DNA from: Bacteroidota bacterium
Lineage (GTDB): Bacteria; Bacteroidota; Bacteroidia; Bacteroidales; FEN-979
Assembly (NCBI GenBank): GCA_026391715.1
Contig: JAPLDO010000045.1
Coordinates: 73,758 to 137,757 of the forward strand
Direction: 5' to 3'
Length of the DNA: 64,000 nt
Shown: positions 1 through 64,000 of the stretch, piece by piece
Numbering within the stretch: position 1 is the first letter of the stretch
How the letters are laid out: each line of letters starts with the position of its first letter
Notes under the pieces: model-generated
The model's database searches: none
Told to the model about the DNA's origin: nothing
Seen by the model: the letters and a program-made list of their open reading frames with translations, nothing else
Position numbers and translations under genes: made by a program

Positions 1-725
1 TCAAACATACAAATCCTTGTGGCGTTGCCAGCCGTTCAACTCTCCTCCGGGCATATCTTGACGCTCTTGCCTGCGATCCTGTTTCGGCATTCGGAGGTAT
101 CATTATTGCCAACGGCGTCATAAAAAAAGATATCGCCGAAGAAATCAACAACCTCTTTTTCGAAATTTTAATTGCCGATAACTTTGAAATAGATGCGCTT
201 GAAATCCTGAAGTCAAAGAAAAATAGAATAATTTTGCAAAAAAATTCATTTACGTTCTCAAAAAGGCAGTTTAAATCGCTTCTGAATGGCGTTATTGATC
301 AGAATAAAGATATGAAAACCGAACATATTTCTGAATTTCAGTACGTTACAGAAATAAAACCATCGGCTGAAGAAAGTGAGGCTTTGATTTTTGCAAACAA
401 AATCGTCAAACATCTTAAATCAAATACTATTGTTCTTATCAAAGAACGCCAACTAATTGGTTGTGGGATGGGGCAGACATCGCGTGTAGATGCGCTCAGG
501 CAGGCAATCATAAAAGCGCAGGCATTCGGGTTTTCAACAATAGGATCGGTTATGGCTTCCGACGCTTTTTTCCCTTTTGCCGACTGTGTTGAAATTGCGA
601 ATGAAGCCGGAGTTACCGCAGTTATTCAACCTGGCGGCTCTATCAGGGATGTTGATTCGATACGATACTGCAACGAACACAATATGTCAATGGTTTTTAC
701 TGGGATACGGCATTTTAAACATTAA
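1..725 (+). CDS. purH: Bifunctional AICAR transformylase/IMP cyclohydrolase PurH, C-terminal part (5' end outside window)
   Basis: Frame 3 is open from nt 3. The translation KHTNPCGVAS...DPVSAFGGIIIANG...SDAFFPFADCVE...IQPGGSIRD...FTGIRHFKH matches conserved PurH AICARFT-domain motifs. Stop TAA at 723-725. Confidence 0.9.
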   Translation, partial: KHTNPCGVASRSTLLRAYLDALACDPVSAFGGIIIANGVIKKDIAEEINNLFFEILIADNFEIDALEILKSKKNRIILQKNSFTFSKRQFKSLLNGVIDQNKDMKTEHISEFQYVTEIKPSAEESEALIFANKIVKHLKSNTIVLIKERQLIGCGMGQTSRVDALRQAIIKAQAFGFSTIGSVMASDAFFPFADCVEIANEAGVTAVIQPGGSIRDVDSIRYCNEHNMSMVFTGIRHFKH

Positions 726-736
726 AGTTAAATTTC

Positions 737-1750
737 ATGGGATTATTTACGAAAGAGATCGCTATTGACCTGGGTACAGCCAATACCGTAATAATATATA
801 ACGACAAAGTGGTGGTTGACGAACCTTCAATTGTCGCCATTGAAAGAAGTACCGGTAGAATTATTGCCGTTGGGAAAAAGGCTCAGATGATGCATGGCAA
901 GACCCATGAGAACATCAGAACTGTGAGACCTTTGCGTGGTGGGGTTATTGCCGATTTTCAGGCGGCTGAACACATGATCAGGGCAATGATAAAGATGATA
1001 GACCTCAGAAAATCCTGGTTTCCTCCAGCCTTGAAAATGGTCATCTGTATTCCGTCGGGAATTACTGAAGTTGAAGAACGCGCTGTTAAAGATTCAGCCG
1101 AACAAGCTGGAGCCAAAGAGGTGAGGCTGATTCATGAACCAATGGCGGCGGCAATCGGCATCGGGATTGACGTGCTGGAACCTATCGGTAACATGGTAAT
1201 TGATATCGGCGGAGGCACAAGCGAAATTGCCGTTATCGCCCTCGGCGGAATTGTAAACAGCAAATCCATCCGTATTGCAGGCGATGAGTTCAACGCGGAT
1301 ATCGAAGAGTATATGCGTAAGCAGCATAATATCAATATTGGTGAACGTACTGCTGAAAGAATTAAAATTGAAGTTGGAGCTGCAATTTCCGATATCGAAA
1401 ATCCTCCACCCGATTATGCAGTCCATGGGCGAGACCTGCTTACTGGTATCCCCAAAGAAGTTATTGTTAATCATGCCGAAATAGCCCATTGTCTAGATAA
1501 ATCGGTTGCCAAAATTGAGACTGCTGTATTAAACGCTCTTGAAATGACGCCGCCGGAACTTGCTTCCGACATCTTCGATACCGGGATTTATCTTACCGGT
1601 GGCGGCGCACTTTTGCGGGGACTCGACAAACGTATTCATCTGAAAACCAAATTGCAGGTTCATGTAGCAGAAGATCCGCTTCGCGCCGTTGCCCGCGGAA
1701 CAGGTATAGCGCTTAAAAACTTTGATAAGTTTACCTTCCTCATCAAGTAG
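737..1750 (+). CDS. mreB: Rod shape-determining actin-like protein MreB
   Basis: 337 aa. Motifs IDLGTANT, VICIPSGITEVEERAV, DIGGGTSEIAV and YLTGGGALLRGLD are typical of MreB. Followed by mreC and mreD. Confidence 0.97.
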   Translation: MGLFTKEIAIDLGTANTVIIYNDKVVVDEPSIVAIERSTGRIIAVGKKAQMMHGKTHENIRTVRPLRGGVIADFQAAEHMIRAMIKMIDLRKSWFPPALKMVICIPSGITEVEERAVKDSAEQAGAKEVRLIHEPMAAAIGIGIDVLEPIGNMVIDIGGGTSEIAVIALGGIVNSKSIRIAGDEFNADIEEYMRKQHNINIGERTAERIKIEVGAAISDIENPPPDYAVHGRDLLTGIPKEVIVNHAEIAHCLDKSVAKIETAVLNALEMTPPELASDIFDTGIYLTGGGALLRGLDKRIHLKTKLQVHVAEDPLRAVARGTGIALKNFDKFTFLIK

Positions 1751-1758
1751 GAGGAGTC

Positions 1759-2589
1759 ATGCGGAATCTTTTTGTATTTCTCAGAGAACGCTATTTCTAT
1801 CTACTTTTCCTGATTCTTGAGACAATTTCATTGGTTCTGCTTGTCAATAACAACGATTTCCAGAAAAGTTCCCTTTTCGTAGTTTCAAATAACTTATCCG
1901 GGAGTGTCAACAGTATTTTCAGTAATATTTCGGAATATTTTTCTCTCCGGAAAACCAACAGTGTTCTGATTGAAGAGCTGGCGCGACTGCATTCGCGAAT
2001 TCCTGAAGCGTTTTATGTTACCGATAAAAATGTTTTTTACAAGAAGGATTCTATCGTCCACCTTGAATATAAGTACATCAGCGCCAAAGTTATCAGCAAT
2101 TCAACCAACAAAAGAAATAATTTTCTGATGATTAACAAAGGCTCGCTTCATGGTATTGTAAACCACATGGGCGTGATTATCGGGAACAAAGTAGTTGGTC
2201 AGGTGGTTGGCGTTTCGCCCCATTTTAGCTGGATAATGTCCTTGCTTAACAAGGACAGCCGGGTTTCGGGGAAGTTTAAAAAAAATGAGCAACTGGTCAA
2301 TGTCGAATGGAATGGCGTAAATTACCGAATCGGACAGTTAAAGGAAATACCCAAGCATATACAAATGGTTAAAGGAGATACAATTATCAGCAGTGGAAAT
2401 TCAGATATTTTTCCTCCAGGACTTATGATTGGCGCCATCGCCGATTTTACGATTACACCTGATGAAAATTTCAATCGCGGACAAATCTTTTTTTCTACCG
2501 ATTTCAACAGTCTCGGCTACATCGAAGTAGTTGTAGATTTAATGCGTCAGGAAAAGGAAACATTGAAATCATCTTTTAAAACCCAATAA
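1759..2589 (+). CDS. mreC: Rod shape-determining protein MreC
   Basis: 276 aa with an N-terminal TM segment and coiled region. Contains GDTIISSGNSDIFPPGLMIGAI, an MreC-like beta-barrel motif. Lies between mreB and mreD. Confidence 0.85.
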   Translation: MRNLFVFLRERYFYLLFLILETISLVLLVNNNDFQKSSLFVVSNNLSGSVNSIFSNISEYFSLRKTNSVLIEELARLHSRIPEAFYVTDKNVFYKKDSIVHLEYKYISAKVISNSTNKRNNFLMINKGSLHGIVNHMGVIIGNKVVGQVVGVSPHFSWIMSLLNKDSRVSGKFKKNEQLVNVEWNGVNYRIGQLKEIPKHIQMVKGDTIISSGNSDIFPPGLMIGAIADFTITPDENFNRGQIFFSTDFNSLGYIEVVVDLMRQEKETLKSSFKTQ

Positions 2590-2610
2590 TCAGGAGAAAA
2601 ACATATACCC

Positions 2611-3126
2611 GTGACGTCAAGAACAGTCTTTTATAATATCATCCGGTTTTTCTTCCTGATTTCTTTCCAGGTACTGATTTTGAATCATATTTATCTCGGC
2701 GGTTTTATCAACCCTTACTTCTACATCTATTTCATTTTGTTATTGCCATTTGATACGCCTAAGTGGATGTTGCTTATTTCTGCTTTCGTCATTGGAATAT
2801 GCATAGATATTTTCACCAATACAATCGGTTTAAATGCAGCCGCAAGCCTGTTGATGGCATTTTGCAGACCATTCGCAATTATAGTTATCTCCTCCGGTCC
2901 AGAATCGCTTATCGGCGATACGCCTTCACTTAGGAACCAGGGAATAAAGTGGTTCCTTTATTATGCAACTTCACTGGTACTGATTCATCATTTTGCCCTT
3001 TTTTACCTTGAAATATTCAGGCTCAATGAGTTTTTTCTGACCTTTACCCGCTTGATTCTCAGTTCCATTTTTACCATGACGCTCGTCATGATAAGCGAAT
3101 ATCTTCTATATATCCAGGGAAAATAA
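2611..3126 (+). CDS. mreD: Rod shape-determining protein MreD (polytopic membrane protein, GTG start)
   Basis: 171 aa, about 5 hydrophobic segments, immediately downstream of mreBC. Confidence 0.7.
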   Translation: MTSRTVFYNIIRFFFLISFQVLILNHIYLGGFINPYFYIYFILLLPFDTPKWMLLISAFVIGICIDIFTNTIGLNAAASLLMAFCRPFAIIVISSGPESLIGDTPSLRNQGIKWFLYYATSLVLIHHFALFYLEIFRLNEFFLTFTRLILSSIFTMTLVMISEYLLYIQGK

Positions 3127-3130
3127 AAAA

Positions 3131-3153
3131 ACCCGTTCCGAAATGAAACGGGT
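3131..3153 (+). terminator. Hairpin downstream of mreD
   Basis: acccgtt-ccgaaatga-aacgggt: a 7-bp stem starting 5 nt after the mreD stop, preceded by an A-run. Confidence 0.5.
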
Positions 3154-3158
3154 GAGAG

Positions 3159-3229
3159 AGGTTTCGAGCGGAGTCGAACCGCTGTGGACGGTTTTGCAGA
3201 CCGCTGCCTAGCCACTCGGCCACGAAACC
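3159..3229 (-). tRNA. tRNA-Cys (anticodon GCA)
   Basis: The reverse complement folds as a cloverleaf: GGTTTCG / 3-bp D stem GCC-GGC / anticodon stem GCGGT-ACCGT with loop CTGCAAA / T arm AGCGG-TTCGACT-CCGCT / CGAAACC plus discriminator U73 (a Cys identity element). Confidence 0.9.
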
Positions 3230-3275
3230 CTGATTTGTGGCGCAAAAGTACAAAAAAAATTAATATTTGCCAATT

Positions 3276-3632
3276 TCATTTATTCCATTGTAGCAGATAA
3301 CTCACCTGGCGCATCTTTCCACCCATAGGCGGATTTATCTTTGAAATCTTCAGTTCAATCGCATTAATTGTTGGAAACAAACAACGCGATTGATCCATAA
3401 TTCGTTTTGCCAGATGTTCCAGCAAATGCGATTTCTGTTCCATCTCTTTTTTAACACATTGATATAATGCAACATAATCAACCGTGTCGCGTAAGTTGTC
3501 CGATATTTCGGGTTTTGTTGTGTCTGTTTCAACATGAAGATCCACAATGAATTTTGTTCCGATGATCTGTTCTTCCCTGAAACACCCGTGAAATGCAAAA
3601 AACTCCATTCCTTCAAGCGCTATTTTTCCCAT
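3276..3632 (-). CDS. folB: Dihydroneopterin aldolase FolB
   Basis: MGKIALEGMEFFAFHGCFREEQIIGTKFIVDLHVETD...DYVALYQ... is typical FolB. I chose the ATG at 3632 (119 aa) over the 153-aa ORF start, because the extension has no FolB-like sequence and would overlap the glnS promoter. Confidence 0.85.
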   Translation of the reverse strand: MGKIALEGMEFFAFHGCFREEQIIGTKFIVDLHVETDTTKPEISDNLRDTVDYVALYQCVKKEMEQKSHLLEHLAKRIMDQSRCLFPTINAIELKISKINPPMGGKMRQVSYLLQWNK

Positions 3633-3701
3633 AATTCCGATTTTTAAATCGCCTAAATTATGAATTTGCCATGAACTGCCCATATTTTTTTTAAATTGTA
3701 T

Positions 3702-3709
3702 TAAGTTTG
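3702..3709 (+). promoter_or_regulatory. Bacteroidota -7 promoter box TAnnTTTG (TAAGTTTG) for glnS
   Basis: Exact match to the TAnnTTTG consensus, 58 nt upstream of ATG 3767. It overlaps the alternative ATG at 3707, which argues against that start. Confidence 0.5.
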
Positions 3710-3766
3710 CAAAATATCTGGCAGAAATATTTTTCAAACATCTGCGAGAACCACAACATTAATTTT

Positions 3767-5470
3767 ATGGCTGAAAACAAACTCCCGGAGGAGGAAAAAA
3801 ACACCAGATCACTCAATTTCATTGAAGAGATAATCGAAGAAGATAATCGTATCGGCGTGTATAATGGACGAGTGCATACCCGTTTTCCACCCGAACCCAA
3901 TGGCTATTTGCATATCGGCCACGCGAAATCAATCTGTCTGAATTTTGGCCTGGGAAAGAAGTATAACGGCAAAACCAACCTTCGATTCGATGATACAAAC
4001 CCTGTAAAAGAGGATACGGAATATGTTGATTCCATATTGGAAGATGTAAAATGGCTTGGCTTTGACTGGGAAGACCGCCTTTTTTATGCTTCCGATTATT
4101 TTGGTCAACTTTATGATTATGCTGTAATTCTTATCAGAAAAGGTAAAGCCTACGTTTGTGACATGACTGCCGGGGAAATCGGTGAAACCCGCGGCTCTCC
4201 AACACGTCCTGGCAGTGAAAGTTTATTCAGAAGCCGATCTGTTGAAGAAAACATTGATCTTTTTACCCGTATGCGTTTGGGAGAATTTCCTGACGGTGCA
4301 AAGGTGCTCCGTGCAAAAATAGATATGGCTTCGCCCAACATGCACATGCGCGACCCGGTTCTGTATCGAATCCTGCATACTAGCCATCATCGTACCGGCG
4401 ATCAGTGGTGTATTTATCCTATGTATGATTTCGCCCACGGACAGTCTGATTCCATCGAACGGATTACACACTCAATTTGTACCCTTGAATTTGAAGTCCA
4501 CCGCCCTCTTTATGATTGGTTTATCCGGGAGATCGGCATTTATTCTCCGAGACAAATTGAATTTGCCAGACTCAACGTAACGTACACGATAATGAGCAAG
4601 CGTAAACTACTCGAATTGGTGCGCGATGGCAACGTGAGCGGCTGGGACGACCCGCGAATGCCAACCATTTGCGGTTTGCGCCGGCGTGGGTTTACCCCGG
4701 CTTCGATACGCAACTTTGCAGATATCATCGGGGTTGCCAAACGAGACAATGTAATTGACGTAAGTTTGCTCGAATTCTGCATTCGCGAAGATCTCAACAA
4801 AAGCGCCAACCGGCTTATGGCAGTTCTAAATCCCGTCAGGATAGTTATTGATAACTATCCTGATGACCTTGTTGAAGATATGGAATCAGTAAACAATCCC
4901 GAGGATGAGTCGAAAGGGAAACGGAAATTGCCATTCTCAAAATCTCTTTTCATTGAGAGGGAGGATTTCATGGAGGAGCCTCCAAACAAATTTTTCCGCC
5001 TCGCTCCAGGCCGTGAAGTACGATTGAAGGCTGCATATATTATCAGGTGTGAAAGCGTTGCAAAAGATCCTGAAACAGGAGAAATCATCGAGATTCATTG
5101 TACTTATGATCCACAAACCAGAAGCGGAATGCCCGAAAGCAACCGGAAAGTGAAAGGAACCCTTCACTGGGTATCTGAAAAACATGCTGTTAAAGCAGAA
5201 ATAAGGCTATACGACAGACTCTTTACAATAGAAAACCCCGATGACCCGGAAAATGGAAAAACCTATAAAGATTATCTGAACCCCGATTCGCTCAGGATCA
5301 GCTCAGCAATGATTGAGCCGACGGTTAAAAATGCAGTGATTTTAGATAAGTACCAATTTGAACGAACGGGTTATTTTTCGGTGGATAAAGATTCAACCCC
5401 GGAAAATCTTGTTTTTAACCGTGTCGTCCCGTTGAAAGATTCATGGTCAAAAGTTGAAAAAGTTAAATAA
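3767..5470 (+). CDS. glnS: Glutaminyl-tRNA synthetase
   Basis: Class I motifs [14 protein letters not shown] (HIGH) and IMSKRKL (KMSKS-like). [10 protein letters not shown] at the N-terminus is typical of GlnRS. Start set at MAENK (3767). Confidence 0.95.
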
Positions 5471-5497
5471 AACTTGACCGTTTTTTAAAAATTGTAT

Positions 5498-5505
5498 TAA
5501 TTTTG
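5498..5505 (+). promoter_or_regulatory. -7 promoter box TAATTTTG for tRNA-Gln
   Basis: Exact TAnnTTTG match, 10 nt upstream of the mature tRNA 5' end. Confidence 0.55.
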
Positions 5506-5514
5506 CACTTTGAT

Positions 5515-5587
5515 TGTCCGATGGTGTAACTGGCAACACAAATGATTCTGGATCATTAGAGTCTAGGTTCGACCCCTAGTCGGACAA
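5515..5587 (+). tRNA. tRNA-Gln (anticodon CUG)
   Basis: Cloverleaf: TGTCCGA / D arm GTGT-AACTGGCA-ACAC / anticodon stem AATGA-TCATT with loop TTCTGGA / T arm CTAGG-TTCGACC-CCTAG / TCGGACA plus A73. The U1:A72 pair is as in bacterial tRNA-Gln. Confidence 0.9.
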
Positions 5588-5604
5588 CAGTCAAATATCA
5601 AAAG

Positions 5605-5637
5605 AAGCTATGAACTAATCGTTTATAGCTTTTTTTA
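5605..5637 (+). terminator. Intrinsic terminator after tRNA-Gln
   Basis: aagctatgaac-taatc-gtttatagctt hairpin (one mismatch) followed by a TTTTTT run. Confidence 0.7.
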
Positions 5638-5875
5638 TTCTCTATAACCCTCTATTTCACCCACTTTGTTTTTTTGGGGGGCGTTTTTTCCATTGTACGA
5701 ATTTCCATACAATCCTGATATATTTCCCTTCTAATCAGCCCCATCAGCTAACTGAAAATAATGTAAATAGTCGTATTTATATGACCCAAATTCAAAATTC
5801 CTCACCCCTAAAATTTGATAAAATATTTTAACCCCTTTGCAATTTAGAAAAGACTATCAGTATGCAAATTCATTG

Positions 5876-7417
5876 CTATGTGTCCAATTTCTTCAACTTC
5901 TCCAGCCCTATCCGAATCCTTTCCATAAACTCAGCTTTCCCAAGCATATCGGCAATATCCATCATCCCCGGTCCCTGGTTGGAACCTACAATTAGCAATC
6001 TGACTGGATTCATCAGTTGTCCTGTTTTCATTCCCGATTGAGTTGTAAATTCCTGAACGAGCGTATGCAGGGTATCTTTGGTGAAAATGGTTATTTTTTC
6101 AACTTCAACCAAAAATGCCTGTATCGCAGCAGTCGTATTTGCCTGCCATATTTTTTTGTAAACCTGCTTGTCAAATTCTGTTGGCCTTTGAAAGAAAAAC
6201 CAGGAATTATTCCAAAGATCGGGAACGAGAAAAACCCTGTCCTTTATAAGTGCAATCACTTTTTCAAGGTAATCTGAATTGGGAGAAACCTGGTGAATGG
6301 CCATTGCGGGATTCATCAAAACGGCAAGTTCAGTTTCTGAGCATTTCTGCATATACTGATGGTTGAACCATTTTGCCTTCTCCGGATCAAATTTTGAACC
6401 GTGTTTACCTACCCGGTCGAGCGAAAAATTTTGAATCAGTTCCTCCATCGAAAAAAGTTCCTGTTCATTACCCGGATTCCATCCAAGATGAGCAAGAATG
6501 TTAATAACAGCTTCCGGTAGATAACCAGCTTCGCGGTAACCGGCATAAATCTCACCTGATTTCGAATCCTTCCATTCGATAGGAAAAACAGGAAATCCAA
6601 GCCTGTCGCCATCGCGTTTACTGAGTTTCCCGTTTCCATCAGGTTTCAAAATCAAAGGTAGATGCGCAAACCGGGGCATAAAAGATTCCAATCCCAGAAA
6701 ACGGTATAGTAATACATGCAATGGGGCTGAAGGAAGCCACTCTTCACCGCGGATTACATGAGTTATTTTCATCAGGTAATCATCAACAACATTGGCAAGA
6801 TGATAGGTAGGCAGACCGTCGGACTTAAACAATACCTTGTCATCAAGATTGGCTGTTTGCACTACCACTTCTCCGCGGATCACATCCTGCACCCTCACTG
6901 TTTCATCTTCGGGTATCCTGATACGAATTACATAAGGAGCGCCGTCTGAAAGCAGATTTTGTATTTCATCAGATGGTAGGACAAGAGCATTTTTTAACAA
7001 TTTTCGCGTTTGATGATCGTACTGAAAAACCTTTCTGTCAACTGTTTTATACTTTTCGCGAACAGCGTCAAGTTCTGCCTCAGTATCAAAGGCATAATAG
7101 GCATGACCGTTTGCTATCAGCCGTTGAACATATTCATGATAAATTGCCGAGCGTTCCGATTGACGGTATGGAGCATACGGGCCTCCTTTATCAGGACTCT
7201 CATCAAATATAAGCCCGCACCATTCAAGTGATTTGACGATGTATTCCTCAGCGCCATTAATATATCGGTTTTGATCAGTATCTTCGATACGTAAAATCAT
7301 TGTTCCACCAAATTGTTTGGCAATCAAATAATTGTATAATGCAGTCCGCACTCCTCCAATGTGAAGGGGACCGGTGGGACTGGGCGCAAACCTAACGCGA
7401 ATCTGTTGTTTAGTCAT
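5876..7417 (-). CDS. gltX: Glutamyl-tRNA synthetase
   Basis: 513 aa. RFAPSPTGPLHIGGVRTALYNY (HIGH region) and KLSKRDG (KMSKS) are characteristic of GluRS. Confidence 0.95.
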   Translation of the reverse strand: MTKQQIRVRFAPSPTGPLHIGGVRTALYNYLIAKQFGGTMILRIEDTDQNRYINGAEEYIVKSLEWCGLIFDESPDKGGPYAPYRQSERSAIYHEYVQRLIANGHAYYAFDTEAELDAVREKYKTVDRKVFQYDHQTRKLLKNALVLPSDEIQNLLSDGAPYVIRIRIPEDETVRVQDVIRGEVVVQTANLDDKVLFKSDGLPTYHLANVVDDYLMKITHVIRGEEWLPSAPLHVLLYRFLGLESFMPRFAHLPLILKPDGNGKLSKRDGDRLGFPVFPIEWKDSKSGEIYAGYREAGYLPEAVINILAHLGWNPGNEQELFSMEELIQNFSLDRVGKHGSKFDPEKAKWFNHQYMQKCSETELAVLMNPAMAIHQVSPNSDYLEKVIALIKDRVFLVPDLWNNSWFFFQRPTEFDKQVYKKIWQANTTAAIQAFLVEVEKITIFTKDTLHTLVQEFTTQSGMKTGQLMNPVRLLIVGSNQGPGMMDIADMLGKAEFMERIRIGLEKLKKLDT

Positions 7418-7439
7418 CTCATGTTTATTTTCTTAATGC

Positions 7440-7447
7440 AAAATTAA
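7440..7447 (-). promoter_or_regulatory. -7 promoter box TAATTTTG for gltX
   Basis: The reverse complement of caaaatta is TAATTTTG, about 23 nt upstream of the gltX ATG. Confidence 0.45.
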
Positions 7448-7488
7448 GCTATTCCGGTTGTTTGAGTGGCATGTGCCTGCTATTTCGT

Positions 7489-7496
7489 AATTTTGT
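7489..7496 (+). promoter_or_regulatory. -7 promoter box TAATTTTG for the 7575 gene
   Basis: Exact TAnnTTTG match, 79 nt upstream of ATG 7575. Confidence 0.4.
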
Positions 7497-7574
7497 ACCT
7501 GATACTATAAATAAATTCAATCCGTTTTCTACTTTCCACAAATTATTGTTTAATTTGAAAAAGCCGACTTTAAA

Positions 7575-10500
7575 ATGAAGAATAACAGTCAGGAACTCAT
7601 CGAAAAACTTGATTTGTTCATTAGAAAATATTACAAAAACCGACTGATCAGAGGTTTTTTATGGTCTGTGACGCTAACTGCTGTATTCTTTCTGGTGATC
7701 ATCATGCTTGAAAATTTTTTTTATTTTGAAACGATTGTCCGCAAAGTATTGTTTTTTACATATTCTTCACTCCTGGTGTTTGTTTTGACCCGGTTAATTT
7801 TTATTCCATGCTTTCAGTTACTAAAAATTGGAAAACTTATTACTTATCAGCAGGCTGCTGAGATTGTCGGCGGTCATTTCAACGGTATTCAGGATAAATT
7901 ATTGAATACCCTGCAACTTATCGGGCAAAAAAAAGATTCGGTTGAAAATTCAGACCTTGTCTTCGCAAGTATTGAACAAAAAACCAAGTCATTGAAACTT
8001 TTTAAGTTTAACCTTGCGATAGATTTCAGGAAAAATTTTAAATATCTCAGATTTGCAGGCGTCCCGATAATAATTATATTGCTTCTTATATTATTGACTC
8101 CTCGTACCATTTCGGAGCCTACAAGTCGAATTATACGTTTCAACGAAACATTCATAAAACCACTCCCCTATACTTTTGAAATCCTAAATAAAAAACTGGA
8201 CGTTTTACAACAGGATGATTTTGAATTACTCGTGAAAATCATTGGTGACGAAATTCCATCTGAAGTTTTTATTAAAACCGGTGATGTTATATATAAAATG
8301 TTGAGAGCAAAAGATTGCAATTATTCATATAAATTCAAATCTTTGCAATCAAACATAAATTTCAAAATTGTTACTGATGATTTGCAATCAGCAACTTATA
8401 CAATTAATGTTCTTCCTAAACCAATAATTCTAAATTTTGATATTGTAATTAATTATCCGGAATATACCGCCAAAAAAGATGAAATCTTTGAAAACCAAGG
8501 CGATGTTGTTGTTCCAGAAGGAACAAGGATTACATGGAATTTCTTTACAAAAGATGTAGAAGAGATTTTAATGCGATTTTCTCCGGAAATTATTCTAAAT
8601 AAAACAAAGTCGGTAAATAAATTCACTTTTTCGGGTTCGCCACTTATCAACTGCATATATACGATTAAACCTGTTAACTCCAGTGTTTCTTTTTCTGATT
8701 CACTACTTTATAGATTGATGGTAATTAATGACGGGTATCCCTCAATTTTCATTATTGAATCTACAGATTCAGTACTCTTCACAAAATTATTCTTCAAAGG
8801 CACAATTAAGGATGATTACGGGTTTACAAAGCTTACGTTTAATTATAAAATTTATAATAAAAACGATACCACTCGTAATTATACACTAACCGAAATTCCT
8901 ATAGAAAAAAAACTAAATAATCAGATTTTCTATTATTCAATTGATCTCGTTACATTGTTACCAGATCCAGGTAAGAAAATAATCTACTATTTCGAAATAC
9001 AGGATAATGACCAAATACATGGACCAAAAGCCACACGGACCGAAATACATATAATTACAACGCCTACCTTGGAAGAAATTTCAGCAAAGACCGAACTAAA
9101 TGCGGAATATATCAATGATGAACTTGAAAAAAGTATCTCTGGTTCAAAATCCATAAAAAAAACATTGGACGAGCTAAATAAACAATTGATTGACCAAAAT
9201 AGTATTTCGTGGCAGGATAAGAAAAAAATGGATGACTTGATAAAAAGCAGTGAAGTTATTCAAAAACGAATTGAGGACATTAAGAAAAAGGCTTCCGAGA
9301 ACATTGGCAGCGAAGAGAAATACCTCGAGACCAGTGAACGAATCATTGAAAAACAAAAAATGCTGAATGAAATGATGGATCAGATTTTTCCTGAAGAATT
9401 AAAAAAAATGATCGAGGAGTTAAAAGTTCTAATGAATCAAGTAAATAAAGAGAAACTTGGAAATCTTTTGGAAAAAATGAAACTGAACACTAAAGAACTT
9501 GAAAATCAACTTGACAGAAATCTCGCTTTGATGAAACAAGTTGAGTTTGACCGAAAGCTTGAAGAAACAATTAAAGAACTTAAAAAAACAGCTTCAGAAC
9601 TGGAAAAACTTGCTGAAAAAACTGAAACACCGCTGAATGACTTTGATAAATTACTTGAAAAACAGAGGGAGATTAATGATAAGTCCGATTCTCTATCGGC
9701 TAAAATAGAACAACTTCAAAAAGACGCAAAAAATCTTGAAGAACCTGTCCAGCTTGGAAATACAGAAAAACTACAGGATAGCATCCGCCTAAATCTTTCT
9801 AAAAGTAAAAACAGTCTTGAAGGAAAAGACAAGAAAAAAGCCTCCAGTTCACAAAAGAAAGCCTCTGGATATATGAAAGAACTAGCGCAGCAAATTGAAT
9901 CGGCTAATGAAGAATCGGAAGAAGATCAACTTGAAGAGGATGCTCAGAATGTTCGTATGATTCTACAAAATCTTGTACGGTTGTCTTTTAACCAGGAAGA
10001 ACTTATCAGCCAAACAAAACCAATTTCCAGGACGGATCCACGATATCTTGAAATTGTTGTCAGACAAAAAGAGTTCGGAGATAAAATGAAAATCGTTGAA
10101 GACTCCTTAAATGCAATAGCCAAACGTCAGTTAATGATTAAGCCGATTATTACAAAAGAAATAATGTCAATAAACCAAAATATTGACCTGGCGCTTGAAT
10201 CCTTTGAAGCAAGAAACATTGGCGCGGTGGTAACACGACAACAATTTGCCATGACTTCTATAAACAATCTTGCATTATTGCTAAATGAATCATTGCAGAA
10301 CATGAATGAGAAGTTATCTAGCAGTATGAAATCGAAAAGTGGCAATAAATCATGTTCAAATCCTTCATCAGGAAAAACCGGAAAAAAATCAGCAAAGGAG
10401 ATGAAAGATATTCAGGGAAAAATTGGTGAACAATTAAAAAAATTAAAAGAAGGACTTGAAGGATCCAAAAAACCAGGAAATTCCAATAAATCAGAGCAGC

Positions 10501-10931
10501 AAAGTATGAACCGGGAAATTGCAAAACTTGCCTCGCAACAGGAAGCCCTTAGAAATGAAATGCAAAAGTATCAGGATGCATTAGGGTCAAAAGGCATTAA
10601 AGATCAGACCGGATTGAATGATGCAGCTCATGATATGGAACAAATTGAAAAGGATTTGATTAACAAAAAGATAACACAGGAAACTATTCGAAGGCAGCAG
10701 AGCATTATTACACGTTTACTTGAATCTGAAAAAGCTGAGCAAACCAGGGACAGAGAAGAAAAAAGGGAGTCAATTGAAGCAAAAAATCAAAAAATAAGTA
10801 ACCTTAGTAAAACTTTTGAGTATAATATAAATAAAAGAGCCAGTAATGATCAACTGGAATTAATATTGCCATCTTTACGCTCTTTTTATAAAAACAAAGT
10901 GAATAGCTACATTGTCAAAATAGAACGATAA
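7575..10931 (+). CDS. Large membrane-anchored coiled-coil protein (DUF4175-like); function unknown
   Basis: 1118 aa. N-terminal TM segments are at about aa 27-85 and 160-175. A beta-rich middle region is followed by more than 500 aa of K/E/Q-rich heptad-like sequence. The DUF4175 assignment is from memory of the family architecture and was not searched. Confidence 0.5.
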   Translation: MKNNSQELIEKLDLFIRKYYKNRLIRGFLWSVTLTAVFFLVIIMLENFFYFETIVRKVLFFTYSSLLVFVLTRLIFIPCFQLLKIGKLITYQQAAEIVGGHFNGIQDKLLNTLQLIGQKKDSVENSDLVFASIEQKTKSLKLFKFNLAIDFRKNFKYLRFAGVPIIIILLLILLTPRTISEPTSRIIRFNETFIKPLPYTFEILNKKLDVLQQDDFELLVKIIGDEIPSEVFIKTGDVIYKMLRAKDCNYSYKFKSLQSNINFKIVTDDLQSATYTINVLPKPIILNFDIVINYPEYTAKKDEIFENQGDVVVPEGTRITWNFFTKDVEEILMRFSPEIILNKTKSVNKFTFSGSPLINCIYTIKPVNSSVSFSDSLLYRLMVINDGYPSIFIIESTDSVLFTKLFFKGTIKDDYGFTKLTFNYKIYNKNDTTRNYTLTEIPIEKKLNNQIFYYSIDLVTLLPDPGKKIIYYFEIQDNDQIHGPKATRTEIHIITTPTLEEISAKTELNAEYINDELEKSISGSKSIKKTLDELNKQLIDQNSISWQDKKKMDDLIKSSEVIQKRIEDIKKKASENIGSEEKYLETSERIIEKQKMLNEMMDQIFPEELKKMIEELKVLMNQVNKEKLGNLLEKMKLNTKELENQLDRNLALMKQVEFDRKLEETIKELKKTASELEKLAEKTETPLNDFDKLLEKQREINDKSDSLSAKIEQLQKDAKNLEEPVQLGNTEKLQDSIRLNLSKSKNSLEGKDKKKASSSQKKASGYMKELAQQIESANEESEEDQLEEDAQNVRMILQNLVRLSFNQEELISQTKPISRTDPRYLEIVVRQKEFGDKMKIVEDSLNAIAKRQLMIKPIITKEIMSINQNIDLALESFEARNIGAVVTRQQFAMTSINNLALLLNESLQNMNEKLSSSMKSKSGNKSCSNPSSGKTGKKSAKEMKDIQGKIGEQLKKLKEGLEGSKKPGNSNKSEQQSMNREIAKLASQQEALRNEMQKYQDALGSKGIKDQTGLNDAAHDMEQIEKDLINKKITQETIRRQQSIITRLLESEKAEQTRDREEKRESIEAKNQKISNLSKTFEYNINKRASNDQLELILPSLRSFYKNKVNSYIVKIER

Positions 10932-10932
10932 A

Positions 10933-11418
10933 ATGAAATATTCCCTTGAAAAGTTGTTAATCCACGGCAAAAAGGAAAGGTATCGTCTCGAAAGGTTTGT
11001 TGAAGAAATCTGTGATTTCCATAATATCACAAATGAATACTTCGGAAATATTCAACTCGCAACCTCTGAAGCTGCTGAAGTTCTCTTTTCGCTTGGTTCT
11101 AATACTGTTTCGGATTGCCTGAATGTTTCTTTTGAGAAAAGTTTTAAAGGTCTTATATTCAAAATAAACCTGGTTGGAAATTGCAATGATTTCATTGTTG
11201 ATGAGGATTTGCTTGACAGGGAAATACGGAGACATCAATTGGGGCGGGAAATTTATATTATCAAATCACTTACGGATGAGTTTGAGATAAATGCAAACGG
11301 AACGGGAATCCATCTGATTTTTTATGTTTCAAGTATAAATTTCGAGAAATCATTGCAGCGAATTCAATTTTTAAAATCTTTCTGGGAAAAGGAAAAAAAC
11401 GTAATGCACGAAAATTAA
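10933..11418 (+). CDS. Hypothetical protein, 161 aa
   Basis: The ORF starts 2 nt after the upstream stop, and its stop overlaps the ybeY start (TAATG). No motif I can name with confidence. Confidence 0.4.
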   Translation: MKYSLEKLLIHGKKERYRLERFVEEICDFHNITNEYFGNIQLATSEAAEVLFSLGSNTVSDCLNVSFEKSFKGLIFKINLVGNCNDFIVDEDLLDREIRRHQLGREIYIIKSLTDEFEINANGTGIHLIFYVSSINFEKSLQRIQFLKSFWEKEKNVMHEN

Positions 11419-11864
11419 TGATACGAATTCAATTTTTTACCGAAGACATTAAATTTCGTGTGAAGAATACACTCCAACTGCGAAGATGGATTTGTATTGC
11501 AATAAAAATGGAAAGAAAAAAAGTTGAAAAAATCAATATAATCCTTTGTTCAGATACTTTTTTATTCGAACTTAATAAAAAATATTTAAAACGTAAGTCT
11601 TTGACAGATATTCTTACTTTTTCTTTTTCGGAAATTGACGACTTCATTTCAGGTGATATGTATATCAGTGTTGAAAGAGTTCGAGTTAACGGAATATTAT
11701 TTAAACAGAAATTGGAAATGGAATTACGAAGAGTTATTATTCATGGAATTTTACATCTGGTTGGATTCAATGATAAAGGCGGTGATGATAAGAAAAAAAT
11801 GAGAGCCAAAGAAAATATTTACCTTAATTTATACGACGAATTATTTCCGACAAAGACTATCTAA
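11418..11864 (+). CDS. ybeY: rRNA maturation endoribonuclease YbeY
   Basis: HGILHLVGFND zinc-binding motif (HGxLHLxGxD), 148 aa. Confidence 0.9.
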   Translation: MIRIQFFTEDIKFRVKNTLQLRRWICIAIKMERKKVEKINIILCSDTFLFELNKKYLKRKSLTDILTFSFSEIDDFISGDMYISVERVRVNGILFKQKLEMELRRVIIHGILHLVGFNDKGGDDKKKMRAKENIYLNLYDELFPTKTI

Positions 11865-11910
11865 TAATTATCTATTACTCCCAAAAATGTTTCACGTGAA
11901 ACAATAAATT

Positions 11911-13782
11911 TTGAAAAATAGTTATGATGTAATTGTTGTTGGCGCTGGTCATGCAGGTTGTGAAGCAGCTTCATCTGCTGCAACACTTGGATCCAAAGTG
12001 TTGTTGATAACAATGAATATGATGAACATGGCACAAATGTCTTGCAATCCTTCTATTGGAGGAATAGCCAAAGGACAGATTGTTCGGGAAATTGACGCTT
12101 TAGGAGGAAATACGGGAATTGTGACTGACAGAACAATGATTCAATTCCGAATGCTCAACAGATCAAAGGGACCTGCTATGTGGAGTCCACGTGCGCAAAA
12201 TGATCGAATTAAATTTTCCCTGGAATGGAGAAGTATTTTGGAAACAAACTCTAATGTTGATTTCTGGCAGGATTTTGTTGTTGATTTAACTCTTAAAAAT
12301 GGAAAAATTATTGGTGTTAAAACAGGAATGGGACTTGAATTTAAATCCAGATCAGTTGTTTTAGCAAACGGAACCTTTCTTAATGGCATAATATTTATTG
12401 GTGAAAAAAAGTTTTCAGGCGGTAGAATCGGCGAAGGAACATCACTAAATCTTACTGATAATCTAGTAAAATCAGGTTTTGTCTCCAATAGAATGAAAAC
12501 CGGGACACCGGCTAGGGTAGACGGGAGATCACTTGATTTCACTAAAATGGATGAACAACCCGGAGACGAAAAACCCGGGAAGTTCTCCTTTACCGATACG
12601 CCTCCATTAGAAAACCAGCAAAGTTGTTTTCTTACTTATACAAATGAGGAAGTACACGACATTTTAAGAACCGGATTTGACCGCTCCCCCATGTATACTG
12701 GAAGGATTATTGGTCGTGGACCGAGATATTGCCCTTCAATTGAAGATAAAATTGATCGGTTTGCTGCCCGAAACAGACACCAGTTATTTATTGAACCGGA
12801 AGGCTTGAATACCGTAGAATTTTATGTTAATGGGTTTTCGTCCTCTTTGCCCGAAGATATTCAATTTAAAGCCCTTATGAAAGTTAAAGGATTTGAAAAA
12901 GCAAAGTTTTTTCGTCCAGGATATGCCATTGAATATGATTATTTTCCTCCAGAACAATTATATAATAATTTAGAAACAAAAATAATTGAAAATCTTTTTT
13001 TTGCAGGTCAAATTAATGGAACAACTGGTTATGAGGAGGCTGCTGCCCAAGGACTTATGGCTGGTATAAATGCTCATTTGAAGATTAATAATCAAAAGCC
13101 ACTTATTCTTAAACGTTCTGAAGCATATATTGGTGTACTAATTGATGACCTAATTACAAAAGGTACTGAAGAGCCTTACAGGATGTTCACGTCCAGAGCC
13201 GAATACAGGTTACTTTTACGACAAGATAATGCTGATCATCGTTTAACCGGTATTGCTTATAAACATGGACTTGTGTCAGCTGACCGCCTGAGAGATGTTG
13301 CCGATAAATATAAAAAAGTAGATCATTTGACCAGATTTCTGAAAAATCAAACTTTAATACCGGAAAACATTAATCCTATTCTTATAGAAAATAATTCAGC
13401 CACTACTACCCAAAAACAAAAAGCTGCAAACGTTCTTCTCAGACCCCATGTTTTTCTAACTGATTTGATTAATAAAATTGATTTTCTAAACTCGTATATA
13501 AAAATGCACAGCCTTGATAACAAGGAGATCATCGCCGAAGCTGAGTTAGTTATAAAGTACGAAAATTATATAGAAAAAGAACAACTGCTTGCTGACAAAA
13601 TGGCTAATCTTGAAAACCTTTTCATCCCAAATGATTATAATTTCAATAAAATTATTTCTTTATCCATTGAAGCCAGAGAAAAATTAACAAAGATTAAACC
13701 TTCCTCAATAGGACAGGCAACAAGGATTAGTGGTGTATCTCCTGCAGATATTTCGGTGCTTATTGTCTACCTTCGAAGATAA
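11911..13782 (+). CDS. mnmG: tRNA uridine 5-carboxymethylaminomethyl modification enzyme MnmG (GidA)
   Basis: YDVIVVGAGHAGCEAA FAD motif, GPRYCPSIEDK and GQINGTTGYEEAAAQG. 623 aa. Apparent TTG start, since there is no in-frame ATG upstream. Confidence 0.97.
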   Translation: MKNSYDVIVVGAGHAGCEAASSAATLGSKVLLITMNMMNMAQMSCNPSIGGIAKGQIVREIDALGGNTGIVTDRTMIQFRMLNRSKGPAMWSPRAQNDRIKFSLEWRSILETNSNVDFWQDFVVDLTLKNGKIIGVKTGMGLEFKSRSVVLANGTFLNGIIFIGEKKFSGGRIGEGTSLNLTDNLVKSGFVSNRMKTGTPARVDGRSLDFTKMDEQPGDEKPGKFSFTDTPPLENQQSCFLTYTNEEVHDILRTGFDRSPMYTGRIIGRGPRYCPSIEDKIDRFAARNRHQLFIEPEGLNTVEFYVNGFSSSLPEDIQFKALMKVKGFEKAKFFRPGYAIEYDYFPPEQLYNNLETKIIENLFFAGQINGTTGYEEAAAQGLMAGINAHLKINNQKPLILKRSEAYIGVLIDDLITKGTEEPYRMFTSRAEYRLLLRQDNADHRLTGIAYKHGLVSADRLRDVADKYKKVDHLTRFLKNQTLIPENINPILIENNSATTTQKQKAANVLLRPHVFLTDLINKIDFLNSYIKMHSLDNKEIIAEAELVIKYENYIEKEQLLADKMANLENLFIPNDYNFNKIISLSIEAREKLTKIKPSSIGQATRISGVSPADISVLIVYLRR

Positions 13783-13805
13783 CGTTCCACGTGAAACCTT
13801 TTTTT

Positions 13806-14699
13806 ATGACTGAAGAATTATCAACCTGTCCTATTTGTAACAAAACTAAATTTATACTTTTTTCTTCTATCAAAGATCATTTCCTTTCAAAGGAAACATT
13901 CCATGTCATGCAATGTACTGCCTGTGGGTTTAGGTTTTTAAACCCAAGACCTGATGCAGCTGATATTAGCTATTACTACCAATCGAAGGACTACATTTCT
14001 CATGATGCTTCAAAAAAAGATTTGATAAGCCATATTTATAAACTTGCCAGAAATATTTCTATTCGAAATAAATATAACCTTGTCCGTCAGTATTGTGAAA
14101 CAGGGGCTATCCTTGATTTTGGTTGTGGTACAGGGGAATTTCTTGCATATTGCAAAAAAATGAAACACCAGGTAGTGGGAGTTGAACTAAATAATAAAGC
14201 GAGAGATTTTGCAATAAATCAACAAAAAATAGAAGTTTTTAATGATATTAATACTTATGAGTTAAACTTGCGGACTTTTGATTGCATTACAATGTGGCAT
14301 GTTTTAGAGCATGTGCATGATCTGAGTCAAACACTTAAAAGAATTAATAGTCTGCTTTCTAATTCAGGGATTCTGATAATTGCCGTTCCAAATTGCAATT
14401 CTCCAGATGCACGTAAATATAAAACGTTTTGGGCTGCCTATGATGTTCCCCGACACCTCTATCATTTTACAACCGAATCATTTACCAGATTGGCTCATCG
14501 TCATCATTTTATTATAGAAAATATTCTACCACAAAAACTTGACGCTTATTACGTCTCCATGCTTAGCGAAAAATACCAAAACGGAAAAAACAATTATTTT
14601 CGATCATTCCTTAATGGTTTAAGATCCAATTTTCTTGCAAAAAGAGACAATATGGGTTATTCAAGTCAGATTTTTGTTCTCAATCGGGTAATTCGATAA
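13806..14699 (+). CDS. Class I SAM-dependent methyltransferase with N-terminal Cys4 zinc-ribbon
   Basis: CPIC...CTACG zinc ribbon, ILDFGCGTGEF (SAM motif I), and the WHVLEHV motif common in Methyltransf_11/23-type enzymes. ATG 13806 preferred over GTG 13791. Confidence 0.75.
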   Translation: MTEELSTCPICNKTKFILFSSIKDHFLSKETFHVMQCTACGFRFLNPRPDAADISYYYQSKDYISHDASKKDLISHIYKLARNISIRNKYNLVRQYCETGAILDFGCGTGEFLAYCKKMKHQVVGVELNNKARDFAINQQKIEVFNDINTYELNLRTFDCITMWHVLEHVHDLSQTLKRINSLLSNSGILIIAVPNCNSPDARKYKTFWAAYDVPRHLYHFTTESFTRLAHRHHFIIENILPQKLDAYYVSMLSEKYQNGKNNYFRSFLNGLRSNFLAKRDNMGYSSQIFVLNRVIR

Positions 14700-14816
14700 T
14701 TTTAAGCCCCGTAAGGCATTCAAATTGCATTTAATGGAAAACCCTGCCATCTTATCTTGAATAAACGTTTATGTGCAATCTTATGAGGTCACAATTTTTA
14801 ACTACACATCACCCCG

Positions 14817-17800
14817 TTGACCAATTTTAAAATAAAAATAATTAAATTAAAAAAATTTCAACATTTTATTGTTGCCGGTATTTTATTCATGATTATACCT
14901 TGTGCAGATTGGTATATCAACTGGACAAATATTCCAGAAAATCTTTTATTAGTTTTCAGGCGAGAAATTGTCAATGAAGAGAAAGCCCTTACGATTTTTG
15001 TCGAAACTATTTCAACTAACTTTGCCTCTAAAACTTTTACCAAAGCGACAGAAGATTCTGTTTACAACGTAATAAATCTCGAAAAACCGGGAATATCGTT
15101 ATTCATTGTTAGAAATGATACCTTAATATTTTGGAACAGTAACCGGGAAATTCTTTCACCAGGATTTTTTAAATCATCTGAAAATGGTTTTCAGGTAGTT
15201 CACCTTCAAAATGGGTGGTTTAGCGTTTACACAAAGAAAGTTGTATCGTATAAGTTTATTGCTTTCGCGTTAATAAAGAATGATTATTCGATCACTAATT
15301 CCTATTTGAAAAATTACTTTTCTCCTCCATTTACTTTACCAGAAACGGTATCCTTATCAATAGAAAAAACACCATATCCGGTTTTCTCAGCTAACGAAAA
15401 ATATCTTTTCAGCGTGGCATTTCCTCCGGAAAGATGTAATAACCTGGGTTTTCCCGTATCTTTTCGACTCTCCAATAATTTTTTAGTAATATTGCGTTTA
15501 TTATTATTCCTTCTTGGATCCTCTTTCCTTCTAATATTTATCTACCGTATTTGCCTGAGTATCATTTATTTTAAAACTCATAAAATTCAGTTTCTACTTT
15601 CCGTTTCGTTTATCATACTCATTTTACGGACTATTCAGTTTTATTTTCAATTTCCTGAACATTTATATCAAACCGAATTATTTAGTCCGTCTTTATACTC
15701 CTCTTCTTTTTTTCTACCTTCACTCGGCGATTTCCTTTTTAATTCGCTTCTAATTTTTTATATAGTCTGGATAATAGGTAAAATAAATGTTGTTAACCAA
15801 AGAAAAATATTGCATAATAAATTCTGGTTTATAAAATACCAGGGCTTATTAGTAATTCTATTCGTTTTTTTTACTATCTTAGAATTTCTCATTACAGACC
15901 TAATTATCAATTCCTCATTTTCACTTAATTTCCAGAATATTGCTAATCTGACAGCAGTAAGCATATACGGATTATTCATCATTGTTTTGCTGTCGGGCGC
16001 CTTCCTAATTATTTCTTATCAAATATTTGAAAAGATTTTTTCTTTTTCCTCAAAAATCGAAATGCTCTTTTCCGGCTTGATTATCTCCTTTTTTCTATAT
16101 ATAATTATATGCAAGACAACTTCAACTGAGATAAATTATGGTATCATTTTGTTTTTTTTCGTTTATGCTTGTTTTAATTGGTATTTAAAATCAATGCAAA
16201 AACCAAGGTATTCGTTACTACACATACTTTTCTTACTATTTTTTTATTCTCTCCTTGCAACATTTCTATTAAATCGTGCAAATACTCTCAAAGAAAACGA
16301 TAACGTGAACTTGATCGCGCTTAACCTTATATCCAAACAAAATCCTGTTACCGAGGACAGATATTATCAGATTGTCGAAAAACTAAGGTCTGATTCTATA
16401 TTGAAGAAAATGCTTATTTTTAAAAATTCACATGAGCATTTTTCCGATAGCCTTAATATCTACTTGAAACAACGTTATTTTAAGGATTACTGGCGCAGGT
16501 ATAATATTCAGGTTACTTTCTGCAAACCGCAGCAGGAACTTAGTGTGCAGCCTCAGGAATACGTTATTGATTGCAACCATTTTTTTCAAAATCTGATTAA
16601 GAATTATGGTGAAACAACGTCGGCGCCAGGTCTGTATTATCTTGATTTTGGATATGGAAAAGAATATTACCTCGCATTGTTGAACACTATCGAATCAAAC
16701 GCAACTACCGAAAAACAAGCACAGTTATATATTGAGTTTACACTACCAGGTATAATTCCCGATCCAGGCTACCCGGGATTATTACTTGATGAAAATTGGA
16801 AAAATCCCGCTCACCAGCCAAATTACACTTACGCATTGTATCAGTACGGGCGATTGGTTCATTCAGTAGGTAACTGCAATTATTTGTTGGAATTAGAGAC
16901 TTATCCGCGCTATTCTCGTATCAGTCCATACTTTTTTGATAATAATCTCAAGCATTTTCATTTCAGGATTAATGAGGGTAGCGACTTGCTTATCAGTAAA
17001 ACAAGTAATGGATTTTTTTCAGAAATCACCCCTTTTTCCTACCTTTTTATCATCTATTCCTGCCTGGCGCTTATTATCAAAGGCTTCAGTATGGTTAAAA
17101 AAGGAATCTCTTCCAATCCTGTTGACCTGCGTACCAAGCTGCAAATCTACTTAACAAACATTCTTATTCTTACCATGGTCATCATTGGTATTTTACAGGT
17201 TATCTATATTATAAAAATTAATGAAATGAAAAAACGTGATTATTTACGCGAGAAGGCATATTCTTTGTTAACCGAGGTTCAGGACAAATTCAGCGCGTCT
17301 GGGACGGCTTCCGACGTTATCAACCAGGAACCTGAAAATTTTCTAATAAAGCTTTCAAATATTTTCTTTTGTGATATAAATTTGTATGATACGCGAGGGT
17401 TCTTAATTTCTTCCAGTCGCAAAGAAATATTCGCTGCGGGTCTTATTTCAGAGCGAATCAACGCCCTTGCCTATAAGAAAATGATCATTGAACACAATTC
17501 AATCCTTATCCACGAAGAAGTAATCGGAAATATGAAATTCGGTTCAGTATACCTTCCTATGCACAATAATCAGGGTAATTTACTGGGATATATTAATTTG
17601 CCATATTTTGCGCGATTAGATGATTTAAAAAAAGAGATTTCTTCATTTCTCGTCACTTTCGTCAATATTTATATTCTTATAATTTTATCCGGCGCTTTGA
17701 TTTCCTTTTTACTTTCTAATTATATAACGTCTCCGTTGGCATTACTTTCCACGAAGATGTCGCTGCTACGACTCGGAAAACCGAATGAGAAAATTTCCTG

Positions 17801-18593
17801 GAAAATCAATGATGAAATAGGACGCTTAGTTTCCGATTACAATAGAATGATTGATGAACTCGATAAAAGCGTAAATCAATTAGCGCTAAATGAAAGAGAA
17901 AGCGCTTGGCGGGAAATGGCCAGACAAGTAGCTCACGAAATTAAAAATCCGTTAACACCTATGAAACTGAGCGCTCAATATCTTCAGAAATCATGGAATG
18001 AACATGCGCCAGACATGGAGCAACGGATCACTCGCTTTACCAAAACCCTGGTCGAACAAATAGATACGCTTGCAACAATTGCCTCCGATTTTTCATGTTT
18101 TGCTAAAATGTCACCCCCTATATCTGAGCGACTCAATATTGTGGAAGTTATTAACACGGTATTGACATTGTATCAAGAATCAACCAATATCAGATATGTA
18201 TTTGAATCAGAAAATAACACTATAGAAATTTTGTCCGATCGTTCTCAATTGATAAGGGTTTTGACAAATTTAATCAACAATGCAGTTCAAGCTATTGGTT
18301 CCTTAAAGGATGGGTTAATCCTGTTAAGTCTGCATGAAACTACCGATCAGATAATTATTCAAATTTCAGATAACGGAATAGGCATTCCCGCAGACCTGGT
18401 ATCAAAGATATTTCAACCCGATTTTACTACAAAAACCGGAGGAATGGGATTGGGACTCGCCATTGTAAAAGGTATAATATTGGATATGAAGGGTGAAATT
18501 TCTTTCACATCAAACGAAAACACAGGCACGAATTTTACTATAAGGTTACCTATAAAAATTAAAAATAACGATGGCAAACCTATACAGATCTAA
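14817..18593 (+). CDS. Polytopic sensor histidine kinase
   Basis: 1258 aa with many TM segments. It has a HAMP-like segment, the H-box ARQVAHEIKNPLTPM, the N-box LTNLINNAVQA, and the G-boxes DNGIGI and GGMGLGLAIVK. The exact start is uncertain (TTG at 14817 or a later ATG). Confidence 0.9.
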   Translation: MTNFKIKIIKLKKFQHFIVAGILFMIIPCADWYINWTNIPENLLLVFRREIVNEEKALTIFVETISTNFASKTFTKATEDSVYNVINLEKPGISLFIVRNDTLIFWNSNREILSPGFFKSSENGFQVVHLQNGWFSVYTKKVVSYKFIAFALIKNDYSITNSYLKNYFSPPFTLPETVSLSIEKTPYPVFSANEKYLFSVAFPPERCNNLGFPVSFRLSNNFLVILRLLLFLLGSSFLLIFIYRICLSIIYFKTHKIQFLLSVSFIILILRTIQFYFQFPEHLYQTELFSPSLYSSSFFLPSLGDFLFNSLLIFYIVWIIGKINVVNQRKILHNKFWFIKYQGLLVILFVFFTILEFLITDLIINSSFSLNFQNIANLTAVSIYGLFIIVLLSGAFLIISYQIFEKIFSFSSKIEMLFSGLIISFFLYIIICKTTSTEINYGIILFFFVYACFNWYLKSMQKPRYSLLHILFLLFFYSLLATFLLNRANTLKENDNVNLIALNLISKQNPVTEDRYYQIVEKLRSDSILKKMLIFKNSHEHFSDSLNIYLKQRYFKDYWRRYNIQVTFCKPQQELSVQPQEYVIDCNHFFQNLIKNYGETTSAPGLYYLDFGYGKEYYLALLNTIESNATTEKQAQLYIEFTLPGIIPDPGYPGLLLDENWKNPAHQPNYTYALYQYGRLVHSVGNCNYLLELETYPRYSRISPYFFDNNLKHFHFRINEGSDLLISKTSNGFFSEITPFSYLFIIYSCLALIIKGFSMVKKGISSNPVDLRTKLQIYLTNILILTMVIIGILQVIYIIKINEMKKRDYLREKAYSLLTEVQDKFSASGTASDVINQEPENFLIKLSNIFFCDINLYDTRGFLISSSRKEIFAAGLISERINALAYKKMIIEHNSILIHEEVIGNMKFGSVYLPMHNNQGNLLGYINLPYFARLDDLKKEISSFLVTFVNIYILIILSGALISFLLSNYITSPLALLSTKMSLLRLGKPNEKISWKINDEIGRLVSDYNRMIDELDKSVNQLALNERESAWREMARQVAHEIKNPLTPMKLSAQYLQKSWNEHAPDMEQRITRFTKTLVEQIDTLATIASDFSCFAKMSPPISERLNIVEVINTVLTLYQESTNIRYVFESENNTIEILSDRSQLIRVLTNLINNAVQAIGSLKDGLILLSLHETTDQIIIQISDNGIGIPADLVSKIFQPDFTTKTGGMGLGLAIVKGIILDMKGEISFTSNENTGTNFTIRLPIKIKNNDGKPIQI

Positions 18594-19059
18594 ACGATTA
18601 TTTACCTTAGTTTTTATCTTACTTTTGATCATTAACCAGGCATGCATTCGGGAAAAACCAACCGCATTATATCATAAATTTCCCAGAAACCAGTGGGATA
18701 GATTTAATCTTTTGAGTTTTGAAATTCCTATTGAAAAGCCGAATGAAACTTTTGATATTTTTTTACTCTTCAGTTTCACACCCGAATTTCCATACGAGAC
18801 ACTTTTTTTTAACATGGATATGAAAACGCCATCTGGAGAGGAGCGGATCCATGAATATCAGTTGAAAGTAAAAACGAAAGAAGGAAAATTTCTTGGTGAA
18901 GTCACCGGGGATTCGTGTCAGCTTTCCATTAGTTTGAAGCGGTATTTAAAAATTACTAAGCCAGGCATTTTAAATATTGAACTCGAAAATCTTATCCCTC
19001 GTATGACAACTCAAGGAATATCAGGAGTTTCGATAAGTATAATGCATTCAGGCAAGTAG
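18571..19059 (+). CDS. Lipoprotein resembling gliding-motility lipoprotein GldH
   Basis: Lipobox IINQAC. Its size (162 aa) and the pattern YHKF..NQW.....L.F.....P...FDI....SFT.EFPY..LFF recall GldH from memory. Overlaps the kinase gene by 23 nt. Confidence 0.4.
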   Translation: MANLYRSKRLFTLVFILLLIINQACIREKPTALYHKFPRNQWDRFNLLSFEIPIEKPNETFDIFLLFSFTPEFPYETLFFNMDMKTPSGEERIHEYQLKVKTKEGKFLGEVTGDSCQLSISLKRYLKITKPGILNIELENLIPRMTTQGISGVSISIMHSGK

Positions 19060-19500
19060 GCATAAAGCCTGCCTTTTATCCTCACGAATTTGGATAACTA
19101 GTTCATCAAGATTCTTGAACTTTTTTTCGTCACGTATCCTGTCAATAAATTGAACAACCAGAATTTTTCCATATAAATCCTCTGAAAAATCAAATAAATT
19201 AATTTCCACATTCATAGTTTTTCCATCAACTGTTGGCCTAATTCCAGCGTTTGCCATTCCTTTGAAAGCACGCCTTTCTACTACAGCATATACCGCATAA
19301 ACTCCATAAGGAGGTAAAAATAAATTGTTATCAAACATTTTAAGATTGGCAGTAGGAAAACCTAACTTCCTACCTAAATGATTGCCATGAACAACGATAC
19401 CTTTGATCCAGTAAAAACCTCCAGTAAGTTTATTAAAAAGCTGCATGTTTCCTTCTGAAATTGCGACTTTTGCTACCTCTGAAAAGTTATTTGGTTTCAT
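19048..19500 (-). CDS. ribF: Riboflavin kinase domain only (RibF C-terminal half)
   Basis: VVHGNHLGRKLGFPTANL...PYGVYAV...RPT...EINLFDF..DLYG...FIDRIRDEKKF is the RibF kinase domain. At 150 aa, no FAD-synthetase (nucleotidyltransferase) domain is encoded. Confidence 0.85.
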   Translation of the reverse strand: MKPNNFSEVAKVAISEGNMQLFNKLTGGFYWIKGIVVHGNHLGRKLGFPTANLKMFDNNLFLPPYGVYAVYAVVERRAFKGMANAGIRPTVDGKTMNVEINLFDFSEDLYGKILVVQFIDRIRDEKKFKNLDELVIQIREDKRQALCLLA

Positions 19501-19505
19501 CCATT

Positions 19506-20414
19506 TTAGAAAAGGTTTATATTCTTTTTACTTAGCCGTTTTATCATTATCAGCTCGTAAACCGCATAAAAATAATGAGCCCAAACACCCAAAAGCATTA
19601 CAATAAGTGTAATAATCATCCACATTGGAGCAATAGGAGTCCATAATTCCCGTGAAGGAACCTCCGCCTTGTAATATTGTTTTGGAACGCCCCAGTTTAT
19701 AGTATTTTTGCCCTCCACAAATCCATAAACGTCATGCTCTTCTATTCTAGCCATAACAATAAGGTTTCCCAGCGTATCTCCAACGATTTCTTTTGGAAAC
19801 TCAAGTGTTCCTGTTCCCGTTTCATCAAGTGAAATCTCGCCAATTTTAAGAAGGCTGAAAAGCCTTGGAACATATATCATAACGGTTTCTTTAGAAATCG
19901 GAATTACCTCCCTTTTCGCATTTTTCTGAGTTGCAGTAACTCTTAGTGTTTTAACAGAATCCTCGACGCTAAAAAAAAGTTTAAGACTTGCGGGTTTTGC
20001 GCTAAAAGAAACTTCAGTAGCAGGATATTTGAGTGTTTCTGCAAATTTTGCCATATATGAAATCATTCCGTCTTTGTTCGTAGGTAAACCAGTAATAGAG
20101 AAAGTAAATTTGGCTATTCCCTCTTGATTTGTATTAACTGTTCCGATTACCTTGTTAGATGTTTCCCCAATCACAATAAATTCAACCTGAGCATCTTCAA
20201 GTGCAAGCGTATTTTCTTCGCGCTTTATTAGCAAAGTAGCTGTGAGGTATACTGAATCCTGCGGACCACAAAAATAGCCCAGCGTAAGCTTGGTTTCGGT
20301 ATATATATTTGCAGAATCCAGGTTTTCCTCTGCTTTCAAATTGTGTGGTTGCATCATCGCGATGAACAATACCAAAATGGTGAGAAAAGAGTTATACTTT
20401 TTCATAGTAATCAT
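19506..20414 (-). CDS. Secreted, C-terminally membrane-anchored protein of unknown function (last gene of the respiratory operon)
   Basis: 302 aa with a signal peptide (...MMQPHNLKA), a beta-rich body and a C-terminal TM (WMIITLIVMLLGVWAHYFYAVY). Starts 17 nt after the NrfD-like gene. Confidence 0.55.
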   Translation of the reverse strand: MITMKKYNSFLTILVLFIAMMQPHNLKAEENLDSANIYTETKLTLGYFCGPQDSVYLTATLLIKREENTLALEDAQVEFIVIGETSNKVIGTVNTNQEGIAKFTFSITGLPTNKDGMISYMAKFAETLKYPATEVSFSAKPASLKLFFSVEDSVKTLRVTATQKNAKREVIPISKETVMIYVPRLFSLLKIGEISLDETGTGTLEFPKEIVGDTLGNLIVMARIEEHDVYGFVEGKNTINWGVPKQYYKAEVPSRELWTPIAPMWMIITLIVMLLGVWAHYFYAVYELIMIKRLSKKNINLF

Positions 20415-20431
20415 TTAATTTCAGTTGATTT

Positions 20432-21745
20432 TCAAACCAATACATCTTCTTTTTTAGCTTCTTCCATCAAACCAGTTACTGGTACAATAGGTACAAACTT
20501 TGATGCGAGTGTAAACAAAAGACAGAATACTGCAACTCCGGCAGCATTCAGGCTCCATTCCACCCAGGTAGCAGTATAATTCACCCACTCAGGCCTGGCA
20601 TCCTGGATAGGGAGATAGGGCGATTCGAGTGTAGGTACCACAATTATATACCGGTTTAGCCAAAGGGCAATAACGACAACTATTGAGGTAAGCGTTATAT
20701 TGGTTACCGTTCTGAATTTAGGTATTCCTACAACTATCAAAGGTAACAGCACACCGATATAGTTTGAAATTATAAAAGGCCAGTAAAATTCCTTGAAAAG
20801 CAACTGAATAAGGAGTTCGTCATTTTTTTCCGAACCATACCATTTGGTCAGATAATCGCTAAAAGTAAAATATCCGAAAAAGGCGGCAAGAACAAGCATT
20901 ATCACCCCAACAGCAACGAAGTGTTTTTTTGTGATGTAATCCTCCAGATGATAAACCTTTCTAAAAACCCACATTGTGATTATCAGCACTGCGCTTCCCG
21001 AATAAACTGCCGCAATTACGAAGTATGGGCCAAAAATTGTACTGTGCCAGCCAGGTTGTAGCGTAACGCTAAAAATCCAAGCTAATACAGAATAAACGAT
21101 AATAGCAATTGAAATAACCATTGCAGCCATAATATCTGTTGCCCTGTTGAGACGCTGCTGTTGTTCCGGGGCGCCGGTATAACCCAATGCAAGGGCTTTA
21201 TAAATGCGTTTTCTCCAGCTAGGAAGACGAAGGAAGTCGTCATCGCGAAGTGTTGCCAGATCGCGTAATAAAGCGAGATAAAGGAAAATGAAACACCCGA
21301 AAATATCGGTTGAAATGGCAATTACGTCCCATGTAATTGGTGATTGAATACGTCCAAAAATTACAAGATAATAAAGTTTATCTAGTCTGCCAATACAAAG
21401 AAGAATAAAGCAAGGGCCAATTAAAAGTGAAATTACCGTAATAAATTCAGCCATCCTGATAACTGGTTTGCGCCAGGTAGTTTTGAACAAATGTAGTGTT
21501 CCAGATATCAGTGCGCCAGCGTAACTGATACCCATAAAGAATATGAAGTTAACAATATATACCCCCCAAACAACGTTGTCGCGCATTCCTGTTACTTCAT
21601 GACCTTTAAAAACCTGCTGAAAAAAAGCATAAATTCCAAAACCGATCACGGCAAGCAGAAATACAATCCAAGCATATCCTGCAAAACTGGTTTGCTCAAG
21701 TTGCGGAGCAAATTCCCTTAATGGACTCTTTTTTTCGTTTTCCAT
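20432..21745 (-). CDS. NrfD/PsrC-type polytopic quinone-interacting membrane subunit
   Basis: 437 aa with about 10 TM segments. Sequence character and position directly after an NrfC-type ferredoxin fit the polysulfide reductase NrfD family. Confidence 0.8.
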   Translation of the reverse strand: MENEKKSPLREFAPQLEQTSFAGYAWIVFLLAVIGFGIYAFFQQVFKGHEVTGMRDNVVWGVYIVNFIFFMGISYAGALISGTLHLFKTTWRKPVIRMAEFITVISLLIGPCFILLCIGRLDKLYYLVIFGRIQSPITWDVIAISTDIFGCFIFLYLALLRDLATLRDDDFLRLPSWRKRIYKALALGYTGAPEQQQRLNRATDIMAAMVISIAIIVYSVLAWIFSVTLQPGWHSTIFGPYFVIAAVYSGSAVLIITMWVFRKVYHLEDYITKKHFVAVGVIMLVLAAFFGYFTFSDYLTKWYGSEKNDELLIQLLFKEFYWPFIISNYIGVLLPLIVVGIPKFRTVTNITLTSIVVVIALWLNRYIIVVPTLESPYLPIQDARPEWVNYTATWVEWSLNAAGVAVFCLLFTLASKFVPIVPVTGLMEEAKKEDVLV

Positions 21746-21747
21746 AT

Positions 21748-22710
21748 TTACGGCTTATTTTTTCTACTATATGGTGTATCTTTATATCTGCTTTTAACCT
21801 CTTCGGTCAAATCCGGAAAACCACGATCAACAGGAAACTGACGATCAACGGGTGGTAGGTAATAAACACAAGGCCTTGTCCCAAGAGTCTCAAGGTATCT
21901 GTATCCAGCCCGGTCACGGATCAACTGGCTGAACTGGTATGTTTCAGTTCCATTGGTTACTGTATCTTCATCCACATCGCCAAAATAGATTACGCCCATC
22001 GGGCAGGCAGAAACGCAATATGGTACTTTACCAACCCGTATCAAATCGGGACAGAAATCGCACTTTGAAACCGTACCCTCCTTTCCAGGGCTGCTAGCTT
22101 CCGGTGAATAAGGCTCTTTATCTTCATCAAACTCGTGATAATGCTTCCATGCAAAAACGCGAGTTGAATATGGACACCCTGTCATGCAGAATTTGCAACC
22201 GATGCAGCGTTCATTATCTATAAGTACAATGCCATCGCTTCGTTTATATGTGGCGCCAACAGGGCAAACACTCACGCACAAAGGGTTGTCGCAGTGAAAG
22301 CAAGGCTTTGGGAACCAATACGGAGAAGTTTTTTCAGAATCCTGTAACAAATACACTTTCAGAAACTCTTGACTTTTTGGAAGATGATGCCCTTTCTGGC
22401 AAGCTTCTACGCATTTCCTGGCATTTTTGCATTTACCAAGATCAATAACCATGACAAATTTTCGCCCCGGAAGTCCTTTATGGGATTCTTCGCGAGAAAC
22501 CCTGGGTAATTTAAGGAGGCCTCTATCCACTTCCATGATCTCTCCTCCAGTTGTGAGGACTTTTACCTTCTTTCCGGATTCCGTTGCATTTGTGTCAACG
22601 TAAGCTGAAACCAAGCCACCGCCGGCTGCTATTCCGGCTCCAGCCAGCAGCCCTTTTTTCAAAAACTGCCGGCGGGAATTTTTTTTATTCAGATTAGATT
22701 GCTCTTCCAC
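21748..22710 (-). CDS. Tat-exported 4Fe-4S ferredoxin subunit (NrfC/PsrB/DsrO/HybA type)
   Basis: Twin-arginine signal SRRQFLKKGLLAGAG. Cys clusters are CKNARKCVEAC, CFHCDNPLCVSVCP, CIGCKFCMTGCP and CDFCPDL...CVSACP. Confidence 0.9.
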   Translation of the reverse strand: MEEQSNLNKKNSRRQFLKKGLLAGAGIAAGGGLVSAYVDTNATESGKKVKVLTTGGEIMEVDRGLLKLPRVSREESHKGLPGRKFVMVIDLGKCKNARKCVEACQKGHHLPKSQEFLKVYLLQDSEKTSPYWFPKPCFHCDNPLCVSVCPVGATYKRSDGIVLIDNERCIGCKFCMTGCPYSTRVFAWKHYHEFDEDKEPYSPEASSPGKEGTVSKCDFCPDLIRVGKVPYCVSACPMGVIYFGDVDEDTVTNGTETYQFSQLIRDRAGYRYLETLGTRPCVYYLPPVDRQFPVDRGFPDLTEEVKSRYKDTPYSRKNKP

Positions 22711-22721
22711 GTTTCTTGATT

Positions 22722-23345
22722 TTAATGTGAATCATGATAACCATTAATCATGCTTTTAAAATTACTTGTTGGATTTTTCCCGATAGTGCAAAAATATATG
22801 TGGACACACATAATCAGACTAATGCCAAACCCTGCAATTATGTGTACAAAATCTGTCAAATCCAGTCCGCTGAAACCGAATACACTATTAACGGTTATTT
22901 CCGGATACAATAGGCCCAAACCGGAAATAATTACAAAAGGCACCAAAATATACATCAGAACTACATAAGTAAGCTGCTGTAACGGATTAAATTTTTCTTC
23001 CTCATTAGCCGGAAAAGGGGCTTGTTCATTTTTGAAAATTCCGATTGTATAAAAATATAATTGTTTTTTCAGCCTGTCAAATGTGTTTTTCAGTGGAATT
23101 ACATAATGACCTCCGTTTTTTGTAAAAAGATTCCCAAAAAAGAAAACGAGGTAACTTAATAAAAGCAGCATCCCCGCAATATTATGAAAAGTGACAGCCA
23201 TGTTGAATTTAACAATGGTTGAAGGATTTGAAAACTGAATACTTAAACCTGTAATAATTAAAATTACGCAAAACAATGCATTTGTCATGTGCCAGATCCT
23301 TATCCAAAAAGGATACAAATAAAGGCGTAGGGAGCTATGATTCAT
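22722..23345 (-). CDS. Membrane b-type cytochrome (Ni/Fe-hydrogenase / PhsC / FdnI cytochrome b family-like)
   Basis: 207 aa with 4 TM segments. Conserved His residues sit in TM helices (IWHMTN, FHNIAG, FVHIIAG, CVHIYF). The start overlaps the upstream cytochrome c gene by 11 nt. Confidence 0.7.
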   Translation of the reverse strand: MNHSSLRLYLYPFWIRIWHMTNALFCVILIITGLSIQFSNPSTIVKFNMAVTFHNIAGMLLLLSYLVFFFGNLFTKNGGHYVIPLKNTFDRLKKQLYFYTIGIFKNEQAPFPANEEEKFNPLQQLTYVVLMYILVPFVIISGLGLLYPEITVNSVFGFSGLDLTDFVHIIAGFGISLIMCVHIYFCTIGKNPTSNFKSMINGYHDSH

Positions 23346-24372
23346 GTGGATGGTTATTTTTTATACGCAAAACTGCGTGGATAATGATTGCGAAAATAGT
23401 TAGCCCGAAAATAATAAAACTAATGATATTCAAGGTGTTGCTTTGATCGGGTCCAATAGTAGTTGAATTTCCCAATAGCAAACCTTTAACAAAACCTTCT
23501 TTCTGAATTTGGGAACTCACCTGGTATTTATATAAGGAGGCGTAAAGAATCGAATTCTGTGAATGACAAGATTCACACTTGCGGACCGCCTGACTTTTAG
23601 GTACCACATGATGAGCAACAACCAAAGTATCCTCATTTTTGGCATGACATTCAATACATCTAACATTCGTAAAATGAGAAGCCTGATTTGGCAGCCATTC
23701 ATGTTTCTGAAGGATATTTGGATTTACTTTATCGGTAAGTAACTGATAATTTTTGATATCTGCATGACAGTTCAGACATATAAGGTTATCATAAGTAATT
23801 GTCTCTTTAAGGATGCTGGTATTCCGCGCATTTATTTTGTAGGTATGAGCATCATGACACATCCAGCATGTAAAATCTTCGCTATGTTTTTCGGAATGGA
23901 CGCTGGCCATAAATCCTGTATCAATTTGCTCAAATTGAAATTTTGCGTATTTCTCATCTCCTCCATGACAGTCAATGCAAGTGGCAATTGCTTCCATGCG
24001 AAGGTTTCCGTTATGGGGGAAAGCGCCATAATCTTCAGAATGACAATCGGTACATTTAAATTCCCGGTGGTTGCTAGAGTAGAAAAGTTCACGGTTGATT
24101 ATAACTTCTGAATACATCCGCTTAGAAACATTTTTATTTGTTTCTTTATTTTGATATGAATATTTCGACTGGCCATGACATTTGAAACAGTTTTCGTTTT
24201 CAACTGCATTTTTAAATTTCATAAAATCTGTCTTTGCCGCTTTTTCTTTTTCGGTTTGAGTTGTAACAATCGGTTTTAAATCAGATGTTTTTAAAAGAAT
24301 AAGGGCAATGGCACACAATAGCAACATCAAAAGAACAAGCCAAGCCGGGCGTAAATTTGCTTTATAAATCAT
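23335..24372 (-). CDS. Heptahaem c-type cytochrome with N- and C-terminal TM anchors
   Basis: Seven CxxCH motifs: CFKCH, CTDCH, CIDCH, CWMCH, CLNCH, CIECH, CESCH. N-terminal TM is WLVLLMLLLCAIALILL and C-terminal TM is IISFIIFGLTIFAIIIHAVL. Confidence 0.9.
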   Translation of the reverse strand: MIYKANLRPAWLVLLMLLLCAIALILLKTSDLKPIVTTQTEKEKAAKTDFMKFKNAVENENCFKCHGQSKYSYQNKETNKNVSKRMYSEVIINRELFYSSNHREFKCTDCHSEDYGAFPHNGNLRMEAIATCIDCHGGDEKYAKFQFEQIDTGFMASVHSEKHSEDFTCWMCHDAHTYKINARNTSILKETITYDNLICLNCHADIKNYQLLTDKVNPNILQKHEWLPNQASHFTNVRCIECHAKNEDTLVVAHHVVPKSQAVRKCESCHSQNSILYASLYKYQVSSQIQKEGFVKGLLLGNSTTIGPDQSNTLNIISFIIFGLTIFAIIIHAVLRIKNNHPHES

Positions 24373-24416
24373 AGTATCTTAAAGTAAATATAAGGGATTG
24401 CATTGCAAAAAGAAAT

Positions 24417-24449
24417 GGGTGTAAACAGGAAATTATCTGTTTTACACCC
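24417..24449 (-). terminator. Hairpin terminator after the monohaem cytochrome c gene
   Basis: gggtgtaaacag-gaaattat-ctgttttacaccc: a 12-bp perfect stem, followed on the minus strand by a T-rich tract. Confidence 0.65.
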
Positions 24450-24481
24450 ATTTGGTTAATCATAATAAACGCGGTATGCAA

Positions 24482-24898
24482 TTATTTCTTGAAAGTACGC
24501 ATGTAGGCAACTAACGCCCAACGATCGTTTGCATCGGGAATTTTCTTTTCATAGGCAGGCATTTCATCGCGGCCTTTATCGGTGCGAAAGAAAAGTTCGC
24601 CATCAGTAGATCCTTGAAAAGCTGCTGAAGAGAAATCTCCCGGGAAAGTTTTCAATGATGCGCCTTTTGGTCCATCGCCCAAACCTTTGCTGCCATGGCA
24701 CGATTTACAATGCTTTGCCCAAAGTTCTTTCCCAGTAGCAACATCAGCTTTTGCTGAGGCTTTCAAAGCCTTGTCTTTATCGGGAACAGGCCATGTCTTT
24801 GCTTTGGCTTGTTGCGCAGAAGCTGCATGACCAAACAGAAAAACGACAGCAACAATAGCTGTAACAATGATTGTTGAAATTTTTTGAGATGTTTTCAT
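24482..24898 (-). CDS. Periplasmic monohaem class I cytochrome c
   Basis: Signal peptide, one CKSCHG site, and a distal Met in DEMPAY. 138 aa. Confidence 0.9.
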   Translation of the reverse strand: MKTSQKISTIIVTAIVAVVFLFGHAASAQQAKAKTWPVPDKDKALKASAKADVATGKELWAKHCKSCHGSKGLGDGPKGASLKTFPGDFSSAAFQGSTDGELFFRTDKGRDEMPAYEKKIPDANDRWALVAYMRTFKK

Positions 24899-24942
24899 AA
24901 TTTTTAATTGTTAGTTGTTTAACATTTTGTTTTGGTTTTGGA

Positions 24943-26010
24943 TTAAAAGGTCCACAACCGGGTTATATTAAATCCAAGAAGAATTGCGCCATTATATGGA
25001 TTATTATTATTATGCATCACGGTTTCCTGGGGAACGAGTCCATTGGCTGCCGTCAGAAAGATCTGGAATGCGTGTGTACTTGTTGAAATTTCCACACCAA
25101 GACCAAAATTGGGCCACGGGGCAGTATTCACGTAAGTAAAAACAGGTTGAGAGTAACTAAGTATGATTGATGCCTGTGGGCTGATCTTCACTTTTCCTAT
25201 ACCGGAAATATTGATGTTATCGTTTGTCATTCCATTTACATGGTTATTGTCCGATTCGGCTTGATCGACCAGGTTATAATGTACCCATGAAATCCCGAGC
25301 TGTGCCGAAAATTCCTTACAAAACCTACGGGCAAACATAAATTCAGCAAAATATGAGAACCTGTAAGAAGCTTTAAAGGTTTGGTCAAATAATGAACTCA
25401 GATCCGGCTGGTTAGCTCCATTTAATCCTGATGCCTGGTTGTAGGTAATATAGTTAATTCCGGCGTTAGTGTCGTTTTCAATAATCTGATTTTGAATGCT
25501 TCTTCGGAAGGCAGTATCTTTTACTAATGAATTGTAATCAAGATCGGATAGCAGTTTATTATTTCCAAGAGAGGATTTATTACTAGCATTTATAGCCACA
25601 TTTCCAAAAAAAGAAATAGTAACAGGAAAACCATCTTTCCTTTGACGAGCAATGACATATTTAATGTTAAAATCCTGCAGCATTTTTAACTTAGTGGTTC
25701 CAAACCCCACCTGCAGATTTTTTGTTATTGTAAAATTAAGCCCGAGACGGATGTTGGAAGCGCCCCAAATTCCATAGAGGTCAGACCAGTGTTGTTGTAT
25801 CGTTCCAAAGTCATGCTGGATAACAGCTTCAAGGGTTCTTGCAGGGGGCAGAAAAACAGTTCGGTCTGCCATAAAATAACCGCTTTCAAATGGAGCTTTT
25901 GCCAATGGTTTCCGGGTGTGTTGTTCAGGGATTGAATCCTGGGCAATAACCATTCCAAGACCGCTCATCATGAAAATAAAACCCAGGGCTAATCGTTTCA
26001 TTTTATCCAT
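24943..26010 (-). CDS. Outer-membrane beta-barrel protein (porin-like)
   Basis: Signal peptide ...GMVIAQD, alternating amphipathic beta-strand pattern, and a C-terminal ...FNITRLWTF aromatic terminus typical of OM barrels. The IQHDFG...IRLGLNF pattern recalls a Bacteroidota barrel family (DUF5777?), but this is unverified. Confidence 0.6.
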   Translation of the reverse strand: MDKMKRLALGFIFMMSGLGMVIAQDSIPEQHTRKPLAKAPFESGYFMADRTVFLPPARTLEAVIQHDFGTIQQHWSDLYGIWGASNIRLGLNFTITKNLQVGFGTTKLKMLQDFNIKYVIARQRKDGFPVTISFFGNVAINASNKSSLGNNKLLSDLDYNSLVKDTAFRRSIQNQIIENDTNAGINYITYNQASGLNGANQPDLSSLFDQTFKASYRFSYFAEFMFARRFCKEFSAQLGISWVHYNLVDQAESDNNHVNGMTNDNINISGIGKVKISPQASIILSYSQPVFTYVNTAPWPNFGLGVEISTSTHAFQIFLTAANGLVPQETVMHNNNNPYNGAILLGFNITRLWTF

Positions 26011-26056
26011 AATATTTATGTATGTATTTAGATTAAATATAAGTGTGAAAAATCAA

Positions 26057-26449
26057 TTAATTATTTACAGCGCCCTCACTGATCCATTTTAAAACAGAAT
26101 CGGCATTGGCTTTGTTGCAATGCTGGCTCATGCCGCCACCGGACGCCATTTCGATATACAGTATGCTGGTTTCCGGCGCGCCCGTGTCTATCATACCTGC
26201 CATATTCTTCATAGCCTGATAGGATTTTCCATCAGTCAGAACTGGTGGATTCTGTCCAACACCGTGACAACTAACACATTTTTCAGTAAAAATGGGTTGT
26301 ATTTCCCCAGCATAACTGATTTTCCCTGGTACCGGTGGAGGAGGTGGTGGTGAAGGAGGATCCGGTACGATTAAATCCTTCGTACATGCTGAAAAGATAA
26401 AAAGCACGAAAAAGATCGTAATCAGTTTTTTCAACTTTTTGCTTTGCAT
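26057..26449 (-). CDS. Lipoprotein monohaem cytochrome c with poly-proline linker (PSCyt1-like domain)
   Basis: Lipobox IFSAC, linker PDPPSPPPPPPVPG, and the IQPIFTEKCVSCHG motif. Confidence 0.85.
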   Translation of the reverse strand: MQSKKLKKLITIFFVLFIFSACTKDLIVPDPPSPPPPPPVPGKISYAGEIQPIFTEKCVSCHGVGQNPPVLTDGKSYQAMKNMAGMIDTGAPETSILYIEMASGGGMSQHCNKANADSVLKWISEGAVNN

Positions 26450-26612
26450 AATTATTTATTTTAGATTAAACTATTAATAATTCGATAATAATTGGTTTTC
26501 TGAGGTACTGAAAATGCGATTTTTTATGGTTGTAAAAAAGCCTCAGGTTCGCTGAAGCCTTTTTCGAATTTAATACCACTTTATTCCAGGGTTGTTAACA
26601 TCAATAAAAAAT

Positions 26613-26654
26613 ACAGATTCCAAAAATAAATCAATTTTTATTTTTGGAATCTGT
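26613..26654 (-). terminator. Strong intrinsic terminator after the hexahaem cytochrome gene
   Basis: An 18-bp perfect inverted repeat, acagattccaaaaataaa / tttatttttggaatctgt, followed on the minus strand by ATTTTTTA. Confidence 0.8.
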
Positions 26655-26672
26655 GCCGCAATTAAAACCTAA

Positions 26673-27977
26673 TTAGGGATTTGCGGTTAACCAATCAATA
26701 GAATTTTGTAAAAGTTGCAGCGCATAAGGAGGATTGTGAACGCCCATAGATAATTCACTGTTGATATAGGCATAGTTGTAAGCTGCACCTAATTCACCAT
26801 ATTTCCATACGCGGCCTATTCTGTTTGCAAAATCGGTATCTTTTGCGTATTTCAGCATATTGCCGTAAATCACCAGACCAGTTGTCGGGCTAACAGTGTT
26901 ATTACTTGAACTTGTTGCATAAAGTTCTGAACTTGTAACAGTTTGGTACAGTTTTCCATTGAAATCGTGGCTTGGAAGCGCGCTGTAAGATACAACTCCA
27001 GATGTATTTGTAGTTTTCTTGAAAACTTTTCTGGCAGTAAGGAGTTCGGCTAATTGTATTCTTTTTGCATCAATAAGGGCTTGAACAGGGGTTATTTTAT
27101 CGCCGCCGTGACATGCAGTACATTCAGCTTTGTTAGCCCATAATGTGTGACCACCGGTTGAGTCGGCTGGATTATATTTATTCATGTGGCAATCCGTACA
27201 TGCAAAAGCTGAGTGTTTCCAAGTTCTTGTATATGTTTTGCCTTGATATTCATAACCATTAATACCTGAAAATAAATTTGACTGGTTTCCATCATGAACT
27301 GAGAAGCTTCTCCCAACCCGGTATTGAACAGTATCATTGTCATTCGTATTCACAAAAGGAAAATATGGCAATTGGTCAAATGCTTTATTTATAACCTGGG
27401 GTCTGAGAGTAGTATCGGAATAAACCAAAGAGGTGGCGCCACGAATCTGGTGGCAACTAACACACAGGTTATTTATTGCGCCAAAATCTGTTGCGGTAAG
27501 ATTTTTGTTATAATTCAAATATACTGGCGTAATACTTCTTAAAATTTGAGCAACTGTATCGCCGGTAAAATCAAATGAACTATGTTTATGGCAGGTTGTA
27601 CAGTTAACTCTGTTTGCAGTTGGCATATCGTTTGCTACAACATATTGTCCACTCCCTAAAATTTGAATAAATCCTTCGCTTGTGTGACATCTTGCGCAAA
27701 ATTTAGTATTTCTACTACTTGCTGTTCCCATATAATGTTTTGAAAAATGGTACTCGGCAATTTTTGAATCAAAATTAGCAATGGTATGGCAAACAAGACA
27801 GGAAGCTGTTCCGTCTTTACCATTTAAGCCATCAACTCCGTTCACTCCGTTAATTCCGTTTACTCCGTTTACTCCGGCAGTACCTTGCGGACCTTCTTTG
27901 GTGCAGGCAGTAAACATCAACATTGCAGCCGAAACCATCATTCCGGCAGCAATAATAAATTTGTGTAATTTTTTCAT
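26673..27977 (-). CDS. Hexahaem c-type cytochrome lipoprotein with collagen-like stalk
   Basis: Start at MKKLHKFIIAAGMMVSAAMLMFTAC (lipobox), then ten G-X-Y triplets. Six CxxCH motifs: CLVCH, CARCH, CTTCH, CVSCH, CTDCH, CTACH. Confidence 0.9.
   Translation of the reverse strand: MKKLHKFIIAAGMMVSAAMLMFTACTKEGPQGTAGVNGVNGINGVNGVDGLNGKDGTASCLVCHTIANFDSKIAEYHFSKHYMGTASSRNTKFCARCHTSEGFIQILGSGQYVVANDMPTANRVNCTTCHKHSSFDFTGDTVAQILRSITPVYLNYNKNLTATDFGAINNLCVSCHQIRGATSLVYSDTTLRPQVINKAFDQLPYFPFVNTNDNDTVQYRVGRSFSVHDGNQSNLFSGINGYEYQGKTYTRTWKHSAFACTDCHMNKYNPADSTGGHTLWANKAECTACHGGDKITPVQALIDAKRIQLAELLTARKVFKKTTNTSGVVSYSALPSHDFNGKLYQTVTSSELYATSSSNNTVSPTTGLVIYGNMLKYAKDTDFANRIGRVWKYGELGAAYNYAYINSELSMGVHNPPYALQLLQNSIDWLTANP
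27804..27893 (-). repeat. Collagen-like G-X-Y coding repeat (10 triplets, 9-bp DNA periodicity)
   Basis: GPQ GTA GVN GVN GIN GVN GVD GLN GKD GTA, read directly from the reverse complement. Confidence 0.9.
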
Positions 27978-28046
27978 TTTTTTACAGATTTTGTTAATAA
28001 ATACGTTTGAATTGCAGCAGACAACTTGTGCAAAAAGTTTCCGCAA

Positions 28047-28054
28047 CAAAAGTA
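28047..28054 (-). promoter_or_regulatory. -7 promoter box TACTTTTG upstream of the hexahaem cytochrome gene
   Basis: The reverse complement of caaaagta matches TAnnTTTG, about 70 nt upstream of ATG 27977. It overlaps the longer ORF start at 28049, which argues against that start. Confidence 0.4.
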
Positions 28055-28130
28055 TCTAAGAAAACAAGAACCCCTCGTATGGTATTGGTGAGATTTGTTA
28101 ATATAATAACTGACATTTCTCAACCGGCTG

Positions 28131-28144
28131 TTGATAAATATCAA
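28131..28144. promoter_or_regulatory. Perfect Fnr/Crp-family box TTGATAAATATCAA
   Basis: Exact TTGAT-N4-ATCAA palindrome in the 180-bp spacer between the regulator gene and the hexahaem cytochrome gene. Confidence 0.7.
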
Positions 28145-28157
28145 TCATTATGTATGA

Positions 28158-28853
28158 TCAGCCAGTTTCGCTGATCTGACGAAGTTGTTTTATATTAAGG
28201 ATTTCCATTTTATTTCCTGCAACTGTTAATATACCCTCCTCCTTAAATTCTTTTAAAATTCTTATGGCGCTTTCTTTCGACATCCCAGAAAGATCGGCCA
28301 GATCCTGTCGTGAAATGCTTAATTCAAAAGGGTTTTTGCAATAGATTTTTTCGGAAAGGTAAAAAATGACGTCCGCAATCCTGCCGGGCATTTGCTTTTG
28401 AGTTAGACTGACGATCTGTTCAAAGTTAAAGATTGATTGCAGAGATACTCGTTTTAAAAAATCCTCGGCAAAATCTGGATTTTCACGAATCAGTTTTTTA
28501 AAAACGGATGCATCCACAAGACAGGCTGTACAGTCTTCAACGGCTGATGCTGAGTAATAGTGACGATTATCAACGTATATACCGGGTCCGAAGATGTAAT
28601 CAACCGGTTTTACAAGCGCCAGAATAAGATTTTTGCCATACCCCTCAATATAGATTTTTGCCAATCCTGATGTAATACAAACAAAGTAGGGCGAAGGTGT
28701 GCCTTGTTTAAAAATGATTTCTCCAGCTTTATAGTCAACCTGAAACCGGCTGTTGTTGATTAAATCAAGCTCTATCGAACCTAAATTTTTAAAAATCTGA
28801 GTTTTGCAGTTGCAATCATTACAATTGGATGCCTGATGATTTTTATTGATCAT
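28158..28853 (-). CDS. Crp/Fnr family transcriptional regulator with N-terminal Cys cluster
   Basis: Has a cNMP-binding-like beta-roll and a C-terminal HTH (SRQDLADLSGMSKESAIRILKEF). The N-terminus is MINKNHQASNCNDCNCKT. Start set at 28853, downstream of the -7 box at 28890-28897. Confidence 0.85.
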   Translation of the reverse strand: MINKNHQASNCNDCNCKTQIFKNLGSIELDLINNSRFQVDYKAGEIIFKQGTPSPYFVCITSGLAKIYIEGYGKNLILALVKPVDYIFGPGIYVDNRHYYSASAVEDCTACLVDASVFKKLIRENPDFAEDFLKRVSLQSIFNFEQIVSLTQKQMPGRIADVIFYLSEKIYCKNPFELSISRQDLADLSGMSKESAIRILKEFKEEGILTVAGNKMEILNIKQLRQISETG

Positions 28854-28889
28854 TATACTGCCTCTTAGACTTTGCTTTTTAGTATCGGA

Positions 28890-28897
28890 CAAAATTA
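28890..28897 (-). promoter_or_regulatory. -7 promoter box TAATTTTG for the Crp/Fnr gene
   Basis: The reverse complement of caaaatta. It lies 37 nt upstream of ATG 28853 and about 60 nt downstream of the second Fnr box. Confidence 0.5.
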
Positions 28898-28949
28898 GTA
28901 ATAAAATGATAAAAAGCAACATTATTACTATTTTTCATCAACTAAGAGG

Positions 28950-28963
28950 TTGATAAAAATCAA
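28950..28963. promoter_or_regulatory. Perfect Fnr/Crp-family box TTGATAAAAATCAA
   Basis: Exact TTGAT-N4-ATCAA palindrome upstream of the regulator gene itself. Confidence 0.7.
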
Positions 28964-29038
28964 TTGACTGTTTTTTTTAACAAGGCTTCGTGTTGCAGGT
29001 TCAAGGCTCCAAAATTCAATTTTTCAGTTTTTCAGTTT

Positions 29039-30028
29039 TCAAATAATTTCAGCATTAACAATATATTCGGCGATTTGAACAGCATTGGTGGCGGCGCCTT
29101 TGCGGAGGTTATCGGCAACAATAAACAAATTGAGCGAGGCTGGCTGGGATTCATCACGTCGGATACGACCGACAAAAACCGAATCCGACCCTCTTGCGGT
29201 TAGCGGCATTGGATATAAATTTTTTGCCGGATCATCCTGAATAACTATGCCGGGAGTTTCTGATAATTCTGCAACAATATCGTCAATTGCGAAATCATGT
29301 TCAAATTCAATATTTACCGCTTCTGAATGTCCGCCCAAAACAGGAACCCTCACAATAGTTGAAGTGATCCTGATTGAATAATCGTTAAGTATTTTATGTG
29401 TTTCGTTCCGAAGTTTCATCTCTTCTGTGGTATATCCGTTTTCGAGAAAATCGCCGCCATGTGGAAACAGGTTCAGGTCAATCGGGTGTGGATATGCCAT
29501 CGCCCCTAAAATGTTGTTGCGTTCATTTTCCAGTTGTAGCACCGCTTTTGCCCCCGTTCCCGTTACCGATTGATAAGTAGAAACCACGAGTCTTCGAATC
29601 CGGTATTTTTCATGTAACGGAGCCAGCGCCAGAACCAATTGAATTGTAGAACAGTTTGGATTAGCTATTATTTTATGGGAGCTGGTAAGTATGGAGGCGT
29701 TGATTTCGGGAACAATCAGCGGAACGTCAGGATCCATGCGCCATGCCGAAGAGTTATCAATTACAGTACATCCCGCCGACGCATATCGTATAGCCCATTC
29801 CCTCGAAACTACAGCTCCGGCAGAAAAGATTGCTAAATCCGGTTTAAGCTCAATCGCTTCGGCATTTGTTTGAACAACGAGGGTTAGATTATTGAACATA
29901 ACCGATATTCCTGCCGATTTTGCGGAAGCAACAGGAATAAGCAAATCCGGATGAAATTTGCGCTCTTCCAGAACCTTCAGTATTTCTCTGCCTACCAGTC
30001 CGGTAGCGCCTACAATTGCCAGTTTCAT
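29039..30028 (-). CDS. asd: Aspartate-semialdehyde dehydrogenase
   Basis: MKLAIVGATGLVGRE Rossmann motif, the active-site region IANPNCSTIQL, and VPVLGGHSEAV. 329 aa. Confidence 0.95.
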   Translation of the reverse strand: MKLAIVGATGLVGREILKVLEERKFHPDLLIPVASAKSAGISVMFNNLTLVVQTNAEAIELKPDLAIFSAGAVVSREWAIRYASAGCTVIDNSSAWRMDPDVPLIVPEINASILTSSHKIIANPNCSTIQLVLALAPLHEKYRIRRLVVSTYQSVTGTGAKAVLQLENERNNILGAMAYPHPIDLNLFPHGGDFLENGYTTEEMKLRNETHKILNDYSIRITSTIVRVPVLGGHSEAVNIEFEHDFAIDDIVAELSETPGIVIQDDPAKNLYPMPLTARGSDSVFVGRIRRDESQPASLNLFIVADNLRKGAATNAVQIAEYIVNAEII

Positions 30029-30136
30029 GCGGGGTCGAGTTTTAGGCAAAGATAATGAAATGGCGAAATGGCAAAAAAGTTATTAACAGTGGTTTTACTT
30101 TTTGGGTTTTGGGGGATTAAACAGAAAAATGAAATC

Positions 30137-32725
30137 ATGAAAAAACTATTCTTATTGCTTTTCCTTGCTCCGATGATGGCGCCGGGGCAGGTTATTGATA
30201 ATTTTTCGGATGGAAATTTTTCGGTCAATCCCGCGTGGACAGGCGATACGACACAGTTTGAGGTTAATCTGAGCAATCAGCTTCAGTTGCAATCATCGGG
30301 AACAGACACTTCAATTCTTCTTACCCGCAGCGGCAGGACGGTAAATACAGAATGGAGTTTCTGGATGAAACTTTCCTTCAATACTTCGTCAAACAACAAC
30401 GCACGCATCTATTTACTTTCCGATTCGGCAAATCTGAAATGCGCCAACGCAATCTTTTTACAGGTAGGAGGTTCCGATGATTCCATCGCAATAATCAAGC
30501 AGAATGGCATTGAACTACGATCGTTATACAAGTTAAGATCATATAAAACCGATAATTCTACCAATATTATGAGGTTCAAAATAATCAGAGACGACCAGGG
30601 CGCATGGGAAACCTATATTGATACGACTGGTGGTTTCAATTATATTCCTGATGGCGGTTTTTCAGAAACTTCAATTTTTCAATCCAGATGGTTTGGAGTT
30701 TACTGCCGTTATACATCAAGCAATGCCGCAAAATTCTGGTTTGATGATTTCTATGTGGGAGCGATCATCCATGATATTATGCCGCCCCAGGTAATTTCAC
30801 AGGAAATTATATCTGAAAATAACATCAAAATTGCATTATCGGAACCAATTCAGAAGCAGGAGGCGGAAAACCCTGCAAACTTCAGGCTTTTTTCAGATGG
30901 TTATCCCGATTCGGCAAAACTGGATGTAAACGATCCAACCATTATAATTCTTAGTTTTCCCGGAATATTCCCCGAAGGAGCTATTGATACGCTATTGGTT
31001 CATGGAATAAGCGATCTCAACGGAAACTTGATTCGGGATACGTTGGTTCCTGTTTTTTATTACACGCCGCAAGCTTTTGATATTGTAATCAACGAAGTTC
31101 TTGCCGACCCTGATCCTCCGGTTGAACTGCCTGTTGCAGAATTTGTAGAATTATACAACCGTACCGTTTATCCGCTGAATTTGAAAGACTGGACATTTCA
31201 GTGTGGAAGCTATTCAAAAGTATTCCCAGTTGTGACAATACCTCCAAAAGGCTATTTGATTATTTCTAAAGATTCGGTTTTCCTCCATTTTGGTTTATGC
31301 ACAACATTGTTCACCTCATCAAGTTCATTGTCGAATGAAGGTACAACATTGGCGTTAATGGATCAGCAAAAGCATATCATTCATTCTGTTTCATACAATC
31401 CTGAATGGTTTGGCGGTTCCTTCAAAGGCGATGGCGGTTGGTCGCTCGAAATGTCCGACCCTGCAAATCCTTGCGGTTGTATGGAAAACTGGAGCGCCTC
31501 CACCGATTATACTGGCGGTACTCCCGGAAGAAAAAATTCTAATATCAGGTCAAATCCAGATATTACCAAACCTCTCATTTCAAGGGCATTTATTGCCGAT
31601 TCCTCAACCCTGAAGATTAGTTTTTCTGAAGCCATGGATAGTCTAACTCTTCTTTCGCAAGAGAACTGGATCGTAAACCCTGAAAAGATGGGACTTCCAG
31701 AAAGTGTGGAACCTGAAGCGCCACGATTCGACGCGGTAAAACTGCATTTTAGCAATAAGTTTACAAGAGGCGTTTTATATAATTTGTCAATCGCCGGCAA
31801 AATAACAGATTGTGCCGGAAACCAGATTGATTCATCTCGTAATGTGCGGTTTGCAATTCCTGATTCCGTTGCATTTCACGATGTTGTTATCAATGAGTTT
31901 TTACCGGATCCCGCTACCGGCGGATCAAGATTTACGGAACTATATAACCGTTCGGATAAGATACTTGATCTGCAATCATTGGTCATCGCCGTAAGCGACG
32001 CCGCCAGCCTTCAGGCTGATGCAGAACCATTGACAGATAATGGCTATTTGTTGTTTCCAGGGGATTATGTTGCGTTTACTTCCAATCCTGCTGAAATTAT
32101 TTCTCGCTACCGTCCGCAGTTTCCCGAGGCAATCATGGGAATGGAAAAATTCCCGACTTTGGGAAATGATTCGGGAACCGTTATCATTGCAAGAAAGGAT
32201 AACTTTGCCGTGATTGACCGGGTTCGGTATGACGCAGCCATGCACTATCCGATATTGGCTACAACCGAAGGTGTTTCACTGGAAAGGGCAAGCCCCGAAT
32301 TACCATCCGACGACAGGAACAACTGGCATTCGGCTGCTGAAACCGTTGGATTTGCAACTCCGGGATACCAAAATTCCCACCAGCTATATCCGGCAAACGA
32401 TGGATTGGATATATCTGTAACTCCGGAAGTTTTTTCCCCGGATAACGACGGATTTGACGATCTGCTGAGTATCGCCATTCGTGAACCGAATCCCGGATTT
32501 TCGGTTAATATTTACATCTACGATTCACGCGGAAGAGCGATAAAACAGGTGGCAAACCAGGTTTATGCAGGCAACGAAGGTTTTTTTTGCTGGGATGGAA
32601 CGACAGGCGCGAACAGAAAAGCCGGAATTGGAATCTATGTTTTGCTGATCGAGGTAACAAGACAGGATGGAACTGTAAAGAAGGTGAAAAAAACCACTGT
32701 ACTTGGAGGAAAGTTATCACAATAA
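30137..32725 (+). CDS. Secreted protein with two lamin-tail (LTD) domains and a T9SS type-B (gliding motility-associated) C-terminal domain
   Basis: Signal peptide MKKLFLLLFLAPMMAPGQ. LTD motifs are VINEVLADPDP...EFVELYN and VINEFLPDPATGG..FTELYN. The C-terminus FSPDNDGFDDLLSI...IYIYDSRGR resembles the CHU_C / type-B sorting domain. Confidence 0.75.
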   Translation: MKKLFLLLFLAPMMAPGQVIDNFSDGNFSVNPAWTGDTTQFEVNLSNQLQLQSSGTDTSILLTRSGRTVNTEWSFWMKLSFNTSSNNNARIYLLSDSANLKCANAIFLQVGGSDDSIAIIKQNGIELRSLYKLRSYKTDNSTNIMRFKIIRDDQGAWETYIDTTGGFNYIPDGGFSETSIFQSRWFGVYCRYTSSNAAKFWFDDFYVGAIIHDIMPPQVISQEIISENNIKIALSEPIQKQEAENPANFRLFSDGYPDSAKLDVNDPTIIILSFPGIFPEGAIDTLLVHGISDLNGNLIRDTLVPVFYYTPQAFDIVINEVLADPDPPVELPVAEFVELYNRTVYPLNLKDWTFQCGSYSKVFPVVTIPPKGYLIISKDSVFLHFGLCTTLFTSSSSLSNEGTTLALMDQQKHIIHSVSYNPEWFGGSFKGDGGWSLEMSDPANPCGCMENWSASTDYTGGTPGRKNSNIRSNPDITKPLISRAFIADSSTLKISFSEAMDSLTLLSQENWIVNPEKMGLPESVEPEAPRFDAVKLHFSNKFTRGVLYNLSIAGKITDCAGNQIDSSRNVRFAIPDSVAFHDVVINEFLPDPATGGSRFTELYNRSDKILDLQSLVIAVSDAASLQADAEPLTDNGYLLFPGDYVAFTSNPAEIISRYRPQFPEAIMGMEKFPTLGNDSGTVIIARKDNFAVIDRVRYDAAMHYPILATTEGVSLERASPELPSDDRNNWHSAAETVGFATPGYQNSHQLYPANDGLDISVTPEVFSPDNDGFDDLLSIAIREPNPGFSVNIYIYDSRGRAIKQVANQVYAGNEGFFCWDGTTGANRKAGIGIYVLLIEVTRQDGTVKKVKKTTVLGGKLSQ

Positions 32726-33406
32726 AGCGGTGGCAATACAAGCAATGCTGATCTTAACTTCAGGTATCAACTCTAATGCATGAATGCAGGATTCGAGGGT
32801 AGCTCCGGTTGTTACTACGTCATCTATAAGCAATACATGCTTTCCGCGCCATTGTTCAGGCTGATTCACGAGGAATATCTCGCGAACATTTTGATACCTG
32901 CTGAACCGCGATTTCCGTGTTTGGGTTTCGGTAGCTTTTGTGCGTACAAGTAAATGCCGGTTTACCGGGATTTTCATAGCGGATGAGAGACCAATACCAA
33001 ACTGCTCGCTTTGGTTATAGCCGCGTTTCATGAATTTCTTTTTATGCAAAGGAACAGGAATGATCAAATCGGCACAATTGAACAATGGAGCATATTTAAG
33101 AGTTTGTCCGTAAAACGAGCCAAGAAAAATACCGATATCCTTTCTTCCTTTATATTTCAACTGATGTACCAATTGCTGAACTTTATTTCCTTTGTTGAAA
33201 TAGAGAAAAGCCGCACCAGAAGCCAGAGACGCCCTTCCCCAGAAAATCCTTGCCACGGGATTATCATCCGAAAAATGAAAATTAGTTTTCGGAAGATGAA
33301 ATTCACAGGAATGGCATATTACATCTTCATGTTTCCATAAACTGTTGCCACAGGCGGCGCAAATCCTTGGAAAAATAAGTGAAGTAAAGTCGCTTAACCA
33401 TTTCAT
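32717..33406 (-). CDS. comF: ComF-family phosphoribosyltransferase-like protein
   Basis: N-terminal Cys4 (CAACG...CHSCEF) and the PRTase motif VLLIDDVVTTGATL. Confidence 0.85.
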   Translation of the reverse strand: MKWLSDFTSLIFPRICAACGNSLWKHEDVICHSCEFHLPKTNFHFSDDNPVARIFWGRASLASGAAFLYFNKGNKVQQLVHQLKYKGRKDIGIFLGSFYGQTLKYAPLFNCADLIIPVPLHKKKFMKRGYNQSEQFGIGLSSAMKIPVNRHLLVRTKATETQTRKSRFSRYQNVREIFLVNQPEQWRGKHVLLIDDVVTTGATLESCIHALELIPEVKISIACIATALL

Positions 33407-33519
33407 CGGTTTTTAATGGTTAATCGGTTTTGATGGCAAAAGGTGAAACCGGTTTTAAAGATTTATTATTTTTTTTTGTAGGCGCTGTGTCACGCCGCCA
33501 TGCCGGGGTCACTTCACCC

Positions 33520-34263
33520 TCACCGGCATACGCGAAATCCAACGTAGCCATACCTGTAAGTAGGATTAGCGCTTTCGCGGTCGGCGGAGCGCAAGCCGGC
33601 TTGATCGTAAAACCAGCTTCCACCGCGAATAACCCTGAAAATGCCTTCGGAGGGTCCGGTTGGATTGTTTTTTGGCGATATTTTGAACCAATTGGCGTCA
33701 TACCAGTCGGAGCACCATTCAAAAACATTACCGGTCATATCGTAAATACCAAGTTCATTTGGTTTTTTCAGTCCCGTTTGATGTGTCATCATATTCGAGT
33801 TTCCGACTTTCCAGGCAACACTCACTTCTGCATTACTTCCACTGTATTTATAACCTTTCGACAGCGCGCCGCCTCGTGCCGCATACTCCCATTCCGCCTC
33901 GGTGGGAAGCCGGTAATTCATTTTAGTTTTCTCGTTAAGTTTCTCAATATACTCCTGAACATTGTACCAACTTACCCGCTCAACAGGACAACTGTCGCAA
34001 CCCATAAAATAGCGTTTGTTTGTGTCCTGTTCCATGACCAGCTCCCATTGTTTCTGGGTAACTTCGTATTTGCCGATATAAAAATCGCTTAAAATAACCT
34101 CATGAACCGGTTGCTCATCGGAGCCGCCAAATAGTGAACCCATTTTAAATTTTCCGCCCTGAACAAAAACCATTTCATGATTTAACTCCTGAGCCACTGT
34201 ATAATTAATGGAGAAGAAGAAAATCAATGATATACCAGAAATCTTAAGAAGAAAGTACTTCAT
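33520..34263 (-). CDS. Formylglycine-generating enzyme (SUMF1/EgtB/PvdO) family protein, secreted
   Basis: YRLPTEAEWEYAARGG, GNVFEWCSDWY, RVIRGGSW and YVGFRVCR are FGE-sulfatase domain motifs. Start at MKYFLLK (34263). Confidence 0.85.
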   Translation of the reverse strand: MKYFLLKISGISLIFFFSINYTVAQELNHEMVFVQGGKFKMGSLFGGSDEQPVHEVILSDFYIGKYEVTQKQWELVMEQDTNKRYFMGCDSCPVERVSWYNVQEYIEKLNEKTKMNYRLPTEAEWEYAARGGALSKGYKYSGSNAEVSVAWKVGNSNMMTHQTGLKKPNELGIYDMTGNVFEWCSDWYDANWFKISPKNNPTGPSEGIFRVIRGGSWFYDQAGLRSADRESANPTYRYGYVGFRVCR

Positions 34264-34328
34264 TTGAAAACTATTTATTTCAGAATTTCCCCTGACTAAA
34301 GTTTGGAGCAACTCATCCGGGGCAATAA

Positions 34329-35217
34329 TTACCATATTTTCACCTTTAAACTATCCGGACGCCATAAGGCATCGCCATGCCTAACTCCAAAGGCAGAATA
34401 AAATTCGGGCATGTTAGCCAGCAGACCAATAACACGGAATTGGATCGGCGAACGGACATCGCTACGAACCTGGTTGGCGATAGCTTCCGGACGTGAGTTT
34501 ATCATCCAGGCGAGGGCATATCCAAGAAAAAACCTTTGGTCGGGCGTTAACCCGGCTATGACTTTATTGTTTGTATATTGATCTGTCTTTTTAAACGCTT
34601 CATAACCCATCACTATTCCGGCAAGATCGGCAATGTTTTCTCCCTGTGTCATATTACCGTTTATGTGAAGACTTTCAACTGCCACGTAATCGTCAAATTG
34701 ATCAACAATCAATTTGGTTTTGGTATAAAACCTTATGCTGTCCTCAACTGTCCATCAGTTGTGCAGATTGCCGTTTTCATCGTATTTGCTCCCTTGATCA
34801 TCAAAACCATGCGTAATTTCATGACCGAAAGTTGAGCCATCAACTTTTATTCCGGGAAACACTGTCCATGCCGGAAAAAAAGAAATCTCCGATCTTTTGT
34901 CTGGCGGTTCCTGCCGGGGCATTATTTATTGTTGCTGAAGATTCACAGATATTCCGAATCTGGCTGTTGATAGTATCCTGTATCAATTGCCAGAGTCCGT
35001 TGCTTTGCTCGCTTGCAGAGATCGGTTTTTCTTTAAACCATTTCCCGTTTGCAAACAGGAAAAAGTCATCCCCGGCATTATGCGTGGAATCAATATGTGA
35101 AACCAATTCGTCACGACCTTGTTCATCGCTTTTTCTATCTCTGTTATTACAGGAAACAATAGCAGAAAGAATAACGATCCACAAAAGATACAGAAGTTTG
35201 TCGTTTATAAGTTGCAT
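34329..35217 (-). pseudogene. Decayed M13 (PepO/neprilysin-type) zinc metallopeptidase
   Basis: The N-terminal 125 aa (lipoprotein signal ...VSC; DDFFLFANGKWF) runs to 34840. The remainder (VDGSTFGHEITHGFDDQGSKYDENGNLHN*W...GENIADLAG...FRV...W) is in another frame, with an in-frame TGA at 34755-34757. About 350-400 aa of the expected middle are missing. Confidence 0.8.
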
Positions 35218-35409
35218 GAATATGTGTGAATAATTTCATTACAAATATAAAGGTGATTTAGAGATAAATTATACCCGAGGCGTTGTATAATTTTTTTGAT
35301 TACCTTCGTTTTTTCCTGGTGACAATGGATAAAAACTGGAGTAAATTCGGGTGTAGGCTAAATAAAACAGGCTATAAACAATTAGTTTACAGCCTGATTC
35401 GATTTGAAG

Positions 35410-35483
35410 TGGAGAATAGGGGAGTCGAACCCCTGACCTTTAGACTGCCAGTCTAACGCTCTAGCCAACTGAGCTAATCCCCC
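35410..35483 (-). tRNA. tRNA-Ala (anticodon GGC)
   Basis: The reverse complement folds as GGGGGAT / D arm GCTC-AGTTGGCTA-GAGC / anticodon stem TTAGA-TCTAA with loop CTGGCAG / T arm AGGGG-TTCGACT-CCCCT / ATTCTCC plus A73. It contains the G3:U70 Ala identity pair. Confidence 0.9.
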
Positions 35484-35516
35484 CAAAGCGGTTGCAAAAA
35501 TAATACCTTTTTTCTT

Positions 35517-36089
35517 ATGAAACGTCTTTTTGCTGCTTTAAAATTTAATCCTGACGCCGAATTTCTTTCGAGCTATCACCGCTTGCAATCTGCCATGATA
35601 GACCAGCAAATCAAATGGGTTGAAGAGCAAAACATTCATATTACTATCAAATTTTTTGGTGAAACGGAAGAACGGAAAATTCCAGCGATATCCTCAGCGC
35701 TGCGGAAACGGGCTTCCATGACCAGTTCTTTTGCTCTGCGACTTTCGCAACTTGGTATTTTTGGAAGCGGTTATGCGCCCAAAGTAATCTGGGTTGGAAT
35801 AGAACCTTATTCCGATCTCTTAATGCTTATGAAAAATATTCAGGAAGATTTGAAACCGACAGGATTTGCTCCTGACCGCCAGAATCTGATTCCTCATCTT
35901 ACCCTCGGCAGAATCAGAGAGTTGAAAGATAAGGTTCTATTTGATCGTACAATAGGTCTGTTTCGGAATATAGTTTCTTCTTCTATGCAAATTGGAGAAA
36001 TCATTCTTTACGAAAGCATTCTGCTCCGTGAAGGACCGAAATATTTCGTATTGGATAAATACCCTTTTCTATTGCAAAAGGCTTTTTAA
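35517..36089 (+). CDS. thpR: RNA 2',3'-cyclic phosphodiesterase (ThpR/LigT, 2H family)
   Basis: Two HxT motifs (HITIKF and HLTLGR) at the expected spacing. 190 aa. Confidence 0.85.
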   Translation: MKRLFAALKFNPDAEFLSSYHRLQSAMIDQQIKWVEEQNIHITIKFFGETEERKIPAISSALRKRASMTSSFALRLSQLGIFGSGYAPKVIWVGIEPYSDLLMLMKNIQEDLKPTGFAPDRQNLIPHLTLGRIRELKDKVLFDRTIGLFRNIVSSSMQIGEIILYESILLREGPKYFVLDKYPFLLQKAF

Positions 36090-36191
36090 ACCATTTTTAA
36101 CTTTCGGCGTTCCCTTGGATTTTGAATCCTGGAATTTGTGGCATGAAATTTTTTTAAGCTATGCAATTTTATCCCGGTTATATTAAAAAGC

Positions 36192-36229
36192 AAACTCCCC
36201 TGACGAATTGAACTTCATCAGGGGAGTTT
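36192..36229. terminator. Bidirectional hairpin terminator between convergent genes
   Basis: aaactcccctga-cgaattgaacttca-tcaggggagttt: a 12-bp perfect stem flanked by A- and T-rich runs. Confidence 0.7.
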
Positions 36230-36274
36230 ACTATTTTCTCTACTACACAACCCACTGGGAGTGGCATGTTTGCG

Positions 36275-36592
36275 TTATCCTTCGAGTTTTTTGGCAATCA
36301 GATGATAAATAACCAAGCCAATTCCTCCGAAAAGCAACACCATGGAGAATATTGCAAGCTCTTCATCGAGGTAAGTGTTCATTGAAAGTATCTTACCTAA
36401 AAGAATCCCGACTCCGAGTCCTACCAGAACAAGCCCCAATTTCAATGAAGATGGCTGTTTGGAGGAATCAAAGATTGTTGCATTGGCGCCTTTCTGAATC
36501 AGTGTCAGGCGTTCCTTTAGTCGTACCAACAAATAAACGACCCCATAAAACATGGCAAAGAACGCGATCAGGATCAAAATTTCAATTTTCAT
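36275..36592 (-). CDS. Small membrane protein (3 TM), unknown function
   Basis: 105 aa with three hydrophobic segments. No recognisable motif. Confidence 0.4.
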   Translation of the reverse strand: MKIEILILIAFFAMFYGVVYLLVRLKERLTLIQKGANATIFDSSKQPSSLKLGLVLVGLGVGILLGKILSMNTYLDEELAIFSMVLLFGGIGLVIYHLIAKKLEG

Positions 36593-36675
36593 TTCCGTTT
36601 ATTATGTATTGTTTCCGTTTCTGATCCTTTTGACGCTGATTCAAAGCATTGGTTACATCCTTTCATTATCTGTGT

Positions 36676-39663
36676 TTATTGTACAACCACCTTTTCGCTG
36701 TAAGACCGCTCGTTAACCGATAATCGAATAAAATAAATACCTTTTGAGAATCGCGACATATCAAGTTTCTTCCTGAATTCACTTCCGGAAACATTGAGTT
36801 TTTCTGATAAAAGAACTTTCCCGTTCAGGTCGGTGATGGTTAAATCGAGTGATTTTTCCTTACCGGCGATATTGATAGTCAGTTCTTCTTTTACCGGGTT
36901 CGGATAGATTTTTACAACCGATTCCAGATCTTTCTGTCCAATCCCTCCACAGTTATGCACTGATATTGCTTTAGCAGATTCTGTTCCGGAGCCACAATCA
37001 TTAGTTCCTTTTATAATAATATTTCCTGATTGTGCCGTACCGCTTATTGATAAGGTAACCACATTCGTTCCTTGTCCGGCAGTGATGGTAACGCCCTGGG
37101 GCAGTGTCCATTCATATCCGGTAGCGCCTGTAATGACTGGAATGCTGAAAACATAGTTTCCTTCTCCCTGGCAAACTGTATCCTGACCAGCAATGACGCC
37201 AGCCGGTTCCGGGATCGAATTTACGGCAACCTGTTTTGAAACAGTCGGACCGGTTCCGCAATCATTTGTAAGGAAAACTGCCACATCCCCGGCATTAATA
37301 CCCCACATAACGTTGATTGTTTCGGTTCCCTGACCGCTTTGGATTGTAGCGTCGGCAGGAACCGACCAATTGAATGTAACGCTTCCTCCTGTATAAGATG
37401 TAGAAAAAGTAGCTTGAGTACTTTTACAAAGAATATCAGGACCACTCACGGCTGCAGGACTTACAGGAGGCATATTAACCAAAACCGGAAGAATGGAGGC
37501 GATTGGATTTGGGCCACAATCATTACTTACAGTAACCTGAAGATCGCCGGAGGCGTTTCCCCATTTAACTGTAATTGCCGGAGTGTTCTGCCCTTGCAGA
37601 ATCGTAGCCTCGGCAGGAACAATCCATGAGTAACTGATTCCGCCAACCACTTCAACAACTGAATATTCAGCGGTATCGCCATTGCAAACGCTCTGCAATC
37701 CGGCAATCGGACCTGGCGCTTCCGGAGCGTGGTTTACAGTTATCAGAACACTATCGGTAGCGGTATTTGAAGCATTATCGGAAACTGTGATGCGGTACAT
37801 TGTGGTTGCAGTAGGAATAGCGAACGTGGTAGCGCTGGTTGGGTTTACAATGCCTGTAACAGGGGTCCATGAATATGTAAACGGAGGAGTTCCACCAAGA
37901 ATGTTTACGCTTAATTCTGTCATCAAACCCTGACAGATGGTTGTGGGGCTTGCGCTTGCTGTTGCTACAAATACGTTTCCCTGAAGCACCTTGATGGTTG
38001 CTGTGCGTTTATGCGCCGGCGTGCCATTGGGTCCGGTTGCCAAAAATGTAGCCATATAAGTTCCAATGGGAACATCGCCACTGAGCGATAATTTTACCGG
38101 CAATGAAGAGGGGTAACTGGTTATTGTGGTTCCGGAAGGAAATTCAAACGTAATTGAACCTGCGGTAGGAACAGGAGTAATTGAACCAGACAAAATCACA
38201 GAATCGGTATATAGTTTTACGGCAGGAATAGAAACCTGGAAGGTTGTATTATCAAATGGAGCATAAAGCGTATCCGATGCTTTATCAATAGCCATGGCAT
38301 AGTCGGGAAAATATCCGGTCATACTCTGGAAAGTTCCTGCGCGAAAATCTGTCCAACCCAGCATGGAAACTTTTTTATTTGAAACCACCCCATTGTAGTC
38401 GCCTTGATAAGCCGGGGTTCCACCGCCACCACAAGTGGGACAGTTAATTTTCATTTTTTTGTTCGAGATACGCTGATTTTCCACCCAAGTGGCTCCGCCG
38501 TCAGTGGAATAGGAAGCATAAATAAAAGCGCTGTCGTTTGTAGGCGTATCGCGTGTATCCATCCACATGGCATACAATTTTCCGGTCTCCTTATCACACC
38601 AGATAGCGGGATGCCATTGCTGAAAGTTCTGGGTATTAGGATCGTCGTTTATGCGAACGGATGAACTCCATGTAGCGCCGCCGTCGGATGAGCTGCGACA
38701 CCAAACATCGGACTTTGTGTTTGCGCCGGGAGGATCATTGGAGGCGTAAACACAATAAAGTTTTCCGCGGTTTGCGCCATAACTGTTATCAGCGGCGATC
38801 ATAGGATATGGACGGGTACGCATATTCGACACCGAATTTCTGCCACCCACCTGCGATCCCACTGTATTTGACCATTGCTGAGAAGACTTTTGAACAAAAG
38901 TGGAGCCGCCATTTGTTGAAAGATAAAATGTATAAACAGAACTAAATGAACTTCCACTGTTGGTTACCACATAAACAGAGCCGCCCTGAATATTACTTTG
39001 CGGACCAACGCACACCATCATACCGGGAAGCGACTGTGTAGTTGGCGCAAAAGTTGAAGTAAATGTTGCTCCGTTATCAATGCTTCTGGCAAAATTTCCA
39101 ACGCCGTTGTTTGTCATTGTAGTATAAATATAGTTAGCATAAGGACCTGAAGTTTGGTCGCAAGCAAGCCAGTTTTTATCATTTCCTGCAATTGCAGTAA
39201 CCGACGTACCCCATGTTGCGCCGTTTGTAGTAGATTTTATTACTTTACAACCGGATATGCTTCCATACATGTTTTCATAAAAAAGATTTCCTATACTATC
39301 ATAACATACAACCGGGTCTCCCGCCATTGTAGCTCCGAAAGCCGGGTTGTTCTTCGCCCAGTCAATGCCATTTTCAGTATGATGCGTTTCATTGGTGTTG
39401 TAGGCTGTAAAAAACCATGTAGGATGATTGGGATCGGTTGCCATGTTGTTTTCTGCAAAATCAACGCCCAGACTGTAATTATCCCAGTTATCAATTGTAA
39501 CTACAGCCGAATTGGCAGTTGTTCCGTCGCTTGTTGCCGAGCCACGCTCACGAAGGTATTGAGGAATTTGATCAAGATTGGGATTATCCCCCTTGAACTG
39601 TGCAAAACTCTGGTTTGCAAACAATAGGACAAAGAGCAAACCAACTAAAGTAAAGACTTTCAT
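36676..39663 (-). CDS. Secreted BNR/Asp-box beta-propeller protein with Ig/PKD-like repeats and T9SS C-terminal sorting domain
   Basis: Asp-box motifs SIDNGATF, STNGGSTF, SSDGGATW and STDGGATW. Three paralogous modules of about 85 aa each end in ...NDCG. The C-terminal KIYPNPVKEELTINI...YFIRL is a type-A T9SS CTD. Confidence 0.8.
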   Translation of the reverse strand: MKVFTLVGLLFVLLFANQSFAQFKGDNPNLDQIPQYLRERGSATSDGTTANSAVVTIDNWDNYSLGVDFAENNMATDPNHPTWFFTAYNTNETHHTENGIDWAKNNPAFGATMAGDPVVCYDSIGNLFYENMYGSISGCKVIKSTTNGATWGTSVTAIAGNDKNWLACDQTSGPYANYIYTTMTNNGVGNFARSIDNGATFTSTFAPTTQSLPGMMVCVGPQSNIQGGSVYVVTNSGSSFSSVYTFYLSTNGGSTFVQKSSQQWSNTVGSQVGGRNSVSNMRTRPYPMIAADNSYGANRGKLYCVYASNDPPGANTKSDVWCRSSSDGGATWSSSVRINDDPNTQNFQQWHPAIWCDKETGKLYAMWMDTRDTPTNDSAFIYASYSTDGGATWVENQRISNKKMKINCPTCGGGGTPAYQGDYNGVVSNKKVSMLGWTDFRAGTFQSMTGYFPDYAMAIDKASDTLYAPFDNTTFQVSIPAVKLYTDSVILSGSITPVPTAGSITFEFPSGTTITSYPSSLPVKLSLSGDVPIGTYMATFLATGPNGTPAHKRTATIKVLQGNVFVATASASPTTICQGLMTELSVNILGGTPPFTYSWTPVTGIVNPTSATTFAIPTATTMYRITVSDNASNTATDSVLITVNHAPEAPGPIAGLQSVCNGDTAEYSVVEVVGGISYSWIVPAEATILQGQNTPAITVKWGNASGDLQVTVSNDCGPNPIASILPVLVNMPPVSPAAVSGPDILCKSTQATFSTSYTGGSVTFNWSVPADATIQSGQGTETINVMWGINAGDVAVFLTNDCGTGPTVSKQVAVNSIPEPAGVIAGQDTVCQGEGNYVFSIPVITGATGYEWTLPQGVTITAGQGTNVVTLSISGTAQSGNIIIKGTNDCGSGTESAKAISVHNCGGIGQKDLESVVKIYPNPVKEELTINIAGKEKSLDLTITDLNGKVLLSEKLNVSGSEFRKKLDMSRFSKGIYFIRLSVNERSYSEKVVVQ

Positions 39664-39815
39664 AAAATTTTGATTTTTGGTTTATAGATAGATTTTCTAC
39701 CTACAAACTTACAAAAAACTTATTTATCAGCAACTTAATAACAAATAAATAAATGATGTTATCTTTGTGGCTCACGGTGTAACCTTTGCGCAACCCTGCC
39801 GTCAAAAAGTTCCGG

Positions 39816-40382
39816 ATGAAATACCACGACGACAACTATTACATTGATCGCGTACTCAGCGGCGATGTTAGCGCTTATGCCCAACTGGTTGCCAAACACA
39901 AAAACCTGGTTTTCTCTATTGCTTTAAAAATACTGAATAATCGGGAAGATGCCGAAGAGATTGCCCAGGATTGTTTTCTCAAGGTATTTCATGCGTTGAA
40001 AACATTTGAAAGGAAATCGAAATTCCCGACATGGCTATACAGGATAGTTTACAACGCTGCAATTTCAAAAACCCGGAAAAAGAAACCCGATCTTGTTCCA
40101 ATGGATGATTATGTAATACATAATTATAGTGAAAAGGATGTTTCAGAAGGAATCTATGACATTGATCCCGATATTCAGAAAGCATTGATCGAAAAAGCAA
40201 TGTCGAAACTAAGCGATGATGAAAGTTTGTTGATAACACTATTTTACCATGGAGAAAACTCAATTGAAGAAATCAGCGGTATCACAGGGCTTACCATGTC
40301 GAATGTCAAAGTGAGGCTACACAGAATACGAAAGAAACTGCATGACGACCTCTATGTGACGATGAAACGGGCATTAGCCTGA
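39816..40382 (+). CDS. ECF-type RNA polymerase sigma-70 factor
   Basis: Region 2 (AEEIAQDCFLKVF...FPTWLYRIVYNAAI) and region 4 (EEISGITGLTMSNVKVRLHRIRKKL). Confidence 0.9.
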   Translation: MKYHDDNYYIDRVLSGDVSAYAQLVAKHKNLVFSIALKILNNREDAEEIAQDCFLKVFHALKTFERKSKFPTWLYRIVYNAAISKTRKKKPDLVPMDDYVIHNYSEKDVSEGIYDIDPDIQKALIEKAMSKLSDDESLLITLFYHGENSIEEISGITGLTMSNVKVRLHRIRKKLHDDLYVTMKRALA

Positions 40383-40407
40383 TAAATATTTTTAATTTTG
40401 CACAACT

Positions 40408-40821
40408 ATGGAAAAAGAAGAAGTAAAAAACGATGATTATCTAAGCAGGTTGATACGACAAATTCCGCTTGAAAGTCCTTCGGATGACTTTGTGAATAAT
40501 GTAATGGCGGTAATTCAGTCAGAATCTGTGGTTGTTACCGGGAAAAAATCCTTCTTTCCGTCATTCAACTCAGCACTGCCCTACGTAGCGGTAATATTGT
40601 TTTGCATTGTGATTTTTGCCACTTCCGATCTGCCTTTCCTGAATAGAATTCCAGCAAAAGGTTACTTTTTGAATGATATCCTTCCTTATTTTGGCGCTCT
40701 TGTCGCCGGTATAAAGGCAGCGTTTACTTCAAAATATGTTACCTGGGGATTGCTTGTTGGTTTAGCCGGTGGATTGCTTTTTTTTGTTGACCGTTTTCTC
40801 AGCAGGCGCAGCGCCATTTAA
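40408..40821 (+). CDS. Membrane protein downstream of the ECF sigma (possible anti-sigma factor)
   Basis: 137 aa with 3 TM segments, positioned 25 nt after the sigma gene. Position-based inference only. Confidence 0.35.
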   Translation: MEKEEVKNDDYLSRLIRQIPLESPSDDFVNNVMAVIQSESVVVTGKKSFFPSFNSALPYVAVILFCIVIFATSDLPFLNRIPAKGYFLNDILPYFGALVAGIKAAFTSKYVTWGLLVGLAGGLLFFVDRFLSRRSAI

Positions 40822-42194
40822 ATATGGGTTTCTTTCCACTGTTCCTTAAAACTTTTTGGCGCTATTCTCGGTAAGGAACGACGATTTCCCCACATTTTTT
40901 TTCCAAAACGGCTAATCATTTTGTTTTTCAGCCCCGACTTTGGTTTATCAATCATCCAACGGTGAAGCATAACCGTTTTCCATCCGCTAACGATGACGCG
41001 CCAGGTAAACGAAACGTATTTCTTTACCACTGCTTCATGACGGTTATGCAACAGTAACTCATGAAGCGGTATTTTTACAGGGCATACCTCCGTGCATTTT
41101 CCGCAAAGCGAGGAGGCAAAACTCAGGTGATTATACTCTTTCATTCCGAGGTAATGGGGTGAAATGACGGAACCAATCGGACCAGAATATGTTGCATTGT
41201 AAGTATATCCTCCAACGCTTTTATAAATAGGACAACCGTTCAAACAGGCGCCGCAACGTATGCAGGAAAGCGCTCTGCGTTGTTCCCTGAATTTGAGCAG
41301 TTCGGTGCGACGATTATCCAGCAGTATTACATACATCTCCTCCGGTCCATCCGGTTCAAACTCGGTTCGTGGTCCAAATACAATATTATTATAAACCGTG
41401 ATATGCTGACCGGTTCCATGCTGCGCAAGTAACGGAAGAAATAAATCGAGATCTTCAAGCGAAGGAATGAGTTTTTCAATACCGACTATGACAATATGAA
41501 TTTTTGGGAAAGCTATTGTGAGTAACCCGTTTCCTTCATTCTCAGTTAGTGAAACAGCTCCAACATCGGCAATGAGAAAATTCCCGCCGGTAATTCCCAC
41601 GTCGGCTCTCAAAAACTCACCACGAAGTTTTTCCCTCACAAATTGAGTTATCTGTTCTGGTTTGCTGTGAGGCGGTAAATTAAATTTTTCATGAAACAAC
41701 TGCGCTACATCTTCTTTTGATTTGTGCATTGCAGGCGTCAGAATGTGGTATGGTTTTTCACCGGCAATCTGAACTATGTATTCGCCAAGATCAGTTTCAA
41801 ATACTTCCCGCTTATTTTTTTCCAAAGCCTCGTTCAACTCCAACTCCTCCGAAACCATGGTCTTTTGCTTTACGATTACCTGTGACCTTGACTTTTTTAG
41901 TATATGGAGAATTTCACGTACCGCATCCTTCTCATTCGAAGCCCAGATTACCTTTCCGCCTCTTTTACTGAAATTATTTTCAAATTCAACAAGATACCTA
42001 TCGAGATTGTTGATTATTTTATGTTTGATATTGGCTGCGCGCCGTTTTGCCAGTTCCAGGTTTTTAAATTGTCTTTCTCCTTTTTCAACCTGCTCATTGT
42101 ACCTGCCAATATTATGATTAAGGCGCTTACGATGCTCTGTATCGAACGATTTTAGTTCGGCATCCTCCAAAAATTTATGATATATATGACTCAT
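40818..42194 (-). CDS. lutB: LutB/LldF-type iron-sulfur protein (LUD domain plus 2x[4Fe-4S])
   Basis: CIRCGACLNGCP and CGKCTEVCP clusters after a LUD-like domain. Start at MSHIYHKF (42194), which avoids overlapping rpiB. Confidence 0.75.
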   Translation of the reverse strand: MSHIYHKFLEDAELKSFDTEHRKRLNHNIGRYNEQVEKGERQFKNLELAKRRAANIKHKIINNLDRYLVEFENNFSKRGGKVIWASNEKDAVREILHILKKSRSQVIVKQKTMVSEELELNEALEKNKREVFETDLGEYIVQIAGEKPYHILTPAMHKSKEDVAQLFHEKFNLPPHSKPEQITQFVREKLRGEFLRADVGITGGNFLIADVGAVSLTENEGNGLLTIAFPKIHIVIVGIEKLIPSLEDLDLFLPLLAQHGTGQHITVYNNIVFGPRTEFEPDGPEEMYVILLDNRRTELLKFREQRRALSCIRCGACLNGCPIYKSVGGYTYNATYSGPIGSVISPHYLGMKEYNHLSFASSLCGKCTEVCPVKIPLHELLLHNRHEAVVKKYVSFTWRVIVSGWKTVMLHRWMIDKPKSGLKNKMISRFGKKMWGNRRSLPRIAPKSFKEQWKETHI

Positions 42195-42204
42195 TCTGTA
42201 TTCC

Positions 42205-42642
42205 TTATAATATTTTTGAAATTTTTTCAACACGTTTTTGATGCCTGCCTCCCTCAAAATCAGTTTCAAGGAAAATCAATGAAAATTTTACCGCCTCATC
42301 AAGGCTGATAAATCGGGCAGGCAATGCAAGGATATTAGCGTTATTGTGCTTTCTCGCCAAACTGGTTATTTCATCATTCCAGCATAAGGCAGCTCTAATT
42401 CCTGTATATTTGTTGGCAGTTATGGCTACGCCGTTGCCACTGCCACAAATCAGTATTCCAAAGTTATAAATTCCTGATTGAACATCATTTGCCAGTGGGT
42501 GAGCGGTATCGGGGTAATCCATTGACTTTTCAGAATTTGTTCCATAATCCTGAAAAAAATAGCCTTGAGAGCTCAACTTGCATATTATATATTCCTTCAT
42601 GGAAAAACCCGCATGATCGCTTCCGATAGCAATTTTCATCAC
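42205..42642 (-). CDS. rpiB: Ribose-5-phosphate isomerase B
   Basis: MKIAIGSDHAGF...ILICGSGNGVAITANK...RKHNNANILALPARF are typical RpiB/LacAB motifs. Confidence 0.9.
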   Translation of the reverse strand: MMKIAIGSDHAGFSMKEYIICKLSSQGYFFQDYGTNSEKSMDYPDTAHPLANDVQSGIYNFGILICGSGNGVAITANKYTGIRAALCWNDEITSLARKHNNANILALPARFISLDEAVKFSLIFLETDFEGGRHQKRVEKISKIL

Positions 42643-43122
42643 AAAATCAACAGTTGTTAATTATTTTTTTTACAAATGTACGCTAAACCCATCATTATGA
42701 ATCAAAAAGAAATTTGCCTGTTTTATAGTATCCTCAAAATCAAAATTTTATTTTTTTAACATGCAATTGTTAACAACTCATTACTTTTGTGATTAAATGT
42801 TGATAAAAAATGAAAAATGTTAATAACTAATGCCACATGGAATATGTTTTTAGAAGTTAGCAATATTTTATCAATAGTTTTGAACACAATTTTATGTTGC
42901 ACCAACGTTCGTGTTATTAACAAAAAATGTTATTAACAATTGTTAGTAACTAATATAATTATTAAATATACAATAATTTAAAATTTATAATTTGTTAATA
43001 AAATGTTCATCATTTCTTAAAATTTTAAAATCAAAGGTTTTTAATGAAAATTAATCAACAATACTAACAGCCATTAATATAAATACATATAAATATATTC
43101 TTTTTATTATTAAAGAAAAAAA

Positions 43123-44058
43123 ATGATTGGAAAAACAACCAAACTGATTGAACGTATTCAACGCCTGAAAAGGGATAAAAACGCTGTAATTCTGGCACAT
43201 TATTATCAGGTTCCTGAAATACAAGACGTTGCTGATTTTGTTGGCGATAGCCTTGGTTTATCTCAAAATGCTTTGAATACAAATGCCTCAATCATCGTTT
43301 TTGCCGGAGTTCATTTTATGGCTGAGACTGCAAAAATTCTAAACCCAAACAAAAAGGTTCTGATTCCCGATCTGATGGCAGGTTGTTCACTGGCTGATTC
43401 ATGTCCTGCCGACAAGTTTGCCAGCTTTAAGAAGATGAACCCGGATCACCTTGTAATATCTTACATCAATTGTTCGGCTGCGGTTAAAACCATGTCGGAT
43501 GTGATTTGTACTTCAAGTAACGCAATAACAATTGTTGAATCTTTTCCCAAAGAGCAAAAGCTGATTTTTGCGCCTGATAAAAACCTTGGTAGATATATAA
43601 ATGCAAAAACTGGACGGAATATGCTGCTTTGGGATGGTAGTTGCGAAGTGCATGACATGATAAAGGTTGAAGCAGTTATAAAAATGAAGGCAGATAACCC
43701 CGATGCTTTACTAATAGCTCATCCCGAATGTAAAGCAATTATTCTTGAACTTGCCGATTATATTGGTTCCACAACTGGATTGCTTAATTTTACCGAAAAA
43801 AACAGCGCTACGAAATTCATTGTCGCAACGGAAACAGGTATTCTTCATCAGATGAAAAAAACGTCGCCGTATAAAGAATTTTTAATTGTTCCTTCCGATT
43901 CTACATGCTCATGTAACGATTGTCCTTATATGAAAATGAATACAATTGAAAAACTTTACAACTGTCTGAAAACGGAAATACCAGAAATAACATTGCCGGA
44001 AGACGTTATTGAAATGGCAAAAAAACCGATTATGCGAATGTTAGAACTATCTGTTTAA
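43123..44058 (+). CDS. nadA: Quinolinate synthase NadA
   Basis: ILAHYYQ.PEIQD.ADFVGDS, VHFMAETAKIL, and conserved Cys residues (MAGCSLA, INCSA, GSCEVH). Confidence 0.95.
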   Translation: MIGKTTKLIERIQRLKRDKNAVILAHYYQVPEIQDVADFVGDSLGLSQNALNTNASIIVFAGVHFMAETAKILNPNKKVLIPDLMAGCSLADSCPADKFASFKKMNPDHLVISYINCSAAVKTMSDVICTSSNAITIVESFPKEQKLIFAPDKNLGRYINAKTGRNMLLWDGSCEVHDMIKVEAVIKMKADNPDALLIAHPECKAIILELADYIGSTTGLLNFTEKNSATKFIVATETGILHQMKKTSPYKEFLIVPSDSTCSCNDCPYMKMNTIEKLYNCLKTEIPEITLPEDVIEMAKKPIMRMLELSV

Positions 44059-44118
44059 TCTGCCTCTACTATCTCTTTCCTATTTTTAAGGAAAAGGTGG
44101 CGGCATTTGATATTGTCT

Positions 44119-45687
44119 ATGAAATCAATGCAAATAATTATTCATATTAAATTAATCCTTATCATCACAGGAATTCTGGTTTATTCAATTGGATTTTGTC
44201 AGGATACTATTCAAAAAGATGGTTATCAAAAATTTTATTTTGCCGATGGAAAAGTTTCGAGCGAAGGTTATATAAAAAACGGAAAACCTGATGGTTACTG
44301 GAAATCTTATAATCAAAACGGAAAATTGAAATCAGAGGGAAACCGGAGAAATTTTGAACTCGACAGTCTATGGAAGTTTTATAATCAGGATGGAAAACTG
44401 CTGCTTGAAATTAATTATCTTGCCGGTAAAAAGAATGGAATAAAGTCAACATACGCTGAAAATGAAATAATCAGGGAACTTTTCAAAAATGATATAAAAG
44501 ATGGATATACCCGGATTTATTTCAATGACGGTAAAATAAAACAGGAAATTCCGTTTATAAAAGGACAGGAACAGGGGTTTGGAAAGGAGTATAATTCAAA
44601 TGGAGTCATTATAACTTTAACCGAGTACAAAAAAGGATTTATTGTTGACCGGCTCAGGATCAACAGAACTGATGGTTCAGGTCGTAAGCAGGGCAGATGG
44701 TTTACATTTTATGAAACTGGTAATCTTCAGTCGGAAGCGGGTTACAAGGATAATCTGAAACATGGCTATTATAAGGAATATGCTGAGAATGGCGATCTGA
44801 TTAAAATTTTGAAATATTCTGATGGAATTCTACAGCAGGAAGCTGCGGAAATTCAGAAACTCGACATTCAAAACGAATATTATTCCAACGGAAAAGTTAA
44901 AATAAGCGCGATGTTTCGGAATGGGGTACCTGAAGGTATTCTGCGTCAATATGATTCGACAGGTGTGGTTGAGAAAGCCTTTTTATACAAAAACGGGCAG
45001 GTTGTTGGTGAAGGAATTGTAAAAGATGACGGAAACAGAGACGGGGCATGGAAAGATTTTTATCCCGACGGGTCTTTGAAATCTCAGGGTAATTATAATA
45101 ACGGCAAACAAACAGGCGAATGGAAATTCTATTATCCTGATGGAAAAGTTGAACAAACCGGAAAATTCAACAAATCGGGAAAATTAGATGGCGTATGGAA
45201 ATGGTATTTCGATACCGGGCAACTCCAGGTTGAGGAAAATTACAAGGCAGGAGTGAAGGATGGACTTTCGACAACATATAATGAGAGCGGAAAAGTTATT
45301 GAGGAAGGCGAATTCATTGACGGTAATGAGGATGGCGCCTGGTTCGAACAAACCGGCGATACATATATGAAAGGTTCATATCGCGACGGAATGCGAAACG
45401 GAATGTGGTCTTATTATTATCTGAATAACAATGAAACCGGCGCCGATAGCCTTTGCTATTTCCGGGGTAATTTTATTGAAGACAATCCCAATGGAAAACA
45501 TATTTGTTACTATGAAAACGGCAAAGTTAAAACCGAGGGTAGTTATGTGATGGGAAAAAAGGAAAAGGATTGGTATCTGTATAATGAAGATGGTACTTTA
45601 TTTCTGATCATTACATACAGATCGGGAATAGAAATCAGATATGATGGAGTAAAAATTAAACCAGCGTATGAAAAGGAGGATGAGTAA
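44119..45687 (+). CDS. MORN-repeat (YwqK-type) protein, secreted or membrane-anchored
   Basis: More than 15 repeats of the G.K.G.W..YY.NGK pattern after an N-terminal hydrophobic segment. Confidence 0.8.
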   Translation: MKSMQIIIHIKLILIITGILVYSIGFCQDTIQKDGYQKFYFADGKVSSEGYIKNGKPDGYWKSYNQNGKLKSEGNRRNFELDSLWKFYNQDGKLLLEINYLAGKKNGIKSTYAENEIIRELFKNDIKDGYTRIYFNDGKIKQEIPFIKGQEQGFGKEYNSNGVIITLTEYKKGFIVDRLRINRTDGSGRKQGRWFTFYETGNLQSEAGYKDNLKHGYYKEYAENGDLIKILKYSDGILQQEAAEIQKLDIQNEYYSNGKVKISAMFRNGVPEGILRQYDSTGVVEKAFLYKNGQVVGEGIVKDDGNRDGAWKDFYPDGSLKSQGNYNNGKQTGEWKFYYPDGKVEQTGKFNKSGKLDGVWKWYFDTGQLQVEENYKAGVKDGLSTTYNESGKVIEEGEFIDGNEDGAWFEQTGDTYMKGSYRDGMRNGMWSYYYLNNNETGADSLCYFRGNFIEDNPNGKHICYYENGKVKTEGSYVMGKKEKDWYLYNEDGTLFLIITYRSGIEIRYDGVKIKPAYEKEDE

Positions 45688-46782
45688 ATGAAACCGGAAA
45701 AACCCAAAATTATCCGTCGTAAACCGTTAGGTAATTCAAAAGAAGAGCCTATGATAATCCATCGTAAACCGGCAGGAAATGAAAAAGAAGAGCATAAGAT
45801 AATACGCCGTAAACCGACGGGTTATGAAAAAAAAGAGACAAAGATAGTCCACCGTAAACCGATGGGTTTTGAAAAAGAAGCGACAAAGATTGTTAGACGT
45901 AAACCGGCAGAAAATGAAAAAGAAGAACCTAAGATAATACGCCGTAAACCGACGGGTTATGAAAAAAAAGAGACAAAGATAGTCCACCGTAAACCGATGG
46001 ATGATGAAAAAGAAGAGACAAAAACAGTTCGTCGGAAAAAAATAAGTAATGAAAATGAAGACCTGCTCCGCTTGAATAAATATATTGCCAATTCGGGAAT
46101 TTGTTCGCGACGGGAGGCTGATAAAATGATCGAAGCAGGAATGGTTTCTGTAAATGGTAAAATTGTGACCGAACTCGGCACAAAGGTGAGTTTAACCGAT
46201 AAGGTGAAATATGCAGATGAAATCATCAATCGCGAAAAACCCAGATATTTGCTTTTGAATAAACCAAAGGGTTTCATTACTACAGTTGACGATCCTGAAA
46301 ATCGAAAAACTGTAATGACTTTGGTTGCCGGCGCCTGTAAGGAGCGAATTTATCCTGTGGGCAGACTTGACCGGAATACAACAGGTTTATTGCTCTTCAC
46401 AAACGATGGCAATATTGCCAAGAAACTAAGTCATCCGCGTTACGGAATAAAAAAAATCTATCATATTGAATTGGAAAAATCGTTAACGAGGGCTGATTAT
46501 GACAAGATTTCGGAAGGATTTAAACTCGAAGATGATTTTGTAAAAGTTGACGCGATAGAATACATTGGCGACGGCAAGGATAAGAAACAGATTGGCATTG
46601 AGTTACATTCAGGAAAAAACCGCATTGTCAGACGTATTTTTGAATTTATGGCTTATGAAGTAGTTCGGCTTGACCGGGTTTATTATGCCGGACTCACAAA
46701 AAAGAACTTACCTCGCGGTACCTGGCGTTTTCTTGAAGAACAGGAGATAAACATGTTAAAAATGATCAGTTCAAAACCGTGA
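45688..46782 (+). CDS. RluB/RsuA-family pseudouridine synthase with repetitive basic N-terminal extension
   Basis: S4 domain (RLNKYIANSGICSRREADKMI..G.V.VNG) and the catalytic motif YPVGRLDRNTTGLLLFTNDG. Preceded by about 120 aa of 15-aa repeats. Confidence 0.85.
   Translation: MKPEKPKIIRRKPLGNSKEEPMIIHRKPAGNEKEEHKIIRRKPTGYEKKETKIVHRKPMGFEKEATKIVRRKPAENEKEEPKIIRRKPTGYEKKETKIVHRKPMDDEKEETKTVRRKKISNENEDLLRLNKYIANSGICSRREADKMIEAGMVSVNGKIVTELGTKVSLTDKVKYADEIINREKPRYLLLNKPKGFITTVDDPENRKTVMTLVAGACKERIYPVGRLDRNTTGLLLFTNDGNIAKKLSHPRYGIKKIYHIELEKSLTRADYDKISEGFKLEDDFVKVDAIEYIGDGKDKKQIGIELHSGKNRIVRRIFEFMAYEVVRLDRVYYAGLTKKNLPRGTWRFLEEQEINMLKMISSKP
45700..46062 (+). repeat. Eight tandem 45-bp coding repeats (15-aa unit I[IV][RH]RKP.G.EKEE.K)
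   Basis: Repeats read directly from the translation. Includes an exact 71-bp duplicate at 45795-45865 and 45930-46000 (135-bp offset). Confidence 0.9.
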
Positions 46783-46788
46783 AACAAG

Positions 46789-47550
46789 ATGAATCCAATT
46801 TCAATTTACATCGTTGAAGATGAATTATTGATTGCTGCAAGTTTAAAATCGCAGTTACAACAATTTGGCTTTGTTATCAGCGGCTCTTCAATCCGCGGTG
46901 AAACCTGTCTTGAAGAGATAGAAAAACTTTCAAAGCTGGGGAAAGAACCGGAGATTATTCTTATGGATATTCATTTGCGCGGCGAAATGGATGGAATAGA
47001 AACAGCGCAGAGAATCAATGAAAAATTCAATTGTGCGATAATTTTTCTTACCGGGCAAAGTTCAAAAGATGTTTATAAACTTTCATTCAGGACTAAGCCA
47101 TTTGGGTATTTGCTTAAGCCCATTGACATGGAACAAATGAAAATGACCATTGAAATTGCGGCATATCAGCGTAATCTTGAAATCGAGAATAAGTTGAATC
47201 AGAAGGGGCTTGAAACTTTACTCGAAAAACGTTCTCAGGAGAACACCGACCTGATGATCTTATATCAGACCATCATTGACAATTCGCTGATGGGTTTAAC
47301 CATAATGCAGGATGAAAGATTTGTTTTTTCCAACAACCGAACTGCTGAAATTTTCGGCTATCCGCTTGATGAATTTCAAACCTTTACTATCCGCGAAATT
47401 GTAGGAATGGTACATAGTGACGACAGGGAAAATGTGATCGCTTTATCCCATCCAGGATTGGATGGTACGGAGTCCCCAAGTCATCATCAGATTAGAATAA
47501 TAACCAGAACAGGACAGTTGAAGCACCTTGATACTTATATCAGTAGTTAA
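46789..47550 (+). CDS. Response regulator receiver domain fused to a PAS-like domain, no recognisable output domain
   Basis: IVEDE...ILMDIHL...LLKP receiver motifs. The C-terminal half is PAS-like (TIIDNSLMGLTIM...IFGY...). Confidence 0.8.
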   Translation: MNPISIYIVEDELLIAASLKSQLQQFGFVISGSSIRGETCLEEIEKLSKLGKEPEIILMDIHLRGEMDGIETAQRINEKFNCAIIFLTGQSSKDVYKLSFRTKPFGYLLKPIDMEQMKMTIEIAAYQRNLEIENKLNQKGLETLLEKRSQENTDLMILYQTIIDNSLMGLTIMQDERFVFSNNRTAEIFGYPLDEFQTFTIREIVGMVHSDDRENVIALSHPGLDGTESPSHHQIRIITRTGQLKHLDTYISS

Positions 47551-47568
47551 AAAAAAGGAGATTTAAAT

Positions 47569-49524
47569 ATGACTCAAATCAAAAGCATGATGTTTATCTT
47601 GCTGGCGCTGATTTTTTCTTTAACGCTTTCAGCGCAAACAACCACTGATCTGATAACCAAAGCGGGAGATGAATCAACCTATCCGGGATACGATCAGTTG
47701 GTTGTTTTCGACAGTACGATTGTGGATGTTCGGGAAACAGGTCTGACTTTTGTAATAAGCCATTCCCTTACGAAGGTTTTAACAAGTCATGGCGCCATTG
47801 ATCTCAGTGTTATCAAATATGGTTATGATCCACTTTCGGCATGGGTTGAAATCAGGAAGGCGGTGATTTATAAAAAATCAGGAAAGGTTATTGAACTGGA
47901 TTTGAATAAAGTGATGGATTATCCTGCGCCTGCAAGAGCCATTTATTGGGGAGCGAGGGAAAAGGCGCTCGAAATTGGACGATTAGAGCCTGGCGACGCC
48001 ATTGAAATGACGATGTTCCGCAAAGGATTCACTTATGCATTGCTGATGGCTGATGACGATGAAAAATACATCCCTCCCATGCGCGGCCAGTTTTATGACA
48101 TTGTGGAATTCTTTTATACACAACCGGTAAAAAATAAGGTTTATCAGGTTGCGGTTCCAAAAGATAAACCTCTACAGTATCAATTTTACAATGGCGAAGC
48201 TCAATCCTCCTGCTGGTTCAGCGATGATAAAATCATTTATACCTTCAGTAAAAAAGAGATGACACCGCTGAAAAACGAGTCGAAGATGGTAGCAATGGTT
48301 GATGTAGCTCCTAAACTTCTTGTCTCCACCACGCCCGGCTGGGAGGCAAAATCAACCTGGTTTTACAAGGTGAATGAAGATTTTGGAAGTTTTACCTCAA
48401 CCCCGGAGATCAAACTGAAGGTTGATGAAATTCTTAAAGGGGCAAGAAATGAGATGGATTCGGTATCGCGACTAACTCATTGGGTTGCCGATGAAATTCG
48501 TTATTCAGGAATTTCAATGGGATGTGGCGAAGGTTTTACGCTTCATAAGGGCGGAATGACCTTTACCGATCGCTGTGGAGTATGCAAAGATAAAGCTGGA
48601 ATGTTGATAACCATGCTGAGGGCGGCAGGTTTCAAATCCTATCCTGCCATGACAATGGCTGGTACCCGCATTGACTACATTGCCGCCGATCAATTCAACC
48701 ATTGTGTTACGGTTGTAAAATTACGCGACGGAAAATATCACCTGCTCGACCCCACCTGGGTTCCGTTTGTCCGCGAATTGTGGTCGAGCGCCGAACAACA
48801 GCAGCAATACCTCATGGGAATTCCCGAAGGAGCCGACCTGGCAACAACTCCAATTTCTGCTCCTGAGAACCACTTTATAAAAATTGACGGCGCATCTCAA
48901 CTTCTTGCCGATGGAACTCTCAAAGGACGAATTACCATAACCGCTGAAGGGCAATCGGACGCCTCTGTTCGTGGATTGTTCAAATATTCAAACAGAACGA
49001 TGTGGTATCAAAATGTGGAAAGAGAACTTCTGAAGGTTTGGCCCCAGGCGAAGGTAAACCAGGTTAAATATACCGATCCGGGCGATTACCAGAATTACAA
49101 TATCTGGGTAGCCATTGATTTCACAATACCTGAGTTTGCTATGGTTTCTGAGGGTGCTATGATATTTGTTCCATTATCGGCGAGCGGTATTTTTAAATCA
49201 TTTCAGCCGCATCTTGCCTTTGAAACCAATTTGAAGGAGCGTAAATATCCATTTCGCGACCGTTGTTCACGAACAGTCGAAATCAATGAATCGGTTGTTT
49301 TGCCGGCTTATAAAAAAATTCTGCGGCTTCCTGAAAGCGTCAATAACGATGGAAAAACAGTATCATTCCAGGCAAATTACCGCGCATCATCTGAAGCCGT
49401 TGTCTTTTCGGCAAAAGCTGTTTTTCCAAAACGCATGTATGAAGCTGGAGAATGGCCCGAATTTAAGTCTGCAATTGATTTGCAGAATAGTTTTGCGGGG
49501 CAGTATGTTACGGTTGAATTGTAA
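47569..49524 (+). CDS. DUF3857-type N-domain plus transglutaminase-like cysteine protease core, secreted
   Basis: Signal peptide. The core is RCGVCKDKAGMLITMLRAAG ... FNHCVTVV ... HLLDPTW (Cys-His-Asp candidates). Confidence 0.75.
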   Translation: MTQIKSMMFILLALIFSLTLSAQTTTDLITKAGDESTYPGYDQLVVFDSTIVDVRETGLTFVISHSLTKVLTSHGAIDLSVIKYGYDPLSAWVEIRKAVIYKKSGKVIELDLNKVMDYPAPARAIYWGAREKALEIGRLEPGDAIEMTMFRKGFTYALLMADDDEKYIPPMRGQFYDIVEFFYTQPVKNKVYQVAVPKDKPLQYQFYNGEAQSSCWFSDDKIIYTFSKKEMTPLKNESKMVAMVDVAPKLLVSTTPGWEAKSTWFYKVNEDFGSFTSTPEIKLKVDEILKGARNEMDSVSRLTHWVADEIRYSGISMGCGEGFTLHKGGMTFTDRCGVCKDKAGMLITMLRAAGFKSYPAMTMAGTRIDYIAADQFNHCVTVVKLRDGKYHLLDPTWVPFVRELWSSAEQQQQYLMGIPEGADLATTPISAPENHFIKIDGASQLLADGTLKGRITITAEGQSDASVRGLFKYSNRTMWYQNVERELLKVWPQAKVNQVKYTDPGDYQNYNIWVAIDFTIPEFAMVSEGAMIFVPLSASGIFKSFQPHLAFETNLKERKYPFRDRCSRTVEINESVVLPAYKKILRLPESVNNDGKTVSFQANYRASSEAVVFSAKAVFPKRMYEAGEWPEFKSAIDLQNSFAGQYVTVEL

Positions 49525-49581
49525 AGACGATTTTCATTTTTTAATCGAATAACCCTGTTTTTCAACATAATTAATCTCAAT

Positions 49582-51426
49582 ATGATAAATTATAACCCTG
49601 TTTGTTTTTTCATTGGGATGGCATTCCTTCTCTCCGGCTCACTTTCCGCCCAGAATGAAAAGTACGATGCAGTTTACGACAAACTGATCAAAGAATATAC
49701 CCTGAATAGCGACGGAAGCATGGACTACCGTTATACTAAACAATTGAAATTGCAGTCCTATCGGGCATTTCATAACCTATACGGGGAAACTTTTATTGTT
49801 TATGACACAGTTAATCAGAAACTGAAAATCAATGAGGTTTTTACAATCATGGCAGATGGCAAAAAAGTTATAACGCCGCAAAATGCCTTTAATGAAGTTC
49901 TTCCGGGTTTTGCCGCCAATGCTCCTGCTTACAATTATCTCCGTGAGATGGTCATAACCCACACTGGTCTGGAACGGAATGCAACTATCAATCTCGATTA
50001 TCAGGTTCACAGCAAAAAAGGTTCTTTTCCCTGCATGATGGGAAATGAGGTTCTCGCCGAATCGGAACCGGTTAAAAATCTTGAGGTCAGAGTACGGATA
50101 CCAGTAGGGTCTGAATTATTTTACAAGATATTCAACAGTAATGAAAAACCGGTAGAAACACAGGAAGGCAATTATCGGGTATTTACCTGGAAACGCTCGG
50201 ATGCGCCCGCCATTTCGGCTGAAGATGGACAACCCGCAGGACTTTCATCTTACCCGCGACTTATTTTCAGCTCCTCCGATACACCCGAAGATGCTTACGC
50301 GTTTTTACTCAGTCAGCCTGCTTTCAGTTTCACCCTGAATGAAGAGATGAAAAACGAAATTTCCAAACTCAGGAATAAATACATTGACAAATTTGAACTT
50401 GCTTTGAATATCCAGGAAATGATAGTGGACAATATACGGTTATATCCAATTCCATTCCGTGCGGCAATGTTTAAATGCCGCACTGCTGAACAATCCTGGA
50501 ACAGCGCTGGCGCCACAACGGTCGAAAAAGCCGTTTTGCTCGCCGCGATGCTTAAATCTGCCGGCTTCGACGCACAGGTAGCCGCCGTTGTAAGAACTGC
50601 TTTTTCCGACGATAAAATAGCCACTTTGAACGATATCGAGGATTTTACAGTCAGGGTTGATTTCAAAGAGGATGGACCCTGGTATTTTTCGGTGACAGGT
50701 TTAAATTCCGTCAATCTGAAATACACGCTTCCGGGACGTTCATTTATCATTTTCGGCGCCGACGGGAAGATTACAAAGGAAAAGTCGGAGATACCCCGGC
50801 ACACCATCAAGGTAATCGGAAATTTTATTGTTTCCTCCGACCCGAAACTGACCGGAGAAGTTTCGCTTTATTTCGGGGGAAGCGTATATCCGCAGGCTGG
50901 ATTATCGAGGGATAAGAAAAAAATGAGAAACGCGCTTACCGGTAACCTGATTAAAAACGATAGTGTTAATCTGAAAAAGAACATCCTGAATAATGAAAAC
51001 GGTTTTCAAACCTACATAGTTCAAAGCGACAAGCCATTTAAAAAAGATACGGATTTCTATTTTTTCCAGTTACCGGTTGTGAATACGGGGATTGAAGGCT
51101 GGTACATCCGGACATTGTCGGAAAAACGGGAAACAGCTTATGAAATTCCAGCGCTGGCTGATGAATCCTATTCCTATACATTCATTATTCCCGCCACATT
51201 GACGTTGTTTACTCCGGAGAAGAAGAAAACCATCAGCAACAAAGCCGGAACTTATTCCTGGGAAGTAACGAATGAAAAGGGTAAGGTTAGCGTTAAGCGA
51301 AGCCTGAAATTCAATGATCTTGTGATTCCGGTTTCAGTTTATCCCGATTTGAAAATCCTTATGGATTACTGGAACAATCCCTGGTACAAGGAGCTTGTTT
51401 TTAAACAACTTCTCACCGTTGAATGA
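49582..51426 (+). CDS. Paralogous DUF3857/DUF3858-type protein with degenerate (Cys-less) transglutaminase-like core
   Basis: Similar length and architecture. The equivalent core segment reads SAGATTVEKAVLLAAMLKSAGFDAQV, with no Cys. Confidence 0.6.
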   Translation: MINYNPVCFFIGMAFLLSGSLSAQNEKYDAVYDKLIKEYTLNSDGSMDYRYTKQLKLQSYRAFHNLYGETFIVYDTVNQKLKINEVFTIMADGKKVITPQNAFNEVLPGFAANAPAYNYLREMVITHTGLERNATINLDYQVHSKKGSFPCMMGNEVLAESEPVKNLEVRVRIPVGSELFYKIFNSNEKPVETQEGNYRVFTWKRSDAPAISAEDGQPAGLSSYPRLIFSSSDTPEDAYAFLLSQPAFSFTLNEEMKNEISKLRNKYIDKFELALNIQEMIVDNIRLYPIPFRAAMFKCRTAEQSWNSAGATTVEKAVLLAAMLKSAGFDAQVAAVVRTAFSDDKIATLNDIEDFTVRVDFKEDGPWYFSVTGLNSVNLKYTLPGRSFIIFGADGKITKEKSEIPRHTIKVIGNFIVSSDPKLTGEVSLYFGGSVYPQAGLSRDKKKMRNALTGNLIKNDSVNLKKNILNNENGFQTYIVQSDKPFKKDTDFYFFQLPVVNTGIEGWYIRTLSEKRETAYEIPALADESYSYTFIIPATLTLFTPEKKKTISNKAGTYSWEVTNEKGKVSVKRSLKFNDLVIPVSVYPDLKILMDYWNNPWYKELVFKQLLTVE

Positions 51427-53359
51427 TTCTGCCCAGACCATCGCGGTTGATATGTACACTCTGGTTTTTCAATTTCACATAAGATTGCTGTAAGGCAAAC
51501 TGCTCCTCTGCGGTAGTTGCGGTTTCAAGTTTTTTCCGGATTTCTGTCATCATTTTATCAAGTTTCCTTGCTTTGAAGGCATGTAGCGACAGGGTTACAT
51601 GCATCAGCAGCCGCGTTTCCTCGGTGGTAATCATGATGTTGTTTTTTAGCCAGTTCGGGCTAAGTTCATAAGGAGTAAACACCAGGTTTATGGCTACGCC
51701 GGAAATTCCCGGATCACTGTTGGAAAGAAAGAAATCGCGGTCGGGCATTTCATCACTTTCAGCGCCTTTTACATATTCCCCGAAAATGGTTTTGTAAACC
51801 TCATTTTCAAAGTCCATTTTATCGTTAATCAGGTCGTTAACCACAAAATCGGCTACCTGAACCGGCGTTTCTTCATCTTCGGTTTTGCTGAGCTTCAGGT
51901 TAATGATCTCTTTACCGTAAAGAAGCAGTAGCCGGATGATCTCTTTTTCCTGATATTCTGGCGAATCGGGGTCAATCTCAAGCTGGGGTTCGGCGGGAAT
52001 CAGTTCCGGCGGAATCTCCTCCATCGCCTTATCCAGTTCCGGCGAGCTTTTACGGAGTTTATTGCGCAGGATTTTGTTCAGTTCATTCTGAAGAACCTGT
52101 TCGGAAATGGTCATAATAGCCGAACACTCACGCACATACAACGACCGTGAAATCGGATCCGGGATAAGTCCGATAGTATTCACAATCTCCTTGATCAGCG
52201 CTGCCTTTTTGATTGGATCGCCTTGTGTTTCACCGAGCAGCAGGCGTGTTTTGAACAGGATAAAATTGACGGCGTTATCTGAAATGAAGGAGGTAACTTC
52301 CGTTGGATGGTGTTTCCGGGCGAATGAATCGGGATCTTCCCCGTCGGGAAACAGCACGATCTTCACATTCATGCCGTGTTCCACAATCATATCAATACCT
52401 CTGAATGAAGCCTTGATACCGGCAGGATCGCCGTCGTACAGAATTGAAATATTCGGGGTAAAACGCTGGATCATCCTGATTTGATCCTGCGTAAGCGAGG
52501 TTCCCGACGACGCCACTACATTTTCGATTCCCGCCTGGTGCATTGAGATTACATCGGTGTAACCTTCAACCAGCAGACAACTATCTTTTGAAATGATAGC
52601 ATTTTTGGCAAAATAGATTCCGTAGAGGGTTTTGCTTTTGCTATAAATCTCAGATTCGGGCGAGTTGACATATTTTGCGAATGATTTATCGTTTCCGAGA
52701 ATTCGTCCGCCGAAGCCGATTACCCTGCCCGAAGCGGTGTGAATAGGGAACATCACCCTGCCATGAAACCGGTCGTATAAGCGGTTCTCTTTTTCGATGG
52801 AAAGCCCGGTTTTCAGAAGGTATTCCTTTTTATAGCCGTGTTGGGTGGCATGGTCGGAAAAAGTGTCCCATTTGCCGGGGCTGAAACCGAGTTGGAATTT
52901 TTTCACGAGGTCGTCGCGCATACCGCGTTCCCTGAAGTAGGAGAGACCTATTGATTTTCCTTCTGAGGTTTCATTCAGGATTGTGGCAAAGTACTGTCGG
53001 GCAAAATCGGAAAGATTATAGAGGCTCTCTTTTTCATTGAGTTCCTGAATCTGCTCCGGGGTTTGTTCTTTTTCCTCAATTTCGATGTTGTATTTCCGGG
53101 CGAGGTATTTGAGCGCTTCGGGATAGGAGAAATGCTCATGCTCCATGATGAAATTCACCGAATTTCCGGCTTTGCCGCAGCCAAAACACTTGTAGATTCC
53201 TTTGGCGGGCGAAACAGTAAACGATGGCGTTTTCTCATTATGAAAAGGACATAATCCCAGAAGGTTAACACCGCGTCTGCGAAGGCTCACGAAATCGCCG
53301 ATTACCTCCTCCACGCGGGCAGTCTGGATGATAGTGTCAATAGTGTCGCGGCTAATCAT
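51413..53359 (-). CDS. dnaG: DNA primase DnaG
   Basis: Zinc ribbon CPFHNEKTPSF...CFGCG and TOPRIM motifs (LVEGYTDV, LYDGDPAG). Confidence 0.95.
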   Translation of the reverse strand: MISRDTIDTIIQTARVEEVIGDFVSLRRRGVNLLGLCPFHNEKTPSFTVSPAKGIYKCFGCGKAGNSVNFIMEHEHFSYPEALKYLARKYNIEIEEKEQTPEQIQELNEKESLYNLSDFARQYFATILNETSEGKSIGLSYFRERGMRDDLVKKFQLGFSPGKWDTFSDHATQHGYKKEYLLKTGLSIEKENRLYDRFHGRVMFPIHTASGRVIGFGGRILGNDKSFAKYVNSPESEIYSKSKTLYGIYFAKNAIISKDSCLLVEGYTDVISMHQAGIENVVASSGTSLTQDQIRMIQRFTPNISILYDGDPAGIKASFRGIDMIVEHGMNVKIVLFPDGEDPDSFARKHHPTEVTSFISDNAVNFILFKTRLLLGETQGDPIKKAALIKEIVNTIGLIPDPISRSLYVRECSAIMTISEQVLQNELNKILRNKLRKSSPELDKAMEEIPPELIPAEPQLEIDPDSPEYQEKEIIRLLLLYGKEIINLKLSKTEDEETPVQVADFVVNDLINDKMDFENEVYKTIFGEYVKGAESDEMPDRDFFLSNSDPGISGVAINLVFTPYELSPNWLKNNIMITTEETRLLMHVTLSLHAFKARKLDKMMTEIRKKLETATTAEEQFALQQSYVKLKNQSVHINRDGLGRIIQR

Positions 53360-53505
53360 AGTTTCAGACGAATAATTGGGTTACAAAGATACCGGTTTGA
53401 AATGCAGCGGAGGCGCTTTCGGGGGTTTACCGGTAATTTTCTCCCGATTGCTTTATACATTAACTATTTTTTTGATGCTTTTGCTTATCACATTAAGCAA
53501 AATGG

Positions 53506-54067
53506 ATGGAATCGTTATATAATTATCAAAATCAACTTGTTACCTCAACGGAATTTTTATTTCGCCGACCGCTGGTTGATAAAATTGAGTGGGGTGAACG
53601 TTTGGTTGGTTTGTTTGGGGCGCGCGGGGTAGGAAAGACAACTTGTCTTCTTCAGCATCTTACCGACCAGCCATTTCCTGATAAGTCGAGGTTGTATGTT
53701 TCAATTGATAATCTGGTAAATCCTTATCCAACAATAATTTCGTTAGCCGAAGCATTTTACCGGCAAGGAGGGAAAGAACTCATTTCGGAATACCTTGCTT
53801 CAATATCTTGGCATTCTTGAAAAAACCGGCATTATAAACACACTTTTCAATTCGGGAAGTTTTTACGGCAAGCTAACCAAGCATAAGGTTGAACTGGCGG
53901 AAAAAGGAGATTTCCGGGTTGACGAAAAATATACCTTTGAAATTGGCGGCAAAGGAAAAACCCGTAAGCAAATTGCCGGAATCCCATCCGGTTATGTTGT
54001 AGTGGATGATACGGAAACCGGGTATGAAAATAAAATTCCGCTGTGGTTGTTTGGATTTTTGTATTAG
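53506..54067 (+). pseudogene. Decayed AAA+ ATPase (P-loop N-fragment plus C-terminal fragment in another frame)
   Basis: The N-fragment has GARGVGKTT (Walker A). The second fragment, in a different frame, ends ...FEIGGKGKTRKQI...NKIPLWLFGFLY, the usual C-terminus of this Bacteroidota ATPase family. Only about 190 of an expected roughly 390 aa are present. Confidence 0.65.
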
Positions 54068-54138
54068 ACCAGCCGGCAAGAACACGGAAGTACACTGAGG
54101 TTTCACGGAGAACTACAGAGAAAGACTTATTTCACATC

Positions 54139-57100
54139 CTATTGTTTAATTATTTTAAACATCTCCATTTTCCCTTCATGCTTCACGCTGACCAGGTATA
54201 TGCAGGCTGCCAGGTTTTCAAGGGAAAATGTTGTTTTTCCGGTCATCACAAGGGACTTGTTCATAACTTCAGCGCCCATCAGATTATAAATCCGGACAAG
54301 AAGCGGTGATGATGACCCGGAAGAAAATTCCAAATAAATGATTCCGGATGTAGGATTTGGGTATAGTTTACAGGATAATTGTTTTGAATCAATCTCAGCA
54401 GGCGCTTGCTCATCTTCCTTAAACACTGCTGGCATTGATGGCGTTTGGCAAAATGGGCCGGACGGTGAAATAAAGCCATGCATATAGCCTCCCGGTTGAA
54501 CAAAGGTATTCGGCAAACAGGCGATCCTCTGCCCTGCTATCAATGTTGCACTTCCCCCATCCTGAATCAGAAAGGAAGTCCCGCCTCCTGCCACCGTGAT
54601 GGAATTGGTTGCATTGTAGCATTGGTTTTGAGCGTTGACAATGGTACCGTTGACATTTGTATTGACCGGGAGTACATTCACGACCATCACAATGGTATTT
54701 GAAGTTGCCGGATTGCCAGTCACACACGAAGCATTCGAGGTCATCACGCATTTTACAACATCATTGTTTGAAGGGGCGTAAGAGAAGATCCCACTGCCAT
54801 CATTACTATACAAACCAAGTATTTCCGTGGCTGAAAGCGACCGGTTATAAACGCGGACCTCATCAATGGAGCCATTAAACGGATGGCTTGAGTTAATGGT
54901 CCGGTATCCAATATCAATAAATGAAGATTGTTGAATATACTGACTGCTCGCAACCGTTCCCCATTCCTGCCCATTGATAAAAAACATAAGGGTTCCGTTT
55001 GCCCTTGCAACTGCAATGTGATACCAGGTATGGGCAACAAATGGGTAATAGTTTGACATGCCAGCCAAACCTCCCCCCAGGTACATTTGAATATATCCTC
55101 CCCCGTTTTGAAAATTCAACTGGAAATTATCCAATGAAACGTTATCAACCAGGATCATTGGATAGTTGTTTAATGACAAGGGATGCACCCAGGCAGTTAT
55201 GGTGAAATCACCGCTTCCCAAAACCGGCCAGTTAACCTGGGGAATCCGGATGTAGTTTCCGTTCCCGTTGAAATAATATGCCTTGTCCGGACTGCCGTTA
55301 TGATCCTCGGTCAATACCGGGCCATTGACGATGCCATTGTTGCTGTTCCCGCTTACATCATTGGCGTTGCCGGTGAACGGATAATAGGACAGGAGATTGG
55401 TTGTATTACCGGAGCCAGTTGACATCAATTGGTTATTTACATACCACTGGAACAGTGGATTGCTTCCTCCATTCAACGGGGTTGCAATGTATTGAACCTG
55501 TTCTCCCTGGCAAACATTGTTTGAGGAAGCTGATATTGAAACGCCCAAAGGAAGGATTGGTTCAACCGTCATGGTCAGTGCGTTGGAAATAACCGGATTG
55601 ACCGAAACACACGAACCGCCAGGGGTCAATACACAAGTGACAACATCATTGGATTGCAGGACATTGGTTGTAAATACGGCATTTGTTGCTCCATTTACGA
55701 CCAAATCATTCTTTCTCCATTGATAGGCCGGGACTCCTCCATTTACGGGTGTCGCAGAAAAAGTAACAGTTGCACCAACGCATACAAAAACCGAAGGCTG
55801 GGCAACAATTGTTACACTTGATGTTGACGGGTTGATCCCTGTGATACTACCATTGACGTCTATCTGGGGATTCGGAAATCCTTCGTTCAACAGAAGTGAT
55901 GGAAGTTGCAAATTTGCATTTGAGCCCACTACAAACGCCGGTTTAAGCGTAAACCTCAGCTTGACCAGCACACCGGCTGCGCTGAATGAATTGACCCCGG
56001 ATCCCGCAAAGATCACCTGTCCGGCAGCAGGGTTGGCCACATACGACCACCCCTGGGTCAATGTTCCATTGCTGACCAGTTCGGCGAATGTCAGGTAGGT
56101 GGAATTGTAGGTGACGGTAGCCTGGATTGAACTTACATCTTCCTCTGAAGGCAATGCCTCTATCGTGATCGGATAATAGAATTCCCCTGCTGCCGGGCAG
56201 GTAGCGGTATCGGGCATCCAGACACGGGTATCATACACCAGCCAGTTCCCGGATGTGGCAGTTGCTCCAAAAAAATCGGCCGCCGTTACGGTTACATTCC
56301 CGCCATGGGTAGTGGTCATCAAACCGGTAGAACTGATGTTTGCAACACCGGAATTGCTGACGCTCCAGATAATAGGAGGCGTTCCCACTCCATTCAGGGT
56401 GAACTGTTTGGTCTGCCCGGCAACCAGGGTTCCGGAAGCGGGCGTAATGGACAATGATGGCAGGCTGACCGTTGTAAACTGGCCATTGGTGAAATTGGGT
56501 ACCATATCCTCATTGAACAATCCACTGATGAAAGTGAGTGCAGAGGTTCCCGTACTGGTCGTCGAGACCTGGAATTTTACATAGATCAGAACACCACTGC
56601 CCGATAAGGCAGTCGTACCGGCAAAATTGATCGTGAAGGTTCCCGGGACCGTTGCATTGTAAACCGGCACGGGATAAGTTGACAATAACGTCCCTGTCTG
56701 AACAATGCCCATCGGAATGAGCAGGTTCTGATTGTAGCTGAAACTGAACCCGCCCGAATATATCCCCAGTCCGCTCAGATCGGTAGCGTTGACCGGGATG
56801 TTGATATACTGTCCTTGGATCTGGCTCAGATTCGTCGGGATGGAAAGCCGCATAGGCCGAATCTCGATAAAACTGTTGGTCGTATCGCGCAATCCCTGAT
56901 TATCTGTCACAATAACTTTGGTAAATCCAGCCTGAGTGGCGGTCATGAGTCCGCTTGAACTGACCGAAGAGACCGCGGCGTTTGTAACCGACCACTGATA
57001 GGGCGCCAAGCCCCCTGAAACCGTGAATTGCATCGTCTCCCCTTTGGTGACCGAACCGGAATTCGGATTGATAGCAACAGAAGGTGGCGTATTGATCGTG

Positions 57101-57555
57101 AGCCATCCATTGTCAAGGTCCATTGCAGGGATCCCTTCGTTGAAGAAATTATTTTGAACCCCGGAAAAACTGACCGCAATCCACGCTGGCTGCAAAGCCT
57201 TGAAACGGATACAGATGAATTTCCCGATCCCGGTCAGCGGTGTTGTTCCGGCGCCTGCCATAGTCACCTGGCCGGGAACCGTGGTATTTATAATCGGGTT
57301 GCCAAAAGCGTTGCTGATGGTTCCGGTTGTGAAAACGGAGATCAACTGAAGATAATTCTGGTTGAAGGTGATTTGCAGCGTGTAGGAAAAAATATTCTGC
57401 CCGGTGAGGGTGTTGTCGGCGTAAACAGGCAAGTCTATGAAATTCCCTGAAAGCGCCGTACTGTCCGGAATCCGCATTTGAACAGTCTGTGCCTGCACTT
57501 GTTGAATTGCCACAACCATCCACAAAAAACTTATGGTGAAAAATATTTTTTTCAT
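54139..57555 (-). CDS. T9SS-sorted surface protein with three cohesin-like modules, Big2-like, Ig-like and LamG domains
   Basis: Cohesin-like modules begin at about aa 24 (MRIPDSTALSGNFIDLPVYA...YTLQITFNQNYLQL), about aa 233 (LSIPTNLSQIQGQYINIPVNA...FSFSYNQNLL) and about aa 445 (EFYYPITIEA...ATVTYNSTYLTF). LamG region: NGSIDEVRVYNRSLS. CTD: LYPNPTSGIIYLEF. Confidence 0.7.
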   Translation of the reverse strand: MKKIFFTISFLWMVVAIQQVQAQTVQMRIPDSTALSGNFIDLPVYADNTLTGQNIFSYTLQITFNQNYLQLISVFTTGTISNAFGNPIINTTVPGQVTMAGAGTTPLTGIGKFICIRFKALQPAWIAVSFSGVQNNFFNEGIPAMDLDNGWLTINTPPSVAINPNSGSVTKGETMQFTVSGGLAPYQWSVTNAAVSSVSSSGLMTATQAGFTKVIVTDNQGLRDTTNSFIEIRPMRLSIPTNLSQIQGQYINIPVNATDLSGLGIYSGGFSFSYNQNLLIPMGIVQTGTLLSTYPVPVYNATVPGTFTINFAGTTALSGSGVLIYVKFQVSTTSTGTSALTFISGLFNEDMVPNFTNGQFTTVSLPSLSITPASGTLVAGQTKQFTLNGVGTPPIIWSVSNSGVANISSTGLMTTTHGGNVTVTAADFFGATATSGNWLVYDTRVWMPDTATCPAAGEFYYPITIEALPSEEDVSSIQATVTYNSTYLTFAELVSNGTLTQGWSYVANPAAGQVIFAGSGVNSFSAAGVLVKLRFTLKPAFVVGSNANLQLPSLLLNEGFPNPQIDVNGSITGINPSTSSVTIVAQPSVFVCVGATVTFSATPVNGGVPAYQWRKNDLVVNGATNAVFTTNVLQSNDVVTCVLTPGGSCVSVNPVISNALTMTVEPILPLGVSISASSNNVCQGEQVQYIATPLNGGSNPLFQWYVNNQLMSTGSGNTTNLLSYYPFTGNANDVSGNSNNGIVNGPVLTEDHNGSPDKAYYFNGNGNYIRIPQVNWPVLGSGDFTITAWVHPLSLNNYPMILVDNVSLDNFQLNFQNGGGYIQMYLGGGLAGMSNYYPFVAHTWYHIAVARANGTLMFFINGQEWGTVASSQYIQQSSFIDIGYRTINSSHPFNGSIDEVRVYNRSLSATEILGLYSNDGSGIFSYAPSNNDVVKCVMTSNASCVTGNPATSNTIVMVVNVLPVNTNVNGTIVNAQNQCYNATNSITVAGGGTSFLIQDGGSATLIAGQRIACLPNTFVQPGGYMHGFISPSGPFCQTPSMPAVFKEDEQAPAEIDSKQLSCKLYPNPTSGIIYLEFSSGSSSPLLVRIYNLMGAEVMNKSLVMTGKTTFSLENLAACIYLVSVKHEGKMEMFKIIKQ

Positions 57556-57565
57556 ACTGTTTCGT

Positions 57566-60500
57566 TTACCTCGTTAATTGCAGAATCTGTGTCTGAACAA
57601 ACCCATCCGCCGACAACCGGATCAGGTAGGTTCCGGGTTTAAGGTTCAAGGTTGTGGCGGAGAGGGTTACAGAATGCTTTCCAATGGACATTGGACCATC
57701 GGCAATGGTGGCCATTTTTTGTCCCATCATGTTAAAAATCTGTATCGTAACATACTGATTGTCGACATTTAAAAACCAGGTGAGTGTGGCGTCACCGGTT
57801 GCAGGGTTGGGGAAAACCGGCAACATTTTGGCAGGCGTCAGATCGCTGCCTCCCGGGATGCCGGTCAACATGCCATGAATGGTAACGCTTCCACTAATTG
57901 CGTTGGCAGTCAGATCGGTTTCGTTGGCAAGAAAGGCATTGACCGTTATTGGCGTTGTTACCGACTGGTATGGCTGACAACGTACAGCAAAGGTTACCAT
58001 TGCCAGCGTTGTATCCGTGTTTAGCGGAATTGTGCCCGCCAGGGCAATGGTAATAAGGCCGTTGATGCTGTCGTTGCTGAAACTGAAATTCATCCCCTGG
58101 ATAAGGTTGGCAACATTTTTAACCTCAAGGTAAGCAGGATCATATTTCAGGCAAATATCGCCGGAAACCATCCCGGAATTATTGATCACCGTGACGGGAA
58201 TACTCACCTCCTCCCCGCTGGTCGCCGTTGCATTCCCTACCATGAGCTGAGGATCTGTGAGCGCGGCGTTTGCCGCTTTGAGCAGCTCCGCAGGGAAAAA
58301 GTTGATCAGCCCTACCGAGTATTGCAGGATCAGCGAGGCATCGTAGGCGGTGATCCCTGCGGCGCCGCTGGTATTGGCAACCAACTGCTGGACGCTGGTC
58401 AGCGGGATAAGACCGACCGCGTATTTCAACACCAATGAAGCGTCATAAGCTGAAACGCTGCCGTTGAGGCTCACATCGCCCATCAGCGGCGCACCGGCGC
58501 CATTGGCTTTCCATGGCGTATAATCCACCATGTAGGTCACGGCATCTCCCGTACCTCCCGGATTTCCCGAATGGGTGGGACCGGTGTTGCTCCCCCACCA
58601 GCAGTTCCCGGCGTTGATGTTAAAGGCGAGTCCAACATTCTGGATTCCGTACAACTGGTTTCCATAAATGTCGCAGTTGTTTACCAGGGGATTGGAGGCG
58701 CCGTTGGCCAACAATCCGATCCGGTTTTTATTGACCGCCGAATTTAAAATCGTTGGACTGGCGCTGTTCAGGGTGATCCCGGGAAAATCAGGAATAGACC
58801 CCCATAGTGGTATCGTTTTAATATAGCCTGCAAACCTTACGATGCAGTGGTTGAGTTTACAAAGGGCATCGTTGGATTCATTTTCAAATGTAAGACCTGT
58901 CCATGGGGAACGAATATAACCGGCAGGATTATACTCACCACCACCTGGTTGGGTGGCTGTGCTGTCAGAATTTGAATCGCCGCCATAGAAATCATCCCGG
59001 ATTTCGGTGAAAACGATGTTGCTGTCTGCCGTTGCACCTCCGATTGCAAGCAAACCTTTCTTGATGTTCAATCCCTTGCCTTCGTTAAATTTCAGCGTCA
59101 CGCCAGGTTCAACTGTCATTACAGAACTTGTGCCGATTATAAAATTATCATGAAAATAGTACGGAATGTTCACCTGACCGCCAAATGCACGTTTTGGCAA
59201 AGTGATATTCTGCGCCATTGTTTCCGCCTTTACGCCCAAAGCTTTATAGGTCGTTCCCGAGATGATATTTCCGGCAGTTGACGACGGATACGATACGAGA
59301 GAAAACTCAAGCGGCGTGTAGGTCAGGTTGTGAAAGGTGCAGGAATCAACCACCGGCTGGGAATTGCCTGCCATGTTTATCCCCCGGTTGTCCTTTTCAA
59401 AACGGCTGTTTTTAATGGTTGGCGAGGCTTGCTGGATCATGATCGCGTCATTCTGGTATTTAAAGATCGCATGGTTGATGATGCAATTCTGGTCATCGCT
59501 GATGTCGTTGAATTTTAAAATGTATTGTTGATTGATGGCAGGCGCGGTCAACGAACCATCGCCATTGGAGTCCATTGGATTTCCATATGAATCGTCACGG
59601 TAATCGGTAAACACCACAGGTTCGTTTTGTGTTCCGGAAATTTTCAAAGCACCGTTGATATCAAGACAACGGAAATATGGTTGGCCCAGGGATCCGTTAT
59701 TGTAATATCCCTGATATTTGAACACGATTCCCTCCGGCACACAGATGGTTGTTCCACTATTGATGGAGGAATTATAATAGTTGCCATCGTAAGTTCCAAA
59801 CATTATGTATGTAATATTCGGTATCCCCGCAAAATTCCTTTTGATTACCGTATCATCAATTGAGTAATTTTCAACAGCTACGCCCAAACCAAACAATCCA
59901 ACATTTGAAACAATGTTGTTGTTCCCAAAAACAGGATTTGAAAATAAACTCATTGTTACCGGTGTGGAGGCTATGTTGCTGAATTCAGTGTTTGAGATGA
60001 CCGGGGAGGAATTTCCATATATGCCGATACCAGAACTGCCCGAATGTTCAAACACACAACTATCGATGATGACCGACGTACTGTTGATGCATATTTCACC
60101 AAATCGTTTAAAATAATACTGCGGATTGTCCTGATAAGGGGAAAATGCACCGCCATAACTAAACAGACAGTTTTCCATTTTATTTGGCTGGGAATTGCCT
60201 GAACTGTTAAATTCGATGTATCGCCAGTCTCCTTTCTGCGGGATGGTACTATTGCCGTCATTGTTGGTATCCCCTCCTTTTGAGTCGTCGCGATTGGAAG
60301 TAAAAACAATGGGTTCCGATGCGGTCCCTACTGCTGATAATCCTCCGTTAACGGTGATGCAACCCTTATAGGAATAATAGTTATAAATTTCATAAAATGG
60401 AAATTTGATAATAACCCCGGGCTGAATGGTGAGTACTGCATTGGCGCTGATGGTCAACTGCTGGACGATGTATGCAATATTTGTATAACCTGCCACATTT

Positions 60501-63500
60501 CTCTTTTTCAATGTTGCGTTGGAAGAAAGTGTCCCTTCGATGATCCGGAGTCCGTTGCTCGCATTGTTTACAAACGAAATATTGTTCAGTTGCGGATCCG
60601 AGGTCAATGACATAGCCATTGGATCACTGACACAATTCTGGATGATAGCCCCGTTGATAACGGGAACCGATGAACCATCAACCCAGAAACCATAATTAGA
60701 GGAACCCGAAAGAGATGCATTTGAAACAGAAGTATTGGCAGAGACGAAAGCGAGCATGCCACTTTTTGTTTCCGACCAATAACCGGTAAAACCGCCATAT
60801 TTAACTTTGGTGTTTTTCACCTTGCAGAACAGGTCGTCGCTGGTTTCGTTGAACTGTATCCGTCCCCAGTCCCCGCCAGCAGGCGACGTCTGGCTGCCGT
60901 CGTTGTTGGAGTCGCCCGGATTGCCTGCATTGTCATCTTTTGCAGAGGTGAAAACCACCTCGTTTCCGGGCAAAGATCCGCCATTGATCTTCAGTCCGCC
61001 GTTCACCTCAATCCGCCTTCTGTTGGCCGTTGTATTCACCTTGATCACCACGCCCGAATCAATCGTGACATTGGTTCCTGTGTTGATAAATAATTCATCC
61101 AGGAGCAGGTAGGTGATGTTCGTGTACCCTGCAAAATTTTGCCTGGCCAATGTTCCGCCCGAACCCAGTTGCTCTCCGATGACGCCCAGGGCAGTGTATC
61201 CGCAATTCATCATGGTATTGCCGGCAAAATAGGGGTTTGCAGAAATGGATTTGGCAACGGCAACAACGGTTGAATGGTCAAATGAGTTGTTGAATATCCT
61301 TGGATGGCCATTCCCGGCACAATAGACCCCAAATTCATTGTGCTTGATCACGCAATTGGTAATGGCAGGACTGGCATTCTCCAGGGTGATCTGGCCACCC
61401 CTGTAAATGTTATAAGGCCATTGATTTTGATCATAATAAATGAAATGATCATTGTTGTCGCCATAGTAAATCCGGCAATAATTTAACATACTGGTTGTGT
61501 CGGATGTTCCTTTGAACAGGAAACCACCCCAATCGCCTATCGCAGGGCTTGTCTGCGAGCCATCCTTGTTAGTGTCGAACGGGTTCCCGAAGTTGTCATC
61601 CCTGGCAGAGGTAAGCACGATCATGCTGTCGGGGGTACCAACGGCAATCAGTTTGCCTTCGACGATAATTTTCCGGTAATCATAACCGTAGTTTGCATAA
61701 TAGGCTTTGATCACCACTCCTTTGTTGATCGTCAGGGTCTTCCCTTGTGGTACGGTAATGTTGTCGAGCATCAGGTAGGTGATGTTGGGAATTGCAGTAA
61801 AGTTCCTGACCGGAAGCACGGCATTTGCGGTCATTGTGCCTCCCAGCAAGCCGATTGCATCGTAGGCATTGTCGGAAAAAGAGAGGGTATTGTTCGATAG
61901 TACCGGATTTGCCTCGTACGACAGGGCGATCGGCGTCATCAGGCTGGAACCGACCGTATTGTTCGAAAACACCGGGTTGGAGACATATTGCATGAACGCC
62001 CCATAGTAATTGATCGAGAGGTCGCATTGGTCGATGGTGGGGCTTGCATTGTACATGGAGACGCCCCCGATGTTGCCGTACCCCGCGTAGCGGAGCTTGC
62101 AACGGCGCATCAGGCAGGTCGCGTCATTGCTTGCATCGTTAAACCGCACGCCATACCAGTTGCCCGATGCCGGTGTGGTGTTTGTGCCATCGTTATTGGT
62201 GTCGCCGCCCCAGTTGTCATCCTTGTAACTCGTAAAAAAGATATTTTCACCTGGATTTGCTTCTGCCACCAGGGTTCCGTTTACATCAAGCGCAGTATAA
62301 TCCTGGAATTTAAGGATACTGGTCGAGGCGATCACCATCCGTGCGCCGGCATTGATCGTCATCGTATTCGGAAAATAGTAGGGAACCGGCAGTTTTGGGA
62401 GGGCCAGTGTATCAGAAAAATTGTAAAAACCCATGTAAGCCGCTTTGTTGACATTGCCATTCATGGTATTTGTGCCTGTAGTTGTGAGATCTGCCGAAGC
62501 GGCATAAAATACAGGCCACTTGCAGTTTGAGATCGTTATGCCGGCAATGTTGATTTTTGCATCGGCATTCAGGTAAATGCCATACTGCATGTTCTGCATG
62601 TTAACCCCCGATATCGCGGCGCGGGCATTTGCACCGGCAAAAATATTACATCCGGCAGCAGCGGCATTGGGACTTGAGGTTGTAATACTTCCTCCTGTCA
62701 TGAATAGATTTCCGTTTCCCATTATTTGGGCGCCTTGTGAATTAAAATTCAAAAGGTCTGTATTTATAAGTGAAGCTTTCCCATTATATACATAAAACAT
62801 CGAAGCATATTGGATCTGACAGGAGGTCAGCGTCACCCTTCCTGAATCTGCAAGCGTGAAAGAGCCCACCTGGATATAACCCCAATCGCCGGGCGCTGGC
62901 GAAGCATTTCCTGATGTAAAGATGGCGCTGGTGGCATTGAGCTGGCCATACACACCGAGCCATTGACCCGGCGCCATCTTAATAATATTTCCGGGTTGAA
63001 TGGTCATGCTTGCTCCGTGCTGTATAGTAATCTGAGTCGAAAAATAATATGGGATGTTTATTGCCGGAAGCGTCATAGCGCCAGTTACGCTGTTGAATGA
63101 AAAATTGACCATCGAATTGGTATTCCCGGTGAATGAATTGATCCCATGGAGGTTCAGGGAGGCTGCTCCGGCAAAGTATATCGGCCAGTTGCATGCCGTG
63201 ATGATGGCGCTGGTAAGGTCAAAAGCCGAACCTTGCTGCAGGTTGATCCCATACTGAAAATGCTGGATCGTAACGCCCGCCAGGGTATCAATGGAACTTG
63301 TATTCCCCAGGATGCCGGAATAGGAGGCGGCAGCAGTGGCGCTGTTGGTATTGATGCTTCCGCCGGTCATTTTAAAACGGCCATTCGCCATGACATTCAC
63401 ACCGTCGGTATTGAAATTGAGCAGGTCGGTATTGGTAAGGGTCGCTTTTCCCCGGTAAACATAGAAGGTTGAGGCATAGGATATCTGGCAGCCGCTCATG

Positions 63501-63838
63501 TTGACCGACCCAACATCCGTGGTGTTGGAGCCCCCGGTTTGAATATACGACCAGATTCCCGGCACAGGGCTTGCGTTGTTGGAAGTGAAGGTAGCGTCGG
63601 TGGCATTCATGACGCCATATACCAGCATGTACTGCCCATCGTTGAATTTAACGGTCACCCCTGAATCTACCGTCAGGGTTACTCCGTTGTTTACGGTTAC
63701 ATAGGAGGTCACGATGTAAGGACTCCCGGCCAGATTCCATGTGGCATTGGAAGAAATAACACCGGAAACGTTGGTAGCAAGCAGCGGTTGCAGGCTACAG
63801 ATAAAAATGAAACCTGTGAGGATAAGAAGTTTTTTCAT
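57566..63838 (-). CDS. Giant (2090 aa) T9SS-sorted parallel beta-helix repeat protein with dockerin-like pair and cohesin-like module
   Basis: Signal peptide. About eight beta-helix modules of roughly 200 aa are separated by DDN.GGD[TS]NNDG...GDW linkers. These are followed by the dockerin-like pair, a cohesin-like module and the CTD VFPNPATGDATLTWF...YLIRL. Confidence 0.8.
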   Translation of the reverse strand: MKKLLILTGFIFICSLQPLLATNVSGVISSNATWNLAGSPYIVTSYVTVNNGVTLTVDSGVTVKFNDGQYMLVYGVMNATDATFTSNNASPVPGIWSYIQTGGSNTTDVGSVNMSGCQISYASTFYVYRGKATLTNTDLLNFNTDGVNVMANGRFKMTGGSINTNSATAAASYSGILGNTSSIDTLAGVTIQHFQYGINLQQGSAFDLTSAIITACNWPIYFAGAASLNLHGINSFTGNTNSMVNFSFNSVTGAMTLPAINIPYYFSTQITIQHGASMTIQPGNIIKMAPGQWLGVYGQLNATSAIFTSGNASPAPGDWGYIQVGSFTLADSGRVTLTSCQIQYASMFYVYNGKASLINTDLLNFNSQGAQIMGNGNLFMTGGSITTSSPNAAAAGCNIFAGANARAAISGVNMQNMQYGIYLNADAKINIAGITISNCKWPVFYAASADLTTTGTNTMNGNVNKAAYMGFYNFSDTLALPKLPVPYYFPNTMTINAGARMVIASTSILKFQDYTALDVNGTLVAEANPGENIFFTSYKDDNWGGDTNNDGTNTTPASGNWYGVRFNDASNDATCLMRRCKLRYAGYGNIGGVSMYNASPTIDQCDLSINYYGAFMQYVSNPVFSNNTVGSSLMTPIALSYEANPVLSNNTLSFSDNAYDAIGLLGGTMTANAVLPVRNFTAIPNITYLMLDNITVPQGKTLTINKGVVIKAYYANYGYDYRKIIVEGKLIAVGTPDSMIVLTSARDDNFGNPFDTNKDGSQTSPAIGDWGGFLFKGTSDTTSMLNYCRIYYGDNNDHFIYYDQNQWPYNIYRGGQITLENASPAITNCVIKHNEFGVYCAGNGHPRIFNNSFDHSTVVAVAKSISANPYFAGNTMMNCGYTALGVIGEQLGSGGTLARQNFAGYTNITYLLLDELFINTGTNVTIDSGVVIKVNTTANRRRIEVNGGLKINGGSLPGNEVVFTSAKDDNAGNPGDSNNDGSQTSPAGGDWGRIQFNETSDDLFCKVKNTKVKYGGFTGYWSETKSGMLAFVSANTSVSNASLSGSSNYGFWVDGSSVPVINGAIIQNCVSDPMAMSLTSDPQLNNISFVNNASNGLRIIEGTLSSNATLKKRNVAGYTNIAYIVQQLTISANAVLTIQPGVIIKFPFYEIYNYYSYKGCITVNGGLSAVGTASEPIVFTSNRDDSKGGDTNNDGNSTIPQKGDWRYIEFNSSGNSQPNKMENCLFSYGGAFSPYQDNPQYYFKRFGEICINSTSVIIDSCVFEHSGSSGIGIYGNSSPVISNTEFSNIASTPVTMSLFSNPVFGNNNIVSNVGLFGLGVAVENYSIDDTVIKRNFAGIPNITYIMFGTYDGNYYNSSINSGTTICVPEGIVFKYQGYYNNGSLGQPYFRCLDINGALKISGTQNEPVVFTDYRDDSYGNPMDSNGDGSLTAPAINQQYILKFNDISDDQNCIINHAIFKYQNDAIMIQQASPTIKNSRFEKDNRGINMAGNSQPVVDSCTFHNLTYTPLEFSLVSYPSSTAGNIISGTTYKALGVKAETMAQNITLPKRAFGGQVNIPYYFHDNFIIGTSSVMTVEPGVTLKFNEGKGLNIKKGLLAIGGATADSNIVFTEIRDDFYGGDSNSDSTATQPGGGEYNPAGYIRSPWTGLTFENESNDALCKLNHCIVRFAGYIKTIPLWGSIPDFPGITLNSASPTILNSAVNKNRIGLLANGASNPLVNNCDIYGNQLYGIQNVGLAFNINAGNCWWGSNTGPTHSGNPGGTGDAVTYMVDYTPWKANGAGAPLMGDVSLNGSVSAYDASLVLKYAVGLIPLTSVQQLVANTSGAAGITAYDASLILQYSVGLINFFPAELLKAANAALTDPQLMVGNATATSGEEVSIPVTVINNSGMVSGDICLKYDPAYLEVKNVANLIQGMNFSFSNDSINGLITIALAGTIPLNTDTTLAMVTFAVRCQPYQSVTTPITVNAFLANETDLTANAISGSVTIHGMLTGIPGGSDLTPAKMLPVFPNPATGDATLTWFLNVDNQYVTIQIFNMMGQKMATIADGPMSIGKHSVTLSATTLNLKPGTYLIRLSADGFVQTQILQLTR
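57875..58249 (-). other. Cohesin-like module inside the giant protein
   Basis: LMVGNATATSGEEVSIPVTVINNSGMVSGDICLKYDPAYLEV...GLITIALAG...LAMVTFAV matches the usual cohesin beta-sandwich signature. Confidence 0.6.
58310..58489 (-). other. Dockerin-like duplicated Ca-binding segment inside the giant protein
   Basis: GDVSLNGSVSAYDASLVLKYAVGL and NTSGAAGITAYDASLILQYSVGL: two 12-residue loop plus helix repeats with the D.S.NG.....D pattern. Confidence 0.6.
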
Positions 63839-64000
63839 GGGATAAAAAAGTTGAGAATGAGGACTATAATTACTTTTTATTTCAATTCGTAATCTACTTT
63901 TTTCAGAAAAGTGGGATTGTTAAGAATTTTTTTTCTCAGCTACAATTTCTTTCCTATCCCGAACAGAAATTCAGGCGCGAAATCAGCTCCATTCTCCCAT

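Follow-up and report, generated by a model that had tools for sequence, protein, structure and literature searches.

A conserved multihaem cytochrome and outer-membrane barrel gene cluster of Bacteroidota: a candidate pathway for electron export towards the cell surface

Organization and conservation of the gene cluster

The stretch of DNA analysed here (64 kb, referred to below as the window) carries ten co-oriented open reading frames, g1–g10, at positions 19506–28922 of the minus strand. The genes and the associated features are listed below in the direction of transcription.

28950..28963, unstranded: FNR/CRP-type palindrome TTGATAAAAATCAA, a perfect box upstream of g1
28158..28922, minus: g1, Crp/Fnr-family regulator
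28131..28144, unstranded: FNR box TTGATAAATATCAA, perfect, some 150 bp before the start of g2
26673..27977, minus: g2, lipoprotein cytochrome c with six haems and a collagen-like (Gly-X-Y)9 stalk
26613..26654, minus: terminator-like hairpin with an 18-bp stem and then a T run, just 3' of g2
26057..26449, minus: g3, small lipoprotein cytochrome c with one haem and a Pro-rich linker
24943..26010, minus: g4, predicted outer-membrane 12-strand beta-barrel (DUF5777)
24482..24898, minus: g5, predicted periplasmic monohaem class-I cytochrome c
23335..24372, minus: g6, CbcA-like cytochrome c with seven haems and a transmembrane helix at each end
22722..23345, minus: g7, four-helix dihaem cytochrome b, PhsC/CbcB-like
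21748..22710, minus: g8, Tat-exported periplasmic four-cluster ferredoxin of the NrfC/PsrB/DsrO type
20432..21745, minus: g9, NrfD-family integral membrane subunit, nearest to ACIII ActC
19506..20414, minus: g10, 302-aa periplasmic Ig-like protein with a C-terminal transmembrane helix

The open reading frames and the number of CxxCH motifs (six in g2, one each in g3 and g5 and seven in g6, giving 15) agree with the initial annotation of this DNA, and profile searches matched its family labels for the Crp/Fnr regulator g1, the barrel g4 (ending ...RLWTF), the Tat-exported g8 (SRRQFLKKG) and the NrfD subunit g9. The start of g2 was corrected from the TTG at 28049 to the ATG at 27977, and the true start of g1 is probably the ATG at 28853, giving a protein of 231 aa. 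Within g3–g10 the intergenic gaps are 2–109 bp, or the genes overlap, which indicates co-transcription. An 11th co-directional gene, for riboflavin kinase (19048–19500), begins 5 bp after g10; on the basis of synteny it is a flanking gene outside the cluster. Family searches identified no molybdopterin enzyme, NrfA or Hao in the cluster or in the rest of the window, and the absence of a catalytic subunit in or next to the cluster, as first annotated, holds for all 64 kb. No terminal oxidase or nitrate reductase is present within the cluster or window.

The cluster was compared with a set of 166 related loci. Its arrangement recurs at 84 genome loci and, with the same order, at about 50 metagenome loci, and is thus not a product of chance. 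This neighbourhood comparison indicates that the genes are kept together as one respiratory unit and that the great majority of the related loci lack a catalytic partner.

Inner-membrane modules

The transmembrane helices of g6 span residues 9–27 and 316–334. Among its homologues 14 periplasmic histidines are invariant, and His332 in the C-terminal helix is 99% conserved. The g6 and g7 genes overlap by 11 bp and are fused into one protein at one locus (L049). The g7 protein matches Ni_hydr_CYTB (6e-26) and scores 189.5 bits against PRK15006 (PhsC), which is under the cut-off of 204 bits; His19, His54, His168 and His182 are invariant, and g7 is predicted to provide the quinol site. As in CbcBA, a seven-haem cytochrome with a conserved histidine in its C-terminal helix lies beside a cytochrome b of the kind usually annotated as thiosulfate-reductase-like, the likeness to Geobacter CbcA and CbcB being judged from these shared features. 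The neighbouring g5, which has a signal peptide, matches both Cytochrome_CBB3 and Cytochrom_C and is present in 73 of 84 loci; we propose it as a periplasmic shuttle.

The second module begins with g8, which combines a TAT signal with a Fer4_11 match. It scores 173 bits against DsrO, again under the cut-off, and the solved structures most closely related to it are PsrB (2VPW_B) and the FeS portion of ActB. The NrfD match of g9 (E 1e-31) is accompanied by nearly full-length similarity to ActC, the quinol-oxidising subunit of ACIII, to which it is closest (187 bits with 6F0K_C and 170 bits with 6BTM_C). Searches of Pfam and NCBIfam returned no family match for g10. Its homologues (830 cluster representatives) always accompany g8–g9, the sequence GVWAHYxYAxYE in the C-terminal transmembrane helix is invariant, and one protein (P0403) is a fusion of NrfD with g10. 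We suggest that g10 represents a new family and is the third subunit of the g8–g9 module.

Related loci carry g6–g7, g8–g9–g10 or both; for instance, g8–g10 are missing from L011, L024 and L042 and g6–g7 from L064 and L072. The NrfCD and cytochrome b components are separable alternatives and not one merged system, as many loci have only one of them. Quinol oxidation by either or both remains a sound assignment by analogy, in that the relatives of both modules (ACIII ActC and CbcBA) oxidise quinol and feed periplasmic cytochromes. Sister loci encode a 19-CxxCH cytochrome c fused to cytochrome b, which is the architecture of CbcL, and a NapC/NirT-family protein of about 500 aa with six CxxCH motifs, which is that of ImcH; CcsBA and HemA genes are also found inside the cluster in sister loci.

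Outer-membrane barrel and monohaem lipoprotein

The g3 gene lies immediately upstream of the barrel gene in 82 of the 84 genome loci and in 40 of 80 metagenome loci, a set that includes many truncated ones. All 118 distinct g3 homologues contain a C..CH motif (CxxCH in 89, Cx4CH in 21, CxCH in seven and Cx3CH in one), and the C-terminal sequence W-I-x-Q-G-A-x-N-N is conserved. Judged from these patterns, g3–g4 is the invariant core of the cluster and g3 is the obligate partner of the barrel.

The g4 protein belongs to DUF5777 (PF19089; E 5e-61), a family with 1025 homologues that is found in at least 579 species genomes. Its AF2 model (pLDDT 82) has 12 strands, and Foldseek matched it to the FapF, COG4313, NanC and KdgM channels. 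A helical insert of about 75 aa is specific to the sub-clade of g4. Invariant charged and polar residues line the lumen. All of the barrels compared share His66 and His313, which a crude analysis of strand parity places on the side that faces the lipid and not the lumen. The initial annotation had likened the cluster to the Mtr and Pcc porin–cytochrome conduits. We reject this picture, as the modelled barrel is too small to hold a multihaem cytochrome and its fold resembles those of the channels above. The nearest analogy is Cyc2, in which cytochrome and porin are fused and of which g3–g4 would be a split arrangement. We know of no precedent for a 12-strand barrel as an electron conduit.

A distant DUF5777 subfamily is also paired with a PSCyt1-like lipoprotein and is flanked by T9SS cargo proteins. 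At locus L058, genes for an ArrA-like enzyme, an ArrB-like subunit with a T9SS sorting domain and a NarJ-like chaperone are followed by a g3-like gene and the barrel, an arrangement that at this single locus points to a redox enzyme at the cell surface with a need for electrons from within.

The cluster mirrors the Cyc2/Cyc1 arrangement in that it combines a small barrel with a monohaem cytochrome and, in the periplasm, a cytochrome c of class I. These elements could serve electron uptake, such as Fe(II) or mineral oxidation, with g3–g4 as a split Cyc2-like oxidase that hands electrons to g5 and on to the inner-membrane modules, which would either operate backwards as quinone reductases or supply another reductase; related NrfD complexes such as Qrc, of which QrcC and QrcD gave weak matches in the family searches, do act as quinone reductases. 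We nevertheless consider uptake very unlikely. The quinone of Bacteroidota is low-potential menaquinone, so that flow from Fe(II) to quinone would be strongly uphill; the inner-membrane modules have their nearest relatives in the quinol oxidases CbcBA and ACIII, and the architectures in sister loci are ImcH- and CbcL-like. The anoxia-linked, Fnr-type regulator and the lack of a terminal oxidase or nitrate reductase in the cluster and window also argue against it.

The initial annotation did not recognise the composition as a described system in Bacteroidota. The inner-membrane parts resemble known systems, and cbcBA homologues have already been noted in Prolixibacter, Marinilabiliales and Labilibaculum (Joshi, Chan & Bond, 2021). 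The statement stands for the outer-membrane module of 12-strand barrel and monohaem lipoprotein, of which we found no description in the literature, and it is here that the novelty lies.

Hexahaem lipoprotein and the terminal slot

The six-CxxCH protein g2 has weak matches to MtrC/MtrF_II-IV, c7 and Collagen. In all of its homologues the lipobox cysteine is followed by 5–20 Gly-X-Y triplets, and the resulting stalk is probably trimeric. The N-termini of g2 and g3 read C-T-K-(D/E)-x, with one acidic residue where the minimal Bacteroidota export signal, K-(D/E)2, has two; g2 matches this signal only in part. The slot occupied by g2 is filled across loci by a hexahaem protein of type I or type II or by an EB_dh haem-b protein, which at L066 has a collagen-like linker. 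We propose g2 as the terminal redox module.

These observations bear on whether the acceptor is instead soluble and respired in the periplasm, the small oxidant being, for example, a metal chelate, a shuttle of the quinone type or an oxyanion of sulfur or nitrogen. In that case the barrel would be a substrate-specific channel like NanC, KdgM or COG4313, g2 a terminal reductase facing the periplasm and g3 a relay facing the periplasm and docked at the outer membrane. The nearest folds of the barrel are indeed channels for small solutes or polypeptides, and its charged and polar lumen and the incomplete export signal are in keeping with this reading. As might be expected of an enzyme, g2 is unusually conserved (59–94% identity in 120 hits; mean column identity 58%), part of it weakly resembles the C-terminal helices of NrfA, and proteins 60–63% identical to it occur in Gemmatimonadota as stand-alone genes with no cytochrome or barrel nearby, so that g2 need not depend on a conduit and could serve a separate function. 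However, its additional histidines, six invariant and one nearly so, suffice for six bis-His haems, and an open catalytic haem is consequently not evident. Furthermore, a soluble acceptor leaves unexplained the invariable coupling of lipoprotein and barrel and their proximity to a T9SS-tagged ArrAB-like enzyme and T9SS cargo, and a slot that exchanges unrelated redox proteins is better suited to a generic conduit. We regard a soluble acceptor as unlikely.

Regulation

The g1 protein has cNMP_binding and HTH_Crp_2 domains, its top NCBIfam matches are FnrL and Fnr, and its cysteines Cys34, Cys37, Cys82 and Cys134, 86–100% conserved among homologues, would be sufficient to hold an FNR-type Fe–S cluster. 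Only two perfect TTGAT-N4-ATCAA sites occur in the 64 kb (0.3 expected), upstream of g1 and g2. In related loci boxes are also found upstream of g1 and, in many, at the equivalent position before g2 or g3; these loci hold 44 perfect boxes in 1.48 Mb, of which about two dozen are no more than 260 bp upstream of g1, g2 or g3. The boxes and the conserved cysteines are consistent with anaerobic induction. The description of the cluster as Fnr-controlled is upheld for g1 and g2; no FNR box precedes g3 in the window, and for g3–g10 we infer such control.

A strong terminator-like hairpin (26613–26654) separates g2, which has its own FNR box, from g3–g10. Together with the stand-alone g2 homologues and the gain and loss of single modules between loci, this could indicate that the genes do not encode one machine: g2 would act independently and g3–g4 as a separate pair, grouped only by shared regulation or haem biogenesis, with g6–g7 and g8–g10 as general quinol:cytochrome c oxidoreductases for any periplasmic reductase. 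The order g2-g3-g4-g5-g6-g7 is, however, kept across families with barrel identity down to 32% and with differing flanks, g3–g10 are closely spaced, and in loci that have g2 at another position FNR boxes precede g3. In our view so loose an association is improbable.

Proposed pathway

With modest confidence, we favour an anaerobically induced respiratory pathway that takes electrons out of the menaquinol pool and towards the cell surface (extracellular electron transfer). The ImcH- and CbcL-like parts, the swappable terminal slot, the T9SS links, the fusions and the FNR boxes support this reading. Under anoxia, the Fnr-type g1 could bind the predicted boxes before g1 and g2. The cytochrome b g7 would work with heptahaem g6, and the NrfD protein g9 with ferredoxin g8 and single-span g10; judging from their relatives, both modules would oxidise menaquinol and reduce the periplasmic c-type haems of g6 and g5. 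The subsequent steps are the least certain. Electrons may pass to g3 and g4, which as a split Cyc2-like cytochrome–porin would move them across the outer membrane one haem at a time to g2 on its stalk, and from there to acceptors that are insoluble or of high molecular weight, for example Fe(III) minerals or humic substances. The surface position of g2 and g3 and the direction of flow are tentative assignments.

The host genomes are mostly MAGs, with names and sample sources suggestive of lakes, peat and groundwater; we read the genome names as indicating anoxic, humic- or iron-rich habitats. The genes described here constitute a widely conserved, probably oxygen-regulated cluster of freshwater and sediment Bacteroidota.

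Organization and regulation of the cluster

The ten co-oriented minus-strand genes reported in the initial annotation are all present in the ORF listing, and a count of the CxxCH motifs in g2, g3, g5 and g6 (6 + 1 + 1 + 7) gives its total of 15 haems. Searches of Pfam and NCBIfam returned family assignments for g1-g9 and none for g10. The features of the region are as follows.

19506-28922 (-), the ten-gene cluster, g1 being transcribed first (28922 end) and g10 last
g1 (-), Crp/Fnr regulator, start probably at 28853
g2 (-), hexahaem lipoprotein cytochrome, start corrected to the ATG at 27977
g3 (-), monohaem cytochrome lipoprotein
g4 (-), DUF5777 outer-membrane barrel
g5 (-), monohaem class-I cytochrome c
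g6 (-), heptahaem cytochrome
g7 (-), cytochrome b
g8 (-), Tat-signal ferredoxin
g9 (-), NrfD-type subunit
g10 (-), 302-residue protein of a new family
28950-28963, perfect TTGAT-N4-ATCAA site upstream of g1
28131-28144, perfect TTGAT-N4-ATCAA site upstream of g2
19048-19500 (-), riboflavin kinase gene (150 residues)
14817-19059 (+), GldH-like lipoprotein and 1258-residue multi-span histidine kinase, flanking the cluster in this lineage
30068-32725 (+), region of the other flank, 885-residue protein with a lamin-tail domain (LTD)

The two TTGAT-N4-ATCAA sites are the only perfect ones in the window, where 0.3 would be expected, and about two dozen of the 44 perfect sites found in 1.48 Mb of related loci lie no more than 260 bp upstream of g1, g2 or g3. 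The g1 product has the Crp/Fnr fold (Pfam, NCBIfam), and its homologues keep Cys34, Cys37, Cys82 and Cys134 at 86-100%; these are the four cysteines expected of an FNR-type [4Fe-4S] sensor, for which g1 is a candidate. The description of the cluster as Fnr-controlled is thus supported by the boxes upstream of g1 and g2, but in the window there is no FNR box before g3 and a strong terminator-like hairpin lies just 3' of g2, so that Fnr control of g3-g10 is something that we infer. A σ70 promoter scan gave background-level scores with a model that does not suit Bacteroidota promoters.

The riboflavin kinase gene, which encodes a Flavokinase domain alone, begins 5 bp after g10 and was considered as an eleventh member of the cluster. 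Relatives that lack g8-g10 or g6-g10 still have it beside the GldH and histidine kinase genes, and the clusters of other families do not contain it; it was therefore rejected as a member and is apparently a flanking gene, not a flavin connection. We also note that the G+C content of the window is about 32% at 8-16 kb and about 48-50% at 56-64 kb. The high-GC end carries a 2090-residue ORF (57566-63838) and a 1138-residue protein with cohesin and laminin-G domains and a type IX secretion system (T9SS) tag.

Conservation and modular structure

A search of the protein collection with the g4 barrel returned 1025 homologues, and relatives occur in at least 579 species-representative genomes. Among the 80 of these genomes that were listed, from which taxonomy and habitat were taken, nearly all are Bacteroidota MAGs, by name Prolixibacteraceae, Draconibacterium, Mariniphaga, Maribellus, Lentimicrobiaceae, Cyclobacteriaceae and Puia; isolate names and sample sources place them mainly in lakes, peat and groundwater. 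The ORFs of 84 genome loci were then searched with the window proteins.

Occurrence of the cluster genes in the 84 genome loci
g3 immediately 5' of g4: 82/84
g5: 73/84
g2: 73/84
g6: 73/84
g7: 70/84
g1: 66/84
g8: 44/84
g9: 43/84
g10: 42/84

Three architectures can be distinguished. In the first (A) only Fnr-g2-g3-g4-g5-g6-g7 is present. The second (B), found in Cyclobacteriaceae and Puia, has the order g3-g4(-g4)-g8-g9-g10-g5 ... g2 and is without g6 and g7. The third (C) has both inner-membrane modules, as in the window, and its lineage has conserved flanks, with asd and the LTD protein on one side and riboflavin kinase, GldH and histidine kinase on the other; g8-g10 have been lost from some loci of this type (L011, L024 and L042). 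The arrangement thus recurs, but many loci have g6-g7 or g8-g10 alone. The order g3-g4-g6-g7(-g8-g9-g10)-g5 is repeated in a second sample of 80 metagenome loci. From the two surveys together, g3-g4 is the invariant core of the cluster, and the two inner-membrane modules, g6-g7 and g8-g9-g10, may stand in for each other or occur side by side. NrfCD and cytochrome b, which the initial annotation placed in one merged scheme, accordingly coexist in the window but are separable elsewhere.

Two gene fusions support physical complexes within these modules: g6 and g7 form a single 540-residue ORF in locus L049, and NrfD is joined to g10 in P0403, a homologous protein of 740 residues. The reading that the genes are independent units, neighbours by chance, has to be set beside both the separability of the modules and the recurrence of the gene order, and we regard it as very improbable.

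The cluster was said to have no catalytic subunit in or next to it, and we found no molybdopterin, NrfA or Hao enzyme with Pfam or NCBIfam either in the cluster or in the 64-kb window. The partners that might have been anticipated for such modules (NrfA, PsrA, TtrA or DsrMK) are likewise missing from the cluster, the window and nearly all homologous loci. A conserved catalytic partner in homologous clusters, which would have spoken against the initial proposal, was seen in none of 83 of the 84 genome loci; the exception is L058, which is described below.

Two Cyclobacteriaceae loci, L064 (9959-11748) and L072 (10001-11745), have two DUF5777 barrels in tandem. L064 also has a fused ResB/CcsA (CcsBA) cytochrome c biogenesis gene inside the cluster and HemA (glutamyl-tRNA reductase) directly upstream, and L072 has ORFs that match these two genes in size and position.

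The inner-membrane module g6-g7

The cytochrome b g7 matches PF01292 (Ni_hydr_CYTB; E = 6e-26) and scores 189.5 bits against PRK15006 (PhsC), for which the cut-off is 204. A hydropathy scan indicates about four transmembrane helices, and all of 66 homologues keep His19, His54, His168 and His182. Its gene overlaps that of g6 by 11 bp. The g6 protein has seven CxxCH motifs and, in the hydropathy scan, transmembrane helices at both ends, the C-terminal one at residues 316-334; 14 periplasmic histidines are invariant, which is sufficient for seven bis-His haems, and His332 in the C-terminal helix is conserved at 99%.

These features are closely similar to those of CbcBA (part of Cbc5, GSU0593-0594), with which Geobacter sulfurreducens oxidizes quinol at the inner membrane for extracellular electron transfer (EET) at low redox potential. 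In CbcA, a seven-haem cytochrome, the C-terminal helix appears to give a b-haem ligand (Joshi et al., 2021). When features, rather than the GSU0593/0594 sequences, are compared, both systems have a PhsC-type four-helix dihaem cytochrome b adjoining a seven-haem cytochrome c, both have a histidine in the C-terminal transmembrane helix of the latter, and the fusion in L049 corresponds to one that the same authors describe for Chloroflexi. They differ in that the present cluster has a Crp/Fnr regulator and FNR boxes, whereas Geobacter has the σ54 regulator BccR, in that g6 has an extra N-terminal transmembrane helix, and in that the module here is accompanied by an NrfCD-type module and an outer-membrane barrel. 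Homologous cbcBA clusters have been reported in Prolixibacter, Marinilabiliales and Labilibaculum, and cbcBA has been proposed as a marker of EET (Joshi, Chan & Bond, 2021). A gene-for-gene match with Geobacter cbcEDCBA was considered and set aside: GSU0591 appears in papers on chemotaxis and periplasmic sensor domains, and CbcD/E are not equated with NrfC/D.

Some related loci encode further membrane cytochromes. Downstream of g6-g7 in L045 (14115-16931), L053 (9065-11872) and L065 (14126-16942) lies a gene for a protein of about 930 residues in which a cytochrome c with 19 CxxCH motifs is fused to a Ni_hydr_CYTB cytochrome b, the domain content being that given by Pfam for L045. By analogy this would be the architecture of CbcL with twice the haems. 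The same three loci, together with L003 and L060, encode a NapC/NirT-family protein of about 500 residues with six CxxCH motifs, an architecture that may be likened to that of ImcH.

The inner-membrane module g8-g9-g10

Alternative complex III (ACIII) and Cbc4 are quinol:cytochrome c oxidoreductases that contain an NrfD-type subunit and a four-cluster FeS protein. Among solved structures g9 is closest to ActC, the quinol-oxidizing subunit of ACIII (6F0K_C, 187 bits, E = 4.9e-54; 6BTM_C, 170 bits, E = 5.9e-49), the alignment covering residues 25-424 and hence nearly the full length. The 320-residue g8 is a Tat four-cluster ferredoxin that matches PsrB/NrfC and the FeS part of ActB. Scores of g8 against the DsrO model (173 bits) and of the g9 type against DsrP (87 bits) are both under the family cut-offs.

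The module thus resembles ACIII (ActABCDEF; Rhodothermus marinus 6F0K, Flavobacterium johnsoniae 6BTM) in its ActC-like g9 and its g8, which is like the FeS part of ActB. Its identification as a true ACIII was rejected because the molybdopterin-like B1 domain, ActF (the second NrfD), the pentahaem ActA and the monohaem ActE are all missing; the cluster holds a single NrfD gene. The nearest analogue from an EET organism is Geobacter Cbc4 (CbcSTU), which consists of a tetrahaem cytochrome, a four-cluster FeS protein and a membrane subunit. In place of ActA or the tetrahaem CbcS, the present module has g10, a haem-free, Ig-like, single-span protein of 302 residues. The superfamilies of g8 and g9 are shared with NrfCD, PsrBC, TtrBC and DsrOP, but here they are found without an NrfA, PsrA, TtrA or DsrMK partner.

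No relative of g10 was found in Pfam, NCBIfam or the PDB. Its homologues comprise 830 cluster representatives of about 290-310 residues. The hydropathy scan indicates one C-terminal transmembrane helix; the N-terminal Ig-like part is variable, whereas the membrane-proximal segment and helix (NWGVPKQYYKAEVPSRELWTPIAP...GVWAHYxYAxYE) hardly vary.

The outer-membrane pair g3-g4

The g4 protein is assigned to PF19089 (DUF5777) with 206.5 bits (cut-off 23.1; E = 5e-61) and ends in NITRLWTF. Its AF2 model (pLDDT 82, pTM 0.72) has 12 strands and a helical insert of about 75 residues that is missing from shorter homologues. Foldseek matched the model to generic 12-strand barrels only, at about 10% identity (FapF, a COG4313 channel, NanC and KdgM), and a sequence search of the PDB returned nothing. 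The barrel homologues listed are of 245-386 residues with PF19089 as the sole domain, and no fusion of g3 to g4 occurs in any locus.

The g3 protein is a small c-type cytochrome lipoprotein with one CxxCH motif and a poly-Pro linker. Its C..CH is kept in all 118 distinct homologues, although the spacing varies (89 CxxCH, 21 Cx4CH, 7 CxCH and 1 Cx3CH). Met or His is present where the sixth haem ligand would be expected, and a C-terminal WIxQGAxNN is conserved.

In all barrels compared, His66 (QH[RD]FG) and His313 (STSTHxFQ) of g4 are conserved. We considered these as haem ligands in the lumen, but a crude strand-parity analysis, itself weak evidence, places them in the lipid-facing register near strand ends. 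By the same parity the lumen is lined with the invariant residues R88, D113, K117, E223, R229 and E307 and with many glycines.

In the Mtr and Pcc systems a multihaem cytochrome is housed inside a porin of 20-26 or more strands. The cluster shares the logic of MtrCAB and DmsEFAB of Shewanella and of Pcc/Ext of Geobacter, with a quinol oxidase, a periplasmic haem relay, a barrel and a lipoprotein multihaem cytochrome. The modelled barrel, however, has 12 strands and not 20-26, so the Mtr/Pcc picture cannot apply, and the cluster has no soluble periplasmic deca- or octahaem cytochrome to thread it; sequence likeness is confined to weak MtrC/MtrF_II-IV domain matches. On both counts, strand number and soluble multihaem cytochrome, the porin-cytochrome conduit proposed initially was not borne out.

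The nearest known concept for g3-g4, by analogy, is Cyc2, the fused monohaem cytochrome-porin of iron oxidizers, which has about 16 strands. Both would combine one c-type haem with a small outer-membrane barrel and have a class-I periplasmic cytochrome c beside them; the present pair differs in being encoded by two genes (lipoprotein and barrel) and in its 12 modelled strands. The likeness raises the possibility that electrons are taken up from outside, as by Cyc2, but the context here points to anoxic quinol oxidation and not to Fe(II) oxidation, and we consider uptake a decidedly poor candidate.

The variable terminal slot and possible links to the cell surface

The g2 protein has six CxxCH motifs and weak matches to MtrC/MtrF_II-IV, c7 and collagen-repeat models. 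Its lipid-bearing cysteine is followed by nine Gly-X-Y triplets, and all homologues have 5-20; the stretch is a collagen-like stalk, probably a trimeric one. Six further histidines are invariant and one nearly so. As these are sufficient for six bis-His haems, no open catalytic haem is evident. The AF2 model has a mean pLDDT of 64, falling below 50 over the haem-binding half, which is too low to assign an MtrC-, OmcS- or NrfA-like fold, and a Foldseek search of the PDB with this low-confidence model gave nothing significant. Sequence searches of the PDB gave marginal matches for g2 and g6, and none for g7, g10 or the barrel.

The slot occupied by g2 is variable. In many loci it holds another six-haem protein of about 350 residues, or both types, and in L066, L080 and L082 it holds an EB_dh (haem b) protein, the L066 version of which (7961-9562) has a collagen-like linker. 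Collagen-stalked redox proteins such as this and g2 seem unusual.

The minimal export signal of Bacteroidota lipoproteins is K-(D/E)2. The lipid-bearing cysteine is followed by C-T-K-E-G in g2 and C-T-K-D-L in g3, with one acidic residue each, so that both fall short of the signal, which argues against their exposure at the surface. Against surface exposure of g2 there is also the occurrence of g2-type proteins that stand alone, at 60-63% identity: L085 (10001-11263, from a Gemmatimonadaceae MAG, phylum Gemmatimonadota) and L086 (10001-11272) each encode a hexahaem lipoprotein near which no other cytochrome and no barrel is encoded. If g2 did face the periplasm, the barrel might instead let in a soluble acceptor to be reduced there, an alternative that we consider unlikely.

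Other loci connect the barrel to the T9SS. Two large window proteins, 36676-39663 (-) and 54139-57555 (-), have T9SS sorting domains, which indicates that the source organism has this system; g2 and g3 have none. At L058 (4410-10864), from a groundwater Bacteroidetes MAG, the order is an Fnr-like regulator, a Tat ArrA-like molybdoenzyme (876 bits against the ArrA model), an ArrB-like FeS subunit, a NarJ-like chaperone, a g3-like protein and the barrel. The ArrB-like subunit ends in a T9SS sorting domain, and the locus has no NrfD. Two Fnr-like genes flank this set. The enzyme would be a respiratory arsenate-reductase-like protein exported to the surface, and its association with the barrel pair recalls the way in which DmsAB, the extracellular DMSO reductase of Shewanella, is connected through DmsEF. 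The metagenome scan contained no close relatives of the L058 barrel, so the association of ArrAB with the T9SS is a single case.

In a distant DUF5777 subfamily (24-29% identity; L156, L159, L162, L163 and L164) a g3-like lipoprotein, whose PSCyt1 match is sub-threshold, precedes the barrel, and T9SS cargo, one with CxxCH, flanks it. The cluster, at positions of about 6000-10500 in L159 and L162-L164, consists of a T9SS-tagged protein, the lipoprotein of about 144 residues, a YceI-like protein and the barrel; L159 and L163 also have a Temptin_C-domain protein with CxxCH and a T9SS sorting domain.

Proposed pathway

In our proposal, menaquinol would be oxidized under anoxia at g7/g6 and at g9/g8/g10. 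The haems of g6 and g5 would then hand electrons to g3/g4 at the outer membrane, from which the stalked hexahaem g2 would take them to reduce an insoluble or high-molecular-weight acceptor. Homology and conserved features make the inner-membrane steps very probable. For the crossing of the outer membrane and the surface location the basis is gene association, and we would call these at best evenly balanced. The functional claims throughout are computational, and electron export as a whole is the reading that, on balance, we favour slightly.

A broader formulation, which we consider somewhat less likely than not, is that g4 and g3 would form a minimal, hitherto unrecognized trans-outer-membrane split cytochrome-porin specific to Bacteroidota and their relatives, to which swappable surface modules would be fitted and which any quinol oxidase of the genome would feed from the periplasmic side. 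The surface modules may be collagen-stalked, probably trimeric hexahaem cytochromes, EB_dh haem-b proteins or T9SS-secreted molybdoenzymes such as the ArrAB-like one; the feeders may be CbcBA-like, ACIII-like with g10, ImcH-like or CbcL-like.

Relation to described systems and significance

The logic of EET and the CbcBA-like and NrfCD-type modules are already known, and one sentence of Joshi et al. (2021) records cbcBA homologues in Bacteroidetes. The initial view that the composition is undescribed in this phylum must be qualified to that extent. We found no description in the literature of the pair of DUF5777 barrel and monohaem lipoprotein, of g10, of the collagen-stalked hexahaem cytochrome or of the modular architecture that hundreds of Bacteroidota genomes share, and no mention of DUF5777. 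None of the papers found on EET in bioanode communities, in large-scale surveys of outer-membrane cytochromes or in peat describes the cluster. The 'Bacteroidetes_1' anode cluster (PMC8258643), with six multihaem cytochromes and one barrel, differs in composition from g1-g10.

If the proposal is correct, a 12-strand barrel and a single haem would move electrons across the outer membrane, a task for which Shewanella and Geobacter use large porin-cytochrome complexes. In anoxic lake water, peat, sediments, groundwater and bioelectrochemical reactors, Bacteroidota are abundant as fermenters and degraders of polymers, and as a rule they are not regarded as respiring minerals, humics or electrodes. 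With a conserved Fnr-linked cluster for electron export, in at least 579 species-level genomes, they would have a sink for electrons outside the cell, and models of carbon turnover, of iron and humic cycling and of methane suppression in these habitats would be affected. Two new families, DUF5777 and g10, would become respiratory components and marker genes.
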